Origin: a bacterium | GTDB lineage: Bacteria; UBP7; UBA6624; JBBIMK01 | Assembly: GCA_037444445.1 (NCBI GenBank) | Contig: JBBIMK010000026.1 | Coordinates: 1 to 28,306 of the forward strand | Direction of reading: 5' to 3' | DNA: 28,306 bases | Part shown: positions 1 to 28,306 of the stretch, in pieces | How positions within the stretch are numbered: the stretch's first letter is position 1 | Layout of the letters: every line of letters starts with the position of its first letter | The notes under the pieces: model-generated | What the model was told of the DNA's origin: nothing | The model's input: only the letters and a program-made list of their open reading frames with translations | Database searches by the model: none | Made by a program: the position numbers and the translations under genes

Positions 1-82
1 ACACAGGGGAAGGAAAAGCGAGTAGCCACTTACGGGTGGCAAGGAAGATGAGCCAACTTTTGGGAATTTGTTATAATAGGGG

Positions 83-1441
83 ATGATGAAAGGGAAAAAG
101 GTGGGGCTGGCATTTACGGGAATTTTACTTATTACCTCTTGCGTGCAGGATTGGGGGGTGTGGCGGGGGGGAAAGGGAGACGGTGGCGGCACGCCCGCCC
201 CCCCTGCCGAGGTGCAGGTGACGGTGCGGGACATCTGCATTGCCTTCCTTCCGGGCGCCTGGATTCTGGTGGAGGACCGACTGGGGTTGCAATCTCATAA
301 AACCGGTGTCAATGAGGAGTTCTGGCAACTGCAAGGGCTTCAGCCCCCGGTGACGGTGACGATTGGTTATAAAAAGGACGCAAACGCAACCCCCTGGTTT
401 ACCACCTGGGTATTTTCTGCCTCCCGTTTTTTATATTTTACTGTGCCGACGAATCAAGAGAACTGCCCTCCTCCGCCCCCTCCGGGCAATGGCGGGGGGC
501 CCACCCCTGGCTCTTTAGAGGGCGACATTCTGAGTTCCACGGGCGGTGAAATTGAAATCCGCACCTCTTCCGGAGGGTATCAGCGTCTGCTATCCGGGCA
601 AACCCACTTCCGCCTCACCAATATTTACCCCGGGAAACTCCTGCTGTTTGCCACCGAATATGCGGCGGGAAATGTGCCGACCCGCTTCGGCATGCTCAAG
701 GATATTCAGGTGGCGGAAGGGGAGAGTAAAACTGGCCTGCAATTAGACCTTACCGCTCCTTACACCACGCAGGTGAACGGGAGTGTTCTCTTTCCCACAG
801 GCTTCACTCCCAATCCCGGTCCTGCGGGTTCTTACTATCTTTTCAGTGTATCCCTGGCCACGGGAGGTTATATCAGCAGTCTGGGTCGGGTTTTTGACCT
901 CTCCTCCGGGTCTTACCAGTTGAACCTGCCCGATTTCACTCTCCTTCCCCTGGACCTGACAAGCGACCTTGTGGTCATCAACGCCGCTGCCACTCAAACC
1001 TTGAACGACAGGGGAACTTCCACTCCCGGCGACGACTGGAGCCGGAATGTGAATTTCTATACCACTCGCCTCGTGGGGCAATTCACCTCTTCCCCGGTGG
1101 ATTTTGACATTCCTTTCCTCCCCATTCCTTCCCCTCTGGAGCCTGCAGAAGGTGCTCAGGTGAGCCGAAATGGTCTTACTCTGAAATGGCAAAAGGTCCC
1201 TGACCCCACCCTCACCGGCTATACCCTCTGGATTCGTCCTGCGACCCTGAACCAGATTATCTGGAGCATCGTGGTGGATGACCCGGACATCACCTCCGTC
1301 CGCCTGCCCACCATCCCCAACAACGAATTCGATGCCTTTACACCGGGAGAAACCTACTACTGGACCATCAATACGAGAGGCGGGGCTTCCTCCACCGGCT
1401 CCTCTGCCGAGTCCAACCTCGCCTTCTCCATCCAACCGTAA
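83..1441 (+). CDS. Hypothetical secreted lipoprotein with Pro/Gly-rich linkers and an FN3-like C-terminus
   Basis: 452-aa ORF. The N-terminus MMKGKKVGLAFTGILLITSC looks like a signal peptide with a lipobox-like ITSC. Low-complexity linkers GGGTPAPP and PPPPPPGNGGGP are present. The C-terminal LTLKWQKV...GYTLWIRP...GETYYWTINT resembles an FN3 strand pattern. No family recognised. Confidence 0.6.
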   Translation: MMKGKKVGLAFTGILLITSCVQDWGVWRGGKGDGGGTPAPPAEVQVTVRDICIAFLPGAWILVEDRLGLQSHKTGVNEEFWQLQGLQPPVTVTIGYKKDANATPWFTTWVFSASRFLYFTVPTNQENCPPPPPPGNGGGPTPGSLEGDILSSTGGEIEIRTSSGGYQRLLSGQTHFRLTNIYPGKLLLFATEYAAGNVPTRFGMLKDIQVAEGESKTGLQLDLTAPYTTQVNGSVLFPTGFTPNPGPAGSYYLFSVSLATGGYISSLGRVFDLSSGSYQLNLPDFTLLPLDLTSDLVVINAAATQTLNDRGTSTPGDDWSRNVNFYTTRLVGQFTSSPVDFDIPFLPIPSPLEPAEGAQVSRNGLTLKWQKVPDPTLTGYTLWIRPATLNQIIWSIVVDDPDITSVRLPTIPNNEFDAFTPGETYYWTINTRGGASSTGSSAESNLAFSIQP

Positions 1442-1487
1442 GCCGGTAAAGAAAGGTTTCTTTATCTCCTGCTATAATGATAGCAGG

Positions 1488-2549
1488 ATGGGGAATCGGC
1501 GGGAAATCACCTTTTCCATTTTTCTCCTTTTGATTTTTCTGATTCTGGGGATGCTGGCTTATCGCATAGTGCGGTTCTTTTTTGCCCCGTTCTTCTGGGC
1601 GTTCATTATGGCCCTTGTCTTCTATCCGGTGTATCGGAAGGTGAGGCAATGGCTGAGGGGGCGAGAGTCACTGGCAGCATTTCTGATGACCGCGGGGGTG
1701 TCCCTGCTGGTCGCTGCTCCTATGGTTTTACTCCTGGGGATTGCCGCCGCAGAAAGTGATGACCTCTCTCAGCGCCTCACCTTCCTTTCCAGGCAAGGAA
1801 CTCTGACGGCGTACCTGCACCCCCTGGAGTTACCCCGGGTGAAAGAATGGATAGAACGCATTCACACCACCTACCAAATAGATGTTTACAGATTCCTCCA
1901 GGAAAATATCACGGGAGGCATTTCCTTTTTAACCCACTTGCTCAAAGGGTTTTTGAAGAGCCTGTATATCATCGTGATAGATTTTGTTCTGATGGTGATT
2001 ACGCTCTTTTTTGCGTTTCGGGACGGTGGGAAATTTTTACTCGCCTGCCGGGATTATATTCCCCTGAGTGGAGAGTCCAAGGAGCGTGTTTTCCTCCGCC
2101 TGCAGGAAACAGTGAATGCGGTGATGCTGGGCATTGTGGTAACATCTCTGGTCCAGGCCTTCCTGGCCGCGGTGGGATACTCGTTGTTCCGTGTGCCTTA
2201 CCCTTTGATGTTGGGCTTTCTCACTTTCGTAGCCGGCTTATTAGGGCTTGCGGTGCTGGTGTGGCTCCCGGCGGTGGCTTATCTTCTTTTTTCCGGTCAA
2301 CTTGTGTATGGTATCCTGTTAGCGGTATGGGGGATTTTACTATTGAGCAATATAGATAATTTCATTCGGCCTGTGTTTATCAGCGGTAGAACCCATCTGC
2401 ACCCCCTCGCCCTGATGGTGTTTATCCTCGGCGGATTGATTCAATACGGCTTCCTTGGGCTCTTCCTGGGCCCCATTATCCTTGCTGTGTTCATTACACT
2501 GCTGGAGATTCTGCGGGAAAAATACTACCCCGCACTGAAGCAGGAGTGA
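1488..2549 (+). CDS. AI-2E family transporter (PerM/UPF0118-like permease)
   Basis: The track ORF 1278..2549 overlaps the upstream gene, so I start at the in-frame ATG at 1488 (MGNRREITFSIFLLLIF...). The protein is polytopic. The C-terminal block SNIDNFIRPVFISGRTHLHPLALMVFILGGLIQYGFLGLFLGPI is typical of the AI-2E/UPF0118 family. Confidence 0.8.
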   Translation: MGNRREITFSIFLLLIFLILGMLAYRIVRFFFAPFFWAFIMALVFYPVYRKVRQWLRGRESLAAFLMTAGVSLLVAAPMVLLLGIAAAESDDLSQRLTFLSRQGTLTAYLHPLELPRVKEWIERIHTTYQIDVYRFLQENITGGISFLTHLLKGFLKSLYIIVIDFVLMVITLFFAFRDGGKFLLACRDYIPLSGESKERVFLRLQETVNAVMLGIVVTSLVQAFLAAVGYSLFRVPYPLMLGFLTFVAGLLGLAVLVWLPAVAYLLFSGQLVYGILLAVWGILLLSNIDNFIRPVFISGRTHLHPLALMVFILGGLIQYGFLGLFLGPIILAVFITLLEILREKYYPALKQE

Positions 2550-2588
2550 TAGGTGACCGCTAAATATCGGTCGTATATAATAGAGACG

Positions 2589-3464
2589 ATGAATGGAAAA
2601 AGAGGGAGCGGTCTTTCGCAGGGTAGGAGTGTAGCTCTTGCGCTGCTTTGTTCCACTCTTCTTTTTACTTGCCGGAAGCCGTCCGCCAGTTCCACGGTTG
2701 AACAGTCAGGCGGTGCTTCGCCTTCCACTGGCACTGTGTATGAGGTGCAGCGAGTGATTGATGGAGATACGGTGGAGCTATCCAGTGGAACCCATCTTAG
2801 ATACCTGGGCATCAATACGCCGGAAAAGAAGGAACCTTACTTTGAGAATGCCACCCTGTATAACCAGAAATTGGTGATGGGAAAAAGGGTGCGGGTGGAA
2901 ATGGACGTTCAGCCTTACGATTCATACGGGCGACTTCTGGGGTTTGTTTTCGTGGACCGGGTGAATATCAATGTGGAGTTAGTCCGTGCTGGAATGGCTC
3001 ATGTGATGATTATTCCACCCAATTTAAAATATGCGGAAGTCCTCCAGAAGGCGCAGGAAGAAGCCCGAATCGCCGGGCGGGGCATCTGGACGCTGTTAGA
3101 GTATCAAGCCCCTTTGAAACTCACCAGCTTCCATTATAACCCGCCAGGGGATGAAGCGGCCGACCCGAACAGGGAATACCTGCGGCTGGTGAACCTGACT
3201 GGGGAGCCTTTGAACCTTCAGGGATACATCCTGAAGGACTCCGACGGTCATTCCCTTACCTTCCCGGATCTTGAACTCTCACCCGGCTATACGCTGGTGG
3301 TGCATTCGGGGAAGGGGAAGAATCAAACTTCTCCAGAGTACCAGCAGGAAATCTACTGGCAGTCCGATGTGCCTGTCTGGAACAACGATGGGGACGAGTT
3401 GCAACTTTATGACGCAGCGGGGAAGTTGATACTCAGGCGCTCCTATCGCGGCGGGCAAAAATAG
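2589..3464 (+). CDS. Secreted thermonuclease (SNase-like) fused to a lamin-tail (LTD) domain, probable lipoprotein
   Basis: The ORF opens at GTG 2553, and ATG 2589 (MNGKRGSG...) is the more likely start. The signal sequence ends LLFTC (lipobox-like). SNase motifs are VIDGDTVEL, LRYLGINTPE, YGRLLGFVFV and VELVRAGMAHV. The C-terminal EYLRLVNLTGEPLNLQGYILKDSDGHSLTF...NNDGDELQLYDAAGKLI matches the LTD pattern. Confidence 0.8.
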   Translation: MNGKRGSGLSQGRSVALALLCSTLLFTCRKPSASSTVEQSGGASPSTGTVYEVQRVIDGDTVELSSGTHLRYLGINTPEKKEPYFENATLYNQKLVMGKRVRVEMDVQPYDSYGRLLGFVFVDRVNINVELVRAGMAHVMIIPPNLKYAEVLQKAQEEARIAGRGIWTLLEYQAPLKLTSFHYNPPGDEAADPNREYLRLVNLTGEPLNLQGYILKDSDGHSLTFPDLELSPGYTLVVHSGKGKNQTSPEYQQEIYWQSDVPVWNNDGDELQLYDAAGKLILRRSYRGGQK

Positions 3465-3586
3465 AAGGTAGAAAGCAGAAAATCAGAGTGCATTCTGGGA
3501 AAGCCCTTGAGGTATTGAGCATCGGGCTTACATTTCTACCCTTCTGCTGCACGACGCACGGCTTCTGAGTATGGGTGGAAGGGAAG

Positions 3587-3595
3587 TGGTATAAT
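3587..3595 (+). promoter_or_regulatory. Extended -10 promoter element (TGgTATAAT) for rnpB
   Basis: TG at 3587-3588 and TATAAT at 3590-3595 sit about 7 nt upstream of the predicted RNase P RNA 5' end. No good -35 was seen. Confidence 0.4.
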
Positions 3596-3601
3596 GGTAG
3601 T

Positions 3602-4006
3602 GAGGGATGGGTCGGGCGGTCGCTCCTCCGAATTATTCGGGGGGGAGGAAAGTCCGGACTCCACAGGGCAGGACGCTCCGGAAAGCGGAGCCTTCCCGGC
3701 TGAGAAGTTGGGAGGAGGGAAAGTGCCACAGAAACGATACCGCCCCGACATCCTGTCGGGGTAAGGGTGAAAAGGTGGGGTAAGAGCCCACTCCACCCGC
3801 CCGTGAGGGTGTGGTGGGGGCAAACCCCGTCCGGAGCAAGACCAAACAGGAGAGGGTGGTCCCGCCCACTCCGGTTCCCAATGGGAATCGGGGAACTCCG
3901 GGTCGGTCGCTTGACCCCTGATGGGAAAAGTATCAGGGGCAGAGGAATGACCGCCACCCCGGCTTTTGAGTCGGGGAACAGAATCCGGCTTACAGACCCA
4001 TCCTTC
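3602..4006 (+). ncRNA. rnpB: RNase P RNA, bacterial type A
   Basis: Universal blocks are present in order: GGAAAGTCCGGACTCCACAGGGCAG, AGTGCCACAGAAA, GGTAAGGGTGAAAAGGTGGGGTAAGAGCCCAC, GCAAACCCC, and ACAGAATCCGGCTTA. The P1 stem forms between 5' GAGGGATGGGTC and 3' GACCCATCCTTC, followed by a T-run. The ends are approximate to a few nt. Confidence 0.9.
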
Positions 4007-4033
4007 TTTTTATATTCACGCATCGGACTGAGA

Positions 4034-4933
4034 ATGGAAGAGACGGGACGAAAATTCCTCTTCTGGTTCGTCATTCTGGTCTTCCTTTTTATCGTGGCGC
4101 TGGTGGTGCGAGTTTCCGGGGTTTCCCACCCCTCTTCATCGGGAGCCTCCGCCTCTCGTAACCTCTTCCCCTTCCAGGAAATTATCCCCCTTTACCCCCA
4201 GCCGGCGCCCGTGATTCCAGAAGTCACCAATGAGGGCTTTGACATCCAGGTTCTGGCACCAGTGGTTTTTACCCCCCACACTGGAAATTTAGAAATCCTC
4301 CTCCGTGTCGCCGGAACCCCGCCCTATTCTCCTGTCATCGTGGTGGATGACTACCCTCTTTTTAGAGGCTTCTCGGTAACAACGGAAAGCAACAACCTCA
4401 CCCTCTCTTTTGATGAAGAAATCCAACTGGCGGATGGTATACGCACCCTCGTGATTTATCTCACCGATGGACAAAAAAGAACAGTCTCCGTTTCTATCCA
4501 GGCTCTCATTGAGAGTCCAGAAGTACGAACCTACCGAGAAACTGTTCTTCAATGGGCTCAGTCGGTGGAGCAGAAGTTTCCTGCCGATGCCAGCCTGGAC
4601 CGGGAAACCCTGAATGCTTATGTTCAGTTCCTTCTTCTGCCCATCCGTTACGGTTCCATTCCCAGAGCCTCTCTCCAGGGGGAATTGGCGAAGATTGAGA
4701 AAGCCCTGTATGACTCGCGGCCCACCTTCTGGAAAGCGGTATACGGGAAACCGTTAACCGAATTAGAAATTCATCTTGTGGCTCGGGTATTTCAGAAGAA
4801 CCTGGCACCCATCTTACTGAAAGTGGAGAAGGCATCGGGAACTTTCGTTTCCCCCTTCGTGTCCTTGAACGACCTTTCTCGGAAATCCACCCAGATTCTC
4901 GGTGGCAATCCTTATTCATCGGGGTATAGGTGA
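4034..4933 (+). CDS. Hypothetical single-pass membrane-anchored protein
   Basis: The first 89 codons of track ORF 3767..4933 lie on rnpB and are discarded. The in-frame ATG at 4034 gives MEETGRKFLFWFVILVFLFIVALVV (N-terminal TM helix). No family recognised. Confidence 0.55.
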   Translation: MEETGRKFLFWFVILVFLFIVALVVRVSGVSHPSSSGASASRNLFPFQEIIPLYPQPAPVIPEVTNEGFDIQVLAPVVFTPHTGNLEILLRVAGTPPYSPVIVVDDYPLFRGFSVTTESNNLTLSFDEEIQLADGIRTLVIYLTDGQKRTVSVSIQALIESPEVRTYRETVLQWAQSVEQKFPADASLDRETLNAYVQFLLLPIRYGSIPRASLQGELAKIEKALYDSRPTFWKAVYGKPLTELEIHLVARVFQKNLAPILLKVEKASGTFVSPFVSLNDLSRKSTQILGGNPYSSGYR

Positions 4934-6711
4934 AAGGACTGGAACCATTCTGAGAGTTTCTGGATGCGTTTTTGAGGGTCGGAGGGGAGGGAGAGGGGGC
5001 GACCTCGGCAGTCTATCATCAGCCCCACCACACCGCCCTGCACCGTCTTCGTCATCGTCTTACCTTTCCCCGCCCCCACATCAAATTTCCTCGCTGGCGT
5101 GACAGTGACTTCCACGCTTTCATCCAGCCCGATGGGTAAAAGCAGCATCTGCCCGAATGGCACCTCATGGGTGTAACCGCCGATGGTAAGCTGGAGGCAG
5201 GGCTCGCCTTCCACTCCCGTTCCAGAAGGAGCAATCAGGGTGCCCAGCCGTATCAGGCAATCCTTATCAAACACCTCTTTCGCCGACTGCTTATGAATCT
5301 CACTCAAAACGCCCAGTTGCGGCATCATAAAGATGGAGTCCACCGCAAGATAGGTGAAGCCCTCGGGCTGGAAGCCGTCAATCAGCATCATAGCAGCCTG
5401 GCTTCGGCGGGGGGCGTGAGAAAGAACCCCACCAGAACCCACCAGAAGGTCCAACTGCATCATATCAATCAGGGTTTCACCCGTGCGCGTTTGAGCAAAG
5501 GCATCGGCGATGGTTCGTTGTTGCTGGATGCCCTTCAACCCCACCGCAAGGGATTTGTGCTGAGCAAAGGACATCCGAAGGGCTTCCCGGCTGATGGCTT
5601 GCTCAACCATCAATTCTTCCAGGGTTTGAGGAACAGTGGTGGGGCGAATCATCTTGTTCTTTATCCGATTCCGCAGGTCTGCTTCCTCCATCTGAAACGG
5701 AAGCCAGCGAAGGATATTCAGAGGGCCTGCATCCGCTAATACATTGGAAATGGAATAAGAAAGCCCATAGTTGGCGGAGACAGTTCGGTTGAACACATTC
5801 TGGAAAACGGAGAAGACATCGGTGGTGGCTCCTCCGATGTCCACGCCGATGACCTGTATGCCTTCTTCCTGTGCAATCATCTGGATGAGTTTTCCTACCG
5901 CGGCGGGGGTGGGCATAATGGGTGCATTCGCCCATTCCATCAGGGTTTTATATCCAGGGGCATGGCTCATCACATGCTCTAAAAACAGGTCTTGAATCTT
6001 CAGGCGGGCAGGCATAAGATTCTCCCGTTCCAGTGTGGGTCGGAGATTCTCCGTAATCGTGAGAGCCAGTCTCTCGTCCAGAATCTTCTGGATTCTCGGA
6101 CGAGCGTCCTGATTGCCCGCATAAATGATAGGCAACAGGAAGGTGGTGCCGAGGCGGGCTCTTGGATTCGCCGCTCTGATGACCTCCGCCATCCCGACCA
6201 CATGGGTAATGTCCCCGCCATCGGTTCCGCCGGACAGAAGAATCATATCGGGGCGCAGTTTCCGAATGAGTTCCACCCGCTGGTGGGGAAGCCTTCTATC
6301 GTTCACCGCCAGCACATTCATCACGATGGCGCCTGCACCGAGAGCCGCTCGTTCCGCACTCTCCGCCGTCATCTCCTTCACCACGCCCGCCACCAGCATC
6401 TGAAGCCCACCCCCGGCGGAAGAAGTGGAAACATACGCATCCACCCCATGCCGATGCCCCCGGGATGGCACAATGATTCTTCCGCCCTCCAGAAACTTTC
6501 CGCTGGTCAATTCCTCCAGTTCCTGGATGGCATTCCGCACCCCCACCATTACATCTTCAAACGGCGCCTCCACCGTGGTGGGCGCTTCCCCGCGTGCAAT
6601 TAAACGATAGTGCTCTCCCACCTTCTCAATCAAAATCGCTTTCGTGGTGGTGCTACCGCAGTCTGTGGCTATGATGGACTGGAGAGTCTGAAAATCAGGA
6701 CTTCCCGCCAT
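4912..6711 (-). CDS. GlmL (glutamate mutase L / MutL)-like ASKHA-fold protein, putative mutase-reactivase family
   Basis: 599-aa ORF. The N-terminal IATDCGSTTTKAILIEK phosphate-1-like motif, GVDIGGATTDVFS and LLVGSGGVLSHAP resemble the GlmL family as I remember it. No mutase subunits are nearby. Confidence 0.65.
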   Translation of the reverse strand: MAGSPDFQTLQSIIATDCGSTTTKAILIEKVGEHYRLIARGEAPTTVEAPFEDVMVGVRNAIQELEELTSGKFLEGGRIIVPSRGHRHGVDAYVSTSSAGGGLQMLVAGVVKEMTAESAERAALGAGAIVMNVLAVNDRRLPHQRVELIRKLRPDMILLSGGTDGGDITHVVGMAEVIRAANPRARLGTTFLLPIIYAGNQDARPRIQKILDERLALTITENLRPTLERENLMPARLKIQDLFLEHVMSHAPGYKTLMEWANAPIMPTPAAVGKLIQMIAQEEGIQVIGVDIGGATTDVFSVFQNVFNRTVSANYGLSYSISNVLADAGPLNILRWLPFQMEEADLRNRIKNKMIRPTTVPQTLEELMVEQAISREALRMSFAQHKSLAVGLKGIQQQRTIADAFAQTRTGETLIDMMQLDLLVGSGGVLSHAPRRSQAAMMLIDGFQPEGFTYLAVDSIFMMPQLGVLSEIHKQSAKEVFDKDCLIRLGTLIAPSGTGVEGEPCLQLTIGGYTHEVPFGQMLLLPIGLDESVEVTVTPARKFDVGAGKGKTMTKTVQGGVVGLMIDCRGRPLSLPSDPQKRIQKLSEWFQSFHLYPDE

Positions 6712-7093
6712 CCGAACTCTCCTCCTTTTCAGAGGGTGAGGTGGCTGGAAGTTGCCTCCTGACTTCTGGTTCTTGCCTGCTGGCCATTTTTTCCGATTGC
6801 AGGGCTTCTATCTTCTGTATCAGCAGTTCCACATTCTCCCTTTTTTCCAGAAATTTCGGCAATTTTTCATATCGCTCACTCCCGAAAAATGGAGCAATAA
6901 AGGGTTGCACCCCCACCGCCATCTGATTCATTAAGAAGGAAAAAGGCTTGATGGACTCTAAGATAAAGATAGCAGGCGCAGCAAGGCCCCGTTCCACAAT
7001 CTTCCTCGCTACCCACTCGGCCGCCTCCTCATCCTTCTTATCCGGCGGTGGACTTAACGCAAACGCATCCCACAATCCCATCTCTCCATCCAC
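6695..7093 (-). CDS. Hypothetical small protein, translationally coupled to the GlmL-like gene
   Basis: 132-aa ORF whose 3' end overlaps the GlmL-like start by 17 nt. It has a hydrophobic central segment (AAPAIFILESIKPFSFLMNQMAVGVQPFIAPFF) and an acidic/Ser-rich tail. Confidence 0.5.
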   Translation of the reverse strand: MDGEMGLWDAFALSPPPDKKDEEAAEWVARKIVERGLAAPAIFILESIKPFSFLMNQMAVGVQPFIAPFFGSERYEKLPKFLEKRENVELLIQKIEALQSEKMASRQEPEVRRQLPATSPSEKEESSDGGKS

Positions 7094-7260
7094 CTCCTAT
7101 ATTTTACACCATCCTCCACCCTGCCCTCATCTGGTCATCCACGGGAAAAGTGGAAAATCATCAGGAGAAGTATCCATTTCAGAGCATTTGAACCGATGAA
7201 ATGTGAGAATGGCCGTACGGGGATGGATAACCGATAACTGCGTCAACGCCTCCGTTCCGC

Positions 7261-7686
7261 TCACGGGTATTTGTCGCGGAACAGCGCCAACAGAGCATCC
7301 GGAGAGAAGGAGGAACTTTTTCCCCGGGGGAAGCGGAAGAATAAACCCCGGTAGCGGTCTAAAAAGGAAGGCCTGTCAAAGGGGGAGAAGAATATTCCTC
7401 CCTCCAGGATTACAACCCTCGGGAAATCCTTGCGAGGTTTCCTGTATCTCAACCACAGATGTCGCCATCCCACCCATTCAGAATCCACACTGTATTCGGT
7501 AGGGAATAAGAAGGTGGAAATAGAACCGAGAATCAGGAGGAAGGATAGCGCACCCCAGCCTAAAGAGTGGGTAGACCACGCAAAGAGAGCGGGAAAGAAA
7601 ATCAGCGCTCCCACCGCCAGCCAGGCTTTACGAGAATCTTCCAGCAGAGGCCACACTCGCCAGTCTATTTTTCCCTTCTTATCCAT
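7261..7686 (-). CDS. Hypothetical membrane protein (two TM helices)
   Basis: 141-aa ORF. WLAVGALIFFPALFAW and WGALSFLLILGSISTFLF are predicted TM helices, followed by a basic soluble tail. It runs in the same direction as its neighbours. Confidence 0.5.
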   Translation of the reverse strand: MDKKGKIDWRVWPLLEDSRKAWLAVGALIFFPALFAWSTHSLGWGALSFLLILGSISTFLFPTEYSVDSEWVGWRHLWLRYRKPRKDFPRVVILEGGIFFSPFDRPSFLDRYRGLFFRFPRGKSSSFSPDALLALFRDKYP

Positions 7687-7762
7687 CTCTCACCTTCGGG
7701 ATGCGGGGGGGTGAGTCTACGCCAGTGCGGGGCATAGAGGGATTGTCTATCAACGGGAGCAT

Positions 7763-10700
7763 TTACACATGCCAGTCGTTGAATGGGGTTTCCACTTCCA
7801 GCGGAGGGAAAACGCTTTCAACAGAAGGCAACTCCTCAAACTCCTTCTCTTCCTGGCCGGGCTCCAATTTCAACGGCTGGTCGAAGGGAATTAAATTTCT
7901 CTCCCAGAAAAGGAAATCTTCCACAAAGATTTTATACTTATGGAGTTCAGTGCGCAGGGTGTTCAGATTCACCGGGTCAAAGGTGTAGAGCAGGGATTTT
8001 TCCAGTAATTTCGGGTTCGTGAGATGCTGATAGGCTTCCTCTAAAAGGATGAACTCTTCTGGATGTTTCTCAGGTCCGTAGGTCTTGATGAGTTTAAAGT
8101 ATCTTCTCTCCACATCCCTTACGGTAGCGTATTTTTCCAGCCCCAGGAACCAATAGAATTGATTGGCTCTTTTGACGAAGGAGAGGTAATCTTCCGCGTT
8201 GGCTCTTGTCAAAGCGGTTGCAGAGGGCTTCGCACCGTCCTCCTGCGAACTCAAGAAATTATTGCTCTCCTCCAACCAGATGGCATAATGAGTCATATCC
8301 GGTGTTTTATCCAGTTCTCGTTTCCAGTGATTCTGAAGCAACTTCCACAGGCGTGCGGCATCCTTCCATTCTCCCAGGATAGTGAATGCGAGCGCCAGAT
8401 TATGTAAAACTTCCAGGTCCCTGGGATACAGTCTCCTTGCCAGGTCCCATTTCATCACGGCTTCCCGGAGGTTATCCCGCTTAGCGAGGGCATAGCCTAC
8501 TTGCTTGTACGCCGCAGACAGGAGGAAATCCGCGTAGCGGTTCGTCGGGTCAAAGGCTTTAATCCGTTCCCAGGCTTCCAGGGCTTTGTCCGTGAATCCT
8601 TCCTCCATGAAGAAGAAGCCGATACGGGTGTAGACATCCACGACCATTTTCCGGTCGCCGATTTTTGCAGGGTTCAGGTCCATTATCCGATGCCAGTATG
8701 GCAAGCCCTGACTCCGATCCCCTTTCAACAGATACGATAGTCCCAGGAAGAAGAGGATTCTCGGGTCATCGGGGTCCTCCTGACGGCTCCTGGATAACAC
8801 CCGGATGGTTTCACCATACCGCTTCAATTTCAGCAGGAAAGAGGCATAAATCCAGGGTGGGAAGGTCGCTTGAACCTCCTCCTCAGGAATCTGAATGGCA
8901 GAGGTAATTTCCGGGGGTAAATCCATGGCAAGGATGGAAAAAATGAGGGCACGGAAGGCTTTTTCTTGTATCTCTTTATTTTTAGCGGACAGGAACAGGT
9001 GGTAGAACTCACGAACACATTCAGGGCGTCCATCCTCAAACTGGGCTAATGCACCATAATACCTGACCTGTTCATCACTTTTTAACGGGGTACGGAGCAA
9101 CTCTTCATACTCCACGAGAGATTTTTTCACTTCTTTCAGATGATGATAGGAAAGAGCGAGGTAGAAGCGGGCTTGATAGAATTTATAATTCAGGGAGAGA
9201 GTTTCATTGAACCATCGGGAAGCCTCTTTGTATTGCCCCCGGGCATAATGGGAGAGCCCAGCCCTGAAAGCCATTTGAACGGCGGATTTCCAGAGGGATT
9301 TGTTGTGCCAGTCTTGCTTCAGGGCTTCAGACAGCAAGGCGGCTGCCTGAGGATAATGCCCCTTGCCTGCCTGTATGGTGGCATAGGTATAAAGGGCGCT
9401 GGCTAATTCTCGGGTGACGGATTTCTCCCCCTGGGATATGGCTCTGCGGTAAGCATCCATCGCCGCTTCATACTGACCTGCTTGCATGCACAATTTCCCG
9501 ATACGGCTCCACACATAGCCCGCCACGGATTTATACCCTGCCGCTTTTTGATACACTTCCATGGCTTTACCCGGGAGTCTCTGTTTTTCAAAAGTGAGCC
9601 CTATGCGGGCGAGGGCAAAGGGGGCAAGGGTTTTCTCCTTCGTCGCCTCTATGAAGTGCTGATGCGCCATCTCCCAATCCCCTTTCAGAAACCCTATCAC
9701 CCCCAGCCAGTAAGCCCTCTGGGAGGCGAACCCATCTCCCAGCGTCTGAAGTATCTCCCGGGATTCGGATAACTTCTGTGTAGCCAGGAGGCTCTTCGCC
9801 TTCAGATACAGGAGTTCACCGTCCGTTATACCCAGATCCATCGCCTTTTGTATTGCCAGAAGGGCTTCCGAAAACCGTCCATTCTGGAAGGCAAACCGGG
9901 CGACCTCCTGCCAGATTTCTCCCGGTATCTGCCGGATTATCGGCAGGTCATACTTGAGAATATCCATAGCAATGGGAAAGAAGAGGGGGGAACGCTGAGG
10001 AGAGGAGAGTTCCTGCTTTAAGAGGATGTCCAGAACTTGAGGGGTGCGGCCACCTTCTTCGTAAAATTTTGCATACAGCGACAAAGCAAAAGGGGAAGTG
10101 ATGCCCTGCTGGAGGAAAAAAGGCACGACTTCCCAGCGGAAAGTTTTCTCCTCCGGGTGCCGTTGCAAATATCCCTGGTAAACTTGAAGGGCTTTCTCAT
10201 CCTGCGCCCTGCGGGAAAGATAGTAAGGCGCCAGCGCATCTACAATGGCGGGAGTGACCTCGGGGAGGCGGTTCTCCTGCAGGAGATAATCCAGGTAGAC
10301 TGCGTAAGCGGGTGGAATCTGGGTAGCGGAATGAATCTGCCGATATATCCCCTCTGCAGAGAGGAGTTTAATCTCCCGGGTCAGGGTCAGGTCAAACACG
10401 GAGCGGAAAATTTCTTCCGCAAGGGTGGAAATTTCCTGCGTGCGATGCAGGTCCACCGCCAGAAGTTCCAGAATGGCAGAAGTGCGAAGCCCGAGGCGGT
10501 GAGCAGCGCGGTAGATTGCCCCGGCGGCAGGGCTGGAATCCCTCCGCTGCGCCAGCAGGGTTGCCACACGCTTCAGCCCCTTCTCCGGCACGGTAACGCC
10601 CTGAGTCACAGCGGCTTTGTAAATCTCCAGCACCCAGGGGTCTTCCGCTCCTGCCTCGGAGAATAACGCCACGATTCCCGCCAAAAACTCCCGGTCTTTG

Positions 10701-11674
10701 GGATGAATCTGAAAGTATCTGCGATAGATTTCCATGGCCTCTTTGGTTACATCCCGGGTGCCCGGGAGGTTGCGAGCGGCGAAGGATAGCACCTCTTCAT
10801 CCTGCGGGTAATGAATCGCTGCATTCTTCGCCTGTTGAATGGTGGTGTAATCTTTTTCTCCCACTTGTAGTGCATATTTCACGAACACGAGGTCCAGAAT
10901 CGGTGCCCCTCCTGTGTGGCGGGCACAGGATTGGAGCAATTCCACGATTTCAGGGGAGATTTTTTTCGCCCCCGCCACCTTCTTCGCCATCACCTTCGCT
11001 ACCTCCAGCAGAGATGGAAAGGCCGACAGCGCTTCCTGGTAGACCTCCATACTTTCGGCAGAGGTGTCTTCATCCGCCGCCAGCATCCGTGCATAGCGGT
11101 TCAATCCCGCCTTATCCAGGGCTTTCAGGAAATGAAGACGCTGAAGAACGCGACGCTCATCCGCTGCCTTCTCTGGTATCCCGGAATAGATTTTCTGGAG
11201 ATACTTGAAGCCTTTCACCCAGAGTTTATCGCGGTCAACCGCCCGCTCTATCACTTCTATACTCTCGCCGTCCGACTTCCCCTCCTTAATCAGGCATTCC
11301 CCATAACCCACCAGTATGACCGCATCGTCAGGATAGATGGTGAGGGCTTTCCGATAGACCTCCAGAACCGCACGAGCACATTCACCCCGCTTCACATACA
11401 CGCGGGCAAGACTGCGAATCACCTCCGGATTCTCCGGGTCCCGCTGAATCCACCGGCGGTAGAGTTCCAACAACTGCTCCTCGGGATAAGCCTTCCGGTA
11501 TCCCTCCTCCAGAAGGGAAAAAGCCTCGCGCATTCGGGTGAGGTTCGGAGTGACCTCCAGGAGGCGGATGGCTTCCCACAAATACTCCTCCGCCTCCCGA
11601 ATCCGACCTGCTCGAAAGGCTCTCCGGGCATTTCCCATCAGCCTCCCTATCTTCATTCCGGATAGAATTGCCAT
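7763..11674 (-). CDS. Large TPR-repeat protein with a C-terminal degenerate J-like domain
   Basis: 1303-aa uninterrupted ORF. Many A/Y/W/L-patterned 34-residue repeats are present (for example AEEYLWEAIRL and ALEAWERIKAFDPTNRYADFLLSAAY). Near the C-terminus, FYWFLGLEKYATVRDVERRYFKLIKTYGPEKHPEEFILLEEAYQHL resembles a J domain but has HPE in place of HPD. Confidence 0.8.
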   Translation of the reverse strand: MAILSGMKIGRLMGNARRAFRAGRIREAEEYLWEAIRLLEVTPNLTRMREAFSLLEEGYRKAYPEEQLLELYRRWIQRDPENPEVIRSLARVYVKRGECARAVLEVYRKALTIYPDDAVILVGYGECLIKEGKSDGESIEVIERAVDRDKLWVKGFKYLQKIYSGIPEKAADERRVLQRLHFLKALDKAGLNRYARMLAADEDTSAESMEVYQEALSAFPSLLEVAKVMAKKVAGAKKISPEIVELLQSCARHTGGAPILDLVFVKYALQVGEKDYTTIQQAKNAAIHYPQDEEVLSFAARNLPGTRDVTKEAMEIYRRYFQIHPKDREFLAGIVALFSEAGAEDPWVLEIYKAAVTQGVTVPEKGLKRVATLLAQRRDSSPAAGAIYRAAHRLGLRTSAILELLAVDLHRTQEISTLAEEIFRSVFDLTLTREIKLLSAEGIYRQIHSATQIPPAYAVYLDYLLQENRLPEVTPAIVDALAPYYLSRRAQDEKALQVYQGYLQRHPEEKTFRWEVVPFFLQQGITSPFALSLYAKFYEEGGRTPQVLDILLKQELSSPQRSPLFFPIAMDILKYDLPIIRQIPGEIWQEVARFAFQNGRFSEALLAIQKAMDLGITDGELLYLKAKSLLATQKLSESREILQTLGDGFASQRAYWLGVIGFLKGDWEMAHQHFIEATKEKTLAPFALARIGLTFEKQRLPGKAMEVYQKAAGYKSVAGYVWSRIGKLCMQAGQYEAAMDAYRRAISQGEKSVTRELASALYTYATIQAGKGHYPQAAALLSEALKQDWHNKSLWKSAVQMAFRAGLSHYARGQYKEASRWFNETLSLNYKFYQARFYLALSYHHLKEVKKSLVEYEELLRTPLKSDEQVRYYGALAQFEDGRPECVREFYHLFLSAKNKEIQEKAFRALIFSILAMDLPPEITSAIQIPEEEVQATFPPWIYASFLLKLKRYGETIRVLSRSRQEDPDDPRILFFLGLSYLLKGDRSQGLPYWHRIMDLNPAKIGDRKMVVDVYTRIGFFFMEEGFTDKALEAWERIKAFDPTNRYADFLLSAAYKQVGYALAKRDNLREAVMKWDLARRLYPRDLEVLHNLALAFTILGEWKDAARLWKLLQNHWKRELDKTPDMTHYAIWLEESNNFLSSQEDGAKPSATALTRANAEDYLSFVKRANQFYWFLGLEKYATVRDVERRYFKLIKTYGPEKHPEEFILLEEAYQHLTNPKLLEKSLLYTFDPVNLNTLRTELHKYKIFVEDFLFWERNLIPFDQPLKLEPGQEEKEFEELPSVESVFPPLEVETPFNDWHV

Positions 11675-11743
11675 TTTTCCCCTCTACCTTTTCTCCTGCT
11701 TATGATATAATTTCTGTAGTTAATTATAATACAGAAGGAAAAA

Positions 11744-14554
11744 ATGAAAAAGAGGGCGAGGCAACTTTTTATTATCCTTTTCATCTTCCTCTTCCACAGG
11801 GCTTTAGAGCCTGCCTTGCCGATTCTCGGCACACCACAGGAGCTTCCTCCCTCTACTCCTGTAGAGTCCGACTCCACCTTCCCCATCCCTATCCAGGCGG
11901 TGGAAGTGGTGAACCCCCTCACCGGCAGGCTCACCCGTGCCGTTTCAGGTGAGTTACTGATTGTCGCCGAAAAGGGGAAAGAGAAGGATACAGAATCTCT
12001 GCTTTCCTTTCATCACTTTCTCATTCTCCATAAACTTCCCGAAATCTCTGCCTATCGCGTTGCCATTCCCGCGGGGTTCAGTATGGAACAAGCCCTGAAA
12101 CAGGTAGCCGGATGGGCGGGCATCCGCTCTGCGGAGTTTAATTATTTCATGTATCCAGCGGATGTTTTCCCGAATGACCCGAATCTTGCCAGCCAGTGGT
12201 ATCTGGGGAAGATTCGTGCTTTTACCGCATGGGAATACGGAACCGGCACCCCCGCTCAATCTGTGGCAGTAGTGGATACCGGTGTGGATATTCAGCACCC
12301 TGACCTGATGGGTAAAATTCAGCCCGGTGGATGGGATTTTCAACAGAATGATAGCGACCCCTCGGAAGAGCCCTGTGTGGACACCAACAAAAATGGAAAC
12401 TGTGACCAGGGGGAGCCGTCGGGGAATGTGGGACATGGGACCGGGGTTGCTGGCGTCATTGCTGCCGCCACGAATAACGGCATCGGCATCGCAGGGCTGG
12501 CATGGCAGACGAAAATCTTCCCCGTTCGGGTCTTCCCGGCCAACGGCGGCGCCCCCATCTCTCAGATTGCCCAGGGCATCCTGTATGCCGCCAGAGAGCC
12601 TTCCGTCCGCATCATCAACCTGAGCCTCAGCGGACCGGATGATTCCAGCACCCTCCGCGAAGCCATTCAATTCGCCTATTACCGCGGGATTCTAATTGTC
12701 TCTGCCGCCGGCAACAAACCCCCGGATGTGTATCCGGGTGTCTACCCGGAGACCCTTGCGGTGGCTGCCACGGATAACACGGATAAAAGAGCCGATTTCT
12801 CCAATTATGGGGATTGGGTGGACCTTTCTGCCCCAGGGGTCAGTATCTTTTCCACCACCTTCACCCGGCAAAGTCAGCATGCGTATACATCGTGGAATGG
12901 GACGAGTTTTTCCGCTCCGGTGGTATCCGGCGTTGCCGCTCTTCTTTTCGGGCTTCACCCCGCCTGGACCGCCCAGCAAGTGATAGAGCATCTGAAAACC
13001 ACTTCCGACGACATCTCGGTTGCCAACGATTGCAATCAAGACACTCCGCCGGATTGGTGCGGGAAAATGGGCGCCGGGCGGGTGAATGCCTACAAAGCCA
13101 TGCTTGCCGGAGATGTGGAGCCTCCGCTGTGGCTTTCCGCCCGCCCCCTGAAAAATGATTCCGTCCTCCTTCACTTCAATGAACCGTTAAATCCACTGCC
13201 GATTTCTTCCGGTCAGGCGGGATGTTCTTCTCCAGACATTTCCGTATCTCAGATTCGCCTCACCGAGAAGTCGGAGGATGTGGAAGCCTTCACCAGCCCC
13301 CAGCAGGGGGGCAGAACCTATGCCCTCACTTGTTACGGATTTCAGGACCTCAGCGGGAATCAAATGACGCCCGCCCAGAACACCTTCATTGGCACGAATT
13401 CCGTTTGGAATTTCGCCTCCAGCCAGCGAGGCAGTTCCATCTCTCCTGCAGGCACTGGCGCCCTGATTGATAATAACCCCACCACCGCCATCACCGGCCA
13501 GGTCAACCCCACTCCTCCCGATTATACCATTACTCTTCCCTCTATTGAGTGGCTCAACCGCATCGTGGTGCGAGGGGGTGAGCCCGTCCTCCGATACCGC
13601 CTCCGGCTCGGCGTCGACCGGTCCAGCCTGGATACCCTCTGGGAAGGGTATGCCACTTTCGACCAGAGCATCTCCTTCTCTCCCTCCGGAGTAAGATACA
13701 TCCAATTGTCCGTGCTGGAAAGTGCTGAACCGAACGGCATTTTCACTCTTTACGAACTGGAGGCTTACCGGGATGACATCACCCCCCCCGCTCTGGTGAC
13801 CCTCCCCCGCGTTCAAAGCCTCTCTTCCACCTCGGTGAAAGTTACCTGGGCAACGGATGAGCCAGCAGGGGCAGGCGTTTTCTTCCGCACCCTCGGCTCT
13901 CCTGAATATCAAACCGCATCCACCCCTTCCCTGACTTACTCCCACGAATTCACTCTCTCCAATCTGGATTCTCAAACCGCTTACGAATACTATGTGGAGA
14001 ATACCGATGGCTGGGGAAACAAGACGCAATATCCAGAAGTGGCACAGGGAAGTGCCCCCCTGACCTTCTTCACCAATGGCACTTTCAGCGCCTTTCACCA
14101 GCCTCCGAGGAACTTCGGTGTCATCGGGCGGAGCATTCCCCTGTCCCTTCAGGTTACCACCTCCCCTGCCTCCGTTCAATTATTCTACCGGGAATTGGGC
14201 GCCTCCTCTTTCCAGAGCACGGCGATGAATGTGAACGGGCAGTCCGCCACCGGCGCCATCCCCGGCTCCGCCGTCCTCTTCCCCGCTATGGAATATTACT
14301 TCCTCATCCAGATTTCCGGGGAGGGCAGTTTTAACTACCCTCCATCGGGATACTTCCGCATAAATACCACCATCGCTGGCGACGCCAACGGAGACTTCAT
14401 CGTAGATGAGTTAGATGCCTTAGAAGTAGGCTTTGGGCTGGGGCGAACCCTCGCAAGCCCTGACTTTTCACTCAATCAGGATGCCGATGGTAACGGCATC
14501 GTGGATGAGGCGGACATTGCCTTCATCCAGGCTCACTTCAGCGATTCTCCATAA
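11744..14554 (+). CDS. Secreted multidomain subtilisin-like (S8) serine peptidase with a C-terminal dockerin
   Basis: Has a signal peptide (MKKRARQLFIILFIFLF) and the catalytic triad motifs VAVVDTGVD (Asp), HGTGVAGVIAA (His) and GTSFSAPVVSGVAALL (Ser). After these come Ig-like, discoidin/F5-F8-C-like (ALIDNNPTTA...LYELEAY) and FN3-like (VKVTWATDEPA) regions. The C-terminus has two dockerin-type Ca loops, GDANGDFIVDELDALEV and DADGNGIVDEADIAFIQ. Confidence 0.9.
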   Translation: MKKRARQLFIILFIFLFHRALEPALPILGTPQELPPSTPVESDSTFPIPIQAVEVVNPLTGRLTRAVSGELLIVAEKGKEKDTESLLSFHHFLILHKLPEISAYRVAIPAGFSMEQALKQVAGWAGIRSAEFNYFMYPADVFPNDPNLASQWYLGKIRAFTAWEYGTGTPAQSVAVVDTGVDIQHPDLMGKIQPGGWDFQQNDSDPSEEPCVDTNKNGNCDQGEPSGNVGHGTGVAGVIAAATNNGIGIAGLAWQTKIFPVRVFPANGGAPISQIAQGILYAAREPSVRIINLSLSGPDDSSTLREAIQFAYYRGILIVSAAGNKPPDVYPGVYPETLAVAATDNTDKRADFSNYGDWVDLSAPGVSIFSTTFTRQSQHAYTSWNGTSFSAPVVSGVAALLFGLHPAWTAQQVIEHLKTTSDDISVANDCNQDTPPDWCGKMGAGRVNAYKAMLAGDVEPPLWLSARPLKNDSVLLHFNEPLNPLPISSGQAGCSSPDISVSQIRLTEKSEDVEAFTSPQQGGRTYALTCYGFQDLSGNQMTPAQNTFIGTNSVWNFASSQRGSSISPAGTGALIDNNPTTAITGQVNPTPPDYTITLPSIEWLNRIVVRGGEPVLRYRLRLGVDRSSLDTLWEGYATFDQSISFSPSGVRYIQLSVLESAEPNGIFTLYELEAYRDDITPPALVTLPRVQSLSSTSVKVTWATDEPAGAGVFFRTLGSPEYQTASTPSLTYSHEFTLSNLDSQTAYEYYVENTDGWGNKTQYPEVAQGSAPLTFFTNGTFSAFHQPPRNFGVIGRSIPLSLQVTTSPASVQLFYRELGASSFQSTAMNVNGQSATGAIPGSAVLFPAMEYYFLIQISGEGSFNYPPSGYFRINTTIAGDANGDFIVDELDALEVGFGLGRTLASPDFSLNQDADGNGIVDEADIAFIQAHFSDSP

Positions 14555-14579
14555 AAAGAAACCTCTGGACCCTTACATT

Positions 14580-14846
14580 CTAAATCCGGAAGAGCGGGCG
14601 GGAAATGAGTATCCCAACCGCAGAGACGATGAAAAATCCCGTGGCATATCCCAGCGGCAAGCCTAAAAAACCTAAAAACAACCCGTAGAGCGAAATACTT
14701 TCCATTAGCGACCATTTCACCACCAGATTTCTGACCCTCAAGGCAATAAGAAAGGAAACTCCGGAAATGACCAGGAAGATATAGGTGAGAAGAGAGAGGG
14801 AAGAGGGAGAGAAAGGAATTATAGCCCCGAGCCGAAGCCAAATCAA
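14580..14846 (-). CDS. Possible small membrane protein (TTG start)
   Basis: 88-aa ORF with three hydrophobic segments, unlike the overlapping 128-aa ORF, which does not look protein-like. It has a TTG start, no clear RBS, and no recognised family. Confidence 0.3.
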   Translation of the reverse strand: MIWLRLGAIIPFSPSSLSLLTYIFLVISGVSFLIALRVRNLVVKWSLMESISLYGLFLGFLGLPLGYATGFFIVSAVGILISRPLFRI

Positions 14847-15505
14847 CAGGAAAAGATAATACGCCCCTACCGCCGCCAGAAATGCCCACCAGGAATTTAT
14901 CCGTTATCCTTTCTTCCATCTTTTTTCCACATCTCTCCTCTAATTTTACATTAGATGTGAAACAGGTTGTGCGAAGCCAAAAAGTGAGAGAGAAGAAACT
15001 TCATCACTCCATCTGGAGCGTTCTGTTGGGATGAATAAAAAATCATTTGTTTGCTACTGCTCCCCTGTGATGGGCGGAAAGGAATATTTATTCTGAGAAA
15101 GTTGAATGCGTTTTATCACTCTGTAACAAAAAAAATTTTTACGGGATGCAAATAAAAACGCTCCCCAAAAAATCTAAAAACAGGAGTATAAAAAAATTTA
15201 TGGAATGGATGCGTGAATTCCGGAATGCACTGGAAATTGCGTCTATAACAGGGTTACAAAAAATAGAAAGAAATTATTAAAAAAAACGGGACGAGAATTT
15301 TTTTTCTGCTCTTAGATTTTTTTTCTGATTCCTCTCGCGAAAAAAAATTATGCGAATGATTGCGGATGAATTAAATTCAAAGGGTGAGTTGTGAACACAC
15401 GATGAACACGGGGATTGAAAGGTTTTCATTTTTACTTCTCCAAGAACGAGCAAGAAAGTTTTTGAAAATTTCTTACCAAAATTTACCAAAAAATTGACGG
15501 GGAAC

Positions 15506-15534
15506 TTGACAGTTTGAAAAAAGGCTATAATAAT
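15506..15534 (+). promoter_or_regulatory. Candidate sigma70-type promoter for the kamA operon
   Basis: TTGACA at 15506-15511 is followed 17 nt later by AATAAT (15529-15534), overlapping a TATAAT at 15526-15531 (14-nt spacing). It sits about 70 nt upstream of the kamA start, at the end of the AT-rich gap. Confidence 0.3.
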
Positions 15535-15602
15535 TAGTAGTAAGATGAAGCAAAAGGGCAAAATATGGAGGCTCGAAAATCCCATCGGGGGAGGTGTTCG
15601 GC

Positions 15603-16982
15603 ATGAGCCAGGAGTCTGATGCTTCAGAGGCGGACAAACCGCCCTCATCGGTTTCAACGGTAATTGAGCGTACCCCTTCCGCTTACTCTTATGAGAGAAG
15701 ACTTCCTTATTATGAGGGAGTTTTAGAGGAAGAGTGGAACGACTGGAAGTGGCAGTTGCGGAATGCCATCCGAAGCCTGCGACAACTGGAAAAGGTTTTC
15801 CCTTTAACTCCGGAAGAGAGGGAGCAGATTGCCCAGGTGGGGGATGTGTATCCGATATTGATTTCCCCCTACTATCTATCGTTGATAGAGGTGGACAATC
15901 CCCGGGACCCGATTCGTTTGCAGGCCATTCCATCCGTAGAGGAACTGACAGTGGGGCAGGAACTGGAGGAAGACCCCTTAGAGGAGGAGACGGATTCCCC
16001 GGTTCCCGGGCTGACCCATCGGTATCCCGACCGGGTGCTGATGGTCACCACTGATTTTTGCTCCACTTACTGTCGTCATTGCACCCGAAAGCGATTGTTT
16101 CGTGTGGATTTGCCTCGCCAGAAGTTGCCGGACATTGAGGCAATGATGGCTTACATTCGGGAGCACGAGGAAATACACGATGTCATCCTCTCGGGGGGCG
16201 ACCCCCTCACACTCTCCCTGAACAAACTGGAATACATTTTATCCAACCTGCGGAAAATTCCGCATATAGACATTATTCGTCTGGGGAGCCGGGTCCCCGT
16301 TACCCTGCCCCAGCGCCTGTTTGACAAAGAACTACTCAGTATGCTGGAGAAATATGGACCCCTCTGGTGTAACACCCACTTTAACCATCCCAATGAGGTG
16401 ACGAAAGAGGCCTCTCTGGCGGTGAAAAACCTTCTGTCGGTGGGCATACCGGTAAACAATCAAACGGTTTTATTAAAGGGCGTGAACGACGATGTGGACA
16501 CAATGCGTCAGTTATGTCGCGCCCTATTACGCATCCGGTGCCGACCCTACTATCTCTTCCACTGCGACCCGGTTCGGGGAGCGGCTCACTTCCGCACCTC
16601 CATCTGGAAAGGTATTGAAATCGTGGAAGGCTTGCGCGGGCACATCTCGGGATTGGGAGTGCCTCTATATGTGGTGGATGCCCCCGGCGGTGGCGGGAAA
16701 ATCCCCATTATGCCTAACTACATCCTCTCCGCCAATGACCAGAGCGTGATTCTGAGAAATTACGAAGGGCTGATTGTGAAATACCACCCCTTCGGCGCTC
16801 CTGCCAGAGCCTCATCCCATCCCCCCATCAACGGGAAAAAAATGGATAAAGTGGGAATTATTCGCCTTCTCCAGGGCGAAGAAGGAACCCTCTCGTCTGT
16901 GAAAAGTCCACGATTGGAGCGGAGGAAGCATGCGCGTCGGAATCGCTTACGACCTGAAGAGCGATTACCCCACGAACCCTGA
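15603..16982 (+). CDS. kamA: Lysine 2,3-aminomutase (radical SAM, PLP-dependent)
   Basis: The ATG at 15603 is preceded by GGGGGAGG; the track start at 15594 is a GTG. Motifs are WNDWKWQLRN, TDSPVPGLTHRYPDRVL, the radical-SAM CSTYCRHCTRKR, and VVDAPGGGGKIPIMPNY (PLP lysine). The whole length aligns by eye with clostridial KamA. Both Asp positions that I recall binding the lysine epsilon-amino group are retained (HCDPV, VVDAP). Confidence 0.9.
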   Translation: MSQESDASEADKPPSSVSTVIERTPSAYSYERRLPYYEGVLEEEWNDWKWQLRNAIRSLRQLEKVFPLTPEEREQIAQVGDVYPILISPYYLSLIEVDNPRDPIRLQAIPSVEELTVGQELEEDPLEEETDSPVPGLTHRYPDRVLMVTTDFCSTYCRHCTRKRLFRVDLPRQKLPDIEAMMAYIREHEEIHDVILSGGDPLTLSLNKLEYILSNLRKIPHIDIIRLGSRVPVTLPQRLFDKELLSMLEKYGPLWCNTHFNHPNEVTKEASLAVKNLLSVGIPVNNQTVLLKGVNDDVDTMRQLCRALLRIRCRPYYLFHCDPVRGAAHFRTSIWKGIEIVEGLRGHISGLGVPLYVVDAPGGGGKIPIMPNYILSANDQSVILRNYEGLIVKYHPFGAPARASSHPPINGKKMDKVGIIRLLQGEEGTLSSVKSPRLERRKHARRNRLRPEERLPHEP

Positions 16983-17916
16983 TGCTCCCCAGGACCTGTT
17001 AGAAGAATACGATTCTCCTGAAACGATTGCCGCTTTAGTAGAGGCTCTGCATTCCCTCGGTCATGAGCCTGTGCCGCTGGGCGGTGGCCCTTCTTTCCTG
17101 CAAAAAATTTTATCCACCCGAGTAGAACTGGTATTCAACCTGGCTGAAGGCAGGCAGGGCTTCCGAAGCCGTGAAGCCCATATCCCCGCCGTTCTGGAAC
17201 TTTTAGGCATCCCCTACACGGGCTCCGACCCGTTAACTCTTGCCCTGACTCTGGAGAAATCTCTGACCCTGAAAGTGGTGGCTTCCGCCGGTGTCCCTAC
17301 ACCTCACTTCACCACCGTAAATGGCGCCGACAGCCTTACCCCTCCTTTCTCTTTCCCTCTGATTGCCAAGCCCGTTCACGAAGGCTCCAGTATGGGCTTG
17401 CGCCGCCACTCCAAAATCCTGACCCCTTCTGCTTACCAGCAGGAAATTCAGCGCCTCCGCTCGGATTATCATCAACCCATCCTCGTCCAGGAATTTCTGG
17501 AAGGACCGGAATATACCATTGGCATTCTGGGCAACGGAAAGACCGCTCGGGTTCTCGGCATTATGGAAATTCATCCGAAACTCGCGCCCGTTCCTGAATT
17601 TGTTTATTCCATTGAGGTGAAGCGAAACTTCCGGGAGGAAGTGGAATATCGGGTGAATAATGACCTGCCCCGTCCCCTTCGCCAGGCCCTGGAAACTTTT
17701 GCTCTCACCGCTTACCAGGCCCTCGGATGCCGGGATGTAGCACGGATGGATTTCCGCCTTTCTTCCGATGGCACGCCCCGCTTTCTGGAAGTGAACCCCC
17801 TGCCCGGCCTCCACCCCGTCACCAGCGACCTGCCGATTATGGCTTATGCTGTGGGGTTGAGTTATCAAGACCTGATTGGGGAGATATTGCATCATGCCCG
17901 CGGTAGATATGGATAA
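16930..17916 (+). CDS. D-alanine--D-alanine ligase-like ATP-grasp ligase (substrate unknown)
   Basis: The ATG at 16930 is preceded by GGAGCGGAGGAAGC and overlaps the kamA 3' end by 53 nt. Ddl-family features are MRVGIAYDL..., LLGIPYTGSDPLTLALTLEKSLTLKV, KPVHEGSSMGL and FLEVNPLPGL. Confidence 0.85.
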   Translation: MRVGIAYDLKSDYPTNPDAPQDLLEEYDSPETIAALVEALHSLGHEPVPLGGGPSFLQKILSTRVELVFNLAEGRQGFRSREAHIPAVLELLGIPYTGSDPLTLALTLEKSLTLKVVASAGVPTPHFTTVNGADSLTPPFSFPLIAKPVHEGSSMGLRRHSKILTPSAYQQEIQRLRSDYHQPILVQEFLEGPEYTIGILGNGKTARVLGIMEIHPKLAPVPEFVYSIEVKRNFREEVEYRVNNDLPRPLRQALETFALTAYQALGCRDVARMDFRLSSDGTPRFLEVNPLPGLHPVTSDLPIMAYAVGLSYQDLIGEILHHARGRYG

Positions 17917-19078
17917 AGATAACCCAGAAGCCCCAGCCGTTAAGAACCCCGACGAGAAATCACAAAAGCCTGAAGAGAATATTACTTCTCCACGGACGAA
18001 TGTAGAAGCCGGGGCTCAGCCCCCCGCCACCGCCAGGCCCGGAAAGGGGCTCACCGTGGGTATTCTGTTTAATCTAATGCCCGATTTCAACCGGGAGGAC
18101 ATTAACTCGGTTGTAAGAGCGGTGGAACGGATAGAATCGGTATTGCTAAATCAGGGATATCAAGCCCAACGATTCCAGGCTCACGAGGGGTTACTCCCAT
18201 TCCTTCATCAACTGGAAGCCTCCCAGCCTGATGTGGTTCTCAACCTCTGTGAAGGATACAGGGACAAAACGGAGGGCGAAGTCTACATCGCTGGCATCCT
18301 GGAGATGCTGAACATCCCCTACACGGGCTCCACACCATTCACCCTCGCTCTTGCCCTGGACAAGGTTCGGGCGAAGGAAATCTTCATCGCCCGCCGCATC
18401 CCCACCCCCGCTTATGCCGTCTACGACCAGTATCGCGAAGAAATCCCTCCCCTCTCTTTCCCCTTGATTCTGAAACTTTCCAGAGAAGATGCCTCCGTGG
18501 GTATGACGAATAAAAATGTGGTCTACGATGAGGATTCCTTCTTCCTTCGGCTGAAGAAACTCCTGAAGGAGTATTCTCAGCCCATCCTGGTGGAAGAATT
18601 CATAGATGGACGGGAATTCAATGTGGCTTTCTTGAACGACGAGCCCCTGCCCATTGAAGAAATCCTGTTCAGCATAGAGCCCAAACTGCTTTGCTATAAA
18701 GCGAAATGGGAAGAAGGGTCGGTAGAAGACCGGGGAACGATTCCCGTTTGTCCGCCACGGCTTTCCGCCAGAGAACGCAGAAAAATCCTGAAACTGGCTT
18801 ACGATGCCTACTCCGCCATCGGCGTCCGCGATTATGGCAGAGTAGACCTGAGAATGGATGCCGACGGAAAACTCTATGTCTTAGAAGTGAACCCCAATCC
18901 AGACATCACCTCCGAAGGCGGTTTCGTCCAGTGCTTGAAAGCGGCAGACATTCCTTATGAAACCTTCATCCTGATGCTGGTGGATTTCGCCCTATCACGA
19001 GGGAAAACAAAGAAAAGTTACCGTAAGACCGCTTCCCAGCCCGGGACCGTGCCCTCCACCCCTGACACCCTTTCGTAG
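17894..19078 (+). CDS. Second Ddl-like ATP-grasp ligase with a low-complexity N-terminal extension
   Basis: The start is ambiguous: TTG 17876, ATG 17894 or ATG 17909 (the last forms ATGGATAA, overlapping the upstream stop). After a ~60-aa Pro/Glu/Lys-rich extension come MLNIPYTGSTPFTLALALDKVRAKE, KLSREDASVGM and VLEVNPNPDIT. It is a paralog of the preceding gene. Confidence 0.8.
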   Translation: MPAVDMDKDNPEAPAVKNPDEKSQKPEENITSPRTNVEAGAQPPATARPGKGLTVGILFNLMPDFNREDINSVVRAVERIESVLLNQGYQAQRFQAHEGLLPFLHQLEASQPDVVLNLCEGYRDKTEGEVYIAGILEMLNIPYTGSTPFTLALALDKVRAKEIFIARRIPTPAYAVYDQYREEIPPLSFPLILKLSREDASVGMTNKNVVYDEDSFFLRLKKLLKEYSQPILVEEFIDGREFNVAFLNDEPLPIEEILFSIEPKLLCYKAKWEEGSVEDRGTIPVCPPRLSARERRKILKLAYDAYSAIGVRDYGRVDLRMDADGKLYVLEVNPNPDITSEGGFVQCLKAADIPYETFILMLVDFALSRGKTKKSYRKTASQPGTVPSTPDTLS

Positions 19079-19079
19079 T

Positions 19080-19097
19080 AGCCCCATTTATGGGGCT
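19080..19097 (+). terminator. Hairpin just after the ATP-grasp operon stop (weak terminator candidate)
   Basis: AGCCCCA-TTTA-TGGGGCT forms a 7-bp stem, but it is followed by TAAAAAAC rather than a T-run, so it is not a canonical intrinsic terminator on the + strand. Confidence 0.25.
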
Positions 19098-19118
19098 TAA
19101 AAAACAACAAACCTACAA

Positions 19119-19140
19119 TTTGGGGGTCAGACCCCAAAAG
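19119..19140. repeat. Palindromic repeat, copy A (TTTGGGGGTCAGACCCCAAAAG)
   Basis: Member of the TTTTGGGG-N5-CCCCAAAA family. It lies 3 nt downstream of the stop of the 19143..19949 gene. Confidence 0.7.
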
Positions 19141-19142
19141 TC

Positions 19143-19949
19143 CTAATCTTCTATTTTGGTGAGGTCCCGTAAGATTGTATCAAGCGGCGGAATGCCGGTA
19201 ACAGGTGCAGATATCCGGGGGGTGGAACGAGGCACTGCACGCGCGTCCTCAAAGACCTCAGCAACAGGCAGAGGCAATTGTTCGATCGCCCCTCCGAAAG
19301 AAACGATAAGCGCCATCTTATAGTGCCATCCAGGGGTGTAACGGTGGAACACACTTGCCCCGTTTAGACGAACAAACTCGCCATTGCCGTCTCTCCAATA
19401 GAGATACGCCCATTCTACCGGTTCCGCAGGGCCAGTGAAGAATTCGCTTTTCACCTCAACCTGTGTGTCATGCGGAACGAGAAGATAGTACCCGTCCACC
19501 GTGTCCGAGTAGTCAATTCCACTGAATGTAATGGATAGGGCCATCGGTGCTGTCCTGGAGGTGAACCTCAGGGTGCTGCCCAAGTCCTCCACTTCCACGA
19601 CGCGTTTTGGCGGTCCCTGGGCAATTTCCTCTTCCAGTTCCGGCTTGGTCAGGAACCAGGTCGCTTGTATTCTGGATACCCAATTTTTTACACCAGGGAT
19701 GAATTGGGTAAGGGATTTCAAGTCTAATGTTGAGTCTGGCTCAGCCTTCCCAGGCGCGACAAGGGCAAGAACTGCCTGGTTACCCTCCGGTCCCACCCAA
19801 TAAATTACTCCGGAGGAGCCGTCTGGAACAGATATTTTTTCAGTCGAGGCGTCTATGAAATTCATTGGATAGTACGACCGTCCAAATGGGTCAAACATCC
19901 CTCCAGCGGGCAATATCCCAGACCTCCAAATCGTGCTGGAATGTCTCAA
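19143..19949 (-). CDS. Hypothetical protein without a signal peptide, bracketed by palindromic repeats
   Basis: 268-aa maximal ORF with a TTG start at 19949. In-frame ATGs at 19898 (preceded by GGAGGG) and 19865 are alternative starts. No family recognised. Confidence 0.55.
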   Translation of the reverse strand: MRHSSTIWRSGILPAGGMFDPFGRSYYPMNFIDASTEKISVPDGSSGVIYWVGPEGNQAVLALVAPGKAEPDSTLDLKSLTQFIPGVKNWVSRIQATWFLTKPELEEEIAQGPPKRVVEVEDLGSTLRFTSRTAPMALSITFSGIDYSDTVDGYYLLVPHDTQVEVKSEFFTGPAEPVEWAYLYWRDGNGEFVRLNGASVFHRYTPGWHYKMALIVSFGGAIEQLPLPVAEVFEDARAVPRSTPRISAPVTGIPPLDTILRDLTKIED

Positions 19950-19957
19950 ATAATGTC

Positions 19958-19984
19958 ACCTTTTGGGGTCAGACCCCAAAATCT
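19958..19984. repeat. Palindromic repeat, copy B (ACCTTTTGGGGTCAGACCCCAAAATCT)
   Basis: Exact 27-nt duplicate of copy C, lying 43 nt away. The core is a perfect 10+1+10 palindrome. Confidence 0.8.
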
Positions 19985-19991
19985 CAGTTAT

Positions 19992-20195
19992 TTATCTTCC
20001 ACCTTTTGGGGTCAGACCCCAAAATCTTTTCCAATACCGAGCTCTTGACTTGACTAACCAGTACCGAAGAAGTTGGCGCGGCCCATCAGGGTTAGCATCG
20101 TGGGTGGATTGCGAACCCGAGAAAGCAGGTGCACCGAACACCAATAGGAAAACCAGTTCGCTCATAAATAAAGTATGCTTCCGCAACATCATCAT
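19992..20195 (-). pseudogene. Possible remnant of a secreted-protein gene, with only the signal peptide left and the 3' end running into repeat C
   Basis: 67-aa ORF. MMMLRKHTLFMSELVFLLVFGAPAFSGS looks like a Sec signal peptide. Only ~38 residues follow, and the last ones (RFWGLTPKGGR) are encoded by the palindromic repeat itself. Confidence 0.25.
20001..20027. repeat. Palindromic repeat, copy C
   Basis: Identical to copy B. The 16-nt spacer between them is CAGTTATTTATCTTCC. Confidence 0.8.
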
Positions 20196-20289
20196 TCATC
20201 TCCACACTCTTCCGGGTGGGGAACTCGGGGGAATTGGTTATCGCGACGAGATGCCTTTAACATGAAGGTTGGCAAGCGGTCGCTCCGGA

Positions 20290-20320
20290 CACCGTTTGGT
20301 GCCTGACCCCAAAAGGGGTG
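20290..20320. repeat. Palindromic repeat, copy D (degenerate left arm: CACCGTTTGGTGCCTGACCCCAAAAGGGGTG)
   Basis: Shares ~28 nt with copy G (CACCGTTTGGTGCCTGACCC[C]AAAAGGG). The right arm GACCCCAAAA matches the family core. Confidence 0.65.
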
Positions 20321-20340
20321 ATTTTACCGCACCCTCCTTC

Positions 20341-20422
20341 CTTTTTGGCAAGCCCTTCCATCTTCTTCTCTCCCCTCATCTTCCCTATTGCCCTCCGCTC
20401 CCCTTTTCCATCTTATCGGTCG
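20341..20422. repeat. CT-rich (purine-rich on the minus strand) intergenic repeat, copy X
   Basis: Contains GCAAGCCCTTCCAT (20348-20361) followed by CT-rich sequence with CCCTCAT, TCCCT and CCTC blocks. It is alignable with 28210..28276 and lies immediately 3' of a minus-strand gene stop. Confidence 0.5.
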
Positions 20423-21658
20423 TCAGGGGATTCGTATGGGGTAGCCGAGTGCGAACTCATCTATGCCCGGCTTGCCGTTAGAATGAGACTGGATAAAATA
20501 TCCTGAAAACTCTATTCCGTCTCCCGTCAGTGAAGCCAGCACCTGTCCGGGCTTCATTTTCTTCTTTGCTTCCACTGCTTTTGAACCCGATAAGAAAGTG
20601 GGGCTGGCTAAACGGTCCCACAGAAGTGGCCGAGGATTTACAGGGGCTATACGCTCAAACCATTCCTGTACAGAAATACCTGATGGAGGCCTGTCTAAGT
20701 TGGTATAAATATTCCAGGGCAGGGTGGCTGCCTCGGAGAGAAGACGGAACATTGCATCTGTAATGTGGTCTTCCTCCAGCAAATAACTGCCGGGCTTCCC
20801 CTTGCCCGCCACATATATGGATATGCGGAATTCATTTTGAGACCCCGGAAACCAGATGAGAGCAAGTTTTTCTCTTTCCTTCTTCCAATCTACCATCAGC
20901 ACAGGGTTTTTCTGATATGTTGCCGGGAGCTCCCACAGATTCGCACGAGTTTGTTCTACTTCTTCCCATGTTTCGGGGAGACGCTGTGTTATATTGAAAA
21001 AAGTAGAAATGCCTTGCAGAACTGTCAGGAATAATTGGTCTATCTCGCCCAGTCTTTTATTTGGAACCCACTCCCCGTAGCCTGTATAATGAAATGCGGA
21101 AGCCTTTCCGTTGGAGCAGACCAAGATGAAAGACCATCCGTTAGGAAGCCCCCAGGAAGCTGCCCGCCCGGATGGCAAGGATAGGGAAACTTCCTTCAAA
21201 GGATACTGAACTTTTAGATAAGGAAAATCAGGCTCCCGAGAGAATCGCCAGTAGCCCAGGTTCCTGGCAAACACCGCCACAGAATCCAACCATCCATACA
21301 TCTTCAGGATATTTTCCTGCTCTTCTGAGAAGGCTTCAATGAATCGGGCTGTTTTTCCGACTGGTTTGTAGATAACGGGCTGACCTGTTTTACGGGCTTC
21401 TTGACCCACTTCTAACATCTCCTTCTTCCACCGCTTCATTTCTCGTTGCATGCGGAAGAGCAATGACATCGCTTCCTTTACATCATCAGGTGGATTAAGG
21501 TAGATAGAAAAAGCAGATTCAAAAGTTACCGGACAGCGTTGAATATAAGAACACCCCTCTTGTAGGGCAAAGACGCAACAAGTGAGGAATGAAATGAAGA
21601 GTGTAACCTTAGTAAATCCAGTCGCCCGTGCCGTCCTCAGCTCCTTCTCCCCACACAT
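20423..21658 (-). CDS. Hypothetical secreted protein, divergent member of the pseudopilin-motif paralog family
   Basis: The track ORF starts at 21682; ATG 21658 gives MCGEKELRTARATGFTKVTLFISFLTCCVFAL (signal-like). Either start overlaps the upstream gene by 50 or 74 nt, and no ATG, GTG or TTG lies downstream of that gene's stop before the hydrophobic segment. Family-like modules are FFNITQRLPETWEEVEQ...QKNPVLMV and ATLPWNIYTNL...APVNPRPLLW. Confidence 0.6.
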   Translation of the reverse strand: MCGEKELRTARATGFTKVTLFISFLTCCVFALQEGCSYIQRCPVTFESAFSIYLNPPDDVKEAMSLLFRMQREMKRWKKEMLEVGQEARKTGQPVIYKPVGKTARFIEAFSEEQENILKMYGWLDSVAVFARNLGYWRFSREPDFPYLKVQYPLKEVSLSLPSGRAASWGLPNGWSFILVCSNGKASAFHYTGYGEWVPNKRLGEIDQLFLTVLQGISTFFNITQRLPETWEEVEQTRANLWELPATYQKNPVLMVDWKKEREKLALIWFPGSQNEFRISIYVAGKGKPGSYLLEEDHITDAMFRLLSEAATLPWNIYTNLDRPPSGISVQEWFERIAPVNPRPLLWDRLASPTFLSGSKAVEAKKKMKPGQVLASLTGDGIEFSGYFIQSHSNGKPGIDEFALGYPIRIP

Positions 21659-22505
21659 AGAACTCGTGAGCCTGGGTTCCATCTGGTTCTATCCAGTAAT
21701 TATAACTCACATCACCCGGGTGAGGGGTCGCCCATCCGTCATCCATAGGAACTTCCTGGATGAAGCGGCTCTGGAAGGGATTCCACATCTTCTTCAGCAC
21801 AGGGAATCTACGAAGCAACTCAGTGTAGGTGGGAGGTAGAGACCCCATATATTCGTCCTCAAGATTGCTATCGACACGATTGGGGTATATAGATTGAATA
21901 TAGAGAAAGTCCAGTATCCACCCGCACATCCAGGAGCGCTGGACGGTTTCCGGTGCATCAGGCGGATATTTCGGATATGGCTTCTCCTGCTCCTGTTGAT
22001 GATAGATTGATAAGTCAGAACCTGGATAACTGCGAGTATGAAACTGTTTTTCGCCATTGTGAACAACGGCTATTTCCACTGTAAGGTCTTTGGTTTCCGG
22101 ATTATAGGTCCATCGTAGATTCCCGGGAGTTGGATCTGATTCCTCCTGGACCGGCTGTCCTGTATAAGGATTAACTAAATCCTGAGACCGCACACAGGCA
22201 TAGATGGACTGCCCCAGTTGAGAATAAGTTGAGGGATATTGGAAACTGAAAAAAGCCATGGCTGTTACCTCGTCCATAATGTAATCCAGGGTCTGGATAG
22301 CACGAATGTATTTACACCATTCATCAGGGTCCCATCCTTCTGGTGGCGTGCTACAAAACAACCCACCAAACAGAACCGGATCCTCCGGCGGGTCACCTGT
22401 AAGTCCAGCACCACCCCCTCCTTCCAGGCCTACGCCGTTCAACAGAACGCCCAACGCAACCACCAACAAGCCTGTCATCAGGCTTCTTATCCATTTTCTT
22501 TTCAT
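21609..22505 (-). CDS. Hypothetical secreted protein, pseudopilin-motif paralog
   Basis: The ATG at 22505 is preceded by GGAAAGGAGGGATAAGGAA. The signal peptide is MKRKWIRSLMTGLLVVALGVLL. Module 1 is FFSFQYPSTYSQL...LVNPYTGQPVQEESDPTPGNL. Module 2 is GSLPPTYTELLRRF...MWNPFQSRFI. Confidence 0.7.
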   Translation of the reverse strand: MKRKWIRSLMTGLLVVALGVLLNGVGLEGGGGAGLTGDPPEDPVLFGGLFCSTPPEGWDPDEWCKYIRAIQTLDYIMDEVTAMAFFSFQYPSTYSQLGQSIYACVRSQDLVNPYTGQPVQEESDPTPGNLRWTYNPETKDLTVEIAVVHNGEKQFHTRSYPGSDLSIYHQQEQEKPYPKYPPDAPETVQRSWMCGWILDFLYIQSIYPNRVDSNLEDEYMGSLPPTYTELLRRFPVLKKMWNPFQSRFIQEVPMDDGWATPHPGDVSYNYWIEPDGTQAHEFYVWGEGAEDGTGDWIY

Positions 22506-22535
22506 TTCCTTATCCCTCCTTTCCATTTTGAGTAG

Positions 22536-22587
22536 CACCATTTGGTGCCACTATCTTATAGTGGCTTGAACTTTTGGGGGCAGACCC
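22536..22587. repeat. Composite intergenic repeat E: CACCATTTGGTGCC + CCACTATCTTATAGTGG palindrome + CTTTTGGGGGCAGACCC
   Basis: Three adjacent palindromic pieces lie upstream of the 21609..22505 gene. The minus-strand reading GGGTCTGCCCCCAAAAGTTCAA matches copy F on the plus strand, so E is inverted relative to F. Confidence 0.6.
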
Positions 22588-22643
22588 TGGAAGCCCGGAT
22601 GGTAAGGAGAGATAATAAAGTTGAATGTTCATTCTTTTAATCT

Positions 22644-23390
22644 CTAACTGCCTTTTTGAATGGTAGCCTGAATGGTCTGCCGCAATGCTTTTGCTGTGCC
22701 CAGAGGGTATATTGCCACCAGTCTATCCCCTTTGCCAATATAGCGATATAAAACCAGTTCTTTCCAGTTTGCCACATATTTTGGGACAGGAGATTTTACC
22801 TTAAAATCCTTCAATGTGCCCCAGGTGAATAGTTCTTTAATGGGTTTTCCATCCACCGGCGAGACCGGATTTAACTCTAAGGGGTCACCCCATTGCTTCG
22901 CCAGCTCCTCGGGGGTCTCAGGAAATTTGCCTGTGAGCAAAACATATCCTTGAAATGCTGCCCCCAGATTATTCGCCAGCGCCAGAGAGTATCTATCTTC
23001 CCTGTTTTCTTCCGTAGTGGGCGGCTTGAAGGTGTCATTTTTCAAGGTGGTGGTCTGAGAACTGTCCGAAATCCCTGGCAAAGTCAAATGAAGCAACCCC
23101 GGTTTCTCCTTCACAAAAAAATAATCGCCTGAAGATGGATTTTCCTTGCAGAGCATGGGTTTGCCGGTGAACGGGTTCCGGGGATGCCGAAAATACAGAG
23201 GTGAAGTGGTATACTCGGGGCAAGTCTCAGGATAGCGCCCGTTATACACACCCCAGAACTCCAGGGAAGTCAGGAGATACATCCTTTCACCCAGCAGGCG
23301 CATCTGCTCCGGTGAGAGTTTCTCTCGTTGAACCCCTGTCAGAGCGAAAGCTAAACCCGCGGCAATTAAAAGCCACATCCCCTTTTTCAT
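22644..23390 (-). CDS. Hypothetical secreted protein, pseudopilin-motif paralog (clearest GspG-like motif)
   Basis: The ATG at 23390 is preceded by GAAGGAGGGATGCAGA. The N-terminus is MKKGMWLLIAAGLAFALTG. Module 1 is SLEFWGVYNGRYPETCPEY...HPRNPFTGKPMLCKENPSSGDYFFV. Module 2 is AFQGYVLLTGKFPETPEELAKQW...LNPVSPVDGKPI. Confidence 0.75.
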   Translation of the reverse strand: MKKGMWLLIAAGLAFALTGVQREKLSPEQMRLLGERMYLLTSLEFWGVYNGRYPETCPEYTTSPLYFRHPRNPFTGKPMLCKENPSSGDYFFVKEKPGLLHLTLPGISDSSQTTTLKNDTFKPPTTEENREDRYSLALANNLGAAFQGYVLLTGKFPETPEELAKQWGDPLELNPVSPVDGKPIKELFTWGTLKDFKVKSPVPKYVANWKELVLYRYIGKGDRLVAIYPLGTAKALRQTIQATIQKGS

Positions 23391-23413
23391 TCTGCATCCC
23401 TCCTTCTCTATTT

Positions 23414-23827
23414 TCAATTGATTGAACAATCTCCAGTAGCACAGTGAACCAGGTTAAGTGCGGTATCCATAGCCCTGTAGGCGTCATTGTAACAGTCGCA
23501 ATGTGTGGTATTAAACGACATGATTGCACCTATTCTTAAATTTTGACATGTTCCTTTATATCCGGCATACTCACAGCAGGGCACCTCGCATTCCGAATCA
23601 CACTCACCACATTGAGTGCATGCTACCATTAGTATCATCCTTGCCGTACGGGTATTCGTGAGAGTTCCCTCGCAATACCCCCCGCCCGCACAAGGAAAAT
23701 AAAAAGGCGTGGTCCACGTTACAGGGTCTGTAGACTCTGTAGTGCAACAGGCTGCTTCAGCAGTCGCTGCCATCAGCCCCGAAATCACCACCATCATCAC
23801 TACCATCATCATAACTCCCTTTTTCAT
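23414..23827 (-). CDS. Cys-rich secreted protein 1 (137 aa; 15 Cys in the 112-aa mature part)
   Basis: I shorten the 249-aa track ORF to the in-frame ATG at 23827, giving MKKGVMMMVVMMVVISGLMAATAEA as a canonical signal peptide. My reasons: the paralogous cassette at 26151..26247 begins only ~45 nt upstream of this ATG, and the upstream part of the ORF is partly encoded by a palindromic repeat. The mature region is rich in CxxC and CC. Confidence 0.65.
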   Translation of the reverse strand: MKKGVMMMVVMMVVISGLMAATAEAACCTTESTDPVTWTTPFYFPCAGGGYCEGTLTNTRTARMILMVACTQCGECDSECEVPCCEYAGYKGTCQNLRIGAIMSFNTTHCDCYNDAYRAMDTALNLVHCATGDCSIN

Positions 23828-23870
23828 CTTCTGCAACCCCCCCTTCTCTTTTCTTTTGAGGGTCATCCCC
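23774..23870 (-). repeat. Shared 5'UTR + signal-peptide cassette, copy 1
   Basis: ~97 nt that aligns with 26151..26247 with about 4-5 substitutions and 2 single-base indels by eye. Similarity fades at the AEA signal-peptidase site. Confidence 0.8.
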
Positions 23871-23881
23871 ATTTGCCCCTC

Positions 23882-23910
23882 CATATAATATATATCCTCA
23901 GAAGTTGCAA
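23882..23910 (-). promoter_or_regulatory. Candidate promoter for Cys-rich gene 1
   Basis: On the minus strand, TTGCAA (23910-23905), a 17-nt spacer, then TATATG (23887-23882), about 55 nt upstream of the ATG. Weaker than the copy-2 promoter. Confidence 0.3.
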
Positions 23911-24134
23911 AATTTACCAAAACGCCTCTTCTATTATCGTTGTCTTCGCATGTTTTGCATATTAACTTACCCCGATTCTTTTTGAAGCCATTTTTAAGGT
24001 GTGCCTGGAAAACTTTTTTCTCTCGGGGTGGAAGATTTTCCAGCAGGGCAGTCAGTTTCTGCAGTGCCTCTTTTGCCTCCTTTTTCGTCTCCTCCTCGCA
24101 AAGTTTTTCCAGGACATCCTCCTGCCTGCTGGGA

Positions 24135-24158
24135 CTTTTGGGGTCTGCCCCCCAAAAG
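24135..24158. repeat. Palindromic repeat, copy F (CTTTTGGGGTCTGCCCCCCAAAAG)
   Basis: 9-bp arms CTTTTGGGG/CCCCAAAAG with a 6-nt centre, between the 24200..25003 gene stop and the Cys-rich gene 1 promoter region. Confidence 0.7.
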
Positions 24159-24199
24159 TTCAAAAATGGGAAATCAATCTTAGAGAATGGAACGGTTAC

Positions 24200-25003
24200 T
24201 TACGGTAAACGGTTGAGTAAGTTGTCCGGCTTCTGCTTCTCTGCTTTAGGAGGTAGAATATAGTGAGCATGGCAAGGCATCATTTTATCGGCTGGGTTAT
24301 AAGATACTTTATAAATTGCCTTACCTTTGGGAAAGTGGAGCGAGAAAAACACACGCCTATCGGATTGAGCCCAAAGTTTCAGCCTTTTATTTTCCCAGAG
24401 TTCCAGCGGATTTTTCCCTTCCAGTGGGTCTTTCATCATTGTATAGGGTTCTTCTAAAAACTTGAGAAATTCCTCTGGATGGCGTAGCCCTTCTCTACAA
24501 TATGCTCTCATCCACTGACGCATCAAAAGTTGTCCATAACCCACTAACTTCATCTCCTCTTCATCATACCCTGCTTTCAGAGCACGGGCAAAGGGTGAGA
24601 CGGGTGAAGGGTTTCCTTTTCCCCACGGGATGTCCAGTGGATGGTCACCGAGGGAGGAGATTTTCTTCCCGTTAGCACTCCACAGCGTTAATTCAGTGAT
24701 TTTCTCGCCATCAGGAGATAATTGCATGCAGTAGTCACCTGGGGAAGGAGAATCACATACGTTTTTGATAGGTTGACCAGTCAGTGGATTCACGGGCTCC
24801 ATATAAAGGTAGCCTGCTCGGGATATTTCTTCCAGACTTGTGGGTAACTTCCCAAACCGCTCCATATAAATAAATACGGTAGCCTGATAATAATAACCCT
24901 CCCACTTCTCTAACGAGACCGGCTGAGATGTGGCAAGCGTCCCTATCCAGAGAATCAACACATAAATGTTAAAGACTGAAAATCGCGATATTGGCCCCGC
25001 CAT
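24200..25003 (-). CDS. Hypothetical secreted/membrane-anchored protein, pseudopilin-motif paralog
   Basis: 267 aa. The start lies 11 nt after the upstream gene's stop, which suggests coupling. It has a hydrophobic N-terminus (FSVFNIYVLILWIGTLATS). Module 1 is VFIYMERFGKLPTSLEEISRAGYL...PVNPLTGQPIKNVCDSPSPGDYCMQL. Module 2 is AYCREGLRHPEEFLKFL...KDPLEGKNPLELW. Confidence 0.7.
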   Translation of the reverse strand: MAGPISRFSVFNIYVLILWIGTLATSQPVSLEKWEGYYYQATVFIYMERFGKLPTSLEEISRAGYLYMEPVNPLTGQPIKNVCDSPSPGDYCMQLSPDGEKITELTLWSANGKKISSLGDHPLDIPWGKGNPSPVSPFARALKAGYDEEEMKLVGYGQLLMRQWMRAYCREGLRHPEEFLKFLEEPYTMMKDPLEGKNPLELWENKRLKLWAQSDRRVFFSLHFPKGKAIYKVSYNPADKMMPCHAHYILPPKAEKQKPDNLLNRLP

Positions 25004-25014
25004 GTTTTAGATGT

Positions 25015-25764
25015 TCAAGGTGCTCGAAAAAGCACAGGATGAGTTTCGGAGTAAATAAATGAACCATCTTGGATGGTAAAGGTATATCGCCTGCCACCGG
25101 GGAAATCCGGGTCGTTCAGTGGAATAACTTCATTTAACATCGTGGTTTTTGAGACAAGTGGAGCAAATTCAGGGGGAATGTAGGGGCCTAAATCGATCCA
25201 GTTTCCTGGATAATAGTTTCTATCCAACCGGATAAATCGCTCCATAATTGTGGTTTCTGCGATGGTGGCAGAATACATAGTATTCACAAAGGCTACATCT
25301 CTACGCTGTCCTATATCGCTCCATTGGTTTAAGTGCAAGCCCCCTGCATCCGCTTCCACCATATTGGTGTTAATCTTTCTCTCATAATATTTCCATAGAG
25401 TGGGCCCAGACCCTTCATCCACATCCACATAAAAAGATAGAGTAAAAGATGAAGGAAGATTATTCGTAAGAGTATAATGACCCGAAGTAGGAGTCGGTGT
25501 TTCGTGGATTGGAGTATTGTCACAGGGGTTCATCAATAAAGCGGGTAGATAACCCTGGTCATAAAGAGCTTGCGTGGATGCAGGCAAGGAGTTATTGTCA
25601 TAGTAGTAGAGAATGTAAGAATGAGAGATGGATACGGCTTTACCAAGCCAGTTCTTGAATTCTAACGTGTCCTTGATGAGCATATCTCCGCCTTCCTGCC
25701 ACGCCTGAGCCCATCCAGGCAGTAAAATCACCATAAATACCCAAAGATACAATGCTTTTCTCAT
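25015..25764 (-). CDS. Hypothetical secreted protein, pseudopilin-motif paralog
   Basis: The ATG at 25764 is preceded by AAGGAGGCTGAAGAAA. The signal peptide MRKALYLWVFMVILLPGWAQA has an AQA cleavage site. Module 1 is ILYYYDNNSLPASTQALYDQGYLPALLMNPCDNTPIHETPTPTSGHYTL. Module 2 is ERFIRLDRNYYPGNWIDL... Confidence 0.75.
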   Translation of the reverse strand: MRKALYLWVFMVILLPGWAQAWQEGGDMLIKDTLEFKNWLGKAVSISHSYILYYYDNNSLPASTQALYDQGYLPALLMNPCDNTPIHETPTPTSGHYTLTNNLPSSFTLSFYVDVDEGSGPTLWKYYERKINTNMVEADAGGLHLNQWSDIGQRRDVAFVNTMYSATIAETTIMERFIRLDRNYYPGNWIDLGPYIPPEFAPLVSKTTMLNEVIPLNDPDFPGGRRYTFTIQDGSFIYSETHPVLFRAP

Positions 25765-25796
25765 TTTCTTCAGCCTCCTTATATTTTTATTAATTT

Positions 25797-26189
25797 TCAA
25801 GGGTCTTTCCGACACTCATCCCACACATTATCCCCGTCTGAGCACTGGAAACACCTTTGTCCTTCCGGGCAGCCACACTCATTATTCGGATCATAATTGC
25901 ATTTTTTCCCTCTACCGAGAGGAGCGAAAATTGGACAAAAAGAGTTCTGACCTGTAAGACCCAGCCCGCCAGTGGTAGATCCAGTTCCTGTTCCATCTGC
26001 AGAAGAACTCAACGGAAGAAACACGATGCCCTCAGCATTCTGAATTATGGAAATCACGTCGCCATCCCAAATGTCTCGACTAAGACTAACCCACTGATTT
26101 TCGCCATCACACTTACAAACTGAGGGTTTTGCCTCCGCCGAAGAAGCCACCAGCCCCGAAATCACCACCGCCATCACTACCATCATCAT
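25797..26189 (-). CDS. Cys-rich secreted protein 2 (130 aa from the ATGATGATG start; 9 Cys in the mature part)
   Basis: MMMVVMAVVISGLVASSAEA is followed by a Gly/Thr-rich linker and the C-terminal CNYDPNNECGCPEGQRCFQCSDGD. The upstream ATG at 26205, equivalent to MKKG in copy 1, is out of frame because the A-run is 6 here versus 5 in copy 1. GGGAG just upstream of ATGATGATG could serve as the RBS. Confidence 0.6.
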   Translation of the reverse strand: MMMVVMAVVISGLVASSAEAKPSVCKCDGENQWVSLSRDIWDGDVISIIQNAEGIVFLPLSSSADGTGTGSTTGGLGLTGQNSFCPIFAPLGRGKKCNYDPNNECGCPEGQRCFQCSDGDNVWDECRKDP

Positions 26190-26247
26190 AACTCCCTTTT
26201 TTCATTTTCTGCAACCCCCCCATCTTTTTCTTTTGAGGGTCATCCCC
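26151..26247 (-). repeat. Shared 5'UTR + signal-peptide cassette, copy 2
   Basis: See 23774..23870. Confidence 0.8.
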
Positions 26248-26306
26248 CCGCTCCCCTCGCAGTAAATACAAATGTCTTCGCCATTTCTTATCCCTCAGGC
26301 AATTTT

Positions 26307-26335
26307 ATATTACCACAGGCAAAAAAACTTGTCAA
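26307..26335 (-). promoter_or_regulatory. Sigma70-type promoter for Cys-rich gene 2
   Basis: On the minus strand, TTGACA (26335-26330), a 17-nt spacer, then TAATAT (26312-26307), about 100 nt upstream of the coding start. This is the best consensus match in the window. Confidence 0.5.
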
Positions 26336-26364
26336 GTGGGCCCACTTTTTGAGTCAATAGATCC

Positions 26365-26393
26365 CACCGTTTGGTGCCTGACCCAAAAGGGTC
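26365..26393. repeat. Palindromic repeat, copy G (CACCGTTTGGTGCCTGACCCAAAAGGGTC)
   Basis: Near-duplicate of copy D. It lies between the CPBP gene stop (26402) and the promoter at 26307..26335. Confidence 0.65.
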
Positions 26394-26401
26394 CTGAAAA
26401 G

Positions 26402-27412
26402 TTAGTGGGTTAAGAATAGAAATATAATTAACAGAGCGTTCCAGAGAAAGTGAGATGCCCATAAAGGAACCAGGTCGCGCGTTCGTGAAAATACATAAAG
26501 TCTTACCGGAGTGACCAGAATAATAATAGCGGAAAGATAGGGGTCTATCGGCACCCCTGCGTAATAATCGGCGTGGAAAATCGCCCAAACCACGCCCGGA
26601 AGAAGGTAAGGCAAAAAACAGGGTCGAAGCCACTCCTTCAGGTGAACGAACAGGAAAATCACGAGGATTTCTTCCTGAAAAGTGTCAAAGAGAAGGGAGA
26701 CGAATAAATAAAAATAACTCATGTCTATGGAAATTTCAAGGGGCTTTTCAGGTAGTCGCAAAATGTAAACCCAGATAACTCCCAGAATGAGCATCTGGAC
26801 ATATCCTATACCTAATAGCACGAGCGTCCACTTGACCCTTTCTCTGAAACGATTCCGAATGAATCCCAGAGCCTCTACCCGGTTCCACATAACCCATTGG
26901 AAGTATAGGAGGCAAAGAGCATACCAGAAGCGCTGCCCTCCGAAATCGAGGTATCTAAACAGGCGTATGTAGTCCAGTTGATTGAGCCTGCGCCTGGTAA
27001 CCAAATATAGTTCGTGCATCCAGGAGCCCCTGAAGTGTGGGAAATTGCGTAACAAAATGTCCCGCCCAATGTAACTGAGGAGGGGCTTTAAGAGAGGGAA
27101 AATCAACAGGGCTCCGGTTAGATATTTGCCCCAATCTCTCTTCGGTATTTTCAGATGCTTAAATCCCTTCCAGAACACGAGAAAAAAGGCTATAAAGGGA
27201 AGAATGTAGACAAGGCCGCGGTTAACAAAGCCCACACTATAAAGCCATTCATAGCCGTATTTGCACGAATTGAAATCGAAGAACTGGATAACCCAGGAAG
27301 GGAAATAACGGCAGGGAATGGGAATAGGAGGTAAACCTTGAAGCAGTGCCTCATTTACTAATAAAAAGTAAGCAATAACCAGTAAAAGAGAAGTTTTATG
27401 CTCTACTTTCAC
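26402..27412 (-). CDS. CPBP-family (CAAX protease / bacteriocin-processing, Abi-like) intramembrane protease with a long N-terminal polytopic extension
   Basis: 336 aa with a GTG start; highly hydrophobic. The C-terminal third carries FQEEILVIF (EE motif, though the usual Arg at +5 is absent), WAIFH (aromatic-xxx-H) and SHFLWN (HxxxN). The spacings are roughly 30-40 aa, as in PF02517-type proteins. Confidence 0.7.
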   Translation of the reverse strand: MKVEHKTSLLLVIAYFLLVNEALLQGLPPIPIPCRYFPSWVIQFFDFNSCKYGYEWLYSVGFVNRGLVYILPFIAFFLVFWKGFKHLKIPKRDWGKYLTGALLIFPLLKPLLSYIGRDILLRNFPHFRGSWMHELYLVTRRRLNQLDYIRLFRYLDFGGQRFWYALCLLYFQWVMWNRVEALGFIRNRFRERVKWTLVLLGIGYVQMLILGVIWVYILRLPEKPLEISIDMSYFYLFVSLLFDTFQEEILVIFLFVHLKEWLRPCFLPYLLPGVVWAIFHADYYAGVPIDPYLSAIIILVTPVRLYVFSRTRDLVPLWASHFLWNALLIIFLFLTH

Positions 27413-27419
27413 ATATTCT

Positions 27420-28037
27420 CTATTCTATGTCCATCCCTTCCCAGGGGCAATCCACGATGGTACCGCTGGGAAGTCCCTCGGATGTAACAGTCTCACAGTG
27501 ATAGTCATCCAATTCGTTGATGATGCCATCACTGTTTTTATCTTTAATGAGTCCGGCATAGTCCCAGCCAACTCCCGAACAAGAATACTGGTTACTGTTC
27601 TCCTGCCATATTCCACCTCCTGCAATGCAGGAGGTGCGTAGGTTAGCAACTGTGATGTCAAGCGGACAGGGAATTCTTGGATTTTCAAGCCCGGGATTTT
27701 CTGGTCCTTCGGTACAAATCACCTCATCATCACCTGTCTCATTCTCATAGGGTGGTTGATCCCATTTCCCGTCTTTGCCTTTAGGTTGGAATTTGTTGTC
27801 ACCATCATCCGTTAATTGAACATATACTATGTACGGGCAGTGAAGATCGGGGTAGCACGGTTATTCACATGTGTAGTGAGATTTACCAGTACCTGGTGGA
27901 TGAAAGTCCCCCCAGTTAGCCTCACACAATGCCTGAAACGCGTCGCGAATCTTATCAAACCTTCTCTTTTCGCGAAGGGTTCCCCATAGATGACTAAGTT
28001 CACAGGCCGTCATGAGAAATACCATCGCAAGCACCAC
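27420..28037 (-). pseudogene. Cys-rich lipoprotein 3, split by one in-frame TAA (27861-27863)
   Basis: The same reading frame runs from ...RRLKQRITLVVLAMVFLMTAC (lipobox-like LMTAC) through ...GKSHYTCE, the TAA, then PCYPDLHCPYIVYVQLTDDGDNKF... into track ORF 27420..27722. There are 47 open codons between the TAA and the GTG used by the track. No ATG precedes the basic n-region; candidate starts are GTG 28037/28034 and ATG 28025. An EF-hand/dockerin-like loop DKNSDGIINELD is present. Confidence 0.45.
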
Positions 28038-28209
28038 AAGGGTAATGCGTTGCTTCAGCCGCCTGGGGTTCCGAAGATGTGGAATGAACCGCCACTCTCA
28101 CTATCTTCCACCAGAACCTTCTTCACCGGAAGTTACCAGTAAGAAGGAAAATTTGTTTTTGTGAGATTTTTCATCTCACTTTCCGCCCCCTATTTTGAAT
28201 GATTTTTTT

Positions 28210-28276
28210 CTTTTTTGCAAGCCCTTCCATTTTTCCTCTTCCCTTTTCCCTCATTCCCTTGCTCCCTCATCGGGGT
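28210..28276. repeat. CT-rich intergenic repeat, copy Y
   Basis: GCAAGCCCTTCCAT (28217-28230) plus a CT-rich tail, alignable with 20341..20422. It is followed by what may be the stop (TAG, 28277-28279) of a minus-strand gene that runs off the window. Confidence 0.5.
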
Positions 28277-28306
28277 CTACAGCGCCTCCGGGGGACGAGC
28301 CTCCGG

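Follow-up and report, generated by a model that had tools for sequence, protein, structure and literature searches.

In methanogens and green sulfur bacteria, the AblA/AblB pathway produces the compatible solute N-ε-acetyl-β-lysine by linking a lysine 2,3-aminomutase to a GNAT acetyltransferase, and the yodP-kamA-yodQ operon of B. subtilis is related to it. Other known β-lysine natural products, such as streptothricin and viomycin, are antibiotics. Two more systems offer a chemical precedent for what follows: in pyrrolysine biosynthesis (PylB-PylC-PylD) a radical SAM lysine mutase acts first and an ATP-grasp ligase then forms an amide bond, and N-acetylglutaminylglutamine amide (NAGGN) is reportedly made by Ngg, a bifunctional GNAT and ATP-grasp protein, together with AsnO.

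The locus presented here, found in a 28.3-kb stretch of DNA (hereafter the window), combines elements of these systems in an arrangement for which we found no description in open-access papers or bioRxiv, where a subscription-journal account could be missed; the sequence-only reading of this DNA had likewise known of no characterized example. We lean, with moderate confidence, toward viewing it as a truncated, GNAT-less copy of a widespread uncharacterized module consisting of KamA, two ligases and a small GNAT, which would generate an acetylated, β-lysine peptide-like product via two ligations. Its three genes are as follows:

15603..16982, forward strand: kamA, encoding a KamA-family radical SAM/PLP enzyme of 459 aa, a predicted L-lysine 2,3-aminomutase
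16930..17916, forward strand: ligase 1, a predicted Ddl-fold ATP-grasp amide ligase of 328 aa, from a distinct orthologous group
17894 or 18056..19078, forward strand: ligase 2, a second predicted Ddl-fold ATP-grasp ligase, from a different orthologous group

The kamA open reading frame starts at 15594 or 15603 and ends at 16982, the called protein being the 459-aa form. Alignment with the C. subterminale lysine 2,3-aminomutase (LAM; PDB 2A5H; E 3.5e-139, spanning KamA residues 31-439 of 459) shows retention of the CSTYCRHC motif (CxxxCxxC), the PLP lysine K337 (VVDAPGGGGK) and both D293 and D330, the two aspartates that are said to bind the ε-ammonium group of lysine and to be replaced in glutamate 2,3-aminomutases. 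Across the 67 KamAs encoded within or close to the cassette, both positions are invariably Asp, and 66/67 retain R134, K337 and the three cysteines. The sequence-only reading had noted the cysteine cluster, the PLP lysine and the two lysine-recognizing aspartates, all of which the alignment and the wider family bear out, and its expectation of β-lysine holds on these conserved substrate-binding residues: β-lysine should be the product of the window KamA. The protein passes the subfamily model TIGR00238 (348 bits, cut-off 199) and scores highest among curated models with AblA (TIGR03820), at 491 bits against a cut-off of 525; it falls far under the cut-offs of the Glu (454/650), Arg (406/600) and EpmB (243/369) equivalogs, so that its best curated matches are of the lysine type.

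Both ligases match Pfam Dala_Dala_lig_C (1.8e-32 and 3.4e-24). The top Foldseek matches of an AF2 model of ligase 1 (mean pLDDT 91.4) are DdlB structures (TM 0.81-0.85, 27% identity), while the fold of ligase 2 is assigned from Pfam and NCBIfam only, the structure model being that of ligase 1. DdlB residues K97, K144, E187, K215, R255, D257, E270 and N272 are retained in both window proteins, and these catalytic, ATP- and Mg-binding residues are kept in at least 85/87 ligase-1 and 65/66 ligase-2 sequences, excepting E270, at whose position the 66 ligase-2 sequences carry Glu (45) or Asp (21). The D-Ala specificity set of DdlB (the E15-S150-Y216 triad, H63 and S281/L282), on the other hand, is not conserved: Y216 is replaced by Arg in ligase 1 (the window protein and 86/87 sequences of the family) and by Trp in 66/66 ligase-2 sequences, H63 is Glu throughout both families, S150 is retained only in ligase 1 and gives way to Ala or Gly in ligase 2 (Ala in the window), and the S281/L282 positions are variable. 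In addition, G276 is Asp in ligase 2, and ligase 1 features, in its N-terminal substrate region, an invariant EEYD where Ddl has GGxSxE; the DdlB E180 position is Gln in the window ligase 1 and Glu in 86/87 relatives. With NCBIfam Ddl/Van models the two proteins reach at best 167.5 and 159.8 bits (cut-off 243, NF002378), all other models scoring lower. The scores and the replaced specificity positions make it very unlikely that the ligases are bona fide Ddl enzymes.

The two ligases, previously described as paralogous, are only 32% identical to each other, and profile cross-scores between their groups (~190-210 bits) lie well below those within a group (430-490 bits): by these comparisons they are distinct, anciently separated orthologous groups with no recent paralogy. 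Among PDB sequences the ligase-1 profile (Lig1) retrieves Ddl/Van enzymes, one L-amino-acid ligase, carboxylases and cyanophycin synthase, with Ddl as the nearest solved family. Ligase 2 may also accept an N-blocked donor, although the N-terminal alignment behind this point is unreliable.

Three further features bear on the transcriptional organization of the locus:

15506..15534, forward strand: promoter-like TTGACA-17-AATAAT (11/12 matches), ~70 nt 5' of the kamA ATG
17899..18050, forward strand: lineage-specific insertion of ~150 nt, absent from the relative L086 and with mostly non-synonymous substitutions relative to L090
19081-19096 and 19120-19137, no strand assigned: two GC-rich hairpins in a 64-nt convergent spacer

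The 3' end of kamA and the start of ligase 1 overlap by 53 nt, as claimed earlier and as the ORF coordinates confirm, with the ligase-1 ATG preceded by GGAGG at a distance of 6 nt. An overlap of the kamA end with the ligase-1 start is seen again in L028, L040, L060, L066, L071, L078 and L088, and the two genes are better called translationally coupled than, as in the original wording, translationally fused. An overlap of 8-41 nt had also been claimed between the two ligase genes, and here the case is different. The ligase-2 open reading frame ends at 19078 and has candidate starts at 17876, 17894 and 17909, with 394 aa encoded from the ATG at 17894; the proposed overlap is doubtful because it sits in a strain-specific insertion that evolves like noncoding DNA. 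The insertion is missing from the 83%-identical L086, where ligase 2 is 345 aa long and starts with MPEKPLTIGILFN, and comparison with the 96%-identical L090 reveals 12 substitutions in the putative N-terminal extension, 8 of them at codon positions 1/2, as against 2 in the conserved-domain stretch 18056-18100 (~45 nt), both at third positions. An alternative GTG start at 18056, with GGAAAGGGG ahead of it, yields a 340-aa ligase 2, a 139-nt spacer and no overlap; the conserved protein probably begins there. The insertion would be a noncoding spacer or else an N-terminal tail under little constraint.

A terminator scan found no sites in the 139-nt spacer or at either gene junction, its only plus-strand matches being a pair of weak, overlapping stems at 17072-17088, within the coding sequence of ligase 1, so that the operon reading holds with or without the ligase overlap. 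The promoter-like site closes a 680-nt AT-rich intergenic region and is only suggestive, as 4 such sites were found where 3.6 are expected, and the hairpins past ligase 2 likely mark the operon end. The three genes would thereby form a single operon running from a σ70-like promoter to these hairpins.

To place the locus in a broader context, we scanned one genome per species and fetched 80 loci with 8-kb flanks. At least 588 species-level genomes match. KamA lies directly 5' in 59/74 loci and within 8 kb in 66/74 (89%), ligase 2 adjoins in 67/81 and is found in 91%, and a small GNAT is present in 54/61 informative loci (89%), with none nearby in the other 7/61 (~11%). KamA together with one ligase of each type occurs in more than 10 phyla plus Archaea and in several gene orders; the same gene content is seen in permuted orders, in an archaeal version in Nezhaarchaeales and in the cultured Singulisphaera acidiphila. 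Every additional module checked has one ligase 1 and one ligase 2; at some loci, the 8-kb flanks of ligase 1 contain no ligase 2 or KamA. The pairing of kamA with two ATP-grasp genes, for which the sequence-only reading had suggested a neighborhood survey, is thus recurrent, and this genomic association ties KamA functionally to a pair of ATP-grasp ligases that are not Ddl. Regulators differ by lineage (a σ54 two-component system or an HTH-cupin protein), the loci share no conserved salt-responsive regulator or transporter, and PADLOC returned zero matches.

The fourth member of the module is a GNAT of 150-185 aa whose best curated match is RimI. Matches to AblB (TIGR03827, a 266-position model) reach E 0.005 at best or are absent, and those to STAT and AAC(6') models (E 1e-3 to 1e-10) stay far under the cut-offs. 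The GNAT gene sits just 3' of ligase 2 in both L090 and L086, and in L090 it starts ~490 nt past ligase 2. The window has no GNAT because its synteny with the GNAT-bearing L090 breaks at 19142, where collinearity stops and beyond which the gene would be expected. Neither an AblB-type nor a cassette-type GNAT was detected by HMM in all six frames of the window, nor a GNAT domain in the window ORFs scanned with Pfam, and kamD/E, kdd, kce and EpmA families are absent from the Pfam matches of its large ORFs. The earlier claim that no known β-lysine partners are present therefore stands for the window itself, but the missing GNAT is peculiar to this contig, and the unit normally comprises four genes, as judged from its relatives. 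The opposite strand carries a MutL-like gene (PF13941) at a distance of 9 kb from the locus.

The GNAT is fused to ligase 2 in two loci (L032 and L056). Two accessories recur directly 3' of the module, an Rv0495c-like protein and a GNAT-HDAC (PF00850) fusion, the latter in 7 loci from three phyla; neither is a transporter, a mur/fts gene or EF-P. Together, the gene associations suggest that the product probably carries an acetyl group at some stage, although 7/61 modules and the window lack a nearby GNAT, so that this step may be nonessential or performed by an enzyme encoded elsewhere.

We propose the following pathway, in which the co-substrates, the order of steps and the site of acetylation are guesses. 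KamA would convert free L-lysine to β-lysine, as suggested by its substrate-binding residues. Each Ddl-fold ligase would then turn a carboxylate into an acyl-phosphate and use it to make a single amide bond, giving a β-lysine-containing pseudo-tripeptide or similar conjugate. This step is deduced from the intact catalytic residues and from the regular pairing of a single ligase 1 with a single ligase 2 in each module; because the ligases differ at four of the Ddl specificity positions compared, two different sequential ligations would be expected. In complete modules the GNAT would acetylate one amine, most plausibly the ε-amine of the β-lysine moiety, with the acetyl group serving as either a permanent cap or a transient protecting group, as the ligase 2-GNAT fusions and the recurrent HDAC-type deacetylase accessory suggest. 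Rather than feeding the cell wall, the product would most likely remain in the cytoplasm as a small molecule, either a compatible solute or a stress metabolite, in keeping with the nature of the two recurrent 3' accessories, the near-absence of EF-P genes and the lack of PADLOC matches; the lack of a conserved salt-responsive regulator or transporter tells against an osmolyte role. The core of the sequence-only reading, KamA-made β-lysine joined by ATP-grasp ligation, is strengthened by this recurrence, even as its views of the GNAT, the paralogy and the ligase overlap had to be corrected. The occurrence of this cassette in hundreds of species of bacteria, and in some of archaea, would point to an undescribed β-lysine-containing small molecule.

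An alternative we regard as unlikely is an oligomeric or polymeric product, oligo(β-lysine) or a cyanophycin-like chain, begun by one ligase and elongated by the other; the GNAT would cap this chain, and the HDAC-like enzyme would remove the cap for mobilization. The different pockets of the two related ligases would suit a primer/extender pair, the Lig1 profile has a weak match to the ATP-grasp domains of cyanophycin synthase (E ~1e-4), and an acetylation/deacetylation pair is present at some loci. Yet Ddl-type active sites are small and closed by an omega-loop, whose lysine is kept in both ligases; the CphA-like primer-binding and multidomain architecture is absent from what are single Ddl folds of 328-345 aa; and no dedicated hydrolase is conserved.

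It is improbable, too, that the product is a toxic β-lysine peptide, an antibiotic or antimetabolite, with the GNAT providing self-resistance much as streptothricin acetyltransferase does by acting on a β-lysine moiety. The weak STAT and AAC(6') matches of the module GNATs and the precedent of the β-lysine antibiotics agree with such a role, but the module occurs in small genomes such as the 1.7-Mb chromosome of a member of the Dehalococcoidales (L075) and in Nezhaarchaeales, to our knowledge lineages with no reputation for secondary metabolism, and its conservation across many phyla looks vertical. Conserved exporters, antibiotic-type regulators and extra tailoring genes are lacking, the ligase 2-GNAT fusions suit biosynthesis better than resistance, and the window strain keeps its ligases intact with no adjacent GNAT.

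Still harder to sustain is protein modification, that is, attachment of β-lysine or a β-lysine peptide to EF-P, or a RimK/RimI-like modification of ribosomal proteins. EpmB, a KamA paralogue, does supply EF-P β-lysylation, RimI is the top curated match of the GNAT, and in Singulisphaera acidiphila an EF-P gene is convergent to the module. An EF-P gene is nevertheless absent from 93/94 loci, the one adjoining EF-P has Asn at the E. coli Lys34 position, KamA fails the EpmB cut-off by a wide gap (243 vs. 369 bits), no candidate target gene is conserved nearby, and the fold and loop architecture of the ligases is of the small-molecule Ddl type. Moreover, Planctomycetota and Chloroflexota already use EpmA/EpmB for this purpose (2026 review, PMC12856214).

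That the ligases serve the cell wall, making its usual or a variant dipeptide (D-Ala-D-Ala or D-Ala-D-X), with kamA merely adjacent, as their database annotation ("D-alanine--D-alanine ligase"), Ddl fold, catalytic residues and, at one locus (L005), neighboring rodA, pbp2 and mreC would have it, is scarcely credible against scores of 167 and 160 bits, under every curated Ddl/Van cut-off (243), replaced D-Ala specificity residues, a KamA/GNAT linkage that survives permuted gene orders and Archaea, the 53-nt kamA/ligase-1 overlap and the absence of mur or ftsQ neighbors in Pfam scans of the window ORFs.

Among described β-lysine systems, we rejected the lysine fermentation cluster (kamA-kamD/E-kdd-kce), no such families appearing in Pfam scans of the window's large ORFs; EpmB/EpmA modification of EF-P, on the EpmB score and the single EF-P-bearing locus; and membership in AblA/AblB, as the window lacks an AblB-type GNAT and its relatives' GNATs best match RimI. 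The preferred reading, a β-lysine module with two sequential ligations, nonetheless shares parts with several known systems. Ddl/VanA-type ligases (PF07478) have the same three-domain ATP-grasp fold and ATP/Mg and transition-state residues, but the window proteins lie under their cut-offs, replace their specificity positions and partner KamA instead of mur/fts. Carnosine synthase ATPGD1 and the L-amino-acid ligases (BL00235, 3VOT) similarly ligate free amino acids by ATP-grasp chemistry, carnosine synthase with a β-amino acid as acyl donor; in sequence they are far more distant than Ddl (3VOT is a distant Lig1 profile match, E 1.2e-12), and each works alone, unaccompanied by an aminomutase or a GNAT. 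The pyrrolysine pathway also joins the product of a radical SAM lysine mutase through an ATP-grasp ligase, but PylB falls outside the KamA family and the module has no PylD, tRNA or synthetase genes; PylC, for which structures are present in the PDB, was not retrieved from PDB sequences by the Lig1 profile at E <= 1e-3. NAGGN synthesis pairs acetylation with an ATP-grasp peptide bond to give a small acetylated peptide osmolyte, a role that the module product may share, and its GNAT/ATP-grasp fusion recalls those of L032 and L056; the module, in contrast, would use β-lysine from a radical SAM mutase, two Ddl-type ligases and no amidotransferase. Finally, the AblA/AblB pathway resembles the module in its aminomutase-GNAT linkage, in AblA being the top model for the window KamA and in the deacetylase accessory of some module lineages, but the window KamA stays under the AblA cut-off, the module GNAT is RimI-like rather than AblB-like, and where the AblA/AblB pathway operates without ATP-grasp ligases the module has two of them as core members.

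An ORF scan of the window resolves three open reading frames on one strand between 15594 and 19078, namely kamA followed by ligase 1 and ligase 2, two Ddl-fold ATP-grasp enzymes, with these starts and flanking signals:

15506-15534, plus strand: promoter-like TTGACA-17-AATAAT, which ends a 680-nt AT-rich spacer
15603, plus strand: most likely ATG start of kamA, with GGGGGAGG just upstream, giving the 459-aa form in the protein collection
16930, plus strand: ATG start of ligase 1, with GGAGG 6 nt 5′ of it, 53 nt within the kamA frame
64-nt gap between ligase 2 and the convergent gene: two GC-rich hairpins

Within the three genes, plus-strand terminator-like matches are limited to a pair of weak, overlapping stems in the ligase 1 coding sequence (17072-17088), and the window scan finds none at the gene junctions. 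Together with the promoter match, the end hairpins, and the 53-nt kamA/ligase 1 overlap, which the sequence-only reading had proposed and the position of ATG 16930 bears out, this makes the predicted single kamA-ligase 1-ligase 2 operon a sound reading. A riboswitch or other known RNA 5′ of kamA was considered and rejected, as Rfam searches returned no match in either window positions 14500-15700 or nine related loci. Further upstream, two large genes at 7763-14554 keep their order in the 96% identical strain (L090) and the 83% identical relative (L086): a minus-strand gene for a 1303-aa TPR protein ending in a DnaJ domain, and a plus-strand gene for an S8 subtilase of 936 aa that carries a fervidolysin-like prodomain and a dockerin. 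The window also carries a full-length bacterial class A RNase P RNA (3604-4008, plus strand, 251 bits), and the ORFs lying over it (3433-4074, minus strand; 3767-4933, plus strand) have no Pfam matches and are probably not genes.

The second overlap, of 8-41 nt between the ligases, does not hold up in the same way. The window is collinear with both L086 (83% nucleotide identity) and L090 (96%), and positions 17899-18050 have no counterpart in L086, where ligase 2 is 345 aa long and begins MPEKPLTIGILFN. Relative to L090, the putative 54-aa ligase 2 extension carries 12 substitutions, 8 of them at codon positions 1 or 2, and the first ~45 nt compared of the conserved domain (18056-18100) carry 2, both third-position. 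Since an alternative GTG at 18056, preceded by GGAAAGGGG, would yield a ligase 2 of the usual size (340 aa), an in-frame insertion has probably created a spurious overlap, and the ligases would probably be separated by a 139-nt spacer without a terminator. In L086 itself (9136-10008) the ligase 1 gene call covers no more than the C-terminal 174 aa, and an antisense ORF lies over the remainder; a frameshift, decay to a pseudogene or an error in sequencing may account for this.

The window KamA aligns with the Clostridium subterminale enzyme (PDB 2A5H) over 409 residues (E 3.5e-139) and retains the three cluster cysteines, Lys337, Asp293 and Asp330, so that the CxxxCxxC motif, PLP lysine and paired aspartates first read from the sequence all stand. 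It passes the KamA subfamily model, and its closest curated equivalog is the lysine-type AblA, although its 491 bits fall short of the 525-bit cut-off; it lies much further under the glutamate, arginine and EpmB cut-offs. Asp293 and Asp330 are furthermore invariant in 67 of 67 KamAs in or beside the cassette in other genomes. With the lysine-type substrate residues kept and AblA as the nearest curated model, the prediction that the enzyme takes free L-lysine and yields beta-lysine is well supported by sequence.

Both ligases contain the Ddl C-terminal ATP-grasp domain (Pfam), and the AlphaFold model of ligase 1 (pLDDT 91) superimposes on DdlB with TM scores of 0.81-0.85 at 27% identity. Their best scores against curated models, 167 and 160 bits for ligases 1 and 2, respectively, against a cut-off of 243, nevertheless lie below every Ddl and Van cut-off. 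An alignment of E. coli DdlB (sequence identical to 1IOV/2DLN) with 87 ligase-1 and 66 ligase-2 sequences shows the ATP/Mg and transition-state residues kept in both groups, whereas the specificity positions are replaced: both groups have Glu for His63; for Tyr216, ligase 1 has Arg and ligase 2 Trp; only ligase 1 retains Ser150; and ligase 2 has Asp for Gly276. Acidic residues E25, E26, D28, E73 and D300 of ligase 1 and E125 and D342 of ligase 2 are invariant and, with R232 or W277, are candidates for lining the pocket. Both are thus predicted to be active amide ligases, presumably with different substrates. "Ddl-like" therefore remains apt, but their description as two paralogs has to be corrected: at 32% identity to each other, and with profile scores of 430-490 bits within groups, 190-210 between them and about 130-136 for DdlB, they are by these comparisons two old, distinct orthologous groups, nearer each other than Ddl. 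The nearest relatives of KamA and the ligases are MAGs of unclassified bacteria, and the next nearest come from Planctomycetota, Dadabacteria and WOR-3. As a peculiarity of the window copy, ligase 1 has Gln at position 187 (17488-17490) in place of the Glu found in 86 of 87 family members, the counterpart of the DdlB ATP-site residue E180.

The ligase-1-relative profile, scanned over one genome per species, matches at least 588 species. We fetched 80 loci from these matches: about 30 from Chloroflexota (mostly Dehalococcoidia), about 21 from Planctomycetota, about 14 Desulfobacterota-like, and the remainder from Myxococcota, Krumholzibacteriia, Dadabacteria, WOR-3, Acidobacteriota, Actinomycetota and others. 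When KamA, both ligases and two downstream families are mapped onto the fetched loci, the ligase pair recurs with KamA across phyla. KamA lies immediately 5′ of ligase 1 in 59 of the 74 loci with room and within 8 kb of it in 66; ligase 2 is present in 74/81 loci and adjoining in 67; and both ligase types are represented, once each, in all modules checked. The overlap of the kamA 3′ end with the ligase-1 start is shared by L040, L060, L066, L071, L088 and others. The order is permuted to Lig-Lig-GNAT-KamA on a 3.6-Mb bacterial contig, and in Nezhaarchaeales archaea the four genes are arranged divergently. In six Desulfobacterota-like loci (L025, L034, L036, L039, L041, L049) roughly 5 kb separates ligase 1 from a downstream kamA-ligase 2 pair, and no GNAT lies within 8 kb; recurrent neighbors in this variant are a histidine kinase gene immediately 3′ of ligase 1 and a gene for a sigma-54 NtrC-type response regulator. 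All-against-all clustering of the flanking ORFs returns no conserved transporter, the clusters being mostly antisense shadow ORFs and lineage-specific genes such as a 5′-nucleotidase-like protein, the histidine kinase, and the sigma-54 and HTH-cupin regulators, the last found upstream in some loci.

The fourth component of the module is a small GNAT (54 of 61 loci; 150-185 aa), whose best match is RimI and not AblB. The earlier statement that no GNAT partner is present is right for the window, where an HMM of 57 module GNATs run in six frames gives a best E of 0.28, and wrong for the module as a whole. L086 carries the gene 177 nt 3′ of ligase 2 and L090 about 490 nt 3′ of it, the two proteins being 76% identical, and window/L090 identity stops at 19142, exactly where the window's minus-strand block starts. 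As both relatives keep the GNAT and synteny ends at the 19142/19143 junction, we ascribe its absence to a local rearrangement, an insertion or a chimeric contig rather than to the system itself. The block itself (19143-25815, minus strand) holds seven genes without Pfam matches, with GC down to 0.44-0.47 and weak paralogy among 21609-22541, 22644-23429 and 24200-25003 (all minus strand).

At seven loci, including cultured Singulisphaera acidiphila, four Dehalococcoidales and one Sandaracinus MAG, the module is followed 3′ by a 580-aa protein that joins a GNAT-like N-terminal domain to an HDAC-type amidohydrolase (PF00850). The fusion lies at 10475-12208 in L071 and occurs likewise in L066, L059, L079, L056 and L078; in S. 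acidiphila (L094, 7001-13246) KamA-Lig1-Lig2 precedes a 582-aa version. HDAC-type enzymes hydrolyze N-epsilon-acetyl-lysine-like amides, so that acetylation most plausibly falls on the epsilon-amine of the beta-lysine moiety, and the recurrence of such an accessory hints that the acetyl group may be removable and acetylation reversible. In 12 of 61 loci, in Planctomycetota and Myxococcota modules (L001, L005, L013-L015, L017, L018, L026, L053, L056, L082, L084), the GNAT is followed by a cysteine-rich Rv0495c-like protein (PF11307) with the motif CxxxCGGxCC; cultured Sandaracinus amylolyticus carries this gene together with the GNAT and both ligases, and loci of the Sandaracinus type are found without an adjoining kamA.

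We propose that KamA would convert free lysine to beta-lysine, that the GNAT would block one amine, and that ligases 1 and 2 would each form one amide bond via an acyl-phosphate, giving as a cytoplasmic metabolite a beta-lysine pseudo-tripeptide or related conjugate that is acetylated or later loses its acetyl group. In an N-terminal alignment that is weak, residues E25 and S153 of ligase 1 match those that hold the donor ammonium in Ddl and are missing from ligase 2; a ligase 2 that takes an N-blocked donor would fit this difference and is consistent with the ligase 2-GNAT fusions in L032 and L056. The fullest version of the proposal is tentative and somewhat short of an even chance: an ancient, widespread pathway of KamA, two Ddl-like ligases and GNAT that would make, without ribosome or NRPS, an undescribed acetylated beta-lysine pseudo-tripeptide serving as a general stress or compatible solute in Planctomycetota, Chloroflexota, Desulfobacterota-like bacteria, Myxococcota, several candidate phyla and Nezhaarchaeales.

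A beta-lysine antibiotic with the GNAT conferring self-resistance is a possible alternative, although the module occurs in small genomes and exporters are absent from its conserved neighbors. Modification of a protein such as EF-P by the ligases is unlikely: searches with E. coli and Singulisphaera queries find EF-P at one of 94 loci, that of S. acidiphila, convergent to the module and with Asn at the E. coli Lys34 position (loop TPGNLRA); the window KamA is not EpmB-like; and EpmA/EpmB have already been assigned to these phyla in a 2026 review (PMC12856214). A polymeric product is possible, though not likely. True Ddl function with kamA merely adjacent is very unlikely given the sub-cut-off scores, the replaced D-Ala specificity positions and the conserved linkage to KamA and GNAT. 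An anti-phage role was also considered and rejected, PADLOC giving no matches.

The proposed beta-lysine ligation operon thus stands in part: ORFs, first overlap, KamA residues and Ddl fold are largely confirmed and the linkage is strengthened by cross-phylum conservation, while the GNAT, the relationship of the ligases and the second overlap required correction. If the pathway is as proposed, it would represent a new class of ATP-grasp-built beta-amino-acid peptide in at least 588 (~600) species-level lineages, many of them environmentally important or not yet cultured (Dehalococcoidia, Planctomycetota, sulfate-reducer relatives, Nezhaarchaeales), with S. acidiphila and S. amylolyticus as cultured carriers that make it testable. 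It would also mean that hundreds of proteins in these lineages are misannotated as "D-alanine--D-alanine ligase"; source names for both ligases are "D-alanine--D-alanine ligase (family protein)" or "ATP-grasp domain-containing protein", and such naming can mislead peptidoglycan-gene inventories in lineages with debated cell walls.

The window further encodes a PF13941 "MutL" protein (4912-6711, minus strand, E 1.8e-126), of a family that accompanies operons for glutamate mutase and aminomutases, overlapped by a small gene (6695-7093, minus strand); as no B12-dependent mutase subunits lie near it in the window, it has no evident link to beta-lysine catabolism. In the literature searched, open-access papers and bioRxiv, we found no description of the KamA/two-ligase arrangement, in agreement with the earlier remark that no characterized example was known, and "3-aminomutase" and "ATP-grasp" appear together in one general review only. 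What emerges is an orphan, widely distributed, KamA-fed pathway using ATP-grasp amino-acid ligation, which if true would add a new fate for beta-lysine: its enzyme families are familiar, their combination is not, and the product presumably is not either.

Follow-up and report, generated by a model that had tools for sequence, protein, structure and literature searches.

What kind of genetic system occupies the last 9 kb of the window, by which we mean the whole 28,306-nucleotide contig of a UBP7 bacterium analysed here? In this region (19.1-28.3 kb) an array of small operons runs along the minus strand, and the end of the contig falls inside it. An earlier note described the array as modules in which a secreted Cys-rich protein is followed by a partner or a CPBP protease, and likened it to bacteriocin or toxin-partner loci. 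The ORF listing confirms the minus-strand gene positions and the modular arrangement: there are three Cys-rich genes with predicted export (5-11% Cys), two of them followed by genes of one partner family and the third by the CPBP protease. In the direction of transcription the genes are:

27420-28037, minus strand: Cys3, Cys-rich ORF, lipoprotein-like signal
26402-27412, minus strand: CPBP (g26402), Pfam PF02517, Rce1-like
25797-26189, minus strand: Cys2, Cys-rich, predicted exported
25015-25764, minus strand: g25015, partner-family member, first partner of the Cys2 module
24200-25003, minus strand: g24200, partner-family member, second partner of the Cys2 module
23414-23827, minus strand: Cys1, Cys-rich, predicted exported
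22644-23390, minus strand: g22644, partner-family member paired with Cys1
21609-22505, minus strand: g21609, two-domain partner-family member
20423-21658, minus strand: g20423, probable lipoprotein, separate conserved family
19992-20195, minus strand: short ORF with a signal-peptide-like start, continuing into palindromes, downstream of the leader-like repeat X
19143-19949, minus strand: g19143, 268-aa ORF, family unplaced

The locus is indeed more AT-rich than the first 19 kb, with the GC content falling from 0.50-0.57 in most of that part (14.5-16 kb, at about 0.40, is the exception) to 0.44-0.48, and GC3 from about 0.60 to 0.43-0.53, a drop of about 0.12. The Cys content of the first 19 kb is 0-1.5%, versus 10.9%, 6.9% and 5.4% in the three Cys-rich genes. 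As had been claimed, the 28-kb contig contains no detectable ABC exporter or secretion-system gene. It has no lysis gene either, and the searches placed no ORF of the locus other than CPBP in a known family, housekeeping or otherwise. A sigma-factor fragment was also detected.

Cys1 carries 15 Cys residues in a precursor of 137 aa, all within the 112-aa mature part; its ortholog P0118 (75-76% identical, dN/dS 0.19) retains all 14 aligned mature-part Cys, including those of the C-x2-C-x2-C-x3-C motif. CxxC-type motifs are abundant in the Cys-rich proteins generally. Cys2 has 9 Cys, and its signal peptide shares 80% identity with the one of Cys1; the upstream ATG of Cys2 (26205-26203) is out of frame with the ORF, and so is the lysine-rich n-region, because of an A6 run (26202-26197) where Cys1 has A5. 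Cys3 has 11 Cys in 205 codons and is interrupted, as previously noticed, by one in-frame TAA (27861-27863). Searches revealed no toxin domain or similarity for any of the Cys-rich proteins: Cys1 has no family or PDB match, its sole PDB hit, to an iron-sulfur protein over the C-x2-C-x2-C-x3-C motif, being far from significant (E 3.3), and no homolog of Cys3 was found, with one short weak local match to the Cys-rich protein of L044. The mature proteins comprise 110-260 aa, with the Cys-rich domain at the C-terminus of the longer ones, and their signal peptides are of the Sec type, without a twin-arginine motif. Collectively they are heterogeneous; orthologous pairs and the short L044-Cys3 match aside, the only matches are marginal ones between L042 and L046 and between L043 and L047 (both E ~0.01).

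The genes g21609, g22644, g24200 and g25015 are clear paralogs and represent a real, previously undescribed family with no match in Pfam, NCBIfam, PADLOC, PHROG or PDB, and with about 60 representative clusters in metagenomes. Its two-domain architecture is conserved: each of the four has an N-terminal signal or anchor and two tandem helix-and-sheet domains with an NPxTGxP...PGD motif, and a hydrophobic N-terminal signal or anchor is present in 53 of 61 partners. The domain profile detects two copies in g22644 and matches g21609 at E 1e-29 and 3e-26. In the AlphaFold2 model of g22644 (pLDDT 76, pTM 0.71) each of two units consists of a helix and a 3-stranded sheet. The protein g25015 is identical to the library protein P0002, and its signal peptide ends with AQA. 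The nearly invariant positions of the family are Pro, Asn and Gly, and residues of catalytic type are not conserved, hence a binder fits better than an enzyme. The values of dN/dS are 0.09 for g21609 against L041 (its homologs are P0003, P0005 and P0022), 0.18 for g22644 against its 70% identical ortholog at the same position in L050, and 0.28 for g24200 against P0001, a 97% identical homolog from another sample. With Cys1 included, the range of 0.09-0.28 across four genes indicates that these are real, constrained genes, and by this measure selection on Cys1 and g22644 is purifying (about 0.2).

The partners had been labelled as carrying a pseudopilin motif. In the model, the order of elements (long helix, short helix, loop, 3-stranded sheet) is that of the pseudopilin globular domain, and the helix together with the 'YP.t..L' segment shows a weak, co-linear similarity to GspG (9-12 bits). 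Nonetheless, the assignment is not supported: the partners match neither Pfam T2SSG nor N_methyl, profile searches hit no PDB pilin and Foldseek no structure, and none of them has a prepilin signal. Likewise, g20423 is not supported as a paralog, since its match to the partner-domain profile is marginal (E 6e-4 over 27 residues). It has no Pfam match, and its counterpart in L041, 33% identical (E 2e-53), likewise follows the g21609 homolog; it is probably a lipoprotein of a separate conserved family placed after g21609-type genes. The lowermost gene, g19143, has a core-like GC content of 0.52, no family match and no N-terminal hydrophobic segment, and is thus an exception to the signal peptides claimed for nearly all products; its membership of the cassette system is uncertain. 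CPBP, which occupies the partner position after Cys3, matches Pfam PF02517 at E 3.6e-6 (27.6 bits vs a cut-off of 22.4) and has five TM-like segments with the EE and HxxxN motifs, but the Arg of EExxxR is absent. No CPBP gene was seen in the other related loci, most of which are short.

The pairing of Cys-rich and partner genes recurs in relatives. In all six independent loci that retain upstream DNA (L042, L043, L044, L046, L047 and L050), as twice in the window, a partner gene is immediately preceded by a Cys-rich gene; among the 55 genes called in these loci seven encode at least 4.5% Cys, and six of the seven are the partner's upstream neighbour. Two different partners follow one Cys-rich gene in the case of Cys2, L042 and L047. 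The module order is not an invariant core arrangement: in L050 the ortholog of g22644 is followed by an L044-type module instead of g21609. Moreover, partners occur without a Cys-rich gene, both in the window (the g21609-g20423 pair) and in L041, where the g21609 homolog is joined directly to a Cys-type leader of which just 8 codons remain; the more distant g21609-like genes of L042 and L046 are still preceded by a Cys-rich gene.

The modules are separated and headed by repeats:

28207-28252, minus strand: repeat Y, leader-like, upstream of Cys3; families D9, D17; alignment A7
26365-26392: P2 copy G, after the CPBP gene; families D1, D8; fold of -14.0 kcal/mol
26190-26335, minus strand: Cys2 leader and sigma-70-type promoter; repeats D3, D4, D6
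24132-24159: P1 copy F, separating g24200 from the Cys1 module
23828-23915, minus strand: Cys1 leader, a 5' UTR with a GGAGGGGCAAATGG box and an AT-rich promoter-like box; repeats D4, D6 in common with 26195-26258; alignments A5, A6
22536-22595: copy E, P2 (22536-22549) and degenerate P1 (22568-22595); families D1, D8; between g22644 and g21609
20338-20412, minus strand: repeat X, sharing D9 and D17 repeats with 28207-28252 and resembling the distal module leader
20290-20317: composite P2/P1, copy D; families D1, D8; two hairpins, -17.2 kcal/mol
19957-20027: P1 copies B and C, 28 nt each, 100% identical (family D1), 43 nt apart
19119-19139: P1 copy A, directly after the g19143 stop; 1 mismatch to TTTTGGGGTCAGACCCCAAAA; hairpin of -10.5 kcal/mol

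With at most 3 mismatches, TTTTGGGGTCAGACCCCAAAA has 9 strand matches at five sites, against a shuffle expectation of 0.01, and none in 1-19 kb, which establishes the inter-module palindromes; weaker copies lie at 22568 and 26365. The palindromes fall into two types, P1, TTTTGGGGTCWGACCCCAAAA, and P2, CACCRTTTGGTGCC (sites 20290, 22536 and 26365). Copies B and C form hairpins of -11.3 kcal/mol with no U-tract behind them, and the site of copy F is also occupied in L001. Repeat X aligns to the leaders of L041 and L050, and the short ORF at 19992-20195 probably represents the degenerate head of one more module. The 5' UTR and signal peptide of Cys1 and Cys2 share 77-86% DNA identity over ~130 nt (families D3, D4, D6) and the mature parts are unrelated, exactly the conserved leader and variable mature domain that had been described; such heads are near-identical among paralogous modules of one genome and different between genomes. 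Of the two promoters claimed, the consensus scan recovers that of Cys2 (TTGACA, 17 nt, TAATAT; 10/12 matches) but does not call that of Cys1.

Our tentative preference, held at somewhat less than even confidence, is that the Cys-rich proteins are disulfide-rich effectors destined for secretion, that their cognate partners give protection in the periplasm, and that the two are swapped as cassettes. Each cassette would comprise a common promoter, 5' UTR and signal-peptide head, a variable effector, and, translationally close behind it, one or two cognate extracytoplasmic partners, membrane-anchored or periplasmic, each built of two helix-plus-sheet domains in tandem; the CPBP membrane protein would fill the partner position in one cassette. 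The effector, a bacteriocin-like toxin, would be exported by Sec and oxidized in the periplasm, presumably then passing the outer membrane, and the cognate partner, located on the periplasmic side of the inner membrane, would bind and so neutralize effector made by the cell itself or by a neighbour. In favour of this reading we count the recurrent pairing of heterogeneous Cys-rich genes with one partner family, the genome-specific heads, the varying module order and partner-only modules, the N-terminal signals and binder-like invariant positions of the partners, the lowered GC3 and the constraint seen in dN/dS. The CPBP/Abi-type protein in the partner slot after Cys3 may be counted in favour by analogy. 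On the other hand, two partners per effector are unusual for immunity, selection over whole genes is purifying rather than diversifying, neither a toxin domain nor export or lysis genes were found in the contig, CPBP lacks a motif Arg and has no counterpart in the other, mostly short loci, the contig stops within the locus, and an effector-less partner might just as well work with Cys-rich proteins from other parts of the genome.

Some of these observations would suit a client with a dedicated chaperone or secretion adaptor, whose two domains bind the cognate Cys-rich protein in the periplasm and either guide its disulfide-dependent folding or hand it over to outer-membrane export, e.g. as pseudopilin-like adaptors of a T2SS encoded elsewhere. 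Both proteins are predicted to be exported and are co-transcribed in a fixed order, both genes are under purifying selection, several partners per client are easier to accommodate for assembly factors than for immunity, and the domain order and GspG resemblance point the same way. We nevertheless regard this as rather unlikely: a client-less dedicated chaperone would be without a role, and therefore the partners kept under a Cys-type leader, and predicted to be expressed, once the Cys-rich gene has been lost (in L041 and for g21609 in the window) count against it, as do the absence of a significant sequence or fold match to pseudopilins, of prepilin signals and of nearby secretion-system genes. 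The Cys motifs, conserved in the Cys1 ortholog together with all other aligned Cys, and the non-significant iron-sulfur hit would instead suit periplasmic or surface metal-binding or redox proteins, anchored or regulated by the partners, with the array serving environmental adaptation rather than antagonism. This we judge improbable, as Sec-type signals without the twin-arginine motif make cofactor-loaded export unlikely, the Cys-rich proteins are mutually unrelated, which is unexpected for a common biochemical role, no metal transporters or regulators lie beside the array, and cassette shuffling and partner-only modules are left unexplained. Finally, the stop in Cys3, the frameshifted n-region of Cys2, the signal-peptide remnant, the sigma-factor fragment and the contig break inside the locus might suggest decaying hypervariable DNA, with ORFs as remnants, repeats as REP-like elements and no coherent system. 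This is very improbable and largely refuted by sequence conservation: the low dN/dS in four genes, the many partner clusters of constant architecture, gene pairing preserved across distant loci, and a confident AlphaFold2 model obtained from the partner-family alignment.

The effector-and-protection reading can be compared with known systems. Polymorphic toxin-immunity loci (CDI, Rhs and related) include orphan immunity cassettes, and the window shares with them a variable C-terminal region of the putative effector after a conserved head, a cognate partner gene immediately downstream, tandem cassettes shuffled between relatives with partner-only modules, and a composition atypical for the genome. 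However, CDI and Rhs toxins are large, filamentous or Rhs-encased, whereas the putative effectors here are small, disulfide-rich and predicted to be Sec-exported, the locus lacks a recognized toxin domain or associated secretion system, and the partners, sometimes two per effector, belong to a new family of two-domain proteins with predicted export. In Gram-positive bacteria, class II bacteriocin loci carry Abi/CPBP proteins for self-immunity; Cys3 and g26402 likewise pair a small Cys-containing, predicted-exported protein with a CPBP-family protein, and in both cases leaders are common to different mature peptides. Unlike those loci, with their double-glycine leaders, the window has Sec signals, no ABC exporter bearing a C39 peptidase domain, mature proteins of 110-260 aa and a main partner family that is not CPBP, and its organism has a class A RNase P RNA rather than the class B typical of Bacillota. 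With GspG (T2SSG; PDB 3fu1, 1t92) the partner domain has in common a long helix and, after it, a small antiparallel sheet, as well as a 'Y..g.yP.t..eL' segment behind the helix and a Pro/Gly-rich loop ahead of the sheet. The partners, however, carry their two domains in tandem after a Sec signal or anchor instead of a class III signal, and neither profile nor fold searches gave a significant match. Cmi, the immunity protein for colicin M, is a periplasmic, membrane-anchored protein directed against a periplasm-acting toxin; it, too, combines an N-terminal anchor with a small helix-plus-sheet periplasmic domain and protects outside the cytoplasm, as we hypothesize for the partners, which differ in being tandem two-domain proteins of 240-420 aa with no detectable sequence or fold relationship.

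Thus, of the earlier toxin-partner interpretation, the recurring pairs, varying order, partner-only pair and novelty stand, while the pseudopilin identity and the paralogy of g20423 are not supported. Reading function from layout, we infer that the locus most closely resembles a new cassette system of toxin plus immunity, in which recombination through the shared heads and inter-module palindromes would duplicate, swap and lose cassettes, and we propose that partner genes may for this reason be kept without their effector.

The analysis establishes that the DNA from 19.1 kb to the end of the contig contains a conserved two- or three-gene unit, in which an exported disulfide-rich protein is combined with one or more exported tandem-domain partners, and that such units, preceded by shared heads, form an array and undergo duplication, reshuffling, and partial loss. 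The modular Cys-rich array described in the earlier note is therefore confirmed, with minor corrections. All substantial ORFs of the array lie on the minus strand, and in transcription order they are arranged as follows:

27420-28037, minus strand: Cys3, the first gene, a Cys-rich ORF with a lipoprotein-like signal and an in-frame TAA at 27861-27863
26402-27412, minus strand: g26402, the second gene, encoding a CPBP/Rce1-like membrane protein (Pfam score of 27.6 bits, cut-off 22.4)
25797-26189, minus strand: Cys2, the third gene, Cys-rich
minus strand, downstream of Cys2 and upstream of Cys1: g25015, then g24200
23414-23827, minus strand: Cys1, Cys-rich, following g24200
minus strand, 3' of Cys1: g22644, then g21609, then g20423
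minus strand, last: a short ORF resembling a signal-peptide remnant, then g19143

The Cys content of the three Cys-rich ORFs is 5.4-10.9%, compared to 0-1.5% in the first 19 kb, and GC3 is 0.43-0.53 in the array versus ~0.60 in the flank, in agreement with the former impression that the locus is more AT-rich. Searches of Pfam, NCBIfam, PADLOC, and PHROGs with all ten proteins of the locus yielded no match except for the CPBP protein, and neither the partners nor the Cys-rich proteins have a relative among the viral contigs, phage records, and plasmid records. The single TAA (27861-27863, minus strand) separates a lipoprotein-like head of 58 aa from the Cys-rich body of Cys3 (~146 aa); the interruption is either a pseudogene or an assembly error, and reassignment of TAA was rejected as its cause, because TAA is the normal stop of several window genes. 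The window, an entire 28,306-bp NCBI contig of an uncultivated bacterium, terminates within the array (28277-28306). In a related 15.9-kb Logan contig the core genes are present at ≥90% identity, and the array genes of the related strains are found only on 1-2-kb contigs, a pattern compatible with an assembly that broke up where the DNA is repetitive or variable.

All-against-all comparison revealed that g21609, g22644, g24200, and g25015 share a common module of ~70-100 aa, which occurs twice in each protein. A profile built from the eight half-proteins and searched against 1.84 billion representative proteins gave 115 matches at E up to 1e-3. Some 60 of the matching proteins measure 230-420 aa, match the profile at two places, and are built in the same way; the long matches were rejected as relatives, as they turned out to be WD40 proteins with a look-alike W(N/D)P.TG.P motif. 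The partner family thus defined forms ~60 clusters at the 50% identity level. Of 61 members, 53 begin with a hydrophobic signal or anchor, none of the 61 contains a Pfam domain, and the source annotation is invariably "hypothetical protein". Other routes to relatives gave little: a metagenome scan retrieved one short locus, word-indexed homolog searches returned near-identical matches only, a search of the collections with the 61-sequence alignment was unproductive, and a literature search on the family motif found nothing relevant. The earlier note also counted g20423 among the paralogs; its match to the partner profile is marginal (E 6e-4 over 27 residues), and it is a separate conserved family rather than a clear paralog. 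Its homolog in the related fragment L041 (33% identity, E 2e-53) is likewise located 3' of a g21609 homolog.

It had been proposed that the partners carry a pseudopilin motif. Only as a motif does the resemblance to GspG stand: a profile of 82 domains aligns with GspG (control: EpsG, verified as PDB 3fu1) in a co-linear manner, but with only 9-12 bits and an hhalign probability of 10%. The prepilin G/FTLxE motif (N_methyl) was found neither in the proteins of the window (E threshold 1) nor in the 61 family members (E threshold 0.01), the Pfam T2SSG family matches neither of these sets, and the N-termini of the partners are Sec-type signals or hydrophobic anchors, not prepilin signals. The domain profile retrieved nothing significant from the PDB sequences, and no pilin appeared there at E up to 10. 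The AlphaFold2 model of g22644 calculated with the family alignment (pLDDT 76, pTM 0.71; the single-sequence model, with pLDDT 41, was not usable) is predicted to consist of two units, each with a long helix, a short helix, an NPxTGxP loop, and a three-stranded sheet. In this model the order of elements typical of the pilin fold occurs twice; a Foldseek search of PDB and BFVD with it gave no match at E ≤0.001. The 28-kb contig encodes no assembly ATPase, platform protein, secretin, or prepilin peptidase, as already noticed. The pseudopilin identity of the partners is not supported.

The association between Cys-rich proteins and partners extends beyond the window. Among the contigs that encode family members, which are mostly short, the gene adjoining the first family gene upstream is Cys-rich in all six loci that include upstream DNA, as it is in two modules of the window.

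Cys residues encoded by the gene upstream of the first family gene in related loci
L042 (near-copy L045): 13
L043: 23
L044: 13
L046: 15
L047 (also on L048): 26
L050: 15

Only seven of the 55 genes called in the related loci encode at least 4.5% Cys, and six of these seven are the upstream neighbors. The Cys-rich gene is followed by one or two family genes; L046 then appears to have a g20423-like gene, the arrangement also seen in the window and in L041; this gene was judged from a shared short motif (ERIAP) only, and BLAST did not retrieve it. The Cys-rich proteins are mutually unrelated, except for orthologs, two marginal pairs, and a short, weak local match between the L044 protein and Cys3; the longer ones have their Cys-rich part at the C-terminus. 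Pfam has nothing for the Cys-rich and g20423-like proteins of the related loci, nor do the mature parts of Cys1 and Cys2 match any PDB sequence significantly. In L047 ("bacterium JZ-2024 1", 3621-7121) the module lies just 3' of a TldD/PmbA peptidase pair and a PhoU-like gene, a neighborhood that may be coincidental.

The modules also behave as cassettes: the pairs recur and vary between relatives, a point that the earlier note had proposed to check. L050, from a relative, encodes an ortholog of Cys1 (75-76% identity, with all 14 aligned Cys residues of the mature part conserved) and an ortholog of g22644 (70% identity). Behind these lie a palindrome, the leader once more, and another Cys-rich gene, which is orthologous to the one upstream of the family member P0012 in L044; the order of modules is therefore unlike that in the window. 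In L041 (1-98) a leader of the Cys type is fused to the g21609 homolog, with an eight-codon ORF (MKIRRDRR) in place of the Cys-rich gene. In the window, g21609 also lacks a Cys-rich gene of its own upstream, and so the g21609-g20423 pair has been retained without an effector in two genomes; the more distant g21609-like genes of L042 and L046 still have a Cys-rich gene upstream. The dN/dS values (Nei-Gojobori) of 0.19 for Cys1, 0.18 for g22644, 0.28 for g24200, and 0.09 for g21609 indicate that these are constrained, real genes; that the array is non-functional DNA is essentially excluded.

The heads shared by the modules are visible at the nucleotide level. Cys1 and Cys2 are alike (77-86% identity) over ~130 nt that span the 5' UTR and the signal-peptide codons and contain a GGAGGGGCAAATGG box; in their mature parts the two are unrelated. 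Two further repeats, X (20338-20412) and Y (28207-28252), can be aligned to the leader type found in the relatives, specifically to its distal part, so that the array contains five module heads, one of which now precedes merely a decayed ORF. Rfam recognizes no known RNA in the leaders. The upstream ATG of Cys2 is followed by an A6 run in place of the A5 of Cys1 (26197-26205, minus strand), and another 1-nt difference lies 20 nt further upstream; owing to these differences the lysine-rich start of the Cys2 signal peptide is out of frame, which could reflect a sequencing error, decay, or homopolymer slippage. An open frame 5' of Cys1 (~23990-24120, minus strand) encodes ~40 aa that match TIGR02937 (E 0.0026) and resemble ECF sigma factors in their region 4; the related strain fragment L001 has them too. 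This is probably what a rearrangement has left of a sigma-factor gene.

Two palindromes, P1 (TTTTGGGGTCAGACCCCAAAA) and P2 (CACCRTTTGGTGCC), are confined to the array, and all their copies are located at module boundaries (chance expectation 0.01 matches); the first 19 kb of the window contain none, and P1 occupies the same position in L001, which is 97% identical. At -8 to -17 kcal/mol, the hairpins are stable structures whose stems incorporate U and A runs. The coding strand has no U-tract after the hairpin, which speaks against classical intrinsic terminators. The exact 21-nt palindrome is also carried by at least eight contigs of the unrelated Clostridia MAG RGIG7681 (in the set L002, L008, L010, L016, L028, L031, and L037-L040), apparently as a dispersed repeat; beyond this MAG, a scan of genome contigs found one or two copies per genome in scattered unrelated genomes.

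The CPBP protein g26402 belongs to the family to which it had been assigned: the PF02517 match (E 3.6e-6, profile positions 5-93 of 93) exceeds the gathering score. Of the catalytic motifs, the sequence contains EE at 247, FLFVH at 253, and HFLWN at 321, along with five TM-like segments; the Arg of EExxxR is missing. A C-terminal CAAX signal for CPBP in the Cys-rich proteins was rejected, because their C-termini are not consistent.

Several features lie outside the array. A class A bacterial RNase P RNA (3604-4008, plus strand, 251 bits) is overlapped by a 388-aa ORF (3767-4933) without a family match, of which at least the 5' part is therefore probably not a gene. At 7763-14554 a 1303-aa protein with TPR repeats and a DnaJ domain adjoins a 936-aa S8 subtilase with a weak dockerin-like C-terminus. 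GC dips to ~0.40 at 14500-16000, where the ORFs 14533-14919 and 15277-15933 (both minus strand) have no Pfam match. A KamA-family radical SAM aminomutase gene, followed by two tandem, overlapping genes for ATP-grasp proteins resembling D-Ala-D-Ala ligase (15594-19078, plus strand), may constitute a small beta-amino-acid ligation pathway beside the array.

The layout of the array is a new variant of the effector-plus-partner cassette theme, made of new families. As in polymorphic-toxin and bacteriocin loci, which the earlier note had invoked, the effectors vary behind a conserved head, the cognate partner is strictly adjacent, partner-only modules occur, cassettes vary between relatives, and the composition is atypical. 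By analogy, we infer that the modules may have a toxin-immunity function. The partner looks non-enzymatic and an Abi/CPBP-type protein occupies one partner slot, both of which point towards the effector-immunity kind; on the other hand, two partners per effector are unlike typical immunity. No recognizable toxin domain was found, none of the Cys-rich proteins has a family or structure match, and the contig encodes no ABC exporter (as the earlier note had stated) or secretion-system genes, only Sec-type signals being present. That earlier interpretation is borne out in part: the pairing and its variability have stood, and the pseudopilin identity lacks support. We tentatively favor an effector with a protective partner of the polymorphic-toxin or bacteriocin kind, in which the partners would neutralize the effector on the periplasmic side. 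With somewhat greater reservation we also entertain the possibility of a hitherto undescribed class of cassette system in uncultivated bacteria. In it, Sec-exported disulfide-rich effectors of many unrelated kinds would each have a periplasmic tandem-domain partner, drawn from a family without known relatives and serving either as a new immunity fold against toxins that act in the periplasm or as a cargo-specific pseudopilin-like adaptor, and the cassettes would be swapped via the common promoter, leader, and signal head and via the palindromic boundaries.

The main rival, which we regard as unlikely, is that the Cys-rich protein is a client and the partner its dedicated periplasmic chaperone or secretion adaptor; the pilin-like topology of the partners matches this role, but modules that consist of partners only do not fit it. 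Still less probable is a metal-binding or redox role of the CxxC-rich proteins, to which motifs like the C-x2-C-x2-C-x3-C of Cys1 point, as it would leave both the diversity of the Cys-rich proteins and the cassette behavior unexplained.

If the modules are effector-immunity pairs, the partners would bring a novel immunity fold and the Cys-rich proteins a reservoir of antibacterial, disulfide-rich products, unrelated to one another, from never-cultured lineages; the system would also exemplify Sec-dependent polymorphic effectors without a known specialized secretion system. If the partners are instead chaperones or adaptors, they would represent a new solution for the export of Cys-rich cargo. 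Either way, the strict linkage of the family to Cys-rich genes supplies an annotation rule for ~60 hypothetical clusters, and offers experimenters a small, testable two-gene unit.

What the first reader, a model, noticed from the sequence alone, without database searches (positions are those of the whole stretch)
20423..25764. Five paralogous secreted proteins carry a twice-repeated GspG-pseudopilin-like motif but lack a prepilin (class III) signal
The shared pattern is an aromatic helix, then (G/N)x(Y/L/F)P(E/T/A/S)(T/S), then 12-20 residues, then NP(F/L/Y)TG(K/Q)P, then 6-9 residues, then P(S/T)(S/P)G(D/H/N)(Y/L).
- 22644..23390 has VYNGRYPET...RNPFTGKPMLCKENPSSGDYFF.
- 24200..25003 has RFGKLPTS...VNPLTGQPIKNVCDSPSPGDYCM.
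- 25015..25764 has DNNSLPAST...MNPCDNTPIHETPTPTSGHYTL.
- 21609..22505 has SFQYPSTY...VNPYTGQPVQEESDPTPGNL.
- A looser second copy occurs in each protein, for example GKFPETPEEL...NPVSPVDGKPI. 20423..21658 has two loose copies (QRLPETWEEV...KNPVLMV and ATLPWNIYTNL...VNPRPLL).

The motif resembles the major T2SS pseudopilin core as I recall it (ALDMYKLDNSRYPTTEQGL ... LPQDPWGxxYQLLSPGQHGxxDIFSLG). None of the five has the G/FTLIE prepilin cleavage motif; they have ordinary Sec-type or anchor N-termini. Pseudopilin-fold domains that are duplicated in tandem and exported by Sec would be unusual.
Basis: partly seen in the sequence, partly recalled or inferred. Interest (0 to 1): 0.7.

Follow-up and report, generated by a model that had tools for sequence, protein, structure and literature searches.

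The report
Sec-exported tandem pseudopilin-head-like protein family
Five neighbouring genes encode exported proteins of an undescribed, rare family whose repeated domain is probably a very distant relative of the head of secretion-system pseudopilins, and family genes almost always follow a gene for a cysteine-rich secreted protein, which suggests the two proteins work as a pair.

Summary
A profile built only from homologues outside this window hits exactly these five proteins among 203 window ORFs. It finds two domain copies in B and C, a marginal second copy in D, and one copy each in E and A.

No member has a prepilin signal; 70 of 78 family proteins have an ordinary N-terminal hydrophobic segment.

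The family has about 85 clusters among 1.8 billion proteins and matches no Pfam or NCBIfam model.

The pseudopilin link is probable, not proven:
- Direct profile-profile comparison with real GspG gives P = 5.5e-4 to 2.4e-6, against 0.03 or worse in controls.
- One intermediate protein, P0028, passes Pfam T2SSG and matches both GspG and this family at 87-96% hhalign probability.
- High-confidence AlphaFold models (pLDDT 88 and 96) have pilin-like secondary-structure order.
- Foldseek against PDB finds nothing significant; EpsG reaches only TM 0.42-0.45.

A new finding is gene order. In 9 of 10 readable cassettes the family gene follows a hypervariable secreted protein with 6-15% cysteine.

I infer a non-polymerising extracytoplasmic binding partner for those proteins. 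Function is untested.

The parts
21609..22505 (-). B: 298-aa exported or anchored protein and the most canonical family member, with two domain copies
   Evidence: Non-window HMM gives 108 bits and two domains. AF2 full-length model has pLDDT 87.6 and pTM 0.81. The start codon is supported by homologue P0004.
22023..22331 (-). B domain 1
   Evidence: Sequence runs helix, QYPSTYSQL, NPYTGQPV, PTPGNLRWTY. AF2 domain model has pLDDT 96.1 with H9-36, H43-47, E79-84, E89-98, E101-109, H112-123. HMM domain E-value is 6e-21.
21642..21950 (-). B domain 2
   Evidence: HMM domain E-value 4e-13 and 2.4e-15 with the domain-2 profile.
22644..23390 (-). C: 248-aa secreted protein with two domain copies
   Evidence: 64.9 bits, with domains at 4e-13 and 3e-6. 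N-terminus is MKKGMWLLIAAGLAFALTG.
23064..23318 (-). C domain 1
22698..23003 (-). C domain 2
   Evidence: 5.6e-8.
24200..25003 (-). D: 267-aa secreted protein with a clear domain 1 and a marginal domain 2
   Evidence: 67.7 bits. Domain 1 scores 5.5e-17; domain 2 scores 0.004 to 0.09.
24644..24916 (-). D domain 1
   Evidence: BLASTP matches it to both halves of B and of C.
25015..25764 (-). E: 249-aa secreted protein with one detectable domain copy (25375-25671)
   Evidence: 39.1 bits, domain 1 at 6.7e-12, second half not detected. Signal peptide ends ...LLPGWAQA|WQ.
20423..21658 (-). A: 411-aa divergent member with one detectable domain copy (20771-21055); N-terminal anchor or lipoprotein-like
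   Evidence: 21.8 bits, domain at residues 221-295, 7.6e-6. Start is supported by P0005. The L009 homologue has a lipobox.
23414..23827 (-). X: 137-aa secreted protein with 15 Cys, first gene of cassette X-C-B-A
   Evidence: Signal peptide is MKKGVMMMVVMMVVISGLMAATAEA.
25797..26189 (-). Y: 130-aa secreted protein with 9 Cys, first gene of cassette Y-E-D
   Evidence: Its signal peptide and 5' leader are duplicated with X.
26402..27412 (-). [not shown]
   Evidence: Pfam PF02517 at 3.6e-6.
27420..27722 (-). W: Cys-rich ORF directly upstream of Z (context)

Best explanation
The five genes encode members of an undescribed family of Sec-exported proteins, either released or membrane-tethered.

Each protein is built from tandem copies of a domain of about 100 residues. 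The domain has four parts in order:
- a helix of about 28 residues ending in G-x-[YF]-P-x-[ST]-x-x-E-L;
- a loop carrying NP[YF]TGxP;
- a three-stranded antiparallel sheet starting at P-x-P-G-[DN];
- a closing helix.

The domain is most likely a very divergent descendant of the globular head of a type II secretion major pseudopilin (GspG-like, pilin-type fold). It has lost the class III signal and the hydrophobic alpha1-N polymerisation helix. It therefore cannot be processed by a prepilin peptidase or built into a filament. Instead it acts as a soluble or anchored binding module outside the cytoplasm.

Family genes sit immediately downstream of genes for hypervariable, cysteine-rich secreted proteins. 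I infer that the tandem-domain protein binds its cognate cysteine-rich neighbour as an immunity-like neutraliser, chaperone or docking adaptor.

Shown here: family membership, the duplication, the type of export signal, the high-confidence fold model, and the gene order. Inferred: descent from pseudopilins, and partner binding.
For: - Family and duplication.
- Export signal: no class III motif among 107 proteins, and an N-terminal hydrophobic segment in 70 of 78, ending a median 25 residues before the first domain.
- In the AF2 model of B, the N-terminal helix (2-24) is separated from the domain helix (60-87) by a low-confidence linker.
- The B subfamily has two invariant cysteines, C104 and C194, one per domain. 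This fits an oxidising compartment.
- GspG link, direct: hhalign P 2.4e-6 and 5.5e-4, against controls of 0.03 or worse.
- GspG link, by bridge: P0028 passes Pfam T2SSG and aligns at 87-96% probability to both GspG and the core family. PDB sequence hits of P0028 are all GspG.
- EpsG gives the only full-length Foldseek alignments with TM above 0.4 in both normalisations.
- Gene order: a Cys-rich protein (6-15% Cys against a 1.1% background) lies directly upstream in the window (Y then E; X then C), L010, L013, L035/L036, L037 (twice), L011 and L012.
- The domain also occurs fused to BamB-like beta-propellers and as four copies in one protein, as expected of a portable extracytoplasmic module.
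Against: - Foldseek against PDB gives no significant hit for either high-confidence model; the best pseudopilin E-value is 0.45 and TM is below 0.5.
- No Pfam or NCBIfam hit for the five proteins; T2SSG is sub-threshold in only 1 of 53 members.
- A profile search against PDB sequences returns only chance RNA polymerase hits.
- The core-only profile aligns to GspG over just the helix and YPxT stretch, so the similarity could be motif-level.
- The bridge rests on a single protein with no known relatives.
- Partner binding is inferred from gene order alone. One cassette (L038) has a dockerin/Big_7 protein upstream instead.
- The Cys-rich partners share no detectable similarity with each other, so they may not form one functional class.
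Confidence: 0.55

Rival explanations
1. The domain is an independent, new alpha+beta fold. Its likeness to GspG (a helix ending in G-x-Y-P-T, then a proline/glycine-rich loop) is convergent or motif-level, not descent. The family is simply a new domain of unknown function in exported proteins.
For: No significant Foldseek hit and TM 0.42-0.45. No Pfam T2SSG hit. The core-only hhalign covers 30 columns at P 7.8e-4 and 25% probability. The window-only profile gives P 0.004-0.008.
Against: The full-length hhalign runs in correct order over 81-87 columns and scores far above 21 controls. P0028 links both sides at 87-96% probability. Secondary-structure order equals a pilin head. EpsG is the best full-length structural alignment.
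Confidence: 0.3
2. They are genuine pseudopilins or pilins with a non-canonical signal, cut by a prepilin peptidase and assembled into a fibre by a type II secretion or type IV pilus machine.
For: Only the remote GspG similarity, plus A's 'ATG|FTKVT' N-terminus.
Against: No class III motif and no Glu+5 in any of 107 proteins. The hydrophobic segment is separated from the domain helix by about 25-35 residues of linker, so there is no continuous alpha1 helix. The tandem two-head architecture does not fit pilin packing. No secretin, ATPase, platform or peptidase genes lie next to any member seen. The A homologue has a lipobox.
Confidence: 0.02
3. The tandem-domain proteins do not bind the Cys-rich neighbours. 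They bind something else, such as cell-wall or glycan ligands or a host surface, or are structural envelope proteins, and the shared operon reflects only co-regulation.
For: No interaction was tested. The Cys-rich proteins are not homologous to each other. The domain also occurs with beta-propellers and, in L038, next to a dockerin/Big_7 surface protein.
Against: Tight adjacency of 13-95 nt in 9 of 10 readable cassettes from unrelated samples. Both partners diversify rapidly, as expected for co-evolving pairs.
Confidence: 0.13

Closest known systems
Type II secretion major pseudopilin GspG/PulG/EpsG/XcpT (Pfam T2SSG PF08334 with N_methyl PF07963)
   Same: A long amphipathic helix ends in G-x-Y-P-[ST]-T-x-x-G-L, followed by a loop, a DPWG-type Pro/Gly motif and a small antiparallel sheet. 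Profile-profile P is 5.5e-4 to 2.4e-6. EpsG is the best full-length Foldseek alignment.
   Different: No class III signal, no alpha1-N helix, no Glu5. Two heads in tandem plus an extra C-terminal helix per domain. No T2SS genes nearby. No Pfam hit. TM below 0.5.
P0028, a 205-aa metagenomic protein (L014/L015) with two T2SSG-like domains
   Same: Tandem duplication of the same domain without a prepilin N-terminus. It matches the window family profile at E 1.6e-7 library-wide. It too is preceded by a small Cys-rich gene.
   Different: It passes Pfam T2SSG itself. It has no N-terminal hydrophobic segment at all, so it may be cytoplasmic. Its upstream partner is a CXXCXGXG zinc-finger protein.
Bdellovibrio Bd0109 (PMC3818213)
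   Same: The paper describes it as a periplasmic/secreted protein whose N-terminus has a putative pilin-like fold. It binds a small secreted partner (Bd0108) encoded next to it.
   Different: It is a YD-repeat protein tied to type IVa pilus regulation. No sequence relation was tested here, and it has no tandem duplication.
Bacteriocin or toxin cassettes with adjacent immunity genes, including CPBP/Abi-type immunity proteins (general knowledge)
   Same: A small, hypervariable, disulfide-rich secreted protein is followed by one or more exported proteins, in repeated and diversified cassettes. A CPBP homologue (Z) follows another Cys-rich ORF (W) in the same island.
   Different: No toxin or immunity family was recognised by Pfam, NCBIfam or PADLOC. 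No activity is known.

Membership tests
Type IV pilin / T2SS pseudopilin (class III signal proteins) | Prepilin leader ending in Gly, followed by F/M-T-L-I/L-E (N-methylation site, Glu5) | tested here: not met
   A regex over the first 60 residues of 107 proteins gives 0 matches. Pfam finds no N_methyl hit.
Type IV pilin / T2SS pseudopilin (class III signal proteins) | Continuous alpha1 helix whose hydrophobic N-terminal half (alpha1-N) drives filament assembly | tested here: not met
   In the AF2 model of B, helix 2-24 is separated from domain helix 60-87 by a low-confidence linker. Family-wide, a median of 25 residues separates the hydrophobic segment from the first domain.
T2SS major pseudopilin GspG (Pfam T2SSG PF08334) | Significant match to the family HMM | tested here: not met
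   No hit at E of 1 or better for A-E. One of 53 family members hits at 0.013.
T2SS major pseudopilin GspG (Pfam T2SSG PF08334) | Remote homology by profile-profile comparison | tested here: inconclusive
   hhalign P values are 2.4e-6 (all domains, 89% probability), 5.5e-4 (A4, 30%) and 7.8e-4 (core only, 30 columns), against controls of 0.03 or worse. The P0028 bridge gives 87-96% on both sides.
T2SS major pseudopilin GspG (Pfam T2SSG PF08334) | Pilin-type alpha-beta fold of the head domain | tested here: inconclusive
   Secondary-structure order matches. Foldseek against PDB places EpsG at E 0.45-0.78 and TM 0.42-0.45, with no hit at E of 1e-3 or better.
T2SS major pseudopilin GspG (Pfam T2SSG PF08334) | Encoded with T2SS or T4P assembly genes (secretin, ATPase, platform, prepilin peptidase) | tested here: not met
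   None in the window or in L010, L013, L035-L038. Only short contexts were available.
T2SS major pseudopilin GspG (Pfam T2SSG PF08334) | Calcium-binding loop between the last strands | not tested
   Model coordinates cannot be inspected with these tools.
Secreted toxin/bacteriocin with adjacent immunity protein | Toxic activity of the first gene product, neutralised by specific binding of the second | not testable with these tools
   Only gene order and hypervariability are seen. No known toxin or immunity family was recognised.

The most novel reading that the evidence does not exclude
The island encodes a previously unrecognised two-gene extracytoplasmic module. A hypervariable, disulfide-rich secreted effector is paired with a cognate binding or immunity protein built from two domesticated pseudopilin heads. 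The module is repeated and diversified in tandem (Y-E-D, X-C-B-A) in an uncultivated lineage. This would be a new use of the pilin fold outside filament systems and possibly a new class of polymorphic effector-immunity pair.
Probability: 0.2. Interest if true: 0.7.

Novelty: new variant of a known kind. Interest (0 to 1): 0.45.

Why it matters
If the pseudopilin descent holds, this would be a case of a pilin or pseudopilin head freed from its polymerisation helix and class III signal, duplicated in tandem and exported by Sec. That would show the pilin fold can be reused as a stand-alone binding module.

The conserved pairing with hypervariable cysteine-rich secreted proteins gives a concrete hypothesis to test by co-expression, binding and toxicity assays. 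The family currently has no annotation in Pfam or NCBIfam and is known only from metagenomes.

If the descent does not hold, it is still a clean new domain family with a confident predicted structure and no structural relative in the PDB.

Tried and rejected
- Word-index homology searches with C, the family alignment and P0028 returned almost only the queries themselves. Only the exhaustive profile search found the family.
- About 17 of its 101 hits are WD40 or other repeat proteins that match profile positions 44-78 repeatedly. These are false positives.
- The recurrent weak Pfam '2C_adapt' hits come only from the NPxTG motif.
- Profile searches against PDB sequences gave chance hits to nitrite reductase and RNA polymerase beta'.
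- A degenerate DNA pattern for NPYTGxPx6Pxx G[DN] found only motif-level matches: 14 in GTDB genomes and 5 in JGI metagenomes. These lie in actinobacterial proteins of about 800 aa and in two large one-domain proteins, with no two-domain members.
- I suspected a sigma-70 region-4 remnant upstream of X. NCBIfam gives E 0.0026, below its cut-off, and BLAST shows no similarity to the sigma-like gene of the syntenic locus L037, so I dropped it.
- PADLOC found no defence families. Pfam found nothing in seven Cys-rich partners.
- The source organism could not be identified: no names, accessions or record were retrievable.


Full report
**What is there.**
The region 20.4-27.7 kb is a run of minus-strand genes:
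- W (27420-27722), a Cys-rich ORF.
- Z (26402-27412), a CPBP/Rce1-like protease homologue (Pfam 3.6e-6).
- Y (25797-26189), a secreted protein with 9 Cys.
- E (25015-25764) and D (24200-25003).
- X (23414-23827), a secreted protein with 15 Cys.
- C (22644-23390), B (21609-22505) and A (20423-21658).

GC content falls from 0.50-0.57 in the first 20 kb to 0.44-0.48 across this island. Pfam and NCBIfam recognise nothing in A-E.

All-against-all BLASTP is weak. Even so, it links the first half of D to both halves of B and of C.

An exhaustive HMMER search of 1.84 billion representative proteins used a profile of ten half-proteins from the window. It returned 101 hits at E of 1e-3 or better. About 17 of them are WD40-type repeat false positives. 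The rest are proteins of 230-410 residues, nearly all with two matched stretches. Their shared consensus is (R)FPxSFxEL-SPY...NPYTGxPxQxV..PSPGDxTY, present twice.

I rebuilt the profile from 83 domains of homologues outside the window and scanned all 203 window ORF segments. Only A-E were hit:

| Protein | Bits | Domain copies detected |
|---|---|---|
| B | 108 | two |
| D | 67.7 | one clear, second marginal |
| C | 64.9 | two |
| E | 39.1 | one |
| A | 21.8 | one (residues 221-295) |

Separate domain-1 and domain-2 profiles give the same picture. Family-wide, the two halves are clearly homologous: hhalign P = 1.2e-19. The five proteins are therefore true paralogues of a real two-domain family. 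The second copy in E and the additional copies in A cannot be demonstrated.

**Export signal.**
None of the 107 collected proteins (family members, window proteins and false positives) has a G-[F/M..]-[TS]-L-I-E motif. Seventy of 78 family proteins have an N-terminal hydrophobic segment, ending a median 25 residues before the first domain. Five have lipobox-like sequences. Most of the remaining eight look like truncated gene calls.

In the AF2 model of B, the N-terminal helix (2-24) is joined to the first domain helix (60-87) by a low-confidence linker. There is thus no continuous pilin-type alpha1 helix.

A's 'ATG|FTKVT' resembles a prepilin site but lacks Glu5. Its homologue on L009 has the lipobox LTGC instead.

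**Structure.**
With 53 family sequences, AF2 models B at pLDDT 87.6 and pTM 0.81. Domain 1 alone reaches pLDDT 96.1 and pTM 0.87. It consists of a 28-residue helix, a short helix, a long loop, three antiparallel strands and a C-terminal helix.

Foldseek against the PDB gives no hit at E of 1e-3 or better for either model. For the domain model, V. cholerae EpsG appears at rank 17 (3fu1_A) and rank 50 (4lw9_A), with E 0.45-0.78. These are the only alignments covering the whole domain with TM above 0.4 in both normalisations (0.42-0.45). Other alignments of more than 100 columns mostly have TM 0.20-0.27. The one exception, pantothenate synthetase, reaches TMq 0.43 but only 0.22 on the target side. 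This is suggestive but not significant.

**Sequence link to pseudopilins.**
I fetched eight annotated or clearly homologous GspG genes from plasmid records and aligned them (alignment A6). The hhalign results are:

| Query profile | P | Probability | Aligned columns |
|---|---|---|---|
| All 144 family domains | 2.4e-6 | 89% | 81, in order from helix to last strands |
| Domain-1 alignment A4 (official tool) | 5.5e-4 | 30% | 87 |
| Core set, peripheral members removed | 7.8e-4 | 25% | 30 (helix and YPxT only) |
| Window-only profiles | 0.004-0.008 | 5-8% | 24-25 |
| Reversed and 20 column-shuffled GspG controls | 0.03 or worse | — | score 15 or lower |

The strongest argument is an intermediate. 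P0028 is a 205-residue protein with two domains. It matches the window profile at E 1.6e-7 library-wide and passes Pfam T2SSG (7.2e-8, 32.9 bits against a cut-off of 21). Its only PDB sequence hits are GspG proteins.

Its two domains align as follows:

| P0028 domain | Against GspG | Against core family |
|---|---|---|
| Domain 1 | P 2.8e-7 | P 5.6e-9 |
| Domain 2 | P 5.9e-9 | P 4.2e-6 |

Probabilities are 87-96%.

There are two caveats. P0028 has no known relatives. The shared region is mostly the helix, the YPxT motif and the Pro/Gly motif.

I rate descent from a pseudopilin-type head at about 0.65.

**Context.**
No T2SS or type IV pilus genes lie next to any member seen.

Instead, a gene for a small secreted protein with 6-15% cysteine lies immediately upstream. 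The window background is 1.1%.

| Locus | Upstream Cys-rich protein | Family gene(s) downstream |
|---|---|---|
| Window | Y | E, D |
| Window | X | C, B, A |
| L010 | 155 aa, 13 Cys | P0007, then a paralogue |
| L013 | 216 aa, 23 Cys | P0006 |
| L035/L036 | 125 aa, 12 Cys | P0012 |
| L037 | 263 aa, 22 Cys | a 336-aa member |
| L037 | gap-interrupted copy | P0016 |
| L011 | partial ORF, 12 Cys | P0057 |
| L012 | partial ORF, 13 Cys | P0009 |

The one exception is L038, where a dockerin/Big_7 protein lies upstream. Gaps between the paired genes are 13-95 nt.

The Cys-rich proteins are not alignable between cassettes, apart from shared signal peptides and one close pair, L012 and L037. L037 is syntenic with the window, sharing AI-2E transporter and SNase/LTD genes.

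The domain also occurs as four copies in one protein (P0015). In P0038 and P0102, two copies are fused to BamB-like propellers.

**Interpretation.**
The best reading is an undescribed family of Sec-exported tandem-domain proteins. Its domain is probably a pseudopilin head that has lost its polymerisation helix, so it acts as a binding module rather than a fibre subunit.

From the gene order, and from the rapid divergence of both partners, I infer that each protein binds the Cys-rich secreted protein encoded upstream. It could act as an immunity-like neutraliser, a chaperone or a docking adaptor. The W-Z pair (a Cys-rich ORF followed by a CPBP homologue) in the same island is compatible with a bacteriocin-like theme, but nothing here tests activity.

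The main rival is that the fold is new and the GspG likeness is only motif-level. A role as genuine pilins is effectively excluded by the sequence.

**Novelty.**
The family is rare, with about 85 clusters at 50% identity. My motif scan did not find it in GTDB representative genomes. It is unannotated. I file it as a new variant of a known kind (a pilin-type head outside filament systems), with moderate interest.

Noticed in passing
window 19119-19139, 19961-19981, 20004-20024, 20294-20314, 22572-22596, 24136-24156, 26365-26392: A 21-nt palindrome, TTTTGGGGTCAGACCCCAAAA, has two perfect copies. It recurs in the intergenic gaps between the transcription units of the island and around ORF 19143-19949, with 9 strand-matches against 0.01 expected. 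The T-run precedes the stem and the A-run follows it on both strands, so it is not a classic intrinsic terminator. It could be a regulator binding site or a REP-like element.
   Followed up: partly
window 23753-23881 and 26130-26258: A direct DNA duplication of about 130 nt (77-86% identity) covers the 5' leader and signal peptide of the two Cys-rich genes X and Y. The mature parts are unrelated, which suggests cassette shuffling behind a conserved leader.
   Followed up: partly
window 26402-27722: W is a Cys-rich ORF (6 Cys in 100 aa) with no signal peptide in the listed ORF. It lies directly upstream of Z, a CPBP/Rce1-like intramembrane protease homologue, a family often annotated as bacteriocin immunity or maturation.
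   Followed up: no
window 21000-28306: GC content drops to 0.44-0.48, against 0.50-0.57 in the first 20 kb. The island may be horizontally acquired or fast-evolving. The contig ends inside it.
   Followed up: no
window 3604-4008 (+): A bacterial class A RNase P RNA (Rfam RF00010, 251 bits) overlaps the mechanically listed ORFs 3433-4074 (-) and 3767-4933 (+).
   Followed up: no
L014 9734-10618 (and L015): The bridge protein P0028 has tandem T2SSG-like domains and no hydrophobic N-terminus. It too is preceded, 49 nt upstream, by a small Cys-rich gene: a 72-aa, 16-Cys protein of CXXCXGXG zinc-finger type (DUF5351/DnaJ-like). This echoes the Cys-rich-plus-tandem-domain pairing, possibly in the cytoplasm.
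   Followed up: partly
window 23860-24163 (-): The long version of ORF X has an N-terminal extension with a weak sigma-70 region-4-like match (NCBIfam E 0.0026, below the cut-off). It contains one of the palindromes. It shows no BLAST similarity to the double-region-4 sigma-like gene upstream of the cassette in syntenic locus L037, so it is probably non-coding leader.
   Followed up: yes
window 21609-21658: The end of gene B and the start of gene A overlap by about 50 nt. A's N-terminus reads RATG|FTKVTLFISFL, a superficial prepilin-like site without Glu5. Its homologue on L009 has a lipobox instead.
   Followed up: partly
window 19143-19949 (-): A 268-aa ORF with no Pfam or PADLOC match is flanked by three copies of the palindrome. 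Its function is unknown.
   Followed up: no
P0015, P0038, P0102 (metagenomic proteins): The same domain occurs four times in one 460-aa protein (WPxNPWTGxPM variant). It also occurs twice in front of BamB-like PQQ beta-propellers. The domain is therefore a portable module beyond the two-domain architecture.
   Followed up: partly

Follow-up and report, generated by a model that had tools for sequence, protein, structure and literature searches.

Leader modules ahead of two unrelated cysteine-rich genes of a hot-spring bacterium and their probable homogenisation by recombination within the genome

The closest analogue of the locus described here is the erp family of Borrelia burgdorferi (OspE/F-related genes with their 'upstream homology box'), in which a conserved promoter/operator and leader peptide are common to genes with unrelated mature parts. 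Likewise, the clustered genes encoding the vsp/vlp variable surface lipoproteins of Mycoplasma combine a near-identical 5' non-coding region and signal peptide with divergent mature regions, the products being phase-variable lipoproteins with internal tandem repeats that are controlled by site-specific inversion or poly(A) promoter switches. Concerted evolution by gene conversion is known in bacterial paralogues, for example the rRNA operons and the tuf genes. In conotoxin superfamilies and double-glycine bacteriocins a common signal or leader is joined to dissimilar Cys-rich mature peptides, the signal being the part most conserved across species and the mature part being under diversifying selection. 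Here we consider how two Cys-rich genes of an uncultured hot-spring bacterium compare with these systems.

The window, that is the whole 28,306-nt stretch of DNA analysed, contains two genes on the minus strand, gene A (23414-23827, 137 aa) and gene B (25797-26189, 128-130 aa), which a first-pass annotation had described as sharing a near-identical leader region followed by unrelated mature domains. This description is borne out: when 23774-23870 and 26151-26247 are reverse-complemented and aligned, the 98 columns contain 4 substitutions and two one-base indels, the mature parts have the Cys counts claimed (15 in 112 aa for gene A, 9 in 110 aa for gene B), and these parts are unrelated, with no similarity between them (best BLASTP E = 2). 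With a repeat finder and MAFFT, similarity is recognisable over approximately 23753-23881 and 26130-26258, and within these limits each module copy has a core of about 102 nt (23769-23870 for copy A and 26146-26247 for copy B, both on the minus strand) at more than 90% identity. The two copies have the same content, namely a purine-rich untranslated stretch (GGGGATGACCCTCAAAAGAAAA-AGATGGGGGGGTTGCAGAAA) leading into ATGAAAAAAGGGAG and then into signal-peptide coding sequence up to GGGCTGGTGGC. The boundaries are sharp: on both sides about 15 nt suffice for identity to fall from above 90% to the background level, with a weak extension (GAGGGG) 5' of the core and, at the 3' end, a fading of identity across the last 5-6 codons ahead of the AEA motif, and the flanks are unrelated. 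Two core probes of 19-24 nt, with 3 mismatches allowed, each matched the window at these two positions and nowhere else, against a chance expectation of 0.01-0.02. Distant relatives of the module's upstream part occur on the minus strand at 28207-28233 (ATGGAAGGGCTTGCAAAAAAG), upstream of Cys-rich lipoprotein-like ORFs and of the CPBP/Rce1-like protease gene described below, and at 20338-20364 (ATGGAAGGGCTTGCCAAAAAG), the two being 89% identical.

Gene A is predicted to start at the ATG at 23827 with the signal peptide MKKGVMMMVVMMVVISGLMAATAEA, an ATG triplet at 23812-23804 behind a Shine-Dalgarno-like GGGAG providing alternative starts. By inspection, its leader consists of MKKG, VMMMVVMMVVISGLMAA and TAEA, corresponding to a positively charged n-region, a hydrophobic h-region and an AxA motif, and AEA is the presumed cleavage site. 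In gene B the signal peptide, (MM)MVVMAVVISGLVASSAEA, retains on inspection the h-region and AEA, the charged n-region having been lost via a frame shift. The ATG homologous to the MKKG start of gene A (26203-26205, minus strand) is out of frame in gene B, because gene B has A6 where gene A has A5, and it opens only a 30-codon overlapping ORF; since in addition a TGA stop lies in the gene B reading frame after this position, the start of gene B is limited to the ATG triplet 26189/26186/26183. The module has misled the public gene calls for both genes, that for gene B (P0006) taking the third ATG as the start, and that for gene A fusing it to an open frame lying upstream and in frame (23864-24163, minus strand), so as to give a 249-aa product with a TTG start within a palindrome. 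This upstream frame most likely combines a sigma-70 region-4-like gene relic with the module and is separate from gene A. Compared pairwise with the HTH protein of a related contig, L097, the relic gives no significant match (E about 1), the indication of homology between the two coming solely from weak Sigma70_r4_2 matches. A coding upstream ORF or an N-terminal extension of gene A was rejected, the copies being mutually frame-shifted and the orthologue having in-frame upstream stops.

More generally, the two compensating 1-nt indels indicate that the sequence ahead of the signal peptide does not encode protein, and frame-breaking indels separate the copies of this untranslated part in both genomes that carry them. 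No RNA structure was apparent in five copies of it (z from -0.61 to +0.77 relative to shuffled sequence) and no Rfam family matched it, the sole Rfam match in the window being RNase P, so that a structured cis-regulatory RNA (riboswitch, thermometer or leader) was ruled out. From the indels and the lack of both a fold and an Rfam match it follows that conservation operates at the level of the DNA, the promoter or the initiation region, or reflects hitch-hiking within the tract. The B unit has a strong sigma-70-like promoter at 26307-26335 on the minus strand (TTGACA, 17 nt, TG-extended TAATAT; 10/12 matches), which makes '5'UTR' a plausible label for the untranslated stretch of gene B; no sigma-70-like promoter was detected for gene A, and the module of the relatives contains one. 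The module may drive co-regulation of the units that it precedes.

Genes A and B head two tandem, co-oriented units of an island whose exported proteins are uncharacterised; in each unit a small Cys-rich protein is followed by exported proteins of 250-300 aa. The B unit continues with predicted exported proteins of 249 aa (25015-25764) and 267 aa (24200-25003), the A unit with one of 248 aa (22644-23390), all on the minus strand and all belonging to an NPxTGxP...PxxGxY family, which has two repeats, is uncharacterised and is rare, its representative clusters numbering about 73 in 1.8 billion. The two units are separated by a palindromic element (TTTTGGGG..CCCCAAAA, 24132-24159), one of 7 copies at unit boundaries, and directly upstream of the B unit is a gene for a CPBP/Rce1-like intramembrane protease (26402-27412, minus strand; PF02517, E = 3.6e-6). 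The contig is chromosomal, as it carries the RNase P RNA gene, and the window had no match in plasmid and phage databases. Considered as possible pseudopilins, of type II secretion or type IV pilin-like, the partner family scored only below threshold against GspG profiles from the PDB (E = 0.045-0.2), and against T2SSG one of 43 members matched (E = 0.013), a profile of all 43 sequences being still sub-threshold; no prepilin leader (G|FTLIE) was found in the N-termini of the partner proteins. The AlphaFold2 model of the 248-aa partner was too poor for use (pLDDT 46), and a Foldseek fold search gave nothing meaningful.

Gene A and gene B each have one homologue among 5.8 billion protein clusters, and neither protein has a significant match in Pfam, NCBIfam or PDB sequence searches; the AlphaFold2 model of the gene A mature part is likewise too poor for use (pLDDT 40). 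The comparison with relatives draws on two genomes' worth of copies, all relatives being short contigs of 1-4 kb. The sole homologue of gene A (P0001) is encoded on contig L001, from the metagenome of the Chocolate Pots hot spring, Yellowstone, where an orthologue of the 248-aa protein comes after it. The mature parts of these orthologues are 79% identical in DNA, with a dN/dS of 0.14 and every Cys kept, and between strains the mature part of gene B shows over 99% identity; both mature proteins are conserved orphans under purifying selection. The same contig carries its own pair of modules, as positions 40-236 and 1478-1672 are 90% identical over the upstream region and signal peptide and the downstream proteins are unrelated. 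Leaders cluster by genome, not by gene. In the signal-peptide coding DNA, gene A and gene B are 85% identical and the two L001 leaders 87%, whereas every pair across genomes is at about 68%, the orthologous pair of gene A and its L001 counterpart included (67.5%, lower than the 79% of their mature parts); the second L001 gene is not orthologous to gene B, so that the four sequences fall short of a clean design with two genes in each of two species.

The near-identical strain copy of gene B on contig L002 (P0002) provides a second comparison, with differences at 7 of 71 positions in the leader, 3 of 333 in the mature part and 3 of 646 further downstream, an excess in the leader over the mature part that is significant by Fisher's test (p = 3e-4). 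The first-pass proposal that recombination or gene conversion acts on the leader is supported by both comparisons. The two window copies are mutually collinear, and alignment with any relative's copy needs indels of at least 20 nt; the alignment of window-type with L001-type untranslated sequence is ambiguous, its purine repeats permitting two registers, and a 19-nt deletion common to both window copies was for that reason set aside as a derived character.

The context of the module also differs across genomes. On contigs L097, L096 and L095 its upstream part stands ahead of the orthologue of a 298-aa gene of the window, a gene with a signal peptide of its own, and the 298-aa gene of the window is without a module. 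In the window the A unit lies between the sigma-r4-like relic with its module and the 298-aa gene; on L097 an intact HTH gene and module are joined directly to the 298-aa gene orthologue, with the qualification that L001 and L097 are separate contigs that may be from different organisms. Both where the module ends and how the units are ordered thus vary from genome to genome, as recombination between copies would give, and altogether homologous modules head at least four units in the two lineages. Of the mature-domain swapping that had been suggested, the part that stands is the movement of whole units, the gene order around modules being variable; exchange of domains within a gene found no support. 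A search for further copies of the 97-nt cassette, as had been recommended, yielded only the two window sites and, in genome and metagenome scans, chance matches. A degenerate 24-mer fitting all five leader versions, scanned against GTDB, gave no locus with two matches among the 80 of 91 matches listed, mostly from Pseudomonas and similar genera and attributable to chance; the two plausible MAG matches that were inspected (L040, L049) proved to be ordinary membrane-protein genes. A stricter 32-mer, which should match L001, found a single chance match among metagenome contigs, so that the collection scanned lacks the relevant sample and its negative outcome carries little weight.

We consider it probable that the gene A and gene B leaders are alike because their 5' module has been copied within the genome by recombination of a known kind. 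On this explanation, genes A and B would each open a transcription unit, the two units lying side by side in the same orientation within a chromosomal island specific to the lineage, and each unit would carry at its 5' end one homologous module with three parts: a stretch that is regulatory or untranslated, the region of translation initiation, and a Sec signal peptide. Non-reciprocal homologous recombination, either gene conversion or leader replacement, would keep the copies near-identical within a genome. In the window the tract would span some 100-130 nt and end a few codons before the signal-peptidase site, and the unrelated mature parts would for that reason remain untouched. In consequence, proteins without any relationship would be expressed from 5' regions of one kind and would take a common export route.

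The mechanism that we favour is gene conversion, as opposed to a single recent capture in which one event copied the 5' end of one unit, with neither ongoing conversion nor a functional reason. Such a capture would account for the presence of just two close copies in the window, for their divergence of about 10%, which fits one event followed by drift, and for the rearrangement of units between genomes; we nevertheless judge it unlikely, since the pattern has a separate origin in the genome of the relative, with another leader version, the gene B leader is a hotspot of differences among near-identical strains, which suggests repeated exchange, and four or more units in the two lineages have a homologous module ahead of them. 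Nor does selection without recombination, acting on a regulator-binding site and an optimal signal peptide, appear a credible source of the similarity, for all that the module is homologous across lineages, stands ahead of several units and in the relatives includes a promoter: selection on a signal peptide would not preserve synonymous positions or give genome-specific versions across non-orthologous genes, the observed synonymous-site identity within genomes exceeds that between orthologues, and indels are tolerated in the untranslated part. An assembly artefact, be it a chimeric join or duplicated sequence, has equally little to recommend it. The contig is a 28.3-kb piece of a metagenome-assembled NCBI assembly, repeats can mislead assemblers, and the A5/A6 homopolymer difference could be a sequencing error, but a divergence of about 10% sets the copies apart from collapsed or duplicated reads, the junction from leader through gene B mature part to next gene is reproduced in the independent L002 assembly, and the architecture recurs in independent JGI assemblies.

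That annotation had further read the locus as a diversifying family of secreted toxins or bacteriocins, with a conserved leader and a hypervariable Cys-rich mature region. The products are indeed small, Cys-rich and predicted to be secreted with a leader in common, and the CPBP/Rce1-like protease gene is of a type often near bacteriocin loci, being the sole such element. However, purifying selection on gene A with its conserved Cys pattern and the near-identity of gene B between strains speak against hypervariability, and the two proteins have neither a common cysteine framework nor detectable homology, differing in Cys number and spacing. The leader is, as far as its sequence tells, an ordinary Sec-type signal and not a bacteriocin leader: it ends in AEA and lacks a double glycine, and no Peptidase_C39, ABC transporter or bacteriocin family match was found among the 20 window ORFs scanned. 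Moreover, between genomes the mature part is better conserved than the leader, the reverse of the toxin-superfamily pattern, so that we regard this reading as very improbable.

A bolder extension of the recombination model would make the module a portable expression-and-export cassette flanking every island unit, recombination between copies not only homogenising leaders but also inserting, deleting and reordering units, and slippage at G7 and A5/A6 possibly switching the signal-peptide charge of gene B. We hold this to be rather unlikely; if true, a portable cassette combined with slipped-strand mispairing would amount to a modular and possibly phase-variable secretome in an uncultured thermophile. 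Recombination of the known kind opens no new mechanism, and the locus is of interest as a clean small-scale case in which conversion or leader replacement would be limited to the regulatory and signal-peptide part of unrelated genes, and this in a free-living uncultured hot-spring bacterium and not in a pathogen with antigenic variation. It also cautions that the combination of a shared leader and dissimilar mature parts is not to be taken for diversifying selection until orthologues have been compared. Finally, the island points to unexplored exported proteins, both the orphan Cys-rich proteins and the rare two-repeat NPxTGxP family.

Set against the systems with which we began, the locus resembles erp most closely in its combination of a common 5' region and leader with unrelated mature parts. 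The erp leaders, however, are those of lipoproteins processed by SPase II, whereas here they are predicted to be of the Sec/SPase I type, with AEA and no lipobox Cys; the erp genes occupy allelic sites on the cp32 prophage plasmids of a host-associated spirochete, whereas here the units are tandem and chromosomal; and in the present case there are just two close copies, with no detected sequence homology to erp. With vsp/vlp the locus has in common the shared 5' region and signal peptide and the homopolymer tracts near the start, the difference being that the gene A and gene B products are conserved and non-repetitive. In contrast to conotoxin and double-glycine families, it is here the mature parts that are conserved and the leader that changes between genomes, and, unlike double-glycine bacteriocins, the genes have neither a GG cleavage site nor a dedicated exporter. 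The likeness to concerted evolution lies in paralogous segments whose similarity within a genome exceeds that of orthologues from different genomes, and in short tracts with sharp ends; what distinguishes the present case from rRNA operons and tuf genes is that the converted tract would be confined to the regulatory and leader portion of genes that are not homologous elsewhere.

Genes A (23414-23827, minus strand, 137 aa) and B (25797-26189, minus strand, 130 aa counted from the first in-frame ATG), which are neighbours encoding Cys-rich secreted proteins, share a module of upstream region and signal-peptide (leader) DNA. When 23774-23870 and 26151-26247 are aligned as reverse complements, they show four substitutions and two single-base indels, in keeping with the roughly four to five substitutions and two indels of the first-pass annotation. 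Weaker similarity reaches out to 23753-23881 and 26130-26258, and core probes matched just these two sites in the window, where about 0.01-0.02 matches were expected by chance. Past the AEA motif, the putative cleavage site of both proteins, BLASTP found no relationship between the mature parts of A and B (E = 2), and the counts of 15 Cys in 112 aa for A and 9 Cys in 110 aa for B, reported earlier for domains that could not be aligned by eye, were confirmed. The predicted N-termini of the mature proteins are ACC... and KPSV... Given the alignment differences, the probe matches and the unrelated mature parts, the earlier description of the repeat is therefore accurate.

The relatives available for comparison are short contigs throughout. 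Among 5.8 billion protein clusters A has a single homologue, P0001, encoded on a 1.9-kb contig (L001) from the Chocolate Pots hot-spring metagenome, Yellowstone (IMG 3300010938; PMC6137239); next on that contig comes the 248-aa gene's orthologue. The mature part of P0001 has 79% DNA identity to that of A, with a dN/dS of 0.14 and every Cys kept, and its leader, MKIARLGMVVAGLMVIAGLMASPVLA, has 67.5% DNA identity to the A leader. At the head of the next unit on L001, some 197 nt of upstream region and leader recur at 90% identity, joined to an unrelated protein. Whatever genes are paired, leader identity amounts to 85-87% within a genome and to about 68% between genomes; the window copies are mutually collinear, whereas indels of at least 20 nt are needed to align them with every copy from the relatives. 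B also has a single homologue, P0002, a near-identical strain copy on contig L002 (SRR11582170), which differs from the window at 7 of 71 positions in the leader, 3 of 333 in the mature part and 3 of 646 downstream (Fisher p = 3e-4).

For the A and B leaders concerted evolution is the best supported explanation, and we consider it probable. Homologous recombination between module copies would convert or replace the leader region, the exchanged tract would stop just before the cleavage site, and the mature proteins would stay distinct, conserved genes. The first-pass annotation had invoked recombination or gene conversion acting on the leader, which the grouping of leaders by genome bears out, and also a diversifying toxin or bacteriocin family, which is at odds with the conservation of the mature part. 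Indeed such a family appears highly improbable, since A is under purifying selection, B is near-identical between strains, and between genomes the leader is less conserved than the mature part; moreover, A and B have no Cys framework in common and no double-glycine leader, and there is no dedicated exporter among the 20 window ORFs scanned, so that a hypervariable toxin or bacteriocin reading is contradicted on each of these counts.

That the shared leader goes back to a single capture event would be compatible with there being just two copies at hand, and we regard it as fairly unlikely. Selection acting alone, without recombination, might maintain the similarity of the leaders, but it cannot account for genome-specific leader versions on non-orthologous genes. 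An artefact of duplication or assembly, which the first-pass annotation had named as one case that would overturn its claim, is not upheld: because the copies are about 10% different and independent assemblies reproduce the junctions, it is unlikely. A broader proposal, in which unit-flanking modules mediate the gain, loss and reordering of whole units while the A5/A6 and G7 runs at the start phase-vary the signal peptide of B, strikes us as quite unlikely.

The two copies differ in the run directly after the upstream ATG, which is A6 in B and A5 in A. Because of this difference the MKKG start is out of frame in B, whose own frame then meets a TGA, so that the ATG triplet (MMMVV...) is the only place where B can begin; in the public annotation (P0006) the start is put at the third ATG. 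In A and B alike a GGGAG Shine-Dalgarno-like site precedes the triplet by 2-8 nt; other island genes have GGAGG 7-9 nt ahead of their starts. It is therefore uncertain, too, where A truly starts. The shared h-region (23775-23812 and 26152-26189, minus strand) is encoded by a trinucleotide-like (RTG)n run, (ATG)3 GTA GTG (ATG)2 (GTG)2, which could be slippage-prone and which makes the signal peptide unusually Met-rich (7 Met in 25 residues in A).

As to the untranslated part of the module, a coding role was rejected, the copies being mutually frame-shifted in both genomes, as was a structured RNA, fold energies being equal to those of shuffled sequence, with no Rfam match. A coding extension upstream of A was likewise rejected, as the A orthologue has in-frame stops there; the public call P0080 (249 aa), which fuses the upstream frame to A, is not conserved and uses a TTG start that lies within a palindrome. 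This 112-codon open frame (23864-24163, minus strand), in frame with A, has weak Sigma70_r4_2 and zf-HC2 matches and may be a truncated relic of an HTH gene such as that at 320-802 on contig L097. This gene, immediately followed there by the module, is intact and encodes 160 aa with weak similarity to sigma-70 region 4. At its 5' end stands a (CT)11 dinucleotide run (L097 335-356), possibly as a slipped-strand switch or an assembly problem.

On L095, L096 and L097 the upstream part of the module stands before a gene orthologous to the 298-aa gene of the window; ATGAAAATA forms the end of the module here, and the orthologue is provided with a Shine-Dalgarno site and a signal peptide of its own. 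In the window itself the 298-aa gene is without a module. A sigma-70-like promoter (TTGACA or TTGAAA, 18 nt, TG-extended TAGAAT or TAAAAT; 10-11 of 12 matches) is present in all three of the relatives' module copies, and its -10 element overlaps the annotated ATG; the same scan did not detect it in the window copies. The promoter-like part of the relatives' modules is resembled by two 27-nt minus-strand elements upstream of other units, at 20338-20364 (AAGATGGAAGGGCTTGCCAAAAAGGAA) and 28207-28233 (AAAATGGAAGGGCTTGCAAAAAAGAAA), with 89% mutual identity. Both contain the motif ATGGAAGGGC, present also ahead of gene A (23875-23884); the window has three copies of ATGGARGGGC against 0.25 expected, every one of them on the minus strand upstream of units. 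This placement, and the likeness to the relatives' promoter part, argue that the module would be best described as the regulatory and initiation region common to the island's units, with the A and B copies best described as the pair homogenised most recently. We infer that co-regulation could operate through the module.

The island's tandem units lie within a stretch from about 19.1 kb to 28.0 kb in which every gene is on the minus strand. A and B are the first genes of two tandem units: unit B comprises a sigma-70-like promoter (26335-26307, minus strand; TTGACA, 17 nt, TG-extended TAATAT), B, and then genes of 249 and 267 aa, with a CPBP/Rce1-like protease gene directly upstream, and unit A, also on the minus strand, comprises A and the 248-aa gene, followed by 298-aa and 419-aa genes and then a 268-aa gene. 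The 248-, 249-, 267- and 298-aa exported proteins (22644-23390, 25015-25764, 24200-25003 and 21609-22505, respectively, minus strand) are distant paralogues of 17-28% identity, with signal peptides and a common motif NPxTGxP...PxxGxY. This partner family is rare (73 representative clusters in 1.84 billion proteins, full HMMER search) and has no Pfam or NCBIfam model; most members contain two tandem motif copies, the repeat being RxPxS..EL..SPY...NPYTGxP....PSxGD, and similarity to GspG pseudopilins is sub-threshold only (E = 0.045-0.2). Structure models of the mature part of A (pLDDT 40) and of the 248-aa protein (pLDDT 46) were unusable. Also on the minus strand, at 27420-28037, two same-frame ORFs are split by one in-frame TAA (27861-27863), which may stem from a sequencing error or a nonsense mutation, or mark a pseudogene; 27861-28037 has a lipoprotein-like N-terminus, MVLAMVFLMTAC, 27420-27722 has 8 Cys, and joined they would encode about 205 aa, adding a third exported protein rich in Cys.

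The palindrome TTTTGGGGTCAGACCCCAAAA marks unit boundaries in seven copies (19115-19142, 19957-19984, 20000-20027, 20290-20317, 22568-22595, 24132-24159 and 26365-26392), all intergenic and at the 3' ends of minus-strand units. It would fold into a stem of 8 bp closed by a loop of 5 nt, and neither strand has a U-tail; a REP-like element is one possible identity, an unconventional terminator another. The contig is chromosomal: it shows no plasmid or phage similarity and carries MutL-like, subtilase and other ordinary genes together with a bacterial class A RNase P RNA gene (3604-4008, plus strand, 251 bits), overlap with which casts doubt on all or part of two mechanically listed ORFs, 3433-4074 and 3767-4933. 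At 16930-19078 on the plus strand, a lysine-2,3-aminomutase-like radical SAM gene is succeeded by a pair of D-Ala-D-Ala-ligase-like ATP-grasp genes lying side by side, and these may form a small modification or peptide-ligation cluster at the island border.

Among known systems, the Mycoplasma vsp and vlp genes combine a conserved 5' region with demonstrated switches; the A/B locus resembles them in the former, without the latter. In function, the described system that comes nearest is the Borrelia erp family, in which one promoter, operator and leader (the upstream homology box) has been joined by recombination to many unrelated mature lipoprotein sequences (PMC10016077; PMC7002432). The A/B locus is not a member of this family, since, unlike erp, it has neither a lipobox nor a prophage-plasmid location, shows no sequence homology to erp and has only two close copies in view, but like erp it puts one upstream region and leader on unrelated mature proteins.
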